From Eledone cirrhosa (lineage: Eukaryota), in assembly GCA_964016885.1 (NCBI GenBank), contig OZ024743.1, forward strand, positions 183,458,001-183,522,000: a stretch of DNA of 64,000 nucleotides, given 5' to 3'. Position numbers and translations under genes: made by a program. Below the pieces are notes generated by a model. The model ran no database searches and had not been told where the DNA came from. It saw only the letters and a program-made list of their open reading frames with translations. Below, in pieces: positions 1 to 64,000 of this stretch; position 1 is the first letter of the stretch; each line of letters starts with the position of its first letter.

Positions 1-619
1 ATTGCAGTATGTGGTCCTTATTCTCGATATATATGTGTGTGTGTCGTGGTACAGTGAATATGTTGCAAGCCTAGTTGTTAGTGTGTTGAACATGGTCTGC
101 CTCTACTACAGCTTCCTTCCACTGGAAACTCTGGACATTTCTTCACCAACAATCATAATTTCAGACATTGGATGGGATCAATATTTATTTTTGGATCAAT
201 CGCAATCAAAGATTGGCAGTAAGATAAAGGCTTCCAAAACAAAAGAGGTCTAACATGTTTTATTGGCAGAGAATTATATATTAAGTGTGTCTGACATTAG
301 TCTGTGTCTGGGTGTATGTGTCTGTGAGTGTGTGTGTGTGTGAGAGTGCATGCTGTGTGTGTGTGTGCTTGTCTATGTGCCTGTGTATTAGTCAGTGGTG
401 GAAGAGGGGATAATACATTACTAGCTAATGTAAAAAAAAATATTAGTTATGAGAGAATAATCTGGTTTACTTATATATATATATATGTGAAGTAATTCCG
501 TCGGAATATATATATATAGAGAGAGAGAGGTATAAATTTGAATTTATTTTTTTGATTCCTGTTTTTATGCTCCACTGCAAATGTATTCAAATTTAGTACG
601 ATATACTGTGTGATTTAGT

Positions 620-990
620 ATCTACATTAATAAAGCTGACGGCCGTATGTAACAAACATTTGGCAAAACGGCTGGACCAAACAGCACCAAATTTGCACCA
701 TAGATGTAACTTTTCCAAGGAAGAAAGTGAGGGTATTTTTGTCTACTAAATTTCGTTAATATTGATTTAAGATATTTTGTTTATCTAAAGATTCACTTCT
801 TTAAAATGGTCAAATGTCAACACTTCCGGTTAGCGATCGCTTAAATAAACATTCATATATTTTGCAGTTTATATATAATATCATCTTTTTTTTTAATGTA
901 TCATGGATTAAATTTCTGTGTATATTGTCAATCTCTATCTATATTAATAAAGCTGACGGCGGTATGTAAAGGGACGAGTACATTACTGGT
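620..990 (+). mobile_element. Putative non-autonomous Helitron-like element(s)
   Basis: Starts TCTA(C/T)ATTAATAAAGCTGACGG at ~620 and again at ~937. The body (AAGATTCACTTCTTTAAAAT...GCGATCGCTTAAATAAACATT...GCAGTTTATATATAAT) recurs at ~38900-39680, so it is a dispersed repeat. Class assignment is by resemblance only. Confidence 0.45.
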
Positions 991-1144
991 ACTTTATTAT
1001 ATATATTATATATAATACAACATTCCTCTCTCTTTCTTACTCTGTCTTTTTAGATAGATATAGAACTATAAGGTCGCGCGCTTATAATATCTGTATGTCT
1101 ACATTGACTTCGCTTCTAACCAACTTTTAATTATATATTCGTGT

Positions 1145-1450
1145 ACATATTTTCAACAGTAATACTGTACTATATGTTTTCAACAGTAATACTATACTAC
1201 ATATTTTCAGCAGTAATACTATATATTTTCAACAGTAGTACTGTACTATATATTTTCAACAGTAGTACTGTACTATATATTTTCAACAGTAATACTGTAC
1301 TACATATTTTCAACATTAATACTATACTATACTATATATTTTCAACATTAATACTATATATTTTCAACAGTAATAGTATACTATATATTTTCAACAGTAA
1401 TACTATATATTTTTAACAGTAATATTATATTATATATTTTTAACAGTAAT
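1145..1450. repeat. AT-rich minisatellite, ~19-27 bp unit (TATATTTTCAACAGTAATACTA)
   Basis: About 13 imperfect tandem copies visible. This explains the spurious ORF 1141-1416. Confidence 0.9.
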
Positions 1451-1757
1451 CTATATATCTAAAACAGAGAATGTCTGTCTGACTCCCTAAAACTCGAGAA
1501 CCACCCAACCGACTTTTTCAAAACTTTACACATGTAAAACTTATGGTCCTGTGAGTGTTTTGAGCAAAAAAAATTTCAAATTTCCAATGCCCTAGGGACG
1601 GCATTAGGCGATCTCTCTCTTTAATTCTTATTCTTTCTTTTTAGATAGATACATAGATATAACATTGCACCCTTATAATATCTGTCTGTATGTCTGGCTG
1701 TCTGCATTACAACATTATGACACTATGTGTGTGTGTGTATATATGTATATATATATA

Positions 1758-1790
<33 letters not shown>

Positions 1791-2195
1791 CTTTGGGAGG
1801 GTCATACTGCCAATAAATACACACACAACCAGTCGGTTTTACTTCAATAAATTTCCGGTTCGTTGGTTCGATAACCGGATGGTTGTTTATATATTGTCAA
1901 AGCTCTTTTGTCACACATTCTGTGACCTCAGTGACTGGGTTTTTATTTTGTGTCCCTCCTTCGTTCAGTCTTACACCATCTTGTTTTTGTGTATTGTGTG
2001 CTGTGTGCTTGGTTTGCAAACCAAGTACACAGCACACAGAATGTGTGATGAAAGAGCTTTGACAATATATAAGCAACCATCCAGTTGTCGAACCAACCAA
2101 CTGGTTATCAAACCAACCAACCAGAAATTTATAATAAATTGAAGTGAAAGCCAACAGGTGCATGTGTTTTTATTGGCAACATGACCCTCCCAGAG
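1791..2195. mobile_element. Foldback MITE (Tc1/mariner-like, TA target)
   Basis: TIRs CTTTGGGAGGGTCATACTGCCAATAAA and TTTATTGGCAACATGACCCTCCCAGAG, flanked by TA. Internal inverted repeats ~1855-1925 vs ~2035-2104 and a central hairpin ~1997-2036. Confidence 0.8.
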
Positions 2196-2262
2196 TATAA
2201 CAATATCCGTTTCAACACACGTTTTCAGATAAGAAATCTTGCAAAACAAATTAAAAAATGAA

Positions 2263-2300
<38 letters not shown>

Positions 2301-2327
2301 TTTCACGTCCGCTTTTCCCTGCTTGCA

Positions 2328-2383
<56 letters not shown>

Positions 2384-2584
2384 ATATTATATATATATTG
2401 ATATAAGCTCACTTTCTTGGCTAAAACACAATATATTTATGATATATATATATACAGGGTGGGCTGTAAGTCTACGCAAAAGCATTAAAAACAATTTAGC
2501 ATACTGTACATTGTATTGTATTAATAACAAAAATTATATTGAAATAACAAAGATGTCATTTTCAGCATTCTTTCATCTGTAATT

Positions 2585-2789
2585 TTAACCCTTTAGCATT
2601 TAAACTGGCCATACCTGGCCAAAATTCTCTCACCTTTTTCAGTTCAAACTGGCTGCTCATACTGACGTTAAGGTATTGTTCTCAAAATAAATAACATCGA
2701 AATTTCGTAGCTTCAATATTATGTGAGATAATGCCTTTACCACAAAATACAATAGTATATGTAGAGTAATGTAAATGTTAAAGAGTTAA
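2585..2789. mobile_element. piggyBac-like MITE
   Basis: TTAA-CCCTTTAGCATTT ... AAATGTTAAAGAG-TTAA ends. Related copies at ~45801-46342 and ~53964-54147. Confidence 0.7.
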
Positions 2790-3298
2790 GGTACTGAGTG
2801 AGTCCAATGGTTGATATATTGCATGACTGGTATTGGTTTTGGTGTGTGAGTTAAGGCGCTCTCTCTCTCTCTATATATATATAATATAAATGCCTGGCTC
2901 TGATAGACCTTCCTACATGATAATTACCCCATAAAAAGCCCCCATCCCCCCACACTTAAAATCAAAGAGTGGAAAAGGAAGATAGAGAAACTCCAAAAGA
3001 AGCAGTAAGCCAAGAAGAACAAGAAGAATGTTTACAAGAGAACAATATACATTGTATTATTAAACCAAATAAGTTGAAACATTTAATATTTTGGTCAGCT
3101 GTCCACATATGTCCCCACATATGTCCACACTAGAATGTTATGTCTGACCATTTTTGTTATATTTTCCTGGAGTTTCCAAGGAACAAAATAAAGAAGCCAG
3201 CAATTTGTAATACATCAGACAAAAGGAGATTTTTTTAATTAATATAATAGTAGTGTGTGTGTGTATATATCATCATTTTACGTCCGTTTTTCCATGCT

Positions 3299-3332
<34 letters not shown>

Positions 3333-3459
3333 AAAGTTCCATTTAAATTGTTGGGATACAACAAGCAAACACTTTTATAACTGATATAAAGCACTCGACA
3401 AGTAATTGGAGTAAATATACGATATTAACAAATGGAAACTATATTTATAAAACCATATC

Positions 3460-3524
3460 TATTTTATTATACATATTTCAAGGATACCATGTTAAATTAT
3501 GGTATGCTTTCATCAGACAAAATA
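3460..3524 (-). ncRNA. Mirror copy of the hammerhead motif in the left arm of the inverted repeat
   Basis: Exact reverse complement of 3651-3715. Confidence 0.6.
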
Positions 3525-3650
3525 CAATATATAACAGTTTTATAAATAAATTTTAACATACCCTTTCAAAATATCCTGATGTCTTCCAAAAGTAACGGCT
3601 GCATTTTGAAAGAGTATGTTAAAATTTATTTATAAAACTGGTATATATTG

Positions 3651-3715
3651 TATTTTGTCTGATGAAAGCATACCATAATTTAACATGGTATCCTTGAAAT
3701 ATGTATAATAAAATA
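3651..3715 (+). ncRNA. Type I hammerhead ribozyme motif (Penelope-like minimal type)
   Basis: Stem I TATTTTGT (3651-3658) pairs with ATAAAATA (3708-3715). Core CTGATGA 3659-3665. Stem II AAG-c-ATACCAT/ATGGTAT-c-CTT. GAAA 3696-3699. Self-complementary stem III ATATGTAT. Predicted cleavage after AUA (3707). Confidence 0.6.
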
Positions 3716-3754
3716 GATATGGTTTTATAAATATAGTTTCCATTTGTTAATATC

Positions 3755-3796
<42 letters not shown>

Positions 3797-4741
3797 CTTT
3801 TCATATATATATATGAATCTTTTTATATTACAAACACTACTACCCCAAGTATCGAGTACTCTGGTGGGTTATGGTTTAGATGGTTTTTACCACACCTTAT
3901 CTGATATATATATATATTTATATAAGGTAGTGCTGGTGTCATGATAAAATTCATCTAGCCTACTCTGTAAAAGTGCTAATGGTGCCACAATGAAAAGCAG
4001 CTAGTTCACCCAGTAAGGTGGTAGTGTTTGAGTCACAATATAATGTTCTCAGTAAACACTGTAAAGTGGTTCGTGTGAGGAAAGACATACAGTTATAGAA
4101 AACCAAACCCAAAATGGAGTACATGAGCAAGACATGGTCACCTGACCTGTGTAGCCTCAGTAAGATGTGGTCACCCGACCTATCTAGCTTCAGTACATGA
4201 CAACCACATGGTCACCTGACCTGCCTAGCCTCAGTACACGACAACCTGTCTAATCCAAGCAAACATGTAAAATAGATGTGATGATGATGGTGATGATATA
4301 CTTTACTGGTATTTTTCTTCCATTTAGCTTTGAAAAACAAAATTAAGTCAAGTTCATTGAATCTAAAAAGGTAATGTTGACTAACCACACAGCCACCACC
4401 CACCACTTCAACTAAGGTAATACAGGGAATTGACAACAGCTGACCTTGTTACCAGCAAGAGTAAACAACATAATATATTGTCTTCTGACAGAAGTACAAA
4501 TGTATCAGAATTTGACACTCAAACAAGATGCTGTGATATTCATGCCTTTCCCATGACAAAAGTTAAGTAAATTAACTGAAAATAAGATATTGAAAACATA
4601 CAACAGATGTAGCTTAGTTGTTCTCTATGTAACGACAATGACAACAGTAACAACAACAGCAACAACAGCAACAAAACATAACATACTTGAAGCTAATTAG
4701 GCATGTGTGTGTGTGTATATACATATCTATATATGTGTTTA

Positions 4742-4781
<40 letters not shown>

Positions 4782-4852
4782 CTGTATAAACCTGTTTGTC
4801 AAGAAACTGCTCATAAAACATTACCACCTACAAAATATTTACGGTGTGAGTA

Positions 4853-4901
<49 letters not shown>

Positions 4902-5496
4902 TCATATATACACACACCCACCCAGTTGAGAGAGGCTAAATACTGTGTGAGTGTGAGAAAAAACCTGGTCTGAGGTTGTTAGAGCTGATCTCATATCCCT
5001 GAACCTAATAAAGGAGATGATGAAGGAACACAAGTTGGGGCTGTGCTGGAAAATACCTGTCAAACCCATACAAGCAAGGATGATGAAATATATAAATACT
5101 AAAACATAGGAAACAAATAGAGAAATAGGAAGTTGTGATGTTCATGGCTTTCTTTAGATGGTTACTTGTTAAAATAGAAATAAATACCCCAATTGGGATA
5201 TAGAGATTGTAAGTTGAAACATTGTGATTAAGAAAGAAACATAAAAACAAACTTCCTCCTCTACAAAAAAACTGTTTAACATTAAATAGTTATAAGCTAT
5301 ATTTTAGCTGAATTAAGGCATGTGACTGTGGGGACCCTGACCAGACAATACTGCATGTTGTTCAGGATTGCCCCCTCAGATGTTTTCTCGGTGGCCTGGA
5401 GGCAATCCATAAAGCTGCAAATGATACCTTGGTCTGACTCGCTGGTCTCGACCTGCTTCTCTAACTATTGTGCATATGTCATACTACTTGTACTAG

Positions 5497-5529
<33 letters not shown>

Positions 5530-5804
5530 AACCATAATACTACAAATCATATCTTGGTCTGACTCACCAGTCTCGACCTGCTTCTCTAACTATTGTACAT
5601 ATTTCATACAACAAGAAGATGAAGCTGAATTATGACTATGGACAAGTTCCTTGGGAACATTTGCAGAACACATATACAACAAAGAGGGGCTACATATTTA
5701 TAGACCTCATGTTTAATTAGAAAATAATATTTGTAATACAACTAAGAGTTAATGTATGAAAAATGTTGAAATGAGAAGAGTATCTGCATAAAATTGTTAC
5801 CAGA

Positions 5805-6720
5805 CACTGGTCAGTCTAAATCAAAGAGGACAGATTCATTTGAGGCCAGATGATGATGGTCAACAAACCTCACCCTTCTACGTACAACAGCAGTTGTATG
5901 TGGCAGACCATTATATATCTCTTGGAGAGTCTTGTATTCCCTCCGGTTTATGTTCTGAAAGCATCTGAGAACGACTGTCAAGACGTCTGTGTTGCTTGGC
6001 TGAGAGTGTCCAAGTCTCATTACCATAGAGTAGTATTAGCTGGATTGTGATTTGGAAGAGCCTGAATTTGGAGAAGTTAGGAAGACTGGAGCACCAAATA
6101 TGGTCTAACTCAGTCATGGGCAACTTGTGGCCAACGAAGCTTTCTGAATGGCTTGCCTAAGTCATCTAAGTGATATCTTTCTGATTTTTTTACCTCAACT
6201 TTTCAGTCGTAATTTATCTTTCTATCATTTTTACGATCAAGGAAAACAACGTGTACGAATTCTGAAGAAACAAATCAAAACCTGAGTTACCCCCCACCTT
6301 TTTATGTGGGCACAAATGTAAATTAGCGTTTGCGGCTTGCCTGATGATGAGCTCTCATGTGGCCCGTGTCTCGAAAAAGGTTGCCCATGCTTGGTCTAAC
6401 TTGTTGCAAACTGACCATTTTGGGGTTTTTCTGGTGGTAAAGTCCTTCTCTGAATCTATGACACTGGACATGAGGTACTTAAAGTTTTCAACCTTTTTGA
6501 TAGTACTGCCATCATGAGCTTTGAGGATGAATTCAGATGAAGAGTTAGAGATGTATTCTGTCTTGCCTTCATTAAGGTGAAGGCCGATGAGGGCAGCTGC
6601 TTCTTGAAGTGAAATAAGGAAATGTTGGGCATTCTCCATGCAGTCTGCTAGAAGAGAAATATCAGCAAAGTCAAAATCTGTGAGATGAGTTGAGGGGTGT
6701 CTGAAGGGGTCACAGCAAAC
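5805..6720 (-). pseudogene. 5'-truncated, decayed RTE-type LINE (RT C-terminal part), interrupted by a hAT MITE
   Basis: Translations LTDFDFADISLL...GLHLNEGKTE...FKYL...CNKLD|HIW...LLYGNETWTL...LYNGLP resemble non-LTR RT domains 5-7 and thumb. The frame is restored when MITE 6111-6393 plus one TSD copy is removed. Confidence 0.85.
6111..6393. mobile_element. 283-bp hAT (Buster/Charlie-like) MITE
   Basis: TIRs CAGTCATGGGCAACTT and AGGTTGCCCATGCTTG. 8-bp TSD GTCTAACT at 6103-6110 and 6394-6401 with central TA. Confidence 0.9.
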
Positions 6721-6952
6721 TCTCATATCCAAGGAGGCTGATGTTCACATTTAGGACCTAGCTACTGCCATGAGCAACAACCACGTGGAAATTTATCATT
6801 GAGTCTATTTCAGCAGAGGCCACAGGATGATGAAGAAGTCTAAAGTGACCAACAAAACCAAACAATGGAAAGTTGATGTGTTTGGAAATGTGGATGAGGA
6901 AATTGGTTATGCCTAACAGCGGAGGTGATGGAAACTGAAGTATCAAACATTA

Positions 6953-7152
6953 CAGACAAAAAAGGTCATTTACTATCCTAACATCTGCGGTAATGGCAAC
7001 TGAAATGTTGTAGAATAGAAATGGTTTGGTCAAGCACTGCAGACACAAAAGGTCATTTACTATCCAAACAGCTGTGGTAATAGCAACTGAAATGTTGTAG
7101 AATAGACACGGTTTGGCCAAGCACTGCAGACACAAAAGGTCATTTACTATAT
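6953..7152. repeat. ~87-bp tandem repeat, ~2.3 copies
   Basis: AGACA(A/C)AAAAGGTCATTTACTAT recurs at ~6953, 7041 and 7128. Confidence 0.85.
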
Positions 7153-9021
7153 CCTAGTATGATAAAGTTATGTGGTCACTTGATCTGCAAGAAATAGAAG
7201 TCAAGTTTCCTCATATCACACTCTAGTGTCTTAAAAAGAAAAGACAGGATCTATTAGATAATATAGTCTTAGTTATGCTGTGTTTTGAAAAAAAAAAAAA
7301 AAACTAAACCAAAAAACTGGCTAGTTGTGGTTGGAATGCCTTTGTAAATATGCTTGACCAGAGTTGACCTCAAGTTAAATAATTACTATATTATGACTCA
7401 TCTGAACATTGTGTCACAAGACTGAGGGCCCCTGCTATTTTCTCTCACTTAGTATAATATAATTTCAGCACAAGTTAAGGTAGCCCTTAATGATGTTGAT
7501 GGTATCAATTGAAATATTGTTTGAAGAGTGTAAACTTTAAATTAGGACCAAATATTTATGCAGAGATAACCCATGATTACCAGGAATATAGGAAGAGAAA
7601 GATGAAGTGTTTCAATAATACTTTTACTTTTCCATCTTGCCACTCCCCTCCTCTCATCATTTGTTTTAGGAATGTTTAATGTGTCAGATCAAAGGATGAG
7701 AGGCCATTGTTAGGAAATGGCTCTAGTTTTTGTCAATATTTGTGTCACTTCAAGCAAACTGTCCATAATTATATTGTTAAGTAAATAAATGTTGTATGTG
7801 ATGAGGGCTAAATATGACTGAATGTTTAGTCTGTTTCATTGGTTATCTGGTCAACAGAACCACGTTAAAGAAGGAATTATGCTGAACTAGTGACTGGAGG
7901 TAGTGGTATTGTTTTGATATAGGGAATACCTCCCATTTTACCATTACAAAATATTCTGATTGGTAAAGGAAGGAGTTTAATCTGATATGAAGTGAATGGA
8001 TTGGTGTAGATATTTATTCTAGGATAAAACTGCTGACGAGAGCGAGAGTTGTTGTTGGTGTAGATATGTATTCTGGGACAAAACTGCCGAGATGTTTGAG
8101 GGAGAGCTATTGTGAATTTGTTGAGATTGTCATCATGAATATTGATTAGCCCCTTTGATACCAAACTACCCCTAGTTTTACAATACAGTTTGTTTTAAAG
8201 GGTTTATATTTATCTAAAAACTTTCCATCATAGTTTTATGTTAGAACCTTTGTTCCAAACTGCCTCTGGTTTTACAATACTGTTTGTTTTAAAGTGTTTA
8301 TGTTTCTAGCAGGCCAAGTGACCATATAGAGGCTCCCTTGAATTACTATGAGGGTATATCATAGAACAAATTATCTTGTAGGTTTTTCATTGAGTCATGC
8401 TTAACAAAGTTCAATTATGTCTTTTATTATAGAAGCAGCACCCCAGCATGGCCTCAGCCAGTTGGCGGGAACATGTAAAAGAGTAAATTAGATCCGAATT
8501 AAAAGGCCTAGTTTTATTATCTCTAGCTCAGATTGTATAGATTTAATAGAGCATTAAACACTTAACATGACTCAGCTCACTTCATCTGACACCCCTCAAA
8601 TGGGGTGACACTTTTGTATTCTGAACTGAAATCTGGCTGAGACTAACTTGAGTGGTAAAATATTGACTGATTTAATACCACCACCATCCAGCTGTTGGGT
8701 GCCTTTAGCAGAGTCCACTCTGTTGCAAGAAATCAAGCCTGGTCGTCTCCTCTACCTTGAAGATAACTTCTTCCCACTTTCCAACTCTCCCAATAATTAT
8801 GGAAGTCCAGAATGACATAGAACCAGGAACAGTTTGGTATAAAAAGTGTTACGATGGCAAGGTGTGATTTGGGGAAGATTCAGCTGCTATTCCTAGAAGC
8901 TCAATAGGGTTGACAACAGTCAAATTTAGGAATAAGTTTCATGTACACATCTACATCTGAGTAGACAAGAGAAAACTGACAATATCATTGCTCTGTTGAT
9001 ACCAAACTGTCTGGTTTTATG

Positions 9022-9064
<43 letters not shown>

Positions 9065-9414
9065 TATAATCAGTTCCCGTCCCACCCTTGCAAGCAAGGA
9101 AAAGTGGACGTAAAATGAAATGATGATGAAATGATATAAGCCTTTCAGCACACTTTTCTATAAGAGCTTTTGTTATGTTCCAAACACCAGTTTTAATAAT
9201 GAGAAAGTCAGTTATATTACTTCATCTTGATTATTTCGAAAATGCAAGGCAGTGTCTTTTATAGGAAATATGGTAACAAAAGGATAAATGACAGCTTAAC
9301 TTTGCATATTAGTTATATATGAGTTTTTGTGTACATATTTTAAAATATATTGCGGAATGTGTGTACATATACCCATGTGAGTGTGTGTGACTATGTATGT
9401 CTGTATGTGACTAT

Positions 9415-9770
9415 ATCATCATCATCATCATCATCATCGTTTAATGTCTATCTTCCACGCTAGCATGGGTTAGACGGGAATTGTCCCACTTGAGGCAAGA
9501 TTGGTTAGGTGACCGTGTCTCACTCGTATAGAACTGGATGCCCTTCAGAACACCAACCACATTTACAGCGTGGACTGGGTGCTTTTTGTCATGACACCTA
9601 CATGACCACTTTAGTATGGACTGGATGTTCTGTGGTACCAACATAACTTTACAGAGAAAGAGTGGTGTGGGTGGAAGTGGGAGGATGGAGTAGGGGTAGT
9701 GGGTTGATATTTGGTTAAGAGGTGCCTACTGACTGTAGGTTTAACTTCGTATGTAAGGGAAGGCGGGTAC
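9415..9770 (-). mobile_element. SINE-like element with RTE-LINE-derived 3' tail and (GAT)n end
   Basis: (CAT)n-CGTTTAA...GCTAGCATGGGTTAGACGG matches the 3' end of the LINE at 14350-14408. Core GGATGCCCTT...ACACCAACCACATTTACAG is shared with ~39059, 40265, 46000 and 55620-55970. Confidence 0.75.
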
Positions 9771-10089
9771 ACATATACCCATGTGTGTATGTGACTATGT
9801 GTGTACACATATACCCATGTGTGTATGACTATGTCTGTGTGTAAAACCAGATATTCCAGACCAAACCAATGTAGGAAGGGATTTATCTTGTTTTTCTAAA
9901 AATGAAATGTTTGTTAATTAGCTTGTACTGACAGCTAATTAGCATTAGTGGAAGATTGTTGAATTACTTCTAAGATCTGATTAATCTAATTATGTCATCC
10001 TAATTTAGGGTTGAGAGACAAAATAATCACAAATGATTAACCCCATTGACTTTGAACGGAGATGAAAATATTTCTTATCTCTGCCTGTA

Positions 10090-10345
10090 AGGAGACATCT
10101 TACCTGTGTCAGACACACTTTTATAATGGAGGTATCTTACCTGTGTCAAACACACCTTTATAATGGAGGTATCTTACCTGTGTCAAACACACTTTTATAA
10201 TGGAGGTATCTTACCTGTGTCAAACACACCTTTATAATGGAGGTATCTTACCTGTGTCAAACACACCTTTATAATGGAGGTATCTTACCTGTGTCAAACA
10301 CAACTTTATATTGGAGGCACCTTATCTCTGTCAAACATGTCTATA
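10090..10345. repeat. 37-bp minisatellite (TATAATGGAGGTATCTTACCTGTGTCAAACACACCTT), ~7 copies
   Basis: TAATGG at 10124, 10161, 10198 and onward. Confidence 0.92.
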
Positions 10346-10595
10346 TATATAATGGGGGCACCTTATCGGTGGTGCCAAGACCAGGGAAATACACCCGTGA
10401 AATGGCTTACCGAATATAAACTGAAATAACTAGGTATCGCAGTTGGGTTTCTACTATCTCTCTCTCTCATATATATATATATACCACTAGTCGGGTGTTT
10501 ATATTTGTTTATGACATATGTATCCTGTCAGTATGTTTAAACCAACATTTTAAAATGTATTTTTAACATTATTTTTTAAATATATTTTCTCGAAG

Positions 10596-10770
10596 GAAAG
10601 TTCAAGAACCTGAGCAAGAAGAACTTCTGTCAATAAAGGATAAAATCCGAGCATTTGAGAGTCACCCACCAAAACTACTTGCTAATGATACAGTAGAAGT
10701 TGCAGCTAAGAAACCATGCCACAGATATTCTGAAAATTATAAAGAACTTGAAAGTGCTACACTCATAATG
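10596..10770 (+). CDS. Glu-rich disordered protein gene, first confidently identified exon (starts in phase 2, so upstream exons exist)
   Basis: TTTTCTCGAAG acceptor, open frame KVQEPEQEELLSIKDKIRAFESH...ESATLIM, GTAAGT donor. Phase 0 matches the next exon. Confidence 0.7.
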
Positions 10771-12318
10771 GTAAGTTCTCATTTGAATTGGATAGATTAA
10801 CTCTTGGGTAGATTAACCCTTGGGTAGTTTAACTCTTGGGTAGTTTAACTTTTGGTGGAAGATTTTGGGATAACAATATACACTTTAAAACAAACAATTT
10901 TGTATTGTAAAGTCGTCAGGGGCTGTTTCAGGTGGTTTGGAAAATAACTTAAAGGTTCTTACATAAAATAATGATAGAACGTTTTTAGATAACAATATAC
11001 ACTTGTGTAATAGAACCAGGGGTGGTTTCAGGTGGTTTGGTATCAAAAGGGTAAGATAGATGGAAATATCAAAACAGGTTATGTCTCCTACAATGTTGTG
11101 TGTATGTGTAACATGTCTGTATGTATGTAATGTGTAACTTGCATGAGTAAGGTGGTTTTATAGGAACAGTAGGGTTTTAAAGAAGAATACTCTTTCCACT
11201 GCTAACCCTTTAACTCTTAATGTCCTGTTAATGACATTAGCAAGACATTCTGTAAAAAACAGCAGTATGATTACCACATTAATAATTGAAAATCTTTACT
11301 CTCTAATATTACAAACTTTCACAACAATCTGTCCACTAGTAAAGATACTATAAACATTTGAATTAACAAACTCATCTTTTAGATATTTTCTGCTAAATCA
11401 TTACAAGATGTTAATGGTAGTGGTGGTAGCAGTGGCTATGTTGGTGATAGTGTTGGTGGTGACTATGTTAGTGTGCTTAAAGTAGTGGAAAATTTATAGA
11501 AATCCAATGGAAAAAACAAAACAAAAGACAGATATAAAAATAAAAGAAGTGAATTAAGAAACCAGCATTTAGATATGTTCTGCTAACTCATTACAGGATG
11601 TTAAGAATTAGCCATGAAGTAGGAGTGGAGCTTGTCTTTTTGTTTTATCCAATGAAGTACAATGAGACAGCAGTGTGTAATAGCTACTCTCTAGCTTAAA
11701 TGTGGAGCTTTTAGAGAACTTGTGGCAAAATAAAGTAATGGCAACCATTATATATATATACACACACATATATATATAGCTTTTATTTCTTTATGTTGTT
11801 TATCATCACACAATCACACACCTAATTGGTAAACTTGGTAATGATACAATTATTCCCCAAATCTAGAAATTTATTTCCTGAAGAGATTTTTGAAATGTAA
11901 TTACCATGTTTGTCAATATAATTAATTAATTGACAAATTGTTACAGATGACTACATTTGCATTTCAATAAATCAAAGTGATTGTAGAAACAAATAAATGA
12001 TTTGAACTCAATCAAATTTTTGGTTCGTCACCTGAATTGATGAAGTATAAAAAACCCCGTAGTTTTCTATATGTGACTAATACATTGAGCTTCAATATAC
12101 TTCTATTGATATCATATATATATATATATTAGCAAAATTTACTTTTAACGGTATCGTATAAACTTGTATTAGCGCCTGGCGAAAGGTCACTATTTTGATG
12201 CCTTTTGTTTATTGGAGTTATGGTCAAATTTGGACATTGAAACCTTGGGTAGTGCTTTTGTTCCATGCATGAACAAATAAACAATATAATATAATATAAT
12301 ATAATATACATAATAGGC

Positions 12319-14408
12319 ATGGAAAGAATGGAAGAACGAGAGAAGCAGGGTACATTACATAGAGATCAGGAGGGAAGCTAGGTGACAAATATACTTAGCT
12401 AGAAGGGAAGCAGAGGATAGAAAATTCAAGCATATTTTGCAACGTGAGGACCAGAAACAGGAGGTGTTCAAGATTGTGAGGCAGTGTGTCAGAGAGAATT
12501 GTGATGTCATTGGAGAGAAGTGTATCCGGAATGATAATGGTGAGCTTGCCCTCATAAGTGCCAAGAAAGCTACATGGAAGAGCCTAGAAAGATTACTAAA
12601 CGAGGAGAATGCATGGGAAAAAGAGACCCTACTCCAAGTGGACCCTATAGAGGGGCCAACAGTACAAGTCAGCAGCAGCGTAGTAAGTAAGGCAATCAAA
12701 GATATGAAGACAGGGAAGGCAACCGGTCCATCGGGTATAGCTGCCAAAAATGCTGAAGGCATCTGGATCGGTAGGTCACACCATAACCACACGGATTGTT
12801 AACCAGGTAATACTAGAGGGTTTCATACCAAAGGATTGGTGCAGTAGCATCATTGTCAAAGGTAAAAGTGATGCAATAGATAGAGGAAACTATAGAGGTA
12901 TAAAGCTGATGGACGAGGTCATGAAAGTAACGGAAAGAGTTATAGCACAGTTGATTAGGGACTGGATGAAACTAGATGAGATGCAATTTGGGTTTGTACC
13001 AGGAAAAGGCACCACTGATGCCCTCTTCCTTGTGAGGCAGTTACAGGAAAAGTACCTAGCTAAAAGTAAGCCGCTCTACCTGGCATTCGTCGATCTGGAA
13101 AAAGCCTTTGACAGAGTCCCTCGTGCTATAATCTGGTAGGCTCTTAGAAAATTAGGAGTAGATGAATGGCTTGTGAAAGCTGTACAAGCTATGTATAGAG
13201 GCGCAGTCAACAAAGTTAGAGTTAGCAACGACTATAGCGAGGAATTTAACATACAGGTCGGTGTCCACCAGAGCTCTGTTCTTAGCCCTCTCCTGTTCAT
13301 CATAGTTTTGCAGGCAATAACGGAGGAGTTTAAAACCGGATGCCCATGGGAACTCCTATATGCAGATGATCTCCCACTTATAGCTGAATCCATGGTTGAA
13401 CTAGAGAAGAAATTCCAAACATGGAAGCAGAGACTAGAAAGAAAGGGTCTCAAAGTCAACCTGACAAAGACTAAGGTTCTTGTAAGTAGACGAGAAAACA
13501 GAACCCAGATCCCCTCAGGGAAATGGCCTTGCTCAGTATGTAGGAACTCCATCCTCTGCCCCAAATGCAAACAATGAGTACACAAGAGATGTTGTGGGAT
13601 CTCAGGAAGTTTAACTAAGAATGTAGGCTTCATATATAGCAGCTGCGCTGGGACAACAAGCAGCAAACGACCACAGGAAACAAGCACCACCAAACTCTGG
13701 GAGGGCTCTGTAGAAACAGTAGACAGCTTCTGCTACCTAGGTGACCGAATTAGCAGCGGAGGTAGGGTTTTGGAAAGTACAATAACTAGGGTAAGAACGG
13801 GATGGAAGAAGTTCAGGGAGCTACTGCTACTGCTAGCTGCAAAAGGCTTTTCACTCAAAATGAAAGGCAGACAGTATGATGTGTGTATACGAACAACAAT
13901 GTAACATGGTAGTGAAACCTGGGCGCTGTCTGTAGAAGACTTGCACAGATTAGAAAGAAACGAAGCTTGCATGCTCCGATGGATGTGTAATAGTGATATA
14001 AGCGAATAGCAAAGCATAAACGAATTGAGAGAGAGACTGGGCATAAGAGGAATCAAATGCTGTGTGCAGGAGAGGAGGTTACGTTGGTATGGACATGTGA
14101 TGTGTATGAAGGATGACAGCTGCATAAAAAGGTGCAGAGCACTAGAAATCGATGGAAGCCGCGGAGTGGGGAGACACAAGAAGACTTGGGATGAGGTGAT
14201 AAAAGCTGACCTTTCCCAATTGCACCTTTCAAGGGCAATGACACACGACCGTGACCTGTGGCTTCACACAGTAATACAGAAGACCCGACTTACCACAGGA
14301 ACAAGCCGAAGCTGAAGCATATAGACAATATGGACACTGCCCACAACAGGACAATCCGTCTAACCCATGCTAGCATGGAAGAACGGACGTAAAATGATGA
14401 TGATGATA
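12319..14408 (+). mobile_element. 5'-truncated RTE-clade LINE (decayed RT ORF with Cys/His finger insertion)
   Basis: GKATGPSG, NYRGIKL, QFGFVPGKGTTDA, AFVDLEKAFDRV, GVHQSSVLSPLLF, LLYADDL, RLRWYGHV motifs with stops and frameshifts. 3' stem-loop CCATGCTAGCATGG and (GAT)n tail. Confidence 0.95.
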
Positions 14409-14528
14409 CACACAAACACACATATATATATTTATATGTATGTAAAAAGTAAACAGAAGTAACAACACAATCAATACAGTATGTGGAAGGCATATATTAG
14501 GTTAACGCTTGAAATAGCAGGAAGAGGG

Positions 14529-14564
14529 TCTTAACGTTTCAGACGGTAGTCCTTCATCAGAAGA
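14529..14564 (-). ncRNA. Minimal Penelope-type hammerhead motif within a short pLTR-like fragment (~14440-14578)
   Basis: Minus strand reads TCTT-CTGATGA-AGGACTACCGTCT-GAAACGTT-AAGA: 4-bp stem I, short stem II, palindromic AACGTT stem III. The fragment is bounded by (TA)n. Confidence 0.6.
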
Positions 14565-15775
14565 AAGAATGAGAAATTATATATATATATATATATATAT
14601 ATAATTGATCTAATTGTAAAGTGACAGTTGATTGTAAGTCAAGTTTTTCTCAATGTATATCTGTTGTTTGTAGAGTGTAATACTAACTGTTAATCATGTC
14701 AATATTCATGAGTTCCCAACTTTTGGCACCATTATCTAATGGCTACAACAAATAATTGTTCTAACTGTAAAGCCACCATCTTGTACCACATCAAACAGCA
14801 TTAGCAAGGCAGTCTTGAAAAGTATTAAACAGCACTATGACTGTGTCACATTAAAGTCTTTACAACTACAAAATATTGCAACATTTTTACAATGATCTTT
14901 CCACTAATAAAGGCATTAATTAACAAAACCCTATTTAAATATTTCAGTTAAATTATTATAGGATGTTAAGTGTTAAAGGGCTGGTCCTTTTACAACACTA
15001 TTTCATTAATCAATTTAAACGTCCCTGACAGACTACGGGAAGTATCTAGTACTTCTTACAGTTGAGAAACAAAAATCAGATATACAAAGATAAATTAATA
15101 TAAAAACAAAACAAAAATTCAATAGGGAAGGCCAAGGTGGGGGGAATAAGCATTAAAAAAAAAGATAAAGAAAAAACAGTAAGCAAGGGGAAGCTATGTA
15201 ATATTTTCTTCAACTGTTTTTATTCCTTCCTGACCACATTTCTAATGAAATACTCTCTATTTTAATTAATCAATGAAGAATTTTGAGGGATTTACTAAAA
15301 TTATTAATTATTTCATTATACTAAGATAACTTAACATATGGTTCTTATATAAAATTTATGTTGTGAAATTTTAATTAATATATAGATGCTTTAAATGGTT
15401 TTGTTTCACAGAAGTAGAGCTGATTTTGGTCAGGTTGGTATTAAAAGGGTTAACAATAAACCCTATATGGAAATTCCAATTAATTACCATTTTTTTTGTA
15501 TACATAACTCAGTTCTTCACTGCAACTCATTTGAGTTACTACCCCTAACTTATTTTATTTAATTATGTAAATCATACTGGCCAGAAATGATTCCTAAAAA
15601 TCTTTGTCAATTGTTAAAGTTAAAGCAGACTTGAGTGGACTGTACTATGCTGATAAGATCTAATAGACAGAAACACAGTCTCAAAATATCCTATCTAACC
15701 CATGGCAGCTTGGAAACGTGGATATGATAATGATGATAATGTGTAATGCAATAAACACAGAGTTCTCTATTTCAG

Positions 15776-15885
15776 GGCCAAGTCTTCCGAAAACGTGCCG
15801 ATATCTCCACCCCAGACAAGGATGGGAATCAACAGAAACAAAAAGGATTTTGGAAAGGTTCTACAAATACAAACACTGGCGTAGA
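15776..15885 (+). CDS. Glu-rich protein gene, exon
   Basis: TTCTCTATTTCAG acceptor, GQVFRKRADISTPDK...TNTGV, GTAAGT donor. Phase 0 to 2. Confidence 0.7.
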
Positions 15886-16176
15886 GTAAGTTTTTCATAT
15901 TTTGGAAGAATAATGGACTAAGTTTCTAGCAGTAGTTATTGTGTCTTTTTATCTTCTGACTTTAAACCTGCCTCCTCCCCCCATTTTCATCTCATGTTGA
16001 TAAAATATGTACCAATTAAGTCCCATGACCAAATTAATCACCTCACCCACTAAATTTGTATGTCCTTGTGCTTATGTTAAACCAATAAAAAAATAACGAA
16101 GAGATCATCTCACTATTTGGCAGAATTAATATTTTAGGATGTTAGAAAACTAATGGAAGAATTTTTTACATTTCAG

Positions 16177-16246
16177 CAAAAATAAAAATGAAAATATTGA
16201 AGATGATTTTGGATTAATACCAAGAGAATCAGAAATTTTAAAATCG
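16177..16246 (+). CDS. Glu-rich protein gene, exon
   Basis: TTTACATTTCAG acceptor, (D)KNKNENIEDDFGLIPRESEILKS, GTATTT donor. Phase 2 to 0. Confidence 0.65.
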
Positions 16247-19200
16247 GTATTTATTATTATTATTTTTTAATTAGAAGGTTTTTTTAATGTTTTGTTTTGT
16301 TCTTTATCACACTCTGAGATGGAATTCTTTATCACAAGAATTTCATTACCAATGGCATAATCTATTAAAGAACTGTAAAAACTATAAACCTAACAAAGTG
16401 ACAACTTTAATAGTGTAATCCTTACAGAATGACAACTTTAATGGTGAAAACCTTACAGAGTGACAACTTCAATGGTGTAAACCTTAGGAAATGACAACTT
16501 CAATGGTGAAAACCTTACTGAATGACAACTTCAATGGTGTAAACCTTACAGAGTGACAAATTTAATGGTGTAAACCTTACAGAGTGACAACTTCAATGGT
16601 GTAAACCTTACAGAATGACAACTTCAATGGTGTAAACCTTAGGAAGTGACAACTTTAATGGTGTAAACCTTAGGAAGTGACAACTTTAAGGGTGTAAACC
16701 TTACAGAGTGACAACTTCAATGGTGAAAACCTTACAGAATGACAAGTTCAATGGTGAAAACCTTACAGAATGACAACTTCAATGGTGAAAACCTTACAGA
16801 GTGACAACTTCAATGGTGTAAACCTTACAGAATGACAACTTCAATGGTGTAAACCTTACAGAGTGACAACTTCAATGGTGTAAACCTTAGGAAGTGACAA
16901 CTTTAATGGTGTAAACCTTACAGAATAACAACTTCAATGGTGAAAACCTTACAGAGTGACAACTTCAATGGTGTAAACCTTACAGAGTGACAACTTCAAT
17001 GGTGAAAACCTTACAAAGTGACAACTTCAATGGTGAAAACCTTACAGAATGACAACTTCAATTGTGTAAACCTTACAGAATGACAACTTCAATGGTGTAA
17101 ACCTTACAGAATGACAACTTCAATGGTGAAAACCTTACAGAATGACAACTTCAATGGTGTAAACCTTACAGAATGACAACTTCAATTGTGTAAACCTTAC
17201 AGAATGACAACTTCAATGGTGTAAACCTTACAGAATGACAACTTCAATGGTGTAAACCTTACAGAATGACAACTTCAATGGTGAAAACCTTACAGAATGA
17301 CAACTTCAATGGTGTAAACCTTACAGAATGACAACTTCAATTGTGTAAACCTTACAGAATGACAACTTCAATGGTGTAAACCTTACAGAATGACAACTTC
17401 AATGGTGAAAACCTTACAGAATGACAACTTCAATGGTGAAAACCTTACAGAATGACAACTTCAATGGTGTAAACCTTACAGAATGACAACTTCAATTGTG
17501 TAAACCTTACAGAATGACAACTTCAATGGTGTAAACCTTACAGAATGACAACTTCAATGGTGAAAACCTTACAGAATGACAACTTCAATGGTGAAAACCT
17601 TACAGAATGACAACTTCAATGGTGTAAACCTTACAGAATGACAACTTCAATTGTGTAAACCTTACAGAATGACAACTTCAATGGTGTAAACCTTACAGAA
17701 TGACAACTTCAATGGTGTAAACCTTACAGAATGACAACTTCAATGGTGAAAACCTTACAGAATGACAACTTCAATGGTGTAAACCTTACAGAATGACAAC
17801 TTCAATTGTGTAAACCTTACAGAATGACAACTTCAATGGTGAAAACCTTACAGAATGACAACTTCAATGGTGAAAACCTTACAGAATGACAACTTCAATG
17901 GTGTAAACCTTACAGAATGACAACTTCAATTGTGTAAACCTTACAGAATGACAACTTCAATGGTGTAAACCTTACAGAATGACAACTTCAATGGTGAAAA
18001 CCTTACAGAATGACAACTTCAATGGTGAAAACCTTACAGAATGACAACTTCAATGGTGTAAACCTTACAGAATGACAACTTCAATTGTGTAAACCTTACA
18101 GAATGACAACTTCAATGGTATAAACCTTACAGAGTGACAACTTCAATGGTGTAAACCTTACAGAGTGACAACTTCAATGGTGTAAACCTTACAGAATGAC
18201 AACTTCAATGGTGAAAACCTTACAGAGTTACAACTTCAATGGTGAAAACCTTACAGAATGACAACTTCAATGGTGAAAACCTTACAGAATGACAACTTCA
18301 ATGGTGTAAACCTTACAGAATGACAACTTCAATGGTGTAAACCTTACAGAATGACAACTTCAATGGAGTAAACCTTACAGAATGACAACTTCAATGGTGA
18401 AAACCTTACAGAATGACAACTTCAATGGTGAAAACCTTACAGAGTGACAACTTCAATGGTGTAAACCTTACAGAATGACAACTTCAATGGTGTAAACCTT
18501 ACAGAATGACAACTTCAATGGTGTAAACCTTACAGAGTGACAACTTCAATGGTGAAAACCTTACAGAATGACAACTTCAATGGTGTAAACCTTACATAAT
18601 GACAACTTCAATGGTGAAAACCTTACAGAGTGCCAACTTCAATGGTATAAACCTTACAGAGTGACAACTTCAATGGTGTAAACCTTACAGAATGACAACT
18701 TCAATGGTGTAAACCTTACAGAATGACAACTTCAATGGTATAAACCTTACAGAGTGACAACTTCAATGGTATAAATCTTACAGAGTGACAACTTCAATGG
18801 TGTAAACCTTACAGAATGACAACTTCAATGGTGAAAACCTTACAGAGTTACAACTTCAATGGTGAAAACCTTACAGAATGACAACTTCAATGGTGAAAAC
18901 CTTACAGAATGACAACTTCAATGGTGTAAACCTTACAGAATGACAACTTCAATGGTGTAAACCTTACAGAATGACAACTTCAATGGTGTAAACCTTACAG
19001 AATGACAACTTCAATGGTGAAAACCTTACAGAGTGACAACTTCAATGGTATAAACCTTACAGAATGACAACTTCAATGGTGTAAACCTTACAGAATGACA
19101 ACTTCAATGGTGTAAACCTTACAGAATGACAACTTCAATGGTGTAAACCTTACAGAATGACAACTTCAATGGTGAAAACCTTACAGAATGACAACTTCAA

Positions 19201-22200
19201 TGGTGAAAACCTTACAGAATGACAACTTCAATGGTGTAAACCTTACAGAGTGACAACTTCAATGGTATAAACCTTACAGAGTGACAACTTCAATGGTGTA
19301 AACCTTACAGAGTGACAACTTCAGTGGTGTAAACCTTACAGAATGACAACTTCAATGGTATAAACCTTACAGAGTGACAACTTCAATGGTATAAACCTTA
19401 CAGAGTGACAACTTCAATGGTGTAAACCTTACAGAATGACAACTTCAATGGTATAAACCTTACAGAATGACAACTTCAATGGTATAAACCTTACAGAATG
19501 ACAACTTCAATGGTGTAAACCTTACAGAGTGACAACTTCAATGGTATAAACCTTACAGAATGACAACTTCAATGGTGTAAACCTTACAGAGTGACAACTT
19601 CAATGGTATAAACCTTACAGAGTGACAACTTCAATGGTATAAACCTTACAGAGTGACAACTTCAATGGTGTAAACCTTACAGAATGACAACTTCAATGGT
19701 ATAAACCTTACAGAATGACAACTTCAATGGTATAAACCTTACAGAGTGACAACTTCAATGGTGTAAACCTTACAGAATGACAACTTCAATGGTATAAACC
19801 TTACAGAATGACAACTTCAATGGTATAAACCTTACAGAGTGACAACTTCAATGGTGTAAACCTTACAGAATGACAACTTCAATGGTATAAACCTTACAGA
19901 ATGACAACTTCAATGGTGTAAACCTTACAGAGTGACAACTTCAATGGTATAAACCTTACAGAGTGACAACTTCAATGGTATAAACCTTACAGAGTGACAA
20001 CTTCAATGGTGTAAACCTTACAGAATGACAACTTCAATGGTGTAAACCTTACAGAATGACAACTTCAATGGTATAAACCTTACAGAGTGACAACTTCAAT
20101 GGTGTAAACCTTACAGAATGACAACTTCAATGGTGTAAACCTTACAGAATGACAACTTCAATGGTATAAACCTTACAGAGTGACAACTTCAATGGTGTAA
20201 ACCTTACAGAATGACAACTTCAATGGTGAAAACCTTACAGAATGACAACTTCAATGGTGTAAACCTTACAGAATGACAACTTCAATGGTGTAAACCTTAC
20301 AGAATGACAACTTCAATGGTGTAAACCTTACAGAATGACAACTTCAATGGTATAAACCTTACAGAGTGACAACTTCAATGGTATAAACCTTACAGAGTGA
20401 CAACTTCAATGGTGTAAACCTTACAGAATGACAACTTCAATGGTGTAAACCTTACAGAATGACAACTTCAATGGTGTAAACCTTACAGAGTTACAACTTC
20501 AATGGTGTAAACCTTACAGAATGACAACTTCAATGGTGTAAACCTTACAGAATGACAACTTCAATGGTGTAAACCTTACAGAATGACAACTTCAATGGTG
20601 TAAACCTTACAGAGTGACAACTTCAATGGTGTAAACCTTACAGAGTGACAACTTCAACGGTGAAAACCTTACAGAATGACAACTTCAATGGTGTAAACCT
20701 TACAGAATGACAACTTTAATGGTGTAAACCTTACAGAATGACAACTTCAATGGTGTAAACCTTACAGAGTGACAACTTCAATGGTGTAAACCTTACAGAG
20801 TGACAACTTCAATGGTGTAAACCTTACAGAATGACAACTTCAATTGTGTAAACCTTACAGAATGACAACTTCAATGGTGTAAACCTTACAGAATGACAAC
20901 TTCAATGGTGTAAACCTTACAGAATGACAACTTCAATGGTGTAAACCTTACAGAGTGACAACTTCAATGGTGTAAACCTTACAGAATGACAACTTCAATG
21001 GTGTAAACCTTACAGAGTGACAACTTTAATGGTGAAAACCTTACAGAATGACAACTTCAATGGTGTAAACCTTACAGAATGACAACTTCAATGGTGTAAA
21101 AGTTACAGAATGACAACTTTAATGGTGTAAACCTTAGGAAGTGACAACTTCAATGGTGTAAACCTTACAGAGTGACAACTTCAATGGTGTAAACCTTACA
21201 GAGTGACAACTTCAATGGTGTAAACCTTACAGAATGACAACTTCAATGGTGAAAACCTTACAGAATGACAACTTCAATGGTGAAAACCTTACAGAGTGAC
21301 AACTTCAATGGTTAAAACGTTACAGAATGACAACTTCAATGGTGAAAACCTTACAGAGTGACAACTTCAATGGTGTAAACCTTAGGAAGTGACAACTTTA
21401 ATGGTGTAAACCTTACAGAATAACAACTTCAATGGTGAAAACCTTACAGAGTGACAACTCCAATGGTATAAATCTTACAGAGTGACAACTTCAATGGTGT
21501 AAACCTTACAGAATGACAACTTCAATGGTGTAAACCTTACAGAATGACAACTTCAATGGTGTAAACCTTACAGAATGACAACTTCAATGGTGTAAACCTT
21601 ACAGAGTGACAACTTCAATGGTGTAAACCTTACAGAATGACAACTTCAATGGTGTAAACCTTACAGAATGACAACTTCAATGGTATAAACCTTACAGAGT
21701 GACAACTTCAATGGTATAAATCTTACAGAGTGACAACTTCAATGGTGTAAACCTTACAGAATGACAACTTCAATGGTGAAAACCTTACAGAGTTACAACT
21801 TCAATGGTGAAAACCTTACAGAATGACAACTTCAATGGTGAAAACCTTACAGAATGACAACTTCAATGGTGTAAACCTTACAGAATGACAACTTCAATGG
21901 TGTAAACCTTACAGAATGACAACTTCAATGGTGTAAACCTTACAGAATGACAACTTCAATGGTGAAAACCTTACAGAGTGACAACTTCAATGGTATAAAC
22001 CTTACAGAGTGACAACTTCAATGGTGTAAACCTTACAGAGTGACAACTTCAGTGGTGTAAACCTTACAGAATGACAACTTCAATGGTATAAACCTTACAG
22101 AGTGACAACTTCAATGGTATAAACCTTACAGAGTGACAACTTCAATGGTGTAAACCTTACAGAATGACAACTTCAATGGTATAAACCTTACAGAATGACA

Positions 22201-25200
22201 ACTTCAATGGTATAAACCTTACAGAGTGACAACTTCAATGGTGTAAACCTTACAGAATGACAACTTCAATGGTATAAACCTTACAGAATGACAACTTCAA
22301 TGGTGTAAACCTTACAGAGTGACAACTTCAATGGTATAAACCTTACAGAGTGACAACTTCAATGGTATAAACCTTACAGAGTGACAACTTCAATGGTGTA
22401 AACCTTACAGAATGACAACTTCAATGGTATAAACCTTACAGAATGACAACTTCAATGGTATAAACCTTACAGAGTGACAACTTCAATGGTGTAAACCTTA
22501 CAGAATGACAACTTCAATGGTATAAACCTTACAGAATGACAACTTCAATGGTATAAACCTTACAGAGTGACAACTTCAATGGTGTAAACCTTACAGAATG
22601 ACAACTTCAATGGTATAAACCTTACAGAATGACAACTTCAATGGTGTAAACCTTACAGAGTGACAACTTCAATGGTATAAACCTTACAGAGTGACAACTT
22701 CAATGGTATAAACCTTACAGAGTGACAACTTCAATGGTGTAAACCTTACAGAATGACAACTTCAATGGTGTAAACCTTACAGAATGACAACTTCAATGGT
22801 ATAAACCTTACAGAGTGACAACTTCAATGGTGTAAACCTTACAGAATGACAACTTCAATGGTGTAAACCTTACAGAATGACAACTTCAATGGTATAAACC
22901 TTACAGAGTGACAACTTCAATGGTGTAAACCTTACAGAATGACAACTTCAATGGTGAAAACCTTACAGAATGACAACTTCAATGGTGTAAACCTTACAGA
23001 ATGACAACTTCAATGGTGTAAACCTTACAGAATGACAACTTCAATGGTGTAAACCTTACAGAATGACAACTTCAATGGTATAAACCTTACAGAGTGACAA
23101 CTTCAATGGTATAAACCTTACAGAGTGACAACTTCAATGGTGTAAACCTTACAGAATGACAACTTCAATGGTGTAAACCTTACAGAATGACAACTTCAAT
23201 GGTGTAAACCTTACAGAATGACAACTTCAATGGTGAAAACCTTACAGAATGACAACTTCAATGGTGTAAACCTTACAGAATGACAACTTCAATTGTGTAA
23301 ACCTTACAGAATGACAACTTCAATGGTGTAAACCTTACAGAATGACAACTTCAATGGTATAAACCTTACAGAGTGACAACTTCAATGGTGTAAACCTTAC
23401 AGAATGACAACTTCAATGGTGAAAACCTTACAGAATGACAACTTCAATGGTGTAAACCTTACAGAATGACAACTTCAATGGTGTAAACCTTACAGAATGA
23501 CAACTTCAATGGTGTAAACCTTACAGAATGACAACTTCAATGGTATAAACCTTACAGAGTGACAACTTCAATGGTATAAACCTTACAGAGTGACAACTTC
23601 AATGGTGTAAACCTTACAGAATGACAACTTCAATGGTGTAAACCTTACAGAATGACAACTTCAATGGTGAAAACCTTACAGAATGACAACTTCAATGGTG
23701 AAAACCTTACAGAATGACAACTTCAATGGTGTAAACCTTACAGAATGACAACTTCAATTGTGTAAACCTTACAGAATGACAACTTCAATGGTGTAAACCT
23801 TACAGAATGACAACTTCAATGGTGAAAACCTTACAGAATGACAACTTCAATGGTGAAAACCTTACAGAATGACAACTTCAATGGTGTAAACCTTACAGAA
23901 TGACAACTTCAATTGTGTAAACCTTACAGAATGACAACTTCAATGGTGTAAACCTTACAGAATGACAACTTCAATGGTGTAAACCTTACAGAATGACAAC
24001 TTCAATGGTGAAAACCTTACAGAATGACAACTTCAATGGTGTAAACCTTACAGAATGACAACTTCAATTGTGTAAACCTTACAGAATGACAACTTCAATG
24101 GTGAAAACCTTACAGAATGACAACTTCAATGGTGAAAACCTTACAGAATGACAACTTCAATGGTGTAAACCTTACAGAATGACAACTTCAATTGTGTAAA
24201 CCTTACAGAATGACAACTTCAATGGTGTAAACCTTACAGAATGACAACTTCAATGGTGTAAACCTTACAGAATGACAACTTCAATGGTGAAAACCTTACA
24301 GAATGACAACTTCAATGGTGTAAACCTTACAGAATGACAACTTCAATTGTGTAAACCTTACAGAATGACAACTTCAATGGTGTAAACCTTACAGAATGAC
24401 AACTTCAATGGTGAAAACCTTACAGAATGACAACTTCAATGGTGAAAACCTTACAGAATGACAACTTCAATGGTGTAAACCTTACAGAATGACAACTTCA
24501 ATTGTGTAAACCTTACAGAATGACAACTTCAATGGTATAAACCTTACAGAGTGACAACTTCAATGGTGTAAACCTTACAGAGTGACAACTTCAATGGTGT
24601 AAACCTTACAGAATGACAACTTCAATGGTGAAAACCTTACAGAGTTACAACTTCAATGGTGAAAACCTTACAGAATGACAACTTCAATGGTGAAAACCTT
24701 ACAGAATGACAACTTCAATGGTGTAAACCTTACAGAATGACAACTTCAATGGTGTAAACCTTACAGAATGACAACTTCAATGGAGTAAACCTTACAGAAT
24801 GACAACTTCAATGGTGAAAACCTTACAGAATGACAACTTCAATGGTGAAAACCTTACAGAGTGACAACTTCAATGGTGTAAACCTTACAGAATGACAACT
24901 TCAATGGTGTAAACCTTACAGAATGACAACTTCAATGGTGTAAACCTTACAGAGTGACAACTTCAATGGTGAAAACCTTACAGAATGACAACTTCAATGG
25001 TGTAAACCTTACATAATGACAACTTCAATGGTGAAAACCTTACAGAGTGCCAACTTCAATGGTATAAACCTTACAGAGTGACAACTTCAATGGTGTAAAC
25101 CTTACAGAATGACAACTTCAATGGTGTAAACCTTACAGAATGACAACTTCAATGGTATAAACCTTACAGAGTGACAACTTCAATGGTATAAATCTTACAG

Positions 25201-28200
25201 AGTGACAACTTCAATGGTGTAAACCTTACAGAATGACAACTTCAATGGTGAAAACCTTACAGAGTTACAACTTCAATGGTGAAAACCTTACAGAATGACA
25301 ACTTCAATGGTGAAAACCTTACAGAATGACAACTTCAATGGTGTAAACCTTACAGAATGACAACTTCAATGGTGTAAACCTTACAGAATGACAACTTCAA
25401 TGGTGTAAACCTTACAGAATGACAACTTCAATGGTGAAAACCTTACAGAGTGACAACTTCAATGGTATAAACCTTACAGAATGACAACTTCAATGGTGTA
25501 AACCTTACAGAATGACAACTTCAATGGTGTAAACCTTACAGAATGACAACTTCAATGGTGTAAACCTTACAGAATGACAACTTCAATGGTGTAAACCTTA
25601 CAGAATGACAACTTCAATGGTGAAAACCTTACAGAATGACAACTTCAATGGTGAAAACCTTACAGAATGACAACTTCAATGGTGTAAACCTTACAGAGTG
25701 ACAACTTCAATGGTATAAACCTTACAGAGTGACAACTTCAATGGTGTAAACCTTACAGAGTGACAACTTCAGTGGTGTAAACCTTACAGAATGACAACTT
25801 CAATGGTATAAACCTTACAGAGTGACAACTTCAATGGTATAAACCTTACAGAGTGACAACTTCAATGGTGTAAACCTTACAGAATGACAACTTCAATGGT
25901 ATAAACCTTACAGAATGACAACTTCAATGGTATAAACCTTACAGAATGACAACTTCAATGGTGTAAACCTTACAGAGTGACAACTTCAATGGTATAAACC
26001 TTACAGAATGACAACTTCAATGGTGTAAACCTTACAGAGTGACAACTTCAATGGTATAAACCTTACAGAGTGACAACTTCAATGGTATAAACCTTACAGA
26101 GTGACAACTTCAATGGTGTAAACCTTACAGAATGACAACTTCAATGGTATAAACCTTACAGAATGACAACTTCAATGGTATAAACCTTACAGAGTGACAA
26201 CTTCAATGGTGTAAACCTTACAGAATGACAACTTCAATGGTATAAACCTTACAGAATGACAACTTCAATGGTATAAACCTTACAGAGTGACAACTTCAAT
26301 GGTGTAAACCTTACAGAATGACAACTTCAATGGTATAAACCTTACAGAATGACAACTTCAATGGTGTAAACCTTACAGAGTGACAACTTCAATGGTATAA
26401 ACCTTACAGAGTGACAACTTCAATGGTATAAACCTTACAGAGTGACAACTTCAATGGTGTAAACCTTACAGAATGACAACTTCAATGGTGTAAACCTTAC
26501 AGAATGACAACTTCAATGGTATAAACCTTACAGAGTGACAACTTCAATGGTGTAAACCTTACAGAATGACAACTTCAATGGTGTAAACCTTACAGAATGA
26601 CAACTTCAATGGTATAAACCTTACAGAGTGACAACTTCAATGGTGTAAACCTTACAGAATGACAACTTCAATGGTGAAAACCTTACAGAATGACAACTTC
26701 AATGGTGTAAACCTTACAGAATGACAACTTCAATGGTGTAAACCTTACAGAATGACAACTTCAATGGTGTAAACCTTACAGAATGACAACTTCAATGGTA
26801 TAAACCTTACAGAGTGACAACTTCAATGGTATAAACCTTACAGAGTGACAACTTCAATGGTGTAAACCTTACAGAATGACAACTTCAATGGTGTAAACCT
26901 TACAGAATGACAACTTCAATGGTGTAAACCTTACAGAGTTACAACTTCAATGGTGTAAACCTTACAGAATGACAACTTCAATGGTGTAAACCTTACAGAA
27001 TGACAACTTCAATGGTGTAAACCTTACAGAATGACAACTTCAATGGTGTAAACCTTACAGAGTGACAACTTCAATGGTGTAAACCTTACAGAGTGACAAC
27101 TTCAACGGTGAAAACCTTACAGAATGACAACTTCAATGGTGTAAACCTTACAGAATGACAACTTTAATGGTGTAAACCTTACAGAATGACAACTTCAATG
27201 GTGTAAACCTTACAGAGTGACAACTTCAATGGTGTAAACCTTACAGAGTGACAACTTCAATGGTGTAAACCTTACAGAATGACAACTTCAATTGTGTAAA
27301 CCTTACAGAATGACAACTTCAATGGTGTAAACCTTACAGAATGACAACTTCAATGGTGTAAACCTTACAGAATGACAACTTCAATGGTGTAAACCTTACA
27401 GAGTGACAACTTCAATGGTGTAAACCTTACAGAATGACAACTTCAATGGTGTAAACCTTACAGAGTGACAACTTTAATGGTGAAAACCTTACAGAATGAC
27501 AACTTCAATGGTGTAAACCTTACAGAATGACAACTTCAATGGTGTAAAAGTTACAGAATGACAACTTTAATGGTGTAAACCTTAGGAAGTGACAACTTCA
27601 ATGGTGTAAACCTTACAGAGTGACAACTTCAATGGTGTAAACCTTACAGAGTGACAACTTCAATGGTGTAAACCTTACAGAATGACAACTTCAATGGTGA
27701 AAACCTTACAGAATGACAACTTCAATGGTGAAAACCTTACAGAGTGACAACTTCAATGGTTAAAACGTTACAGAATGACAACTTCAATGGTGAAAACCTT
27801 ACAGAGTGACAACTTCAATGGTGTAAACCTTAGGAAGTGACAACTTTAATGGTGTAAACCTTACAGAATAACAACTTCAATGGTGAAAACCTTACAGAGT
27901 GACAACTCCAATGGTATAAATCTTACAGAGTGACAACTTCAATGGTGTAAACCTTACAGAATGACAACTTCAATGGTGTAAACCTTACAGAATGACAACT
28001 TCAATGGTGTAAACCTTACAGAATGACAACTTCAATGGTGTAAACCTTACAGAGTGACAACTTCAATGGTGTAAACCTTACAGAATGACAACTTCAATGG
28101 TGTAAACCTTACAGAATGACAACTTCAATGGTATAAACCTTACAGAGTGACAACTTCAATGGTATAAATCTTACAGAGTGACAACTTCAATGGTGTAAAC

Positions 28201-31061
28201 CTTACAGAATGACAACTTCAATGGTGAAAACCTTACAGAGTTACAACTTCAATGGTGAAAACCTTACAGAATGACAACTTCAATGGTGAAAACCTTACAG
28301 AATGACAACTTCAATGGTGTAAACCTTACAGAATGACAACTTCAATGGTGTAAACCTTACAGAATGACAACTTCAATGGTGTAAACCTTACAGAATGACA
28401 ACTTCAATGGTGAAAACCTTACAGAGTGACAACTTCAATGGTATAAACCTTACAGAGTGACAACTTCAATGGTGTAAACCTTACAGAGTGACAACTTCAG
28501 TGGTGTAAACCTTACAGAATGACAACTTCAATGGTATAAACCTTACAGAGTGACAACTTCAATGGTATAAACCTTACAGAGTGACAACTTCAATGGTGTA
28601 AACCTTACAGAATGACAACTTCAATGGTATAAACCTTACAGAATGACAACTTCAATGGTATAAACCTTACAGAGTGACAACTTCAATGGTGTAAACCTTA
28701 CAGAATGACAACTTCAATGGTATAAACCTTACAGAATGACAACTTCAATGGTGTAAACCTTACAGAGTGACAACTTCAATGGTATAAACCTTACAGAGTG
28801 ACAACTTCAATGGTATAAACCTTACAGAGTGACAACTTCAATGGTGTAAACCTTACAGAATGACAACTTCAATGGTATAAACCTTACAGAATGACAACTT
28901 CAATGGTATAAACCTTACAGAGTGACAACTTCAATGGTGTAAACCTTACAGAATGACAACTTCAATGGTATAAACCTTACAGAATGACAACTTCAATGGT
29001 ATAAACCTTACAGAGTGACAACTTCAATGGTGTAAACCTTACAGAATGACAACTTCAATGGTATAAACCTTACAGAATGACAACTTCAATGGTGTAAACC
29101 TTACAGAGTGACAACTTCAATGGTATAAACCTTACAGAGTGACAACTTCAATGGTATAAACCTTACAGAGTGACAACTTCAATGGTGTAAACCTTACAGA
29201 ATGACAACTTCAATGGTGTAAACCTTACAGAATGACAACTTCAATGGTATAAACCTTACAGAGTGACAACTTCAATGGTGTAAACCTTACAGAATGACAA
29301 CTTCAATGGTGTAAACCTTACAGAATGACAACTTCAATGGTATAAACCTTACAGAGTGACAACTTCAATGGTGTAAACCTTACAGAATGACAACTTCAAT
29401 GGTGAAAACCTTACAGAATGACAACTTCAATGGTGTAAACCTTACAGAATGACAACTTCAATGGTGTAAACCTTACAGAATGACAACTTCAATGGTGTAA
29501 ACCTTACAGAATGACAACTTCAATGGTATAAACCTTACAGAGTGACAACTTCAATGGTATAAACCTTACAGAGTGACAACTTCAATGGTGTAAACCTTAC
29601 AGAATGACAACTTCAATGGTGTAAACCTTACAGAATGACAACTTCAATGGTGTAAACCTTACAGAGTTACAACTTCAATGGTGTAAACCTTACAGAATGA
29701 CAACTTCAATGGTGTAAACCTTACAGAATGACAACTTCAATGGTGTAAACCTTACAGAATGACAACTTCAATGGTGTAAACCTTACAGAGTGACAACTTC
29801 AATGGTGTAAACCTTACAGAGTGACAACTTCAACGGTGAAAACCTTACAGAATGACAACTTCAATGGTGTAAACCTTACAGAATGACAACTTTAATGGTG
29901 TAAACCTTACAGAATGACAACTTCAATGGTGTAAACCTTACAGAGTGACAACTTCAATGGTGTAAACCTTACAGAGTGACAACTTCAATGGTGAAAACCT
30001 TACAGAATGACAACTTCAATGGTGTAAACCTTACAGAGTGACAACTTCAATGGTGTAAACCTTACAGAATGACAACTTCAATGGTGTAAACCTTACAGAG
30101 TGACAACTTTAATGGTGAAAACCTTACAGAATGACAACTTCAATGGTGTAAACCTTACAGAATGACAACTTCAATGGTGTAAAAGTTACAGAATGACAAC
30201 TTTAATGGTGTAAACCTTAGGAAGTGACAACTTCAATGGTGTAAACCTTACAGAGTGACAACTTCAATGGTGTAAACCTTACAGAGTGACAACTTCAATG
30301 GTGTAAACCTTACAGAATGACAACTTCAATGGTGAAAACCTTACAGAATGACAACTTCAATGGTGAAAACCTTACAGAGTGACAACTTCAATGGTTAAAA
30401 CGTTACAGAATGACAACTTCAATGGTGAAAACCTTACAGAGTGACAACTTCAATGGTGTAAACCTTAGGAAGTGACAACTTTAATGGTGTAAACCTTACA
30501 GAATAACAACTTCAATGGTGAAAACCTTACAGAGTGACAACTCCAATGGTGTAAACCAAAGGTTCTCAACGGGGGGGGGGGGGGGGGGGGGGGGCATATG
30601 CACCCCCCAGGGGGCGTTTCGGAAATCCAGGGGGGCGTTTGGGAGCAAGGGGGCATTAGGGGGGGGGGGGGGGGGGCGTTTGGAGTGCACTGGAAGGCTC
30701 TTTACTTTGGTAAATTTTATAAGCCATATTTGTATGTCTTTGAGACAGCCAGTGTGAATGCATTTGAATGAGCATGCAAACAGCATAACTATGGTCTGAC
30801 TGCAGCTGTGAGTAGGTGTGCAGGCGTGTTTAGACATTAACCAGCAATTGAGATCCTAACAATGGAAAAACCCACAGTCAACTGGGTCAAGGACACTTCA
30901 ATCGCAGCCAGTTAAAATCTTGTCTTTCCTTCACCGATAACAATGTATTTCATGTCTGAAATTATTGACTCAACTGTAACGAGTTAACACTATGTAGATA
31001 TATTTTATTTCCTATTGTATAAATAATATTACAAATAAAAAAAAGAAAAAAAAAACACAGA

Positions 31062-31300
31062 AGCGGGTAGCACACACATCTAGGACCACATACAACACAT
31101 AATCAGATAATACACACATCTAGGACCACATACAACACATAAGCAGGTAATACACACATCTAGGACCACATACAACACATAAGGAGGTAATACACACATC
31201 TAGGACCACATGCAATACATAAGCAGGTAATACATACATCTAGGACTACCTACAACACACAGGCAGGTAATACATACATCTAGGACCAAATACAACACAC
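31062..31300. repeat. 40-bp minisatellite (6 copies) inside the hAT element
   Basis: CTAGGAC at 31080, 31120, 31160, 31200, 31240 and 31280. Confidence 0.92.
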
Positions 31301-32377
31301 ATTGTATCATGTGCTACGGACGACGCTAGAGCAATGGTCGGCCAACATAAGGGTTCCATCACTCTTCTGAAGAGAGAAAATCTATCTGTATTTGTTGTTC
31401 ATTGTGTCATTCATCGACAACACTTGGCTGTGAAGAAACTCAGCAAGCCAGTGAGCAAGTCCTTGCAGGTGGCCCTTGATGTCATTAATTTTATCAAATG
31501 GCATTCCCTCAATGAACGAATTTTCCGGCAACTGTGCCAAGATAATGACGAAGAATTCGTCAAGTTGCTCCTTCATAATGAAGTGAGGTGGCTTTCAAAG
31601 GGCAAGTGCCTTACTCACTTCTTTGAACTGTTGGACTCTATCATTGAGTTTCTGCAAGGACGCAACACAGAACTGTACAAGAAAACCCTCGATGTGAGGC
31701 AAGACTGTGCCTACCTCACCGACATCTTGGACAAATGCAATATCATCATTTTGGTTTTGCAGGGGAAGAAGATCACCTTGCTTAAAGAAACATTCCTGGC
31801 CAAATTGAATGTCATCGAAAGGAATCTTTGTTGACGGGAATTCTATAATTTTCCAAGTGTTGCCAATGTTCAAAACATTGTAAGCGATGACCAACTCCAA
31901 ATTTATACCGCTCACCTCCGTGCGCTACAAGACAACATGAGAGAACGGTTTGTCGACCTTTTGCTGATGGACATCCCAATGTGGGTAGCAGATCCCTTCA
32001 CAGCTAACGTCGATGATTTGGACGTTATATTTCAGGAAGAATTCATTGAACTTCAAGCAGATGACATGATCAAAATTAGATTTCCCAAAATAGGTGAACC
32101 CCTTTTTTGGATGCAAGAGGAAATTCAGCGTCGATTTCCACACCTACATGCAGAGGCTAAGAGATTTGCTCTGCCTTTACCAAGCTCATACTTAGTCAAG
32201 AGGAGGTTTGGTGCTGTTTCCAGACTGCACAGTAAGGCTCGCAACCGCTACAATGTAATTACATGTGGAGATCTCCGGCTACATCTTATGAAAATCCAGC
32301 CTGACGTCAAAGAGTTAGCTAGACTCCATAAAGTTCAAGGGTCCCATTCAAATGAGGTCAAAGTTAAAGTAAGTTGA
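31301..32377 (+). pseudogene. hAT transposase pseudogene (C-terminal half)
   Basis: IVSCATDDARAMVG, HCVIHRQHL (CxxH), EVRWLSKG, dimerization region SSYLVKRRFGAV. One in-frame TGA at 31832-31834 joins two same-frame ORFs. N-terminus is missing. Confidence 0.92.
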
Positions 32378-34697
32378 TTTATCCGAAAACTTAGATATGC
32401 TATTGTTACAAAGCAAACTAACAATTTTTTTAATTTGTAGTTGCAGTCTGACTGGACTGGAAACCATCTACTAGAATTCACTTACTCATTTGTTGTATAT
32501 ATTTTACCATTTACTAATAAATATACCCTTTCGCGTGGTCATGAAAACCCTCTTCCGTGGTCTCTAAGCTCACAAAGCAGAGGGGACATCAAGTTAGATA
32601 TCAACATTTATTCTGTCTGTTTCATTAAAGGGAAAATTGGAAAGCTTTTTGGATAGACAGAGTTGCTCTTGTATAAATATTCAAAATAGTTGGTATCGCC
32701 TGGTGGGAATATAACAAATTCAACTGGTCCTTATTCATAAAAAAGAACATTTATGTTCCTTTTTTTGAAATTTATATATTTCCTTTCAAGGAATGTATTT
32801 ATACTCTCAGCTGCCTGCAATGGTATCTTTGGAATATTGTTAATCAATTTTTTAGTAATCTACAGATATCAAAATCAATAGTATTTTGAAAAATGGAAAA
32901 ATAGGGTAGGGGGCGTTTCGTGATTTTGAGGGACAAAAGGGGGCGTTTGGCCTAAATGGGTTGAGAACCTGTGGTGTAAACCTTAGGAAGTGACAACTTT
33001 GATGGTGTAAACCTTACAGAATGACAACTTCAATGGCGTAAACCTTACAGAATGACAACTTTAATGGTGTAAACCTTACAGAGTGACAACTTTAATGGTG
33101 TAAACCTTACAGAGTGACAACTTTGATGGTGTAAACCTTACATAATGACAACTTTAATGGTGTAAACCTTACATAATGACAACTTTAATGGTGTAAACCT
33201 TACAGAGTGACAACTTCAATGGTGTAAACCTTACAAAGTGACAACTTTGATGGTGTAACCTTACAAAATGAGACCTTCAATGGTGTAAACCTAACAGAGT
33301 GACACCTTCAATGAAAAGGTCTTGTGACCACATCTCTAACAAAATACATGAAAAAGTTAGGAAGACTTTAGTAAAATAACTTTTTTTCATTCATTGGTAT
33401 ATGAGACCACAAACTACCAAAAGATTATTCTACAAAATTATGTTTTGGTCAGTAAAGGCAGAAGTGGTCAGTACATTAGTATGGGCATTTAATATGAATA
33501 GATGACATATGTTGAGTGAATAAATGTATCTATTGTCTAGGGGTTGGGCTGATGATGAATGTATCTATTGTGTAGGAGTTGGACTGAGGATGAATTAGAA
33601 AGATCTAATGTACCTATAAGATCTTATATAGAACAATGTATCTATTAGATATTATATAAAACAATGTACCTATTAGATATTATATAGAACAATGTACCTA
33701 TAAGATCTTATATAGAACAATGTACCTATATATTGATTCACAATAACTGATTTAATAAATAAGGTGTGGTAATTTATTACTTCATATTGATTACCTATTT
33801 CCTGAATAGTCACACACACACACATGTTGTGGTTGATAAGCTTCAGTCAGTTCCGATGATCTTTCAGTTGTTAGAACTATGAAACAGCTTGCTCATGAAG
33901 TTAAAGTAAAAGTGGCTGTGTATTCCACAGACATGTGTACCCTTAACACAGTTCACGTGGAAATTCAACATGACATTTTGTGTGATAAAGCTATCTCTGA
34001 ATTACAGGTACAACACATTCCAGTAGATTGGAGCAACATGAAATAAAGTGTCTTGTTAAAGGTCACAATGCTCCCCTGGAATTCAATCTCACACCTTTGC
34101 GATTATATATATATAGTTGGTAATCCATAATAAGTTGTGTTGTAATGTCTCATTGATAAATAGGTGTAAACAGGTAAGAGCACTCAATATCAGGTTATCT
34201 AACCAGTATAACAGTGGAGATCAGATGTGACAGAGTTTCTATAAATCAAATACATGTTAAAACAGATATTACATAATTTTATTTATTGGATTATGTAACA
34301 CGTCTTAACATTTATTCCATCTATTTATCTCTCAATCTGATTGCCTGCCTGCCTATCTCTCTATCTATAAAACTGTATTGCAGCCCCCCCCCCCCCCCCC
34401 CACCAAAGCCAACATATATTCAAATTGTTCCAAGCCTTTGTACATTAGCCAAATGTTGTATAATATATATTTATATGAAATACACACATACAAAATACCA
34501 AAAATTATTTTTATTATAAAATTATAGGTGAGTATGCATGTATATATATATATATATAAATGCAGAGTAAATTCCTTTCTAACTAAGCTGCGTGAGAAAA
34601 CTATGTGTTAAATTTAGATCGAGATATCATTGATTGTGATTTCTTTCAAGGTTGGACAATATTGAAATGATTAATACTGAAATGCTTTCCCTTCCAG

Positions 34698-34781
34698 TTC
34701 CGGAGACCATTGCCACCTCGGAACCGGACAAAATCCAACCGTATTTCCAGAAAGGTTCTTCCAACCATTGAAGGCAATGAT
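34698..34781 (+). CDS. Glu-rich protein gene, exon
   Basis: CTTTCCCTTCCAG acceptor, FRRPLPPRNRTKSNRISRKVLPTIEGND, GTAAGT donor. Phase 0 to 0. Confidence 0.75.
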
Positions 34782-35053
34782 GTAAGTTTTTAAAGTTATT
34801 TTTAATTGTTACAATTTAAAATAATGTACCGATAATAACAATGATGATGATGATAATGTTGATGATAACAATGATGATGATGATGACGACGTGATAATTA
34901 CAATGATGATAATGATAACGATGATGACAAAATGATCATCCCTCCAATTTTCCTGCTAATCTATCAACACTACCACCATTTTTACATTCATTTTGGCAGC
35001 TTGGGAACATTTTCAATTTATCTCTTTCTCTGTTTTTTTTTTTTAATTTGCAG

Positions 35054-35576
35054 TCAGAATTTATTTGTCATGAAGGCAAAGACGCAGTCCATTCCATGGA
35101 ACAGACGACAGATTACAAGGATGTCAAAGAGAAAACACACAGCAAGCTGTTACCAATTGTTCTCACAGACAAAATTAGAAAGAATACTAAAAAGAATCGT
35201 AGTAGAAGTAATAGCAGTAGCAGCAGTAGCAGCAGCAGTAGTAGCAGTAGTAGTAGCAAGAGCAGCACTGACAAAGAGCACAATAATGAAATAGGAATAC
35301 TGATGACAGAGGATTTGGGTGATGTTCAGTTGATCCTCACACCAGGTACATGTTCTCATGAATATCAAATTGAAGAAACTAATGAGATGGCTTCGTGTCC
35401 CATGGAAGATTACAATGACCATCAGAATAATGATGAGACTGATGAGAAGACAGAAGGAAAATGCAAAGAAGAGGAGGAGAGTATGGAAAAGTGTGAAGAG
35501 GATATGCTTATAGAAGAGGAGAGAAACAACAAAATCTCAGAAGTAGTGGAAGAGGATAATTGTAAAATAGAAAACA
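35054..35576 (+). CDS. Glu-rich protein gene, large exon with poly-Ser
   Basis: Poly-T...TTGCAG acceptor, ORF SEFICHEGK...CKIEN, GTAAGT donor. Phase 0 to 1. Confidence 0.85.
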
Positions 35577-36210
35577 GTAAGTGAACAAAATATTTTTTAA
35601 TATCATCATTATTTTACTTGTGTGTGCTGGATTGGCAGTATTAGTAGAATGGTGGAGATAATACTTCACAGCATAGAGTTATGACCCTTTACGTTCTAAT
35701 TTCAAATGTTGCCGATGTTAGCTTTGCTTTTCATCCTTACAGGGTCGATAAAATAAAGTACCATAGTACACTGGAGTCAATAAAATAAAGTACCGGTAGC
35801 ACACTGGGTTGATTCAATCGACTCTCCCCTCCCTCAAAAATTGTTGGCCTTGTGCCTAAATCCATTATTTTACTTAGGTAGTTGTATGAAAAATTTCAGC
35901 AGTTTCAAAGGCTGAGCTTAGAAAACTTATTGAATTATATTATAAAAGACAAAGTCAGGTCAATCCTCATTTGAAAGCAACATAAAATATGTTTATTAAA
36001 TACATGGCATATCACTCTGTATGTATATTTACACATACAATTGCATGTATGCACACACACATACACTTGAATGCACACACACACACATCCATTTGAATAC
36101 ACACAAAGTTTCTGGTAAACCTGTTTTTAGATATTTCCTTTACACCAATTCAAAAGAAATTGATGCATATTTTGATGCGTGATGTTAAAACTGTGAAAAT
36201 TCTCTTCTAG

Positions 36211-36283
36211 TTACAGATGAAGATGAGAAGAAATCATTATCTGTGTCTGAAGAATCATTGACAGAAGAAGAAGCAAAAGAGAT
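36211..36283 (+). CDS. Glu-rich protein gene, exon
   Basis: TTCTCTTCTAG acceptor (alternative in-frame AG at 36215-36216), TDEDEKKSLSVSEESLTEEEAKE, GTGAGT donor. Phase 1 to 2. Confidence 0.8.
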
Positions 36284-37846
36284 GTGAGTTATCTTTTATA
36301 TAAAATTTCAATGCTAAAATACAAATTAAAAGGAAGTTATCTGACTGAAATAGCTAGCACCAAATTGGTTCCATTACTCAAACTTCTGAGTTCAAAATCC
36401 TGACAAAGTTGATAAAATAAATGCTATGTGTCTAGTTCAGATTAGGTACCCCATAAACCTGCATATTGTAAAAGGTGACTAAAAAAGGGTTGGTACCAGG
36501 AAAAGCATCCATTACTTCAAAGAGAACCTAATGATATGTATGGAACCTGTTATGGGACCTCTCCAACCCTTGATAACTCTCATCCTCCAACAGGAATCGA
36601 TTGACAAGATCCCACACCTCATTCAGTTACCAAGTGGGGTGGAACCGATCAAATTGGACTAAGGAAACAATGTTTCCATTGTTCATTTTTAAATTGGTAA
36701 TACTATTTACTGGTTGCAACTCTTGACAGAAGCAACATGAAATAAAGTGTCTTGCTCAAGGACAAGACATTACTCAGTCCAGGAATCGAACCCCTAACCT
36801 CATGAATGTGAATCCAATTCTCTAACCACTAAGTCACGCTCCTTCAAAATGTTTGTTTTGGTGGCCAAAAAAAGGGGTTGGTACCAAGAAGAGTATCCAA
36901 ATGAAAAACATTACTTCAAAGAGAACCTAATGATGTGTATAAAACTTGTCAAGGGAGCTGCAAGACTAACTCTACTTTTAATAGTATGTTAGACTGGAAA
37001 GAAAAAAAAGGATCTTGCAAAACTCCCCCAGTTTTCTGTTTCCTAAATATCAGTTTCAATATGGTCTAAATATATTAAAGAAAGTCATTCCTATCCATCT
37101 GATATAGCAAACTGCATGGAAGGTTTAGCTATGTCATTTTAATGTCTGCTTTCCTTGCTAGCAAGAATTGGACAGATCTACTAACCTTCCAGACAGGCTG
37201 GGAGTCTATTATATCTCTTTTACACAGGTCTCTTGTTCTACAGCGTACATAGAAGAGGTTGTCATGTCTGATATTATTGAAGTGTTCTCCTAAACCTTTG
37301 TTTGGTAGGCTTTCTATCACTGGATGTCTTGCCTGTCACTAACCATTTTACAATGTGTACTGGGTGGCGCTTATCAGGTAGATCAACAACACTCATGTCC
37401 TCGACACGACTGAAGGGTCCTCCTAAATCTAGTATATATCTAATTTATAGCAATACCTGAGAAATTGTTTGTAATTATATATATATAATCATTTAACATC
37501 CATTCTTCCATGTTGGCATGGTTTGGGCAGGTCAATATAGACCAAGTCCGTACTTAATCAGAGCTATTGACCTTTCAGATGGGTTGGGGGCACACATCTA
37601 GCTTGCATACATTTCAGCATTTTACTGTGGCATCAGCACTAGGGAAGTTGTGACCACAGCACAACTGAACAGTCATCTCAATCCTATGTTTAACAAGTTT
37701 CCTATGACTGGATGCCTCCCCCAACACCAACCACTTTATAGAGTGTACTGAGTGTGTGTTTTATCATGGTACCAGCACTAGAGAGGTTGACATGTCCTTG
37801 ACAAAACTGAAGAGTCCTATTATAAATATATGTTCATTTTTGACAG

Positions 37847-37878
37847 GAAAGAAGATGTAGAAGGACTGGAAGTAATAG
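37847..37878 (+). CDS. Glu-rich protein gene, 32-nt microexon
   Basis: TTTTTGACAG acceptor, (M)KEDVEGLEVI, GTAAGT donor. Phase 2 to 1, required for frame continuity. Confidence 0.75.
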
Positions 37879-39058
37879 GTAAGTAAATGTTTGTCAATTC
37901 ACTTCTATTCTGAACTTAGTCATAATAATTAAATGACCATGGGATCTGGAGCTAGAAAGTTCCCCTCCTGAGCAAGGTTGTTTTGTGGAAGACCAGTTAC
38001 CCACACATACCAGTCGCCCCTCTCCACACCACTGATGTCCAAGAAAAAGGCAAAGGCTGACACAGCTTGGCACCAGTGATGTCGCAATTAATTTCTCCAG
38101 CTGAGTAAACTGGAGCAACATGAAATAAAGTGTCAATAACACAACGCATCACTCAGTCCAAGAATCAAACTCACAACCTCACAATTGTGAATTTAAAGCT
38201 CTAACCACGAAGCCATGTGTCTTCACATAATAATTATAAAATAGAATAAATTAAAATTTTAAGAAAGTTTTAATCAGATTATAACTAATCTCCCCATTAA
38301 AACCTCAACTTAAATTTTCTTAACGTAAAACTACAAAGAAAATAGAAGTTAAATTTTTCTTAGATCACATGCTACCAAGGTTATCAGACCTGCTAAAAAT
38401 ACCAACCAAATCCCCTCCAAATTATGCACTAATGAGAGAACCATTACATAGTTCAAATCTGCTAGAAATACCGGCCAAATAACCTCTAAATCACACACTA
38501 ACAAGGGAGCCTTTACATGGTCATTTGGCTTGCTAGAAATAACAATCAAGGTATCATTAATGGTTCATGGTGGTGGAATGTCAGGAATGGTAAACTGTTA
38601 TGCCACTTTATGATCTGTGATCAAATCTTGCAGAAGTTAATTTAGAATTTTATTCTAATGCGATCAAGAAAATAAATAATAAAGTTCTGGCATTAACCAG
38701 GTCACTAACCAGGCCAAAACTGTCTCTGATTCTATGAAATAAAATCACCCATTTTAAAGGTTTCCAATTTAAATTAAAATCTTCCAACATAATTTAAACT
38801 ATAATAAAGGAAGGTCTGCGGGATTGCGTACGTTTTTTTTATTTATCCCGTTTGTAAAATAAGTTGGATTACTTTCAATAAATAATGAATGAATATTACA
38901 TAATTTATCTACTAAATTTCGTGGCTGTTCATTAAATATATTTTATTATTTATTTAAAGATTCACTTCTTTAAAATTTTCAAATGTCAACACTTCTGGTG
39001 GCGATCGCTTAAATAAACATTTTAATTTTCTGTCACTAATTTTCTCCTAATGCAGTTT

Positions 39059-39575
39059 CATCATCATCATCATCATCGTTTAACGTCCCTGTTCCACGCT
39101 TGCATGGGTTTGGACGGGGGTTTTCCGACTTGAGGCAAGAGTGGTTGTCTTGCTCGCATAGAACTGTCTGGCGGGTTTTCTACAGCTGGATGCCCTTCCT
39201 AACACCAACCACATTTACAGTGTGGGGCTGGGAGGTTTTTACCGTGTTGCCTACACGGCCACATTACAGCGTGGACTGTCTGGCGTGTTTTCTACAGCTG
39301 GATGCCCTTCCTAACACCAACCACATTTACAGTGTGGGACTGGGAGGTTTTTACCGTGTTGCCTACACGGCCACATTACAGCGTGGACTGTGTGTTTTTT
39401 GTCGTGACACCTACACGATCTCATTTGTTTCGGCCTGGTTGTTGTGGCACCAACATAACTTTGCATTGAAGGGGGCGGTGTGGATGGGGTGGGACGGGGG
39501 TGTATTTTGTTAGAGATGCCTACTGACTAGTAGGTTTTACTTTGTATTTAGGTAAGGCGGGTCTTCTCTGTTACT
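39059..39575 (-). mobile_element. RTE-tailed SINE with internal 112-bp tandem duplication, inserted into a Helitron-like repeat
   Basis: (CAT)n tail. TACAGCTGG at 39181 and 39293. Flanking GCAGTTT duplication (~39051 and ~39577) splits a sequence that is contiguous at ~860. Confidence 0.75.
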
Positions 39576-39964
39576 ACGCAGTTTATATATAATATTGTCT
39601 TCTTTTAATGTATCATGGATTACGTTACTGATTACATAAGACAGTGTAACGGTCTTCGTTCAATTTCTGTGTATATTGTCAATTACGATTTTATTTGACG
39701 TATCATATTTACATGCATATATACTTGCGTATAATATCAATATACACACTACACATGCTAGTTTCATATAAAGACCTTACATTAAGTTACTATCTTAGTA
39801 ATCAAATAATAATTCTTTAAACCCATCAAAATTCTTAATTAATTAATTGAAATAGAGTCATTAGAAATGTGGTGAAAGGGTTAATTATACTGATTAAATA
39901 ACATTAATAAAAACTGTGGCTTTGTAAGATGTTTATCATCAACATTATTATCAATATTTTTCAG

Positions 39965-40017
39965 CAACAGAAGAGGAAGTGAAAACTGAAGTTGAGGAAC
40001 TTATCAAAGAGGTAGAA
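39965..40017 (+). CDS. Glu-rich protein gene, exon
   Basis: ATTTTTCAG acceptor, (A)TEEEVKTEVEELIKEVE, GTAAGT donor. Phase 1 to 0. Confidence 0.8.
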
Positions 40018-40419
40018 GTAAGTAGACATTATATACATATATTTATATTTTTACTTCCTTTTTGTTCTTTTATTATATTAGAAACACTAGAAACCAATTC
40101 TGAATGAAAGGACAAGATAAATGCAGCTAGTTGATGATATTGTATTGCAAGACATTAATTGACTAACTCAGAACTTTCCTAAGTTTCCATTCTGGCTGAT
40201 GAAATTTTGTAAAAATAAAATATTTTCATGACACATTAAGTTTTATTAGTAACACGGAATTAAACATCATCACCATTTTATGTCTATTTTCCATGTTAGC
40301 ATGGGTTAGACAGGTTGTAACATTCTAAGGTCAAATGACTTTCATGCTCATATGTTCCATTCTGGCTTGGTTTCTATGGCTGGATGCCCTTTTTAATACC
40401 AACCACTTCATGGTGTGTA

Positions 40420-41105
40420 CTGGATGGTTTTTATTATGGGATCACCACTACCACTAGACAGGGTAGACTGGATGGTTTTTATTGTGGCACCACCACTACC
40501 ACCTGACAGGGTAGACTGGATGGTTTTATTGTGGCAACACCACTACCACTAGACAGGGTAGACTGGATGGTTTTTATTGTGGCACCACCACTACCACCTG
40601 ACAGGGTAGACTGGATGGTTTTATTGTGGCACCACCACTACCACCTGACAGAGTAGACTGGATGGTTTTATTGTGGCAACACCACTACCACCTGACAGGG
40701 TAGACTGGATGGTTTTATTGTGGCACCACCACTACCACCTGACAGGGTAGACTGGATGGTTTTATTGTGGCAACACCACTACCACCTGACAGGGTAGACT
40801 GGATGGTTTTATTGTGGCACCACCACTACCACCTGACAGGGTAGACTGGATGGTTTTATTGTGGCAACACCACTACCACCTGACAGGGTAGACTGGATGG
40901 TTTTATTGTGGCACCACCACTACCACCTGACAGGGTAGACTGGATGGTTTTATTGTGGCAACACCACTACCACCTGACAGGGTAGACTGGATGGTTTTAT
41001 TGTGGCAACACCACTACCACCTGACAGGGTAGACTGGATGGTTTTATTGTGGCACCACCACTACCACCTGACAGGGTAGACTGGATGGTTTTATTGTGGC
41101 ACCAA
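40420..41105. repeat. 47-bp minisatellite (~14 copies) grown from a SINE internal segment
   Basis: Unit CTGGATGGTTTTATTGTGGCA(C/A)CACCACTACCACCTGACAGGGTAGA, directly continuing the SINE body at 40265-40420. Confidence 0.92.
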
Positions 41106-41809
41106 CAATTTTTGGGGAGGGAAAAGATGATTAAATTGACCCCAGTGCGTAACTGGTATTTTATTTTATTGACCCTGTAAGGCAAAGTTAACTTCAGCGG
41201 GATTTGAACCGAGAATGTAAAGGGTCGTAACTATATACCACAAAGCATGTTGTCTGATGCTCTACCAATCCTATTGCTAATGTTAATTATATACAAGCAG
41301 GCTTATCTGTTCAGGATGTGTACAGTAGAAGGGTTAATGTTATTCTGAAATAAGTCAGGGCTTCATTTTAAAGGGATGTCAGCCCTGAATGAAAGGCACT
41401 GACAGTCGGATGGCTTGTGTCACTGTTGACCCATAGAGTATGATATATGTCTGGCAGATTAGGCAAAGCAGCTATGCAAATAATTTTGGTGAAATTGGGT
41501 GGAACGAAACCCTTTTGAGGAATTAAACTTGTTGCTCTACTACAAAATCTAATCTGTTGTAAATACTCAGACCAGTTCAACGTTTTTACGACTGTATTTC
41601 TCATGACATTGGAATTAATTAATGAAGAATTTGGAGGGATTTACTAAAATTAAAATGGTATTTGTAACAGAAATTAATGGTTGTTATATAATATTGTGCT
41701 GGAAGGTGTTAATTTATATAGGAACTATTTAAAATGTGAAGTTTTGTTTGAAAGAACTGGAGGCAGTTTTTGGTTTTAAACATGTTTTCTAAATCTTTTG
41801 TATTTGTAG

Positions 41810-42142
41810 GTGGAGGAGGCTATGGCAGGAGAAATGAAGACAACTGAAGCAGAAGAGGAGCAGCAGGAGGAGGAGGTGATAGAAAAAGTGGAAGAGGTAG
41901 CAATGTTAGAAGCTGAGATGGTGGAGGAAGAGGAGGCAGAAGAAGAAGAGAAAGAAGAGGAGCAAGAGGAGGAGGAAGAAGAAGAGGAGGAAGAAGAAGA
42001 GGAGGAAGAAGAAGAGGAGGAAGAGGAAGAGGAGGAAGAGGAAGAGGAGGCAGAAGAAGAAGAAGAAGAAGAAGAAGAAGAAGAAGAAGAAGAAGAAGAA
42101 GAGGAAGCTGTAGAAGGTGAAAGCATGCAAACCAAGCTTTGA
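41810..42142 (+). CDS. Glu-rich protein gene, terminal exon (poly-Glu tail)
   Basis: TTTTGTATTTGTAG acceptor, phase 0, VEEAMAGEMK...(E)n...ESMQTKL*. Mixed GAA/GAG codons. Confidence 0.8.
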   Translation: MEEAMAGEMKTTEAEEEQQEEEVIEKVEEVAMLEAEMVEEEEAEEEEKEEEQEEEEEEEEEEEEEEEEEEEEEEEEEEEEAEEEEEEEEEEEEEEEEEEAVEGESMQTKL

Positions 42143-44194
42143 TATACAGAACATTTGGAGAAATATATATTACTTTGAGAGAATGAGTGATTAAGTGAAG
42201 GGAAGGGAGAGAGAGTGAGTGAAGGGGAGAGTGAGAGAGAAAAAAAATAATTAACATTTAAATGAACAACATTTACAATAATGAAAAAAATAAAAATTAA
42301 TGAACAATAATGGCAATAACAAAAGAAAACAACAAACACACACACACATGTACACATGAATTAAAATGCAGCTTTGTTTATGTACAGATCTATAATTATT
42401 CCACTTCTATCCATGCTAGCATGGATAGAAAGTCTTATCGCAAATCTGGATATTTGCATTGGAATTCTTGGAACAACTGTTTTTCTTGTTTTTGTTTTTG
42501 TTTTGTTAACAATTCAACTATGAAGACCATCTTTATAGCTGATGAAGAGGTTGTGACCTTCACCTTTATAACTGATGAAGACAGCGGAACTTTTTCATTT
42601 TTTCCCCACTTTGCCAAAAGTATGACTTGTACAATAACTTCAATCCATTAATTTGCAGTCAGCCTAAACAACAGTTCTTCACAGCCATCTTGCTTGACTA
42701 ATTTTATATTTTAAATTTCAAAGATTTAAATTTAAAAAAAGGGGTTAACTTCCCATCCACAATTATGATTTCATACTTGGCCACAAGATTTCAGAATTGG
42801 GGAGAGAGAGAGAGAGAGAGAGTGTGTGTGTTTGATGTTCATGCTTTGTTCAAGGAATTAGTGCTATCTGTAGTGTAAAATAGCCACAATGATGAACCGA
42901 GTTTCAAACTTACCTTGCTAGAGCTTATATCTAACAGCATGGCAACAACAACAACAACCATGGCTTATAATGTAGACACAAAGCTAGCAATCTTGGAGGA
43001 GGGTAAAGTAAGTTATATCAATCCCAGTATGTTACTAGTACTTCATTTTATCGATCCTGAAATAATGAAAGTCAAAGTAGACCTCGGCAGGATTTGAACT
43101 CAAAATGTAGAAAGTCGCAACTAAATACCACAAAGTATTTAGTCTGATGCTCTACCGACTCAACTAACCCAACCAACTCTACCACCCTAACAAAAACAAC
43201 AACAATAATTATTTCTAAGTCAACGATTCCAGGGAGGGACACATCAATTCCCTTGACCCCCTTTTTATTATCTTCTTCAGTCATCCTTCCATTGAAGGTG
43301 AAGAATTTATTTTGTTTTTTCTAATGGCTAGACGGCTCACTACGCCTGCATATTCAGAGATTTCTCTGCTAACTAGAGCAGTTGTGTCAACTCATTGTTG
43401 AATTAATAGTTGATCTTCTGTGAAGCCACTGATGTTCACGACACCGAGGTCATCTAATTAAACTGATAATCATAGTATGACCTCCCCAGTACTTGATTTG
43501 TTCTTTATTTTACTGAAAAGCAAAGTGAATTTTGAATCTTGATGGTTTTGAAAACCAAATATAATAAAAAAAGATGTAATTAAATACACCAAGACAATTT
43601 ATATGATACTAAATTTATTCTGAGAAGCTGTGAGGTTTTAATGATGATGATGATGATGATGGTAGTATCTTTTAACTTTGGCACAAAGATACAAATTTTG
43701 AAGAAGAAGGAATATAGATTTAACTGGGCCCAGTATTTGACTGGTACTTTGAACTAAGAAAGTAGAGGAATTTAACTAAATACCATTTAGTCCAGCATTC
43801 TACCATTTCTTTCACTCAAATATAAATTCTTTCCAGCAATACACTGGGGTTCTATTCAATAAACTATACCCAATTTCTGCCTTGTGTGTAGACAAAAAGA
43901 AAATAGAGATATTTTATAGAAAAAGTGAAAGTATTAAAGTTGTAAGAGAAAGGCAACAATTGTGATGTTTATATTTTTACTATGGAAAGGATTAAATAAA
44001 AGGTGGTGAAGATGATTAAATGAATGAGTGATATTTAATGAGAGGAATCTGTGATAATGTTTTCTAAATAAATTACAACCTCATGTGCCTATCTTACAGA
44101 TAAAGTTTAACTGAAGACAAGTAAAGTAGAAACCAGTTGAGCAACCTTACAACTTTATAGTGGTGTAAGCTGCAGAACTAAACAAATACTTGTT

Positions 44195-44425
44195 CTATGT
44201 TTCACCAATGTGGAGAGAGAGGATGGGCCCAGCCAGGTTTATATGTCTCACCAACCTGAAGAATAGGGATGGGCCCCACCAGGTTTATGTCTCACCAACC
44301 TGGAGAGAAGGAATGGGCCCAGTTAGGTTTATATGTCTCACTAACTTGGAGACAGGGGATGGACTCAGCCAGGTTTATATGTCTCACCAACCTGGAGAGA
44401 GGGTATGGGCCCAGCTAGGTTTTAA
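44195..44425. repeat. ~45-46-bp minisatellite, ~5 diverged copies
   Basis: ATGTCTCAC recurs at ~44243, 44287, 44333 and 44379. Confidence 0.85.
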
Positions 44426-45800
44426 ATGCCCAAGACATGCCATGTAATGCATCAGGCTCCATTACCTCCCATCCTTTCTGATATTCTATAGGCTCCATCA
44501 CTTCCCACCCTCTCTGATACAGTATAGGCTCCATAATCTCCCTTGAAATCAGAGACAACAGAGAGGAGTTCCAGCTAGATCTTGTTAACAAAATCTTCAT
44601 ATGGTTTATGTACACAAGCCTCCAGTATTCAAGTGCCTAAATGCCAGCAGAAGGGCCCCATTCAAGAGTCATGACCTGGATGCAGCCTGTCCCTCTTAGA
44701 GTGTAAGAAGTTAGGAGCTGGAACACTTGCATGAGTCAGGGTTTCTTCTTGGAAGACCTTCTGTCCAGCTCTCTGGAGAGTTTCTTATGTAATGTCCAAC
44801 TCTTGTTAGAGAGAATGATAATGATGATGATGAATGAAACGTATCTTCACAAGACTTTATAATGTGAGCAGGAACACACAGATTTGGTATGAACTTATAT
44901 TGTCAATTCAGTAAAAATGAAAAAATTTAATAAAATTTTTTTTCAAAATTCAAAGTTGAAAATGTCCAGTCGTTGGAAACAGGAAAATGAATATTAAATG
45001 ATTATGATGATGATGAATGATACACTGATTTAAAAAAAACAACATACAACACACACATACTATGGTATTTGGAAATATATAGCAAATCCAGACATTGACT
45101 CCCCAGTCATTAATACTATCTCACTGTTGGTAACATTAAATATACAACAATGACCAATATATAAGACAGGACAAAATAGACGCACATATATATATATATA
45201 TAACAGTTAGCAATATATGAGACCTAGAAGGAACATACATACACACACACACACACACTCTCATATAGCTACCCATATATACTGGAATGGACCTCTGTCG
45301 GTTTTCACAAAGAGTGTTCCAGCTGTTGTCAACAGAACAACTTGCTTGTGAAATTAACCTGCAAGTGGCTGAGTATTCCACAGACATATATACTTTTAAT
45401 GTAGTTCTCAGAGAGATTCAGCTAGACAGTATATGACAAAGCTGGCCCTTGGTATTACAGCCACAACTCATTTTGGTGAGCTGAGTGAATGGCAGCTATG
45501 CGAAATAAAATGTCTTGCTCAAGGATACAATGTACCATTAGGAAGCAAATTTATGACTTTATGATTGTAAACCGAACACCCTAACCACTAAGCCAGGGTG
45601 GACTGGGTGCTTTTTGTTGTGACACCAACAGTTACCGATGGTAGTGTTGGTACCACAACATAAAACACCCAGTCTGCCTTGTAAGGTGGTAGTACTGGTA
45701 CCACAACATAAAGCACCCAGTCCACCCTGTATAACAAAATACCAACAGGTATCATCATAAAGAACGAACTTCTAATTTATGCTGTACATTTCAAAATGAT

Positions 45801-46342
45801 TTAACCCTTTAGCATTTAAAGTGGCTGTATCTGGCCAGAATTCTCTCACTTCTTTCTGTTTAAACCGGTTGTAACTGGCCACTCGTACTGATGTTAAGGT
45901 ATTGTTCTCAAAAAAAATAATATCAAAATCTTGTAGATTCGATTTATGTGAGATAAAGCCTTTACTGTGAAAATACAATAGAATATATAGGGTAATCATC
46001 ATCATCATTTCATTTTACATCCGCTTTTTCCCTGCTTGCAAGGGTGGGACGGGAACTGATTTCTGGCTTGATTTCTACAGCTGGATGCCCTTCCTAACAC
46101 CAACCTCATTTACAGTGAGTACTGGGTGCTTTTTTGCCGTGGCACCTCCACGACCACTTTGCAGTGGAATGATATAGACCCCAGTCCCTATCATCTCATT
46201 TCTACAGCTGAGTAAACTGAAATAAACTGAAATAAAGTGTCTTGCTCAAGGAAACAACACATCACCCGGTCTGAGAATTGAACCCACAACCTTTCAATTG
46301 CAAGGTCAATGCTCTAACCACTAAGCCATGCTAAAGGGTTAA
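45801..46342. mobile_element. piggyBac-like MITE carrying nested SINE fragments
   Basis: TTAACCCTTTAGCAT ... ATGCTAAAGGGTTAA. Relative to copies at 2585 and 53964, an insert (~45996-46327) made of an RTE-tailed SINE and a tRNA-head SINE sits near the right end. Confidence 0.7.
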
Positions 46343-47618
46343 ACCCATTAAAATAGTTTTCTTCCTATAAATCTAAATAAGATGTAAATTATCTGAAACT
46401 GTGATTATTTTATCTGAAATTCAAACTGTCTTCTTTGTTGTTTTTTGTTTTTTAAATTTGTAATCTTTCACAACACATCACTGCTTTCAATTCCACAGAA
46501 AATATTATGTTTTTGAATATTTTAAAAGTATATTATAACAAATGATTAAAATGTTTTATGTTAAAAAAAAAAAAAAAAATAAAATGATATATGTATATGC
46601 CTATGTGTGTGCATGTATATATATATATATGCATGTAAACACACACACACACATATATATATATACACACAATGTTATGTAATTTAATTTGTCAGTCTTC
46701 TTTATTTTCTAGTTTTTCTAATATATATTTGAGATGTTTTTTAATCTTATTTGTATGTGAAACGATTGGATAAGTCACATTAAAACACAGGAGAGCAACA
46801 GTCTAAAGGAACACCTTACACTATATATCTCTCCTCTCTATATCTAAAGGAACACCTTATACAATATATTTCTCCCCACTCTCTATATCTAAAGGAATGC
46901 CTTACACTATATATTTCTCCCCTCTCTATATTTCAAGTTCAATTCCAACTGGAATTTTATTTGTTTTTAGTCAAGGTGGGTGTGGAGGTGGAGGAAGTGT
47001 CAAGAGAATTATACAAAATTTTCAGGTGAGCTGAAAAGAGACTTTTTGTCAGGTATCAAGTTTTAGAGCCGCAAGTGTCAATAGTGTCATAATGAAAGGT
47101 AGGTCTGCTGAAGTTGTGGAGATACTTGAGCATAGGTGAGTAGAAGTAGACTGATAAGCAAAGAACACAGGTATTAATGATGATAAAGTAGGTGGAATAT
47201 GTATACTGTTAGCTGAAAACTAGATAAAGGGATTGAAGTAGTCGGGGTACGCAACAGAATTATCAAGCTTTGGTGTCTCACTGTTATCTTACACAACACA
47301 ACCACGAGTGCAAAATTAACAAAAGGATCATTTTTGACAGTGATTTCTGTGTACTGGACATGTTGGGTAACACGACGGTAGGGTGGCTACAGGTATGGCT
47401 TGAGGAATGAAGAAAGATCATTGTGAAAATTTACAGCACTAGAGTAAAGACTTTAATTTCATGCAATCATGTTTTATACTTTTCAAGAATATATTGCTAA
47501 TGTGGTTTCATATGGTACAGGATGTTAAGAGTTAAAGGGAAAAAAACACTAAAAAATAAATAAATCAAGCAAAATATAAAAAAAGAAAAACAATACAAAG
47601 TATAAAATGATGTCCTAC

Positions 47619-47812
47619 CTTATCTTTGTATGTTGGCGGCAATAATTTGCCTGGGTCATTTGGCTGTGGTAAATAAATATAGAATCCTAGAATATCACCT
47701 TCACCATATCCAGAGGAAAAATGTTTGCCACGGCTCTGGTGGAAACTTGTTCCTTTCTTTGACCTCCAAGAATAGCTAAACTTATCATAACCACATGGAG
47801 CTTGGACATTCC
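47619..47812 (-). CDS. ASH2L: ASH2L (Set1/Ash2 histone methyltransferase complex subunit), SPRY-domain exon
   Basis: [49 protein letters not shown]...PTYKDK, close to human [30 protein letters not shown] acceptor, GTAGG donor. Phase 1 to 0. Confidence 0.97.
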
Positions 47813-48253
47813 CTGTGGATGACAGTTTAGGGAGGAGGGGGGGTGAAAGAAAAACAAAATAATTGTGTTAATGAGCAGGAGATATAATACAAAGATCAAA
47901 CAAAAACAAAAAGGTTATAAAATATGGCGATAATGATGGTGGTGGTGGCAGTGTTGATGATGATGGTGGTGGTGGCGATGATGATGGTGGTGGTGATGGT
48001 AAATATGTAATGTATGAGCAAGATGTGTTCCTGTGACTGCTCTAGCCACAGAACATGACAACCCTGTCTTACCGATGCCAGCGTAGAAAGCAGATGTAAA
48101 AACAATGATAATGATTTTCCATATTAGCATGAGATCTTTTGAGGTGGTATTGAATCTGGGCAGCTGTCTTCATTATATGGAATCTTACTACCCATACATG
48201 CTGTTGTGCTCACTACATACACACACACACAAATATTTATGAACAATACTAAC

Positions 48254-48343
48254 CAAGAGGCTGAGCCCATCCAATCCGGGTGGCAGTGTCAAGTGGCATG
48301 TCATCTATTTTTACTTCAAAGTACCAAGAACCACAGCGTATAC
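48254..48343 (-). CDS. ASH2L: ASH2L exon
   Basis: GIRCGSWYFEVKIDDMPLDTATRIGWAQPL (human [30 protein letters not shown]). TTCAG acceptor, GTTAGT donor. Phase 1 to 1. Confidence 0.97.
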
Positions 48344-48726
48344 CTGAAGCAGAAATATTTAGGAAAAAATGTAGCAAAAGCTAGGAATACAAGTTCTTCA
48401 TAATGCATTCTTCTCCCTACCCCCTCTCTCTCACACACAAAACATTTAACTTTTAACATCCAGTAATAATTTAGTAAAATATATCTAAAAATGTGTTTGT
48501 TAATTCAAATGATATAATATTATATTCATGCGCAGATCTTTTTGCATACACACACACAATACATAGGAAAACAGAAACAGAAATACAAAAACAAAACATA
48601 AACAAACATTGTATTTATCTCGTTAACAAATGTGCTAAACTTATGCAGCATATTTATTTGTTTACATTTAAATTTTGTTCTACTGTATGAATGGACAGAC
48701 AGGACAAAATAACTATTGTGACATCC

Positions 48727-51700
48727 ATGGATGAAGTGTGTAATAAAACTGGGCGATGTTCCAAAATAGAACATTGCCCAGAAAATCACGTCTGCCATCT
48801 ATGTACAGAACCAGAGAACTCCTTCTGAAATCGATGGGTCGAATGTGGCAAATGTCGTGCTTCTGTTTGCCTTCAATCTGCTACAAACTTTCGAAAGATC
48901 CCAGGTCAGAAAAAGAGACACCATACTTCTATGATGGATGGGCTCTGGGAAATGGTCCAGCTACCAAATTGGTCCTTTCAGTACCTGGCTTGTATGTCTG
49001 CTTCTACCATTGTTGTTGTTCAACAGCAATGGTAGAGGCAGACATACAGCTGTTGAACAACAACAACAAAAACCGACGATCGTGTCTTCCTCTACCATTG
49101 TTCCTGAACAACAGCAAAAACTAACGACCGTAACTTCCGCTACTACTCCTGTTGAACGACTTCATCAACAACAGCAACACATGTCTTCCTCCCTCGTTAC
49201 TTTTCAACAACAACAACCGACGACTGTGTCTCCCTCTACCATGCCTGTTGAAGAACAACAACAACGAAAATCGACCGTCAATATTGAGTTTGCGGAAATA
49301 CGGCAAATGATTTCCGCTTTAACCCGAGAAATAGCAAGAATCAAATCAAGCGTTTGTGTAGAACCTCACAATGAGGGATCTTACTGGAGTACCTTGTTAA
49401 AAAATCTCCGCGCATCTCTTGCCGAATCTAGACATATTGAGAATGCCACTGAATCTGTAAACCACAAAGTGATTGCCATTGGTGTACCAGAAGACATAGT
49501 TGATCTTCAGGCATTTGCTGCCAGTTCATCCAAAGACTTGGGCTGTGCTCCCCCAAAGAGTGCTCTACGCCTTGGCCGACTAGGTCCGAAACCCAGGCTA
49601 ATTACACTGTCTTTTTCGAACTCAACTGAGGCATGTTCATATTTTTTGGCCTCTGAAAAAGCTAGGCGGGAAAGTCGGATTGCCTTCCGAACATGCCCTG
49701 GTCTTCCACCTGATGTCCGCCCAAAGCTGCGTGCTGCAGCTTCCTTAAACCGCAGCTCGGCAGAACATGAAAGCTTCAGCCTACGTGATGATGGGCAGAT
49801 AGGGAAGTTTATTAAGGCTGGTGACACATGGAAAAGAGATACCAGCTGGTCTGAAAATACTTGACCCACAACAACTGACAATAAAAAAAACTGAAAAAAC
49901 TCTGGGAGACTAAATCAGAACAACCTGTCATCCCCTGCACATAATCATAGACTGAAATTAAGGTACAAATTGTTGTCTTTAAATGCACGTAGTCTATGCA
50001 ATAAGATACATCTTTTTGACTCCTACGTCAAAAGTATCGACCCTGACTTCATTACAGTCACGGAAACATGGGCATATTCCTTACTCTGTGATGGGTTTTT
50101 CATCATAACTGGCTACAACTTGTTTCGTAAAGACCGCATTAATTGTGGTGGTGGTGGTGTAATGGTCTACGTTCGGTCAAATTTTTCAGCAATTTTTTTT
50201 GTTGATTTGAACCAATTGCAGCAAGAAATATTTTTCTGCGATATACGTATGACCATCTCAACACTGCTACTTGGAATAGTTTACCGTCCCAAAAATTACC
50301 ATCAGGGCACTCAACTTTGTGATATCCTCAGAGCTGCTGCCAGGAAAACAGCCACTTATGTTTTTATTGCAGGGGACTTCAATCACCCTGAGATTGACTG
50401 GGAAACCTTTTGTTGGCCGCAAAGTGCAAATGATTTCCTTGAGCTAGTGCTGGACTCGAATTTGTCCCAAGTAGTCACCTCCCCAACAAGAGGTGACAAC
50501 ACTTTGGATCTACTCTTCACCACTACTCCTGAAATGGTTATTAGTGTTACTACTGAGGAACCTTTAGGTGACTGATCATGCTATGATCATTGCCAATCTG
50601 TCCTTCATGGGCCGTAACAAAAACCACAACCATCTCCAAACTGCTCACTTTGACTGGAATAAAGCAGACTGGAACTGTTACTGCACCGAGCTGCAACCTC
50701 CAAACTGGCTTGAGTTTTATGACTCTGGAGATGTCAACACTGTACTCCAGAACATCCTGAACTCAGTATGGACAGCATGTGCAGCATCGGTGCCACGTAA
50801 GCAGAAAAAACATCCTAAAAGTGCAATTTGGGAGACCTTCTGTCTTGCCAGGAAAGAACTTTGTAATGCTGAACGCGAGTACAAATTACATAAATCAGAC
50901 ATCAATAAGAAAAAGCGAAATAAATCATCCAACCATCTCAAGCAGGTGACAAAAAAGGCAGTGCTTGAATTTGAGCAGCGCATAGCAACCAACCCTGACA
51001 GTTAGGTGTTCTGGAAGTATGTTCATTCAAAGCAGAGGCCTCACTCTCCAGTTGGTCCTCTTTGCAATCCTCACACAAGCCAGGTTACTGACGGCCCCAA
51101 GGAATGCACAGAACATTGCTGAATGCTTTGCAGGCATTTTCACTGTTGAAGACCGGAGCGTACCATCTCCACCACCTCATACATCGGATTCTATTACAAC
51201 TATGGAATTTACACCCGCAACACTTTCGAACTTCTGGAACTCTCAGTCTTATCCGGCCCTCGCAATTTGGATTTATCCCTAACTCCAGCTGCTGTGATCA
51301 ACTTATCGAGTTTCTTGAAGACATCATCTGGATCACTGATGCCGGCTCATGGGTGGATGTTGTTTACCTTGACTTTGCTAAAGCTTTCAATTCTGTGCCA
51401 CACAAAAGACTTATGGCAAAACTCTCTGCAATGGGTTTAAGTCCTTCATTCTCAGTCGAAGAGAGGTAGTCACGGTTCTAGGACAGCATTCCTCACCGTA
51501 TGAGATGTCATCTGGTGTACCACAGGGATCTGTTCTTGGCCCCCTTTTGTTTGTGGCATATATTAATGATATAGATGCCAACTTAAAGAATGCCACAATA
51601 CTGAAATATGCAAATGACATCAAGCTGTACCTTGAGATAAAAAGGACAGATCCTGAACACTATAGATCTTTCCTGCAATCTGATCTGGACACAATGCAAC

Positions 51701-52566
51701 AATGGATCACGGACTGACAACTCAAGCTGGCTGCGGACAAGTGTACCACCAAGCATTTTGGGAGTAAAAACCCAGCGTCCACATACTCCCTCCACAACAC
51801 TAATATCACAAAGTCTTCTTGTGAACGTGACCTGGGCATTACTGTCAGCAGTAATTTGCGTTGGATGAAGCACGTCTCTAAAATTGTCAAGAAGGCCCGA
51901 GGGTCTCTTAGCATCACTCAGCCGCTCTCCAGCTATCTATTTAAAGCTGTATATAGCTATGGTGCGGCCACACTTAGAATTTGCATCACCAGTCTGGAAC
52001 CCCTATCTTGCTCAGAACATTGACCGCCTGAAAACTGTTCAGAGACGTGCAACCAAGCGAATACCCTCCATTAGGCATCTACCATACTCTGAACGCCTTG
52101 CTTCCCTGGGCATGGATACATTGAAGTTCTGACGTCTGGCAACTGACTTGGTAAACACCCATAAAATTATTAACCATCTTGCCAACAACAACTCCGAGTA
52201 CCTTTTTGACTTCCATGTGTCTAACACATGTGGGCATGCCAACAAAGTCAGAAAACAGCACAGCTCCCATGACTTTCAGAAACATTTTTTCATGCTCAAA
52301 GTTGCTGAAGCATGGAATAAACTACCTGCATCAGTTATTAGCTGTCGAGACACTGCATCCTTTAAAATCTCCATGCTTCCTGAGATTCGCCAACACTACA
52401 CCTAATATTCCCCCTCCATACACACACCCCCATGTATATCATGACTCATACACTATTCACTTCCCTGACATTTGTATATTATTCTATGTACTATACATGC
52501 ACCTTTGATGAGTTGTAGTGCACCTGAGCACTGTACACAATAATTTCATTATTATTATTATTATTT
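48727..52566 (+). mobile_element. Near-full-length decayed CR1/L2-group LINE (ORF1 with PHD-like finger; ORF2 APE+RT)
   Basis: ORF1 from ATG 48727 (CHLC...WVECGKC...) to 49864. APE motifs NARSL, TETW, YRP, GDFN, LDL. RT motifs LDFAKAF, GVPQGSVLGPLLF, YAND. Multiple stops and frameshifts, an apparent internal deletion near 51240, and an (ATT)n tail. Confidence 0.95.
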
Positions 52567-52716
52567 TACTAGTGGATGGATAGTGGTAATAATTTGTGGC
52601 TAATTAAAGTAAAGACTTAATGTAATGCAGTCATAATGTTGCTTTGTACTTTTCAAGAAAGTCTTGTTAATGCGGTTTTATGCAATAAAGGACATTAAGA
52701 GTTAAAGCTAACAGAG

Positions 52717-53180
52717 ATCATCATCATCATCATGGCCACAGTCAAACATTCGTGATTTTCCATTGCTCCTGGCATTGGCTCCTTACTGAAGTTTGTATTG
52801 TTTAGGAGTTGATTGATGAAAGTTCAAGCAGGTCTTCTTCTACTGCATCTCCCATGAGTTAGTTTCCACAACAGTAACTTGTGTATAACTTCCTACATAC
52901 TTCTCCAGCAATGTCCTGCAAATTGTAACCATCTTTGAGCAATTGCAGTTGTTATCTTGGGTAAGTTTCTGTATAAACTTTCATTTGTAATACACTGACA
53001 CCAGTTTATGTTTTGTACAACCCTAAGTATTTTAGTGCCTACACCATCTAGTTCCTTCTCAAGTGCTTGTTTCGAGGTCCATGTACCTGATCCATACAAC
53101 AACACTGACTTAACAGATGTTCTAAAGAATGATATTTTTCTTTTTCTGGATAGATCTGACTTCTATATCCTTTCATCAAA
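52717..53180 (-). pseudogene. 3' fragment of an RTE-type LINE
   Basis: LLYGSGTWT...NESLYRNLPKI...LQFAGHCWRS with a (GAT)n tail at ~52717-52733. Similar to the fragment at 5805-6720. Confidence 0.8.
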
Positions 53181-53388
53181 ACACCATAACATCATATCAC
53201 AACACAGACACCATAACATTACATCACAACATACACACACCATAACACAACATAACACACACACACACACATCGTGTCACATAACACATACACAGACACC
53301 ATAACACACACCATAAGACCACATTGTAAGTTGACCAACAATATAAAGAAGTGGGTGTTAAAAGAGAGAGAGATAGAGAGCAACTAAC

Positions 53389-53466
53389 CATGTGTGGCTC
53401 TCACCATACTGTAGCCTTTGTCTCCAGTCACAGTTAAACAATCATCGGAAATTTTTAGCTGTGGAG
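53389..53466 (-). CDS. ASH2L: ASH2L exon
   Basis: [26 protein letters not shown] (human [26 protein letters not shown]). TTTCAG acceptor, GTTAGT donor. Phase 1 to 1. Confidence 0.97.
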
Positions 53467-54167
53467 CTGAAAGATAGAAGAATGATAATATAGAAGAGAG
53501 AATCATATAATCTGGGGTCTATAAAACTATAACAGATTAACCATTTTGTTACCAGATTTATAATAAAAGACATTGTCTATAGGTTTCAAATAATTTTGGA
53601 AATATTTAACAATTTGAAAGAATTTAGAAATATAATTAACTTCCTTGTTATCAAGCTGGTGTTTGGGTCATAACTTAACAGAAGTTCTTACATGAAATTA
53701 TGATGGAAGGTTTTTAGATAAATATAACACTTTAAAACAAACAGTTTTATATCATAGAACCAGGGTTATTTGTTATCTAAGAGGTTAAGGACAAGATTTC
53801 CTAATTAAATCATCAAAGCTTTGTTGATGTAGTTCATATTTTCTCAATGCTCTTCTCAATTAAAACAGACCAAGTGTATTTGTCTTTGTTTCTCTCAACA
53901 TCTACACAACATCTCATTGTATTTCTTTCTTCTTTAGAACAGCTAAAGTAGCCTTTGTTCTTTGAACCCTTTAGTATTTAACCTGGCTGGAACCAGCCGC
54001 TCATACTTATGTTAAGGGATTGTTCTCAAAATAAATAATATCAAAATCTCATAGATTTGATATTATGTGAGATACTTATGTGAGGTAAAGACTTTACTGG
54101 GAATATGTAATAGTATATATAGAGTAATGCAAATGCTAAAGAGTTAAACTTTACTTGTTGTGAATGT

Positions 54168-54545
54168 AGCATGGCCAAGTGGTTCAGAAGTTCACTTAGC
54201 AATCATTAGGTTCTGGGTTTAATCTCACTATGTGGAATCTTGGACATCATTTATAACACTGCTTTGGGTCAATTGATGGAATCTTGGGTATCATTTATGG
54301 CACTGCTTTGGGTCAATTTATGCCTTGTCAGTGAAATTGGGTAGACAGTAATTGTTTCAAAGCTGTAGCTGTAATTCAAAGAACCAGCCTTGTCACACAC
54401 TGTGTCTTGCTGAATCTCCCTGAGAATTACATTAAGAGTACATGTGTCTGTGGAATGCTCAGTCACTTATATATTAATTTCATGAGGAGGCTGTTCCATT
54501 GATCAAACAACTGGAACACTCATTATCAAAACTGATGGACATGTT
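54168..54545 (+). mobile_element. tRNA-head SINE-like dispersed repeat
   Basis: A-box/B-box-like head (TGGCCAAGTGGTT...GGTTCTGGGTTTAATCTC). The body is the reverse complement of repeats at ~33850-34100 and ~45290-45590. Confidence 0.6.
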
Positions 54546-55302
54546 CTATGTTACTCTCAAATTCTAAAGCCTGTCTCAAGTTCGGAGGCTCATCAGGCCG
54601 GTGATTTTCCCAGTTTCTGTGGCATTAAGCAACTAAGAGTACTCTAAAGATACTCTCACACTTAAAATACACAATACATTATACTAGTATTTTTGTTTAA
54701 AATAATATTTCAGTTATTTAACTCTCTGCTCAAGAAAAATGATACTTTCATTGAAGATTTCACTTAGTACCAACATCCAGAGATCAGGCCTCAATCACAT
54801 TGGTGAAGAGAGGATGTATATTGATTATCTTTTCCTCTTTGCTCCTGAGAGGGTTTTGGTGGCTGAAACCTCAAACACTCTTTCCAGTGGGTCTGTCAGA
54901 AGCAACCATCTTCAACTGATCCTGGGTCTCTTGCTGGTTGGTTTCTCTCATAAAATCTGTCCAGTGATTCCTTCCTGAGGCATTCTAATCACATGTCCAT
55001 AATACCTGAGATATGACCTCTCAATTCAGAGATAGGTATAAAAGTCAAACTCACTATCTTGCCAACCCTTACCTATAGTCATGAATCTTGGGTAATGACC
55101 AAAAGAATATGAACACAAATACAACTGCTGAAATGGGGTTCCTCTGAAGGGTCTTTGGAGTAACATTACTCAATAGAGTGCATAGCTCAGAGATCAGACA
55201 GTCGTTCCAGACTGAATTGAGAGACCAGAGTGATTATGAAGGGGGAAAAATGACTATTTAATTAATATAAATCAGTCAGAAGATCAATTAGTTCCAACTT
55301 AC

Positions 55303-55520
55303 CACGGTCATGTAAAGCGAAGAGAACATCATTTCCTAAAGAAGTTCGGTACAAATAACCGGGAATAGGCTTTCCAGCCCAGTCTGAACTCTCATCAAAA
55401 GCTTGTCTATTAGGTGCATGTGGGTCTTGTTCTGCTAGGATATAACGATAGCCATCTTTGTTAAATGGATGCTCCAGAGGGTAGCCATGGGGGGCTAGCT
55501 TCATTGCAGAATTCAATTCA
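55303..55520 (-). CDS. ASH2L: ASH2L exon
   Basis: [36 protein letters not shown]...[12 protein letters not shown]...ALHDR (signature [16 protein letters not shown]). Pyrimidine tract+TAG acceptor, GTAAGT donor. Phase 2 to 1. Confidence 0.98.
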
Positions 55521-55619
55521 CTAGATAGGAATATTGAAAAAGAAGGAAATAGACAGTAAATATAGAGCCCTTTATAAACAGGACTTAAAAAAAAACCTTT
55601 AAATTTTCTGCAATGTAGA

Positions 55620-55968
55620 TCATCATCATCATCATTATCATTTTTACGTTGACTTTTCCATGCTAGCATGGGTTGGACAGGACTTTTTGAGGTAGATCTA
55701 CAGTCAGATGCCCTTCCTGGAGCAACTCCTTGAGCTATGCGTTCATATAGTTGTACGGTCATGTAGGTGTCATGACCAAAAAGCACCCAGTCCTCGCTGT
55801 AAATGTGGTTGATGTTAGGAAGGGCATCCAGCCATAGAAACCAAGCCAAAACCAGTTCTGTATGAGCAAGACACGGTTCCAACCTGGCTTGTCTCACAAT
55901 GGGGCAACTCGTCTAACCTATGCTAGTGTGGAAAAATGGATGTTAAACAGTGATGATGATGATGATGA
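55620..55968. mobile_element. Two RTE-tailed SINE pieces in inverted (tails-outward) arrangement
   Basis: Left: (CAT)n...CCATGCTAGCATGGGTTGGAC...GATGCCCTTCC. Right: GGAAGGGCATC...GTCTAACCTATGCTAGTGTGG...(GAT)n. Confidence 0.75.
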
Positions 55969-56229
55969 ATACCCTAGTATTGCAGATGTGTCCAATCTAA
56001 TTAGCAAATAGATAAAATTATGACTACAATGGTGATGAAGGAAGGGGGGAAAACTTAAAATTATAACCATAAAGTGGAACTTCATATTTATATAGCATCT
56101 TATGCCACTCATTACCATTTGTGTCAATTCTACAGTTCTAAAAATTAGTTTCTTTTCTACAGGACATGAAGGTTCCATAATTTAGGATATGGTAGATGAG
56201 AATTTTTCCTGAAGGTAACATTGTGATGT

Positions 56230-56430
56230 TAACTGTTAAAGCTCAACTACATAGCTGTTTCAAGTTGTGGTATCAACTTTTGAACAACAATTGCATAGCT
56301 GTCTCAAGTTGTAGTAGTAACAGTTGAACCTAAACTATATAGCTGTCTCATGTTGTATTACCAACCGTTAAATATCAACAATATAGCTGTTTCAAGCTGG
56401 AGGTCAAGTTGAGGTATCAACTGTTAAACC
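56230..56430. repeat. Degenerate 44-bp tandem repeat, ~4.5 copies
   Basis: ATAGCTGT at 56251, 56295, 56339 and 56383. Confidence 0.8.
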
Positions 56431-57379
56431 TTACATAAGTGACCTACATGCTAAGTGCACCCAGTACACACTATAAAGTGGTTGGTGATAGGAAGGGTAT
56501 CCAGCCATAGAAAGCTTGCCAAACAAAGGTTTAGGAGGACCCTTCAGTTGTGTCAAATACATGACAACTTCTGTACACTCAATAGATTGTATGATTGTAT
56601 GTAAGTGAGATGCAGACTCCCCGGCCTGTCTGTGAGGTCAGTAGTCCTACTTCAGTACTGACTTGATCTATGTAGACCTGCCCAACCATTGCTAGCAGCG
56701 AAAGTGAATGTTAAACGAGGATGATGGTAGGTGCAAAGTTTGAGATTTTTAAGAATGGCAAATAAGAATCTGTAGAATTGGTGGCTTTTCTAAGATCCTA
56801 AGCAACTGCAGTGGTGACACCTATACGATGAATCTTCTCTGAACTTGCTGCTACAGTACTACACCTAAATTTACATTACAAGCTTAAAAGTTAAGAATAC
56901 TAAATTACTAACACACTTGTTAGGTCCAGTAATACCTAATGAGATAAGGAACCTCTACGTGATGCAACACTGCTAAAAATAACAGCCAAATATCCATAAA
57001 ATCACACCAAACTGCCTTTACCAAAGAATGAACATATTGTATAAATAGTTCAACTGAGAAAAAACAACAAAAAACAAAACATCTAAATAAATATAACAAT
57101 AAAAGCTAGACAGATGGGAGAGAACATTGTTATCCACCGATTGCCTCACAAGAGTTGATCAAGGGTTAAATATTTTTTTAAAAAGACAGTTTGTTGAGAT
57201 TTTATATACACACACACAGTTCTCTCCTTTTCTATTACATGTACACACCATTTAACATATAAATACACATTTATTTTCACACACATTCCCTCATCCCAAC
57301 ATAACTATACTACACACCGCCCCAGTTGCTCACACTCACATCATCATTCTTTCAGATACCTATACTACACATCAACACA

Positions 57380-60300
57380 CTCACACAACGTTGCTAACAT
57401 ACCTACAAAGTACTGTAAAAACAGATGTGACACATCACAACCTTGTTAACATACCTACAAAATACAGTAAAAACAAATGTGACACATCAGAACCTTGCTC
57501 ATATTCCTACAAAGTACAGTAAAAACAGATGTGACACATCACAACCTTGTTAACATACCTACAAAGTACAGTAAAAACAGATGTGACACATCACAACCTT
57601 GCTAACATAATTACAATGTACACTAAAAACAGATGTGACACATCACAACCTTGCTAACGTAATTACAATGTACACTAAAAACAGATGTGACACATCACAA
57701 CCTTGTTAACATGGCTACAAAGTACAGTAAAAGCAGATGTGACACATCACAACCTTGTTAACATACCTACAAAGTACAGTAAAAACAGATGTGACACATC
57801 ACAACCTTCCTCCTATTCCTACAAAGTACAGTAAAAACAGATGTGACACATCACAACCTTGTTAACATACCTACAAAGTACAGTAAAACAGATGTAACAC
57901 ATCACAACCTTACTAACATACATACAAAGTACAGTAAAAACAGATGTGACACATCACAACCTTGCTAACATACCTACAAAGTACAGTAAAAACAGATGTG
58001 ACACATCACAACCTTGCTAACATACCTACAAAGTACAGTAAATACAGATGTGACACATCACAACCTTGATAACATACCTACAAAGTACGGTAAAAACAGA
58101 TGTATGTGACACATCAAAACCGTGCTAACATACCTACAAAGTACAATAAAAACAGATGTGACACATCACAACCTTGTTAACATAGCTACAAAGTACAGTT
58201 AAAGTAGATGTGACACATCACCACCGTGCTCACATTCCCACAAAGTACAGTAAAAACAGATGTGACACATCACCACCGTGCTCACGTTCCTACAAAGTAC
58301 AGTAAAAACAGATGTGACACATCACAACCTTGCTAACATACCAACAAAGTACACCAAAAACAGATGTGACACATCACAACCTAGCTCATATTCCTACAAA
58401 GTACAGTAAAAACAGATGTGACACATCACAACCTTGCTAACATACCTACACAGTACAGTAAAAACAGATGTATGTGACACAACACTACCAAGGTAACATA
58501 CCTACAAAGTACAGTAAAAACAGATGTGACACATCACAACCTTGCTAACACACCTACAAAGTACACTAAAACAGATGTGACACATCACAACCTTGCTCAT
58601 ATTCCTACAAAGTAAAGTAAAAACAGATGTGACACATCACAACCTTGTTAAGATACCTACAAAATACAGTAAAAACAGATGTGACACATCACAACCTTGT
58701 TAACATAACTACAAAGTACAGTAAAAACAGATGTGACACATCACAAACTTCCTCCTATTCCTACAAAATACAGTAAAAACAGATGTGACACATCACAACC
58801 TTGCTAACATACGTACAAAGTACAGTAAAAACAGATGTGACACATCACAACCTTGTTAACATAGCTACAAAGTACAGTAAAAACAGATGTGACACATCAC
58901 AACCGTGTTAACATAGCTACAAAGTATAGTAAAAACAGATGTGACACATCACAACCTTGTTAACATACCTACAAAGTACAGTAAAAACAGATGTGACACA
59001 TCACAACCTTGCTCACATTCCTACAAAGTACAGTAAAAACAGATGTGACACATCACAACCTTGCTCACATTCCTACAAAGTACAGTAAAAACAGATGTGA
59101 CACATCACAACCTTGCTCACATTCCTACAAAGTACAGTAAAAACAGATGTGACACATCACCACCGTGTTCACATTCCTACAAAGTACAGTAAAAACAGAT
59201 GTGACACATCACAACCTTGTTAACATTCCCACAAAGTACAGTAAAAACAGATGTGACACATCACCACCGTGCTCACGTTCCTACAAAGTACAGTAAAAAC
59301 AGATGTGACACATCACAACCTTGCTAACATACCAACAAAGTACACCAAAAACAGATGTGACACATCACAACCTAGCTCATATTCCTACAAAGTACAGTAA
59401 AAACAGATGTGACACATCACAACCTTGCTAACATACCTACAAAGTACAGTAAAAACAGATGTATGTGACACAACACTACCAAGGTAACATACCTACAAAG
59501 TACAGTAAAAACAGATGTGACACATCACAACCTTGCTAACATACCTACAAAGTACACTAAAACAGATGTGACACATCACAACCTTGCTCATATTCCTACA
59601 AAGTAAAGTAAAAACAGATGTGACACATCACAACCTTGTTAAGATACCTACAAAATACAGTAAAAACAGATGTGACACATCACAACCTTGTTAACATAAC
59701 TACAAAGTACAGTAAAAACAGATGTGACACATCACAACCTTCCTCCTATTCCTACAAAATACAGTAAAAACAGATGTGACACATCACAACCTTGCTAACA
59801 TACGTACAAAGTACAGTAAAAACAGATGTGACACATCACAACCTTGCTCACATTCCTACAAAGTACAGTAAAAACAGATGTGACACATCACAACCTTGCT
59901 CACATTCCTACAAAGTACAGTAAAAACAGATGTGACACATCACCACCGTGTGCACATTCCTACAAAGTACAGTAAAAACAGATGTGACACATCACAACCT
60001 TGTTAACATACCTACAAAGTACAGTAAAAACAGATGTGACACATCACTACAATGCTCAAATTCCTACAAAGTACAGTAAAAACAGATGTGACACATCACA
60101 ACCTTGTTAACATACCTACAAAGTACAGTAAAAACAGATGTGACACATCACAACCTTCCTCCTATTCCTACAAAGTACAGTGAAAACAGATGTGACACAT
60201 CACAACCTTGTTAACATACCTACAAAGTACAGTAAAAACAGATGTGACACATCACAACCTTCCTCCTATTCCTACAAAGTACAGTGAAAACAGATGTGAC

Positions 60301-63300
60301 ACATCACAACCTTGTTAACATACCTACAAAGTACAGTAAAAACAGATGTGACACATCACCACCGTGTTCACATTCCTACAAAGTACAGTAAAAACAGATG
60401 AGACACATCACAACCTTGTTAACATACCTACAAAGTACAGTAAAAACAGATGTGACACATCACAACCTTGCTCACATTCCTACAAAGTACAGTAAAAACA
60501 GATGTGACACATCACAACCTTGCTCACATTCCTACAAAGTACAGTAAAAACAGATGTGACACATCACAACCATGCTCACATTCCTACAAAGTACAGTAAA
60601 AACAGATGTGACGCATCACAACCGTGCCAAAATTCCTACAAAGTAGTGTAAAAACAGATGTGACACATCACAACCTTGTTAACATACCTACAAAGTACAG
60701 TAAAAACAGATGTGACACATCACAACCTTGTTAACATACCTACAAAGTACAGTAAAAACAGATGTGACACATCACAACCTTACTAACATACGTACAAAGT
60801 ACAGTAATAACAGATGTGACACATCACAACCTTGTTAACATACCTACAAAGTACAGTAAAATTAAATGTGACACATCGCAACCTTGTTAACATAACTACA
60901 AAGTAAATTAAAAACAGATGTGACACATCACAACCTTCCTCCTATTCCTACAAAGTACAGTAAAAACAGATGTGACACATCACAACCTTGCTAACATACC
61001 TACAAAGTACACTAAAAACAGATGTGACACATCACAACCTTGTTAACATACCTACAAAGTACAGTAAAAACAGATGTGACACATCACTACAATGCTCACA
61101 TTCCTACAAAGTACAGTAAAAACATATGTGACACATCACAACCTTGTTAACATAGCTACAAAGTACAGTAAAAACATATGTGACACATCACAACCTTGTT
61201 AACATAGCTACAAAGTACAGTAAAAACAGATGTGACACATCACAACCATACTCACATTCCTACAAAGTACAATAAAAACAGATGTGACACATCACAACCT
61301 TGTTAACATACCTACAAAGTACAGTAAAAACAGATGTGACACATCACAACCTTGTTAACATAGCTACAAAGTACAGTAAAAACAGATGTGACACATCACA
61401 ACCTTGTTAACATAGCTACAAAGTACAGTAAAAACAGATGTGACACATCACAACCTTGCTCACATTCCTACAAAGTACAGTGAACACAGATGTGACACAT
61501 CACAACCATGCTCACATTCCTACAAAGTACAGTAAAAACAGATGTGACACATCACAACCTTGTTAACATACCTACAAAGTACAGTAAAAACAGATGTGAC
61601 ACATCACAACCTTGTTAACATAGCTACAAAGTACAGTAAAAACAGATGTGACGCATCACAACCTTGCTCACATTCCTACAAAGTACAGTAAAAACAGATG
61701 TGACACATCACAACCTTGCTCACATTCCTACAAAGTACAGTGAACACAGATGTGACACATCACAACCATGCTCACATTCCTACAAAGTACAGTAAAAACA
61801 GATGTGACACATCACAACCTTGTTAACATACCTACAAAGTACAGTAAAAACAGATGTGACACATCACAACCTTGTTAACATACCTACAAAGTACAGTAAA
61901 AACAGATGTGACACATCACAACCTTGTTAACATAGCTACAAAGTACAGTAAAAACAGATGTGACACATCACAACCTTGTTAACATAACTACAAAGTACAG
62001 TAAAAACAGATGTGACACATCACAACCTTGTTAACATACCTACAAAGTACAGTAAAAACAGATGTGACACATCACAACCTTGCTCACATTCCTACAAAGT
62101 ACAGTAAAAACAGATGTGACACATCAAAACCTTGCTCACATTCCTACAAAGAACAGTGAAAACAGATGTGACACATCACAACCATGCTCACATTCCTACA
62201 AAGTACAGTAAAAACAGATGTGACACATCACAACCTTGTTAACATAGCTACAAAGTACAGTAAAAACAGATGTGACACATCACAACCTTGTTAACATACC
62301 TACAAAGTACAGTAAAAACATATGTGACACATCACAACCTTGCTCACATTCCTACAAAGTACAGTAAAAACAGATGTGACACATCACAACCTTGCTCACA
62401 TTCCTACAAAGTAGAGTAAAAACAGATGTGACACATCACAACCTTGCTAACATACCTACAAAGTACAGTAAAAACAGATGTATGTGACACAACACTACCA
62501 AGGTAACATACCTACAAAGTACAGTAAAAACAGATGTGACACATCACAACCTTGCTAACACACCTACAAAGTACACTAAAACAGATGTGACACATCACAA
62601 CCTTGCTCATATTCCTACAAAGTAAAGTAAAAACAGATGTGACACATCACAACCTTGTTAAGATACCTACAAAATACAGTAAAAACAGATGTGACACATC
62701 ACAACCTTGTTAACATAACTACAAAGTACAGTAAAAACAGATGTGACACATCACAACCTTCCTCCTATTCCTACAAAATACAGTAAAAACAGATGTGACA
62801 CATCACAACCTTGCTAACATACGTACAAAGTACAGTAAAAACAGATGTGACACATCACAACCTTGTTAACATAGCTACAAAGTACAGTAAAAACAGATGT
62901 GACACATCACAACCGTGTTAACATAGCTACAAAGTACAGTAAAAACAGATGTGACACATCACAACCTTGTTAACATACCTACAAAGTACAGTAAAAACAG
63001 ATGTGACACATCACAACCTTGCTCACATTCCTACAAAGTACAGTAAAAACAGATGTGACACATCACAACCTTGCTCACATTCCTACAAAGTACAGTAAAA
63101 ACAGATGTGACACATCACAACCTTGCTCACATTCCTACAAAGTACAGTAAAAACAGATGTGACACATCACCACCGTGTTCACATTCCTACAAAGTACAGT
63201 AAAAACAGATGTGACACATCACAACCTTGTTAACATTCCCACAAAGTACAGTAAAAACAGATGTGACACATCACCACCGTGCTCACGTTCCTACAAAGTA

Positions 63301-64000
63301 CAGTAAAAACAGATGTGACACATCACAACCTTGCTAACATACCAACAAAGTACACCAAAAACAGATGTGACACATCACAACCTAGCTCATATTCCTACAA
63401 AGTACAGTAAAAACAGATGTGACACATCACAACCTTGCTAACATACCTACAAAGTACAGTAAAAACAGATGTATGTGACACAACACTACCAAGGTAACAT
63501 ACCTACAAAGTACAGTAAAAACAGATGTGACACATCACAACCTTGCTAACATACCTACAAAGTACACTAAAACAGATGTGACACATCACAACCTTGCTCA
63601 TATTCCTACAAAGTAAAGTAAAAACAGATGTGACACATCACAACCTTGTTAAGATACCTACAAAATACAGTAAAAACAGATGTGACACATCACAACCTTG
63701 TTAACATAACTACAAAGTACAGTAAAAACAGATGTGACACATCACAACCTTCCTCCTATTCCTACAAAATACAGTAAAAACAGATGTGACACATCACAAC
63801 CTTGCTAACATACGTACAAAGTACAGTAAAAACAGATGTGACACATCACAACCTTGCTCACATTCCTACAAAGTACAGTAAAATCAGATGTGACACATCA
63901 CAACCTTGCTCACATTCCTACAAAGTACAGTAAAAACAGATGTGACACATCACAACCTTGCTCACATTCCTACAAAGTACAGTAAAAACAGATGTGACAC
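57380..64000. repeat. 52-bp satellite array (ACAAAGTACAGTAAAAACAGATGTGACACATCACAACCTTGTTAACATACCT), >125 copies, runs off the window end
   Basis: 52-bp periodicity with a conserved core and a variable ~15-nt segment. Lies in an ASH2L intron. Confidence 0.99.

What the first reader, a model, noticed from the sequence alone, without database searches (positions are those of the whole stretch)
3415..3760. Mirror-image hammerhead ribozyme pair embedded in a near-perfect 158-bp-arm inverted repeat
Seen: each arm carries a complete type I hammerhead core (CUGAUGA, stem II, GAAA, AUA cleavage triplet, 8-bp stem I), on + at 3651-3715 and on - at 3460-3524. Stem III (AUAUGUAU) cannot close intramolecularly but is self-complementary with G-U pairs. 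Known: this is the hallmark of minimal Penelope-like-element hammerheads proposed to act as dimers, and Penelope pseudo-LTRs often occur inverted. Inference: this is a recent (2 mismatches) inverted pLTR remnant. A transcript from either strand meets the antisense copy first and the ribozyme second, so it could fold as a long dsRNA (ADAR/Dicer substrate) that masks the ribozyme. That would keep a self-cleaving motif silent inside a probable pre-mRNA.
Basis: partly seen in the sequence, partly recalled or inferred. Interest (0 to 1): 0.75.

Follow-up and report, generated by a model that had tools for sequence, protein, structure and literature searches.

The report
Mirror-image Penelope retrotransposon end pair
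This is an ordinary shortened insertion of a Penelope-type jumping gene whose two mirror-image ends each carry a predicted self-cutting RNA; this genome likely holds thousands like it, and their fixed pattern of one long and one short end suggests how such elements insert.

Summary
The inverted repeat (158-bp arms, 2 mismatches) and both hammerhead cores are real. The element is larger than reported: 3330-3755, between two (TA)n runs. It consists of two 5'-truncated pseudo-LTR ends of a Hydra-clade Penelope-like retrotransposon, joined head to head at a 3-nt overlap. One arm carries a 90-nt tail; the 30-nt 'spacer' is element sequence. Related full-length copies encode an uninterrupted 742-aa protein with a telomerase-like fold and the Hydra motifs. 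The genome holds 490 identical cores and 63,716 related ones (control 1). Stem II covaries, and stem III is self-complementary in at least 94%, fitting the published dimer model; cleavage is untested. Opposite-strand hammerhead pairs and one-sided tails are already published for Penelope elements. A host pre-mRNA or regulatory role has no support here. What remains of interest is mechanistic: joined arms were one long plus one short in 18 of 19 young insertions, never two alike, and fold-back cannot make this copy. That points to priming from both sides of one break. The scan noted similar two-armed ends before on other DNA of this genome.

The parts
3301..3329 (.). (TA)n run, left target flank
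   Evidence: sequence; sister copies end in the same runs
3330..3572 (-). Long arm: 5'-truncated pseudo-LTR copy with tail
   Evidence: 97.6% to the end of full-length copy L031 over 250 nt
3330..3419 (-). Tail of about 90 nt between the short and long end sites; in full-length copies it lies in the 5' UTR, ending about 45 nt before the ATG
3460..3524 (-). Minimal type I hammerhead, predicted cut after 3468
3570..3572 (.). Head-to-head junction, 3-nt overlap shared by both arms
3570..3755 (+). Short arm: 5'-truncated pseudo-LTR copy, starting at the recurrent 5' boundary (-186) and ending at the short end site; includes the 'spacer' 3573-3602
   Evidence: 97.9% to L031 over 195 nt; boundary shared by 12 of 35 arms
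3651..3715 (+). Minimal type I hammerhead, self-complementary stem III octamer 3699-3706, predicted cut after 3707
3756..3793 (.). (TA)n run, right target flank; first 5 nt also match the element

Best explanation
The locus is a shortened insertion of a Hydra-clade Penelope-like retrotransposon in a (TA)n run, made of two pseudo-LTR ends joined head to head, and it was likely formed when both sides of one cut each primed reverse transcription, one at the long and one at the short start site. Shown: identity, boundaries, target, junction, family size, one-long-one-short pattern. Inferred: the element's endonuclease cut the (TA)n run; the two cDNAs stopped early (243 and 186 nt) and annealed at a 3-nt overlap. 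The hammerheads are cargo of the pseudo-LTR, predicted to cut only as dimers or with protein help in element RNA. In this copy they would be buried in a long hairpin if the locus is transcribed, as a by-product and not a host function.
For: Arm matches 98-100% at 44 full-length places among 40 candidates scored of 559. In L031 the same sequence flanks an RT/endonuclease reading frame as direct repeats 4067 nt apart, with an inverted copy upstream. L047 and L051 carry uninterrupted 742-aa frames with RWR, DKT, YRDD, CxCX5C, VVY..YVG, CxxC and CCRH, matching the Hydra definition in PMC8557442 section 11. Model pLDDT 90.3; the top three fold matches are telomerase RTs. Of 27 distinct insertions from the arm search, 19 have directly joined arms (gap 23 nt or less): 18 long+short, 1 short+broken, none alike; 6 have no partner in the locus and 2 have only a distant, more diverged neighbour. 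Tail search: 17 of 19 with a partner long+short, none long+long. Across diverged families: 17 of 21 by script, 20 of 21 after reading the other four by eye, 1 unclassifiable. Each arm here holds sequence the other lacks (spacer, tail), so neither can be a fold-back copy of the other. PMC11167929 (parts 1-2 of 4 read): a Penelope-like protein cuts and extends both strands, starts at two internal sites that bound the tail, and is predicted to be a dimer.
Against: No biochemistry or RNA data for this family. The empty target site was not seen, so duplication or loss at the site is unknown. The tail is about 90 nt, not the published 30-40. Both end sites here match the TA target by about 5 nt, whereas PMC11167929 reports initiation without homology. 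One versus two RNA templates is unresolved: arms within insertions differ at 73 of 3800 sites, 18 of them polymorphic in the family, including both differences in this copy. Samples were best-scoring hits or the first 7 Mb of one contig, and the 20 regions were picked favouring pairs. Pfam does not recognise the ORF; the endonuclease is assigned by motif only.
Confidence: 0.85

Rival explanations
1. Same element, but the inversion arose by self-priming or template switching of one cDNA (fold-back), or by later rearrangement, not by priming from both sides of the break.
For: PMC3846280 (passages) proposes self-priming on an antisense template from palindromes at inverted junctions. Some junctions in a second family are palindromic (by eye). 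13 of 21 junctions overlap by 1-12 nt.
Against: Simple fold-back cannot supply both the spacer on one arm and the tail on the other. The arms differ at two family-polymorphic sites. Later rearrangement would not fix both outer ends at the two start sites.
Confidence: 0.1
2. The pair is a host-relevant switch: a ribozyme kept silent in a pre-mRNA hairpin that feeds ADAR or Dicer.
For: The whole repeat folds at about -224 kcal/mol and removes the hammerhead fold. An earlier scan note (e1-8671701, unchecked) reports edited Penelope hairpins elsewhere in this genome.
Against: Young copy of a family with 490 identical cores; 11 tight mirror pairs in the first 100 rows (by eye). No host-gene domain above Pfam cut-off in 20 window ORFs. 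No A-to-G run in the arms. A single arm is already predicted off.
Confidence: 0.03
3. A MITE or foldback DNA transposon with terminal inverted repeats and a TA target.
For: Near-perfect long inverted repeat in TA context.
Against: Arms are unequal, junctions vary between copies, many copies are single, and the arm is the pseudo-LTR of an RT element.
Confidence: 0.01
4. An assembly fold-back artefact.
For: Long palindromes are prone to misassembly; no listed contig piece bridges the junction.
Against: The arms are asymmetric, differ at two sites, and follow the architecture of dozens of other insertions with different junctions.
Confidence: 0.01

Closest known systems
Hydra clade of Penelope-like elements (Craig et al. 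2021, PMC8557442; passages, section 11 and supplement search hits seen), including Hydra-1_Obim
   Same: Single C-terminal-endonuclease ORF with RW(K/R), DKT, CxCX5C, CxxC and CxH motifs; (TA)n target; hammerhead in the pseudo-LTR; inverted 5'-truncated copy; tail at one end. N-terminal and RT regions resemble the listed Hydra-1_Obim protein by eye.
   Different: Repeat unit about 4.07 kb, not under 3 kb; tail about 90 nt, not 30-40; hammerhead sequence unlike that listed for Hydra-1_Obim, with a zero-loop stem III; very high copy number (29,852 first-look candidates for the RT region).
Minimal hammerheads of metazoan Penelope-like elements (Cervera and de la Pena 2014, PMC4209133; parts 1-2 of 4 read)
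   Same: Type I core, long helix II, palindromic helix III. The paper already reports dual motifs 100-700 bp apart on opposite strands, families with compensatory changes, no monomer activity and low dimer activity.
   Different: Helix II closes with A-U or G-U, not the conserved G10.1-C11.1; stem I is 8 bp; AUA cleavage triplet; 63,716 matches by my pattern against 2,000-9,000 reported per genome there (different descriptors).
PAc Poseidon element of Anolis (Frangieh et al. 2024, PMC11167929; parts 1-2 of 4 read)
   Same: Two start sites bounding the tail, AT-rich target, both strands cut and extended, hammerhead upstream of the start sites.
   Different: Here both sites lie before the ATG, are about 90 nt apart and share about 5 nt with the TA target. 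In the parts read, the paper does not say the two sites are used one per side of an insertion.
Penelope elements of Adineta vaga (PMC3846280, passages) and Drosophila virilis (PMC2377424, passages)
   Same: Head-to-head inverted pseudo-LTRs, tail optional on one of them, overlap at the junction, Asn-rich stretches in the ORF (A. vaga).
   Different: 31-37 bp tails; the tail is described as optional, not as a strict one-per-insertion rule; self-priming is proposed.
Metazoan non-LTR retrozymes (PMC7229834, passages; bioRxiv 10.64898/2026.07.22.740005, part 1 of 5)
   Same: Type I hammerheads linked to Penelope-like elements.
   Different: Retrozymes are head-to-tail tandem, non-coding units; this is a head-to-head fragment of an autonomous element.

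Membership tests
Penelope-like element (EN+) | Telomerase-like reverse transcriptase in a single ORF linked to the repeat | tested here: met
   742-aa frames next to the repeat in L047, L051; best fold matches are TERT, E 2.5e-9; Pfam blank
Penelope-like element (EN+) | C-terminal GIY-YIG endonuclease | tested here: inconclusive
   VVY..YVG motif; Y622, Y635, G637, R646, H650 invariant in 95 relatives; no family or fold hit specific to the domain
Penelope-like element (EN+) | Pseudo-LTRs in direct or inverted arrangement with 5' truncation and a tail | tested here: met
   tail about 90 nt, longer than the published 30-40
Hydra clade | RWK-type motif, DKT, CxCX5C linker, CxxC and CxH near the end | tested here: met
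   RWR 37, DKT 118, CxCX5C 601, CxxC 699, CCRH 725 in L047 against PMC8557442 section 11
Hydra clade | Insertion into (TA)n and hammerhead present | tested here: met
Hydra clade | Length generally under 3 kb | tested here: not met
   repeat unit 4067 nt in L031; the paper says 'generally'
Hydra clade | Phylogenetic placement with published Hydra proteins | not tested
   published sequences seen only in supplement passages and compared by eye
Minimal type I hammerhead of PLEs | Core CUGANGA/GAA and NUH with stems I and II supported by covariation | tested here: met
   40 sequences: 94.3% of cells paired against 84.5% shuffled and 35-58% slid; 8 of 10 stem II pairs change on both sides; stem I changes on one side only. 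Core letters were fixed by the search pattern.
Minimal type I hammerhead of PLEs | Palindromic helix III for dimer pairing | tested here: met
   60,053 of 63,716 cores have one of three self-complementary centres; one pair switches A-U to G-C. Copies are not independent: only about four family-level states.
Minimal type I hammerhead of PLEs | G10.1-C11.1 closing pair | tested here: not met
   A-U 27, G-U 12 of 40 (the U was fixed by the pattern)
Minimal type I hammerhead of PLEs | Self-cleavage as dimer or with protein | not testable with these tools
   needs in vitro assay
Non-LTR retrozyme | Head-to-tail tandem non-coding units | tested here: not met
   head-to-head fragment of a coding element
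MITE / TIR transposon | Fixed symmetric termini shared by copies, no RT link | tested here: not met

The most novel reading that the evidence does not exclude
Hydra-type Penelope elements insert by an obligate two-ended reaction: an asymmetric RT-endonuclease dimer primes both sides of a (TA)n break at two fixed sites about 90 nt apart, one site per side, and short copies run off at a fixed RNA 5' end 186 nt upstream. This would explain the tail, the inverted pseudo-LTRs and solo pseudo-LTRs in one step, and the uninterrupted 742-aa protein makes it testable. Four literature searches touching this found the optional one-sided tail and the two start sites, but not the one-per-side rule; subscription papers were not searchable.
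Probability: 0.4. Interest if true: 0.5.

Novelty: new member of a known kind. Interest (0 to 1): 0.22.

Why it matters
The locus itself matters little: it is one of very many retrotransposon scars of a published kind. The family is a useful resource. It offers tens of thousands of minimal hammerheads with covariation, young copies and uninterrupted reading frames, and a strict one-long-one-short end pattern that bears on how Penelope-like elements form tails and inverted ends, which PMC8557442 names as an open task.

Tried and rejected
Rfam: no hammerhead match, only hairpin-like miRNA models below threshold. Pfam and single-sequence PDB searches missed the ORF; the profile search gave only weak retron RT hits, E 0.022 at best. 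Sequencing runs: no RNA holder listed, which says nothing on expression. Contigs of four runs of unrecorded kind laid on 3530-3757 listed no piece bridging the junction and cannot show RNA ends. RNAalifold on 16 long arms gave no consensus structure. The within-insertion divergence test did not separate one from two RNA templates. My first end classifier misread an internal TA run and was replaced. Earlier-finding look-ups near the locus and by sequence returned nothing. Pfam was not run on the 95-protein alignment. MITE, retrozyme and artefact readings were rejected as under rivals.

Full report
Observation. The inverted repeat is as described: arms 3415-3572 and 3603-3760, 2 mismatches, 30 nt apart. 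Each arm holds a type I hammerhead with an 8-bp stem I, a 3+7-bp stem II, a self-complementary octamer in place of stem III, and an AUA site. Rfam does not score it, but a looser pattern occurs 63,716 times in the 3.0-Gb genome against 1 for the reversed control, and the exact 49-nt core 490 times.

True boundaries. Sister copies show that the element runs from 3330 to 3755 between two (TA)n runs. It has a long arm (3572 to 3330, minus strand, with a tail of about 90 nt) and a short arm (3570-3755, plus strand, including the 'spacer'), overlapping by 3 nt. Both match the end of full-length copy L031 at about 98%. No other part of the element is in the window.

Identity. In L031 the repeat flanks a frameshifted RT/endonuclease region as direct repeats 4067 nt apart, with an inverted copy upstream. 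Of 12 loci fetched for long frames, L047 and L051 carry uninterrupted 742-aa ORFs. Motifs RWR, DKT, YRDD, CxCX5C, VVY..YVG, CxxC and CCRH match the Hydra clade as defined in PMC8557442 section 11. Pfam misses the protein, but 208 relatives were found, the best named one from Argonauta hians at 39%. The model (pLDDT 90.3) matches telomerase RTs best. The host is probably a cephalopod, from that hit and from earlier scan notes; I did not determine it.

Hammerhead. In 40 distinct sequences from several families, 94.3% of cells pair, against 84.5% shuffled and 35-58% slid; 8 of 10 stem II pairs change on both sides, while two of five whole-structure measures did not beat the shuffles. Genome-wide, 20,886 cores have the GCGC centre and 39,167 the ATRT centres, together 94.3% of 63,716, all self-complementary. 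The centre pair is adjacent, so it can form only between two copies. This fits the dimer model of PMC4209133, which found no monomer and low dimer activity, but only about four family-level states were seen, so independent evidence is modest. The window's octamer duplex is weak (-2.2 kcal/mol), and in a single whole arm stem I has probability about 0.04.

How common the mirror pair is. By eye, 11 tight head-to-head pairs (under 400 nt) lie in the first 100 rows and 13 in the first 100 rows; a crude extrapolation gives about 8,000 in the genome. PMC4209133 already reports dual motifs 100-700 bp apart on opposite strands, and PMC8557442 and PMC3846280 describe inverted truncated copies with a tail at one end.

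Mechanism. After dropping duplicate loci (3 of 30 and 5 of 30), 19 of 27 insertions from the arm search have directly joined arms: 18 long+short, 1 short+broken. In the tail search 17 of 19 with a partner are long+short and none long+long. Across diverged families, 17 of 21 pairs were long+short by script and 20 of 21 after reading the rest by eye; regions for this were picked favouring pairs. Ends sit about 43-55 and 130-150 nt past the cleavage site in all families. PMC11167929 showed that a related protein cuts and extends both strands and starts at two sites bounding the tail. I infer that each side of one break primes at a different site. Fold-back of one cDNA cannot give this copy, since each arm holds sequence the other lacks. 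Six of 19 long arms stop within 30 nt of the short site, as expected if both primers share one RNA, but others run past it, and the arms here differ at two family-polymorphic sites, so template number is open. Twelve of 35 arms reaching past -150 stop at -187 to -185, including this one; this may be the RNA 5' end or an ATAT annealing site.

No host-gene domain above cut-off was found in 20 of 23 window ORFs scanned; short exons and expression were not testable. The arms show no A-to-G run. I see no support for a host function.

Verdict. Real, ordinary and of a published kind; a new family of Hydra-clade elements. The end rule is the one point of mechanistic interest. I noted it before the look-up; earlier scan notes describe similar two-armed ends on other DNA of this genome (975 notes fit the words). 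Supplements: only search passages of the PMC8557442 files were seen, so tail lengths or end rules given elsewhere in supplements may have been missed. A 2017 paper on dimer cleavage by Penelope-associated hammerheads is recalled from memory and was not read.

Noticed in passing
window 3330-3419 and 15 long arms of alignment A2: A GAGTGC motif is invariant in 16 of 16 tails, about 56-67 nt before the long end, with a complementary ACTC upstream; a hairpin of differing sequence lies just before the long end in 13 of 16 by eye. Candidate protein-binding or start signal.
   Followed up: partly
window 3570; L094, L113, L132, L133: A recurrent 5' boundary at an ATAT-containing motif occurs in this family and, by eye, in a second family, giving core-to-core spacings near 133-146 nt.
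   Followed up: partly
window 3640-3649 with 3699-3707: In one arm alone an upstream TA-rich run pairs with the stem III palindrome and blocks stem I: a possible built-in off state.
   Followed up: partly
L081: The two arms of one insertion differ at 7 subfamily-type sites within 50 nt, suggesting two templates or conversion.
   Followed up: no
L047 ORF residues 484-508 and 588-596: Asn-rich, low-confidence stretches between RT and endonuclease, as described for A. vaga Penelope.
   Followed up: no
window 12741-13574 and 49895-51466: Fragments of non-LTR retroelements with RVT_1 and endonuclease domains.
   Followed up: no
window 1141-1461, 6943-7150, 10054-10367: Tandem arrays with 22/27-nt, 87-nt and 37-nt units.
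   Followed up: no
window 1780-2206: An older nested inverted repeat, 76-83% complementary.
   Followed up: no
window 16001-30000 and 58001-64000: Long stretches with steady strand skew, probably satellite arrays.
   Followed up: no
window 2290-2330 and 3262-3300: Two similar short repeats next to (TA)n runs, one forming the left flank of the insertion; similar sequence flanks other loci.
   Followed up: no
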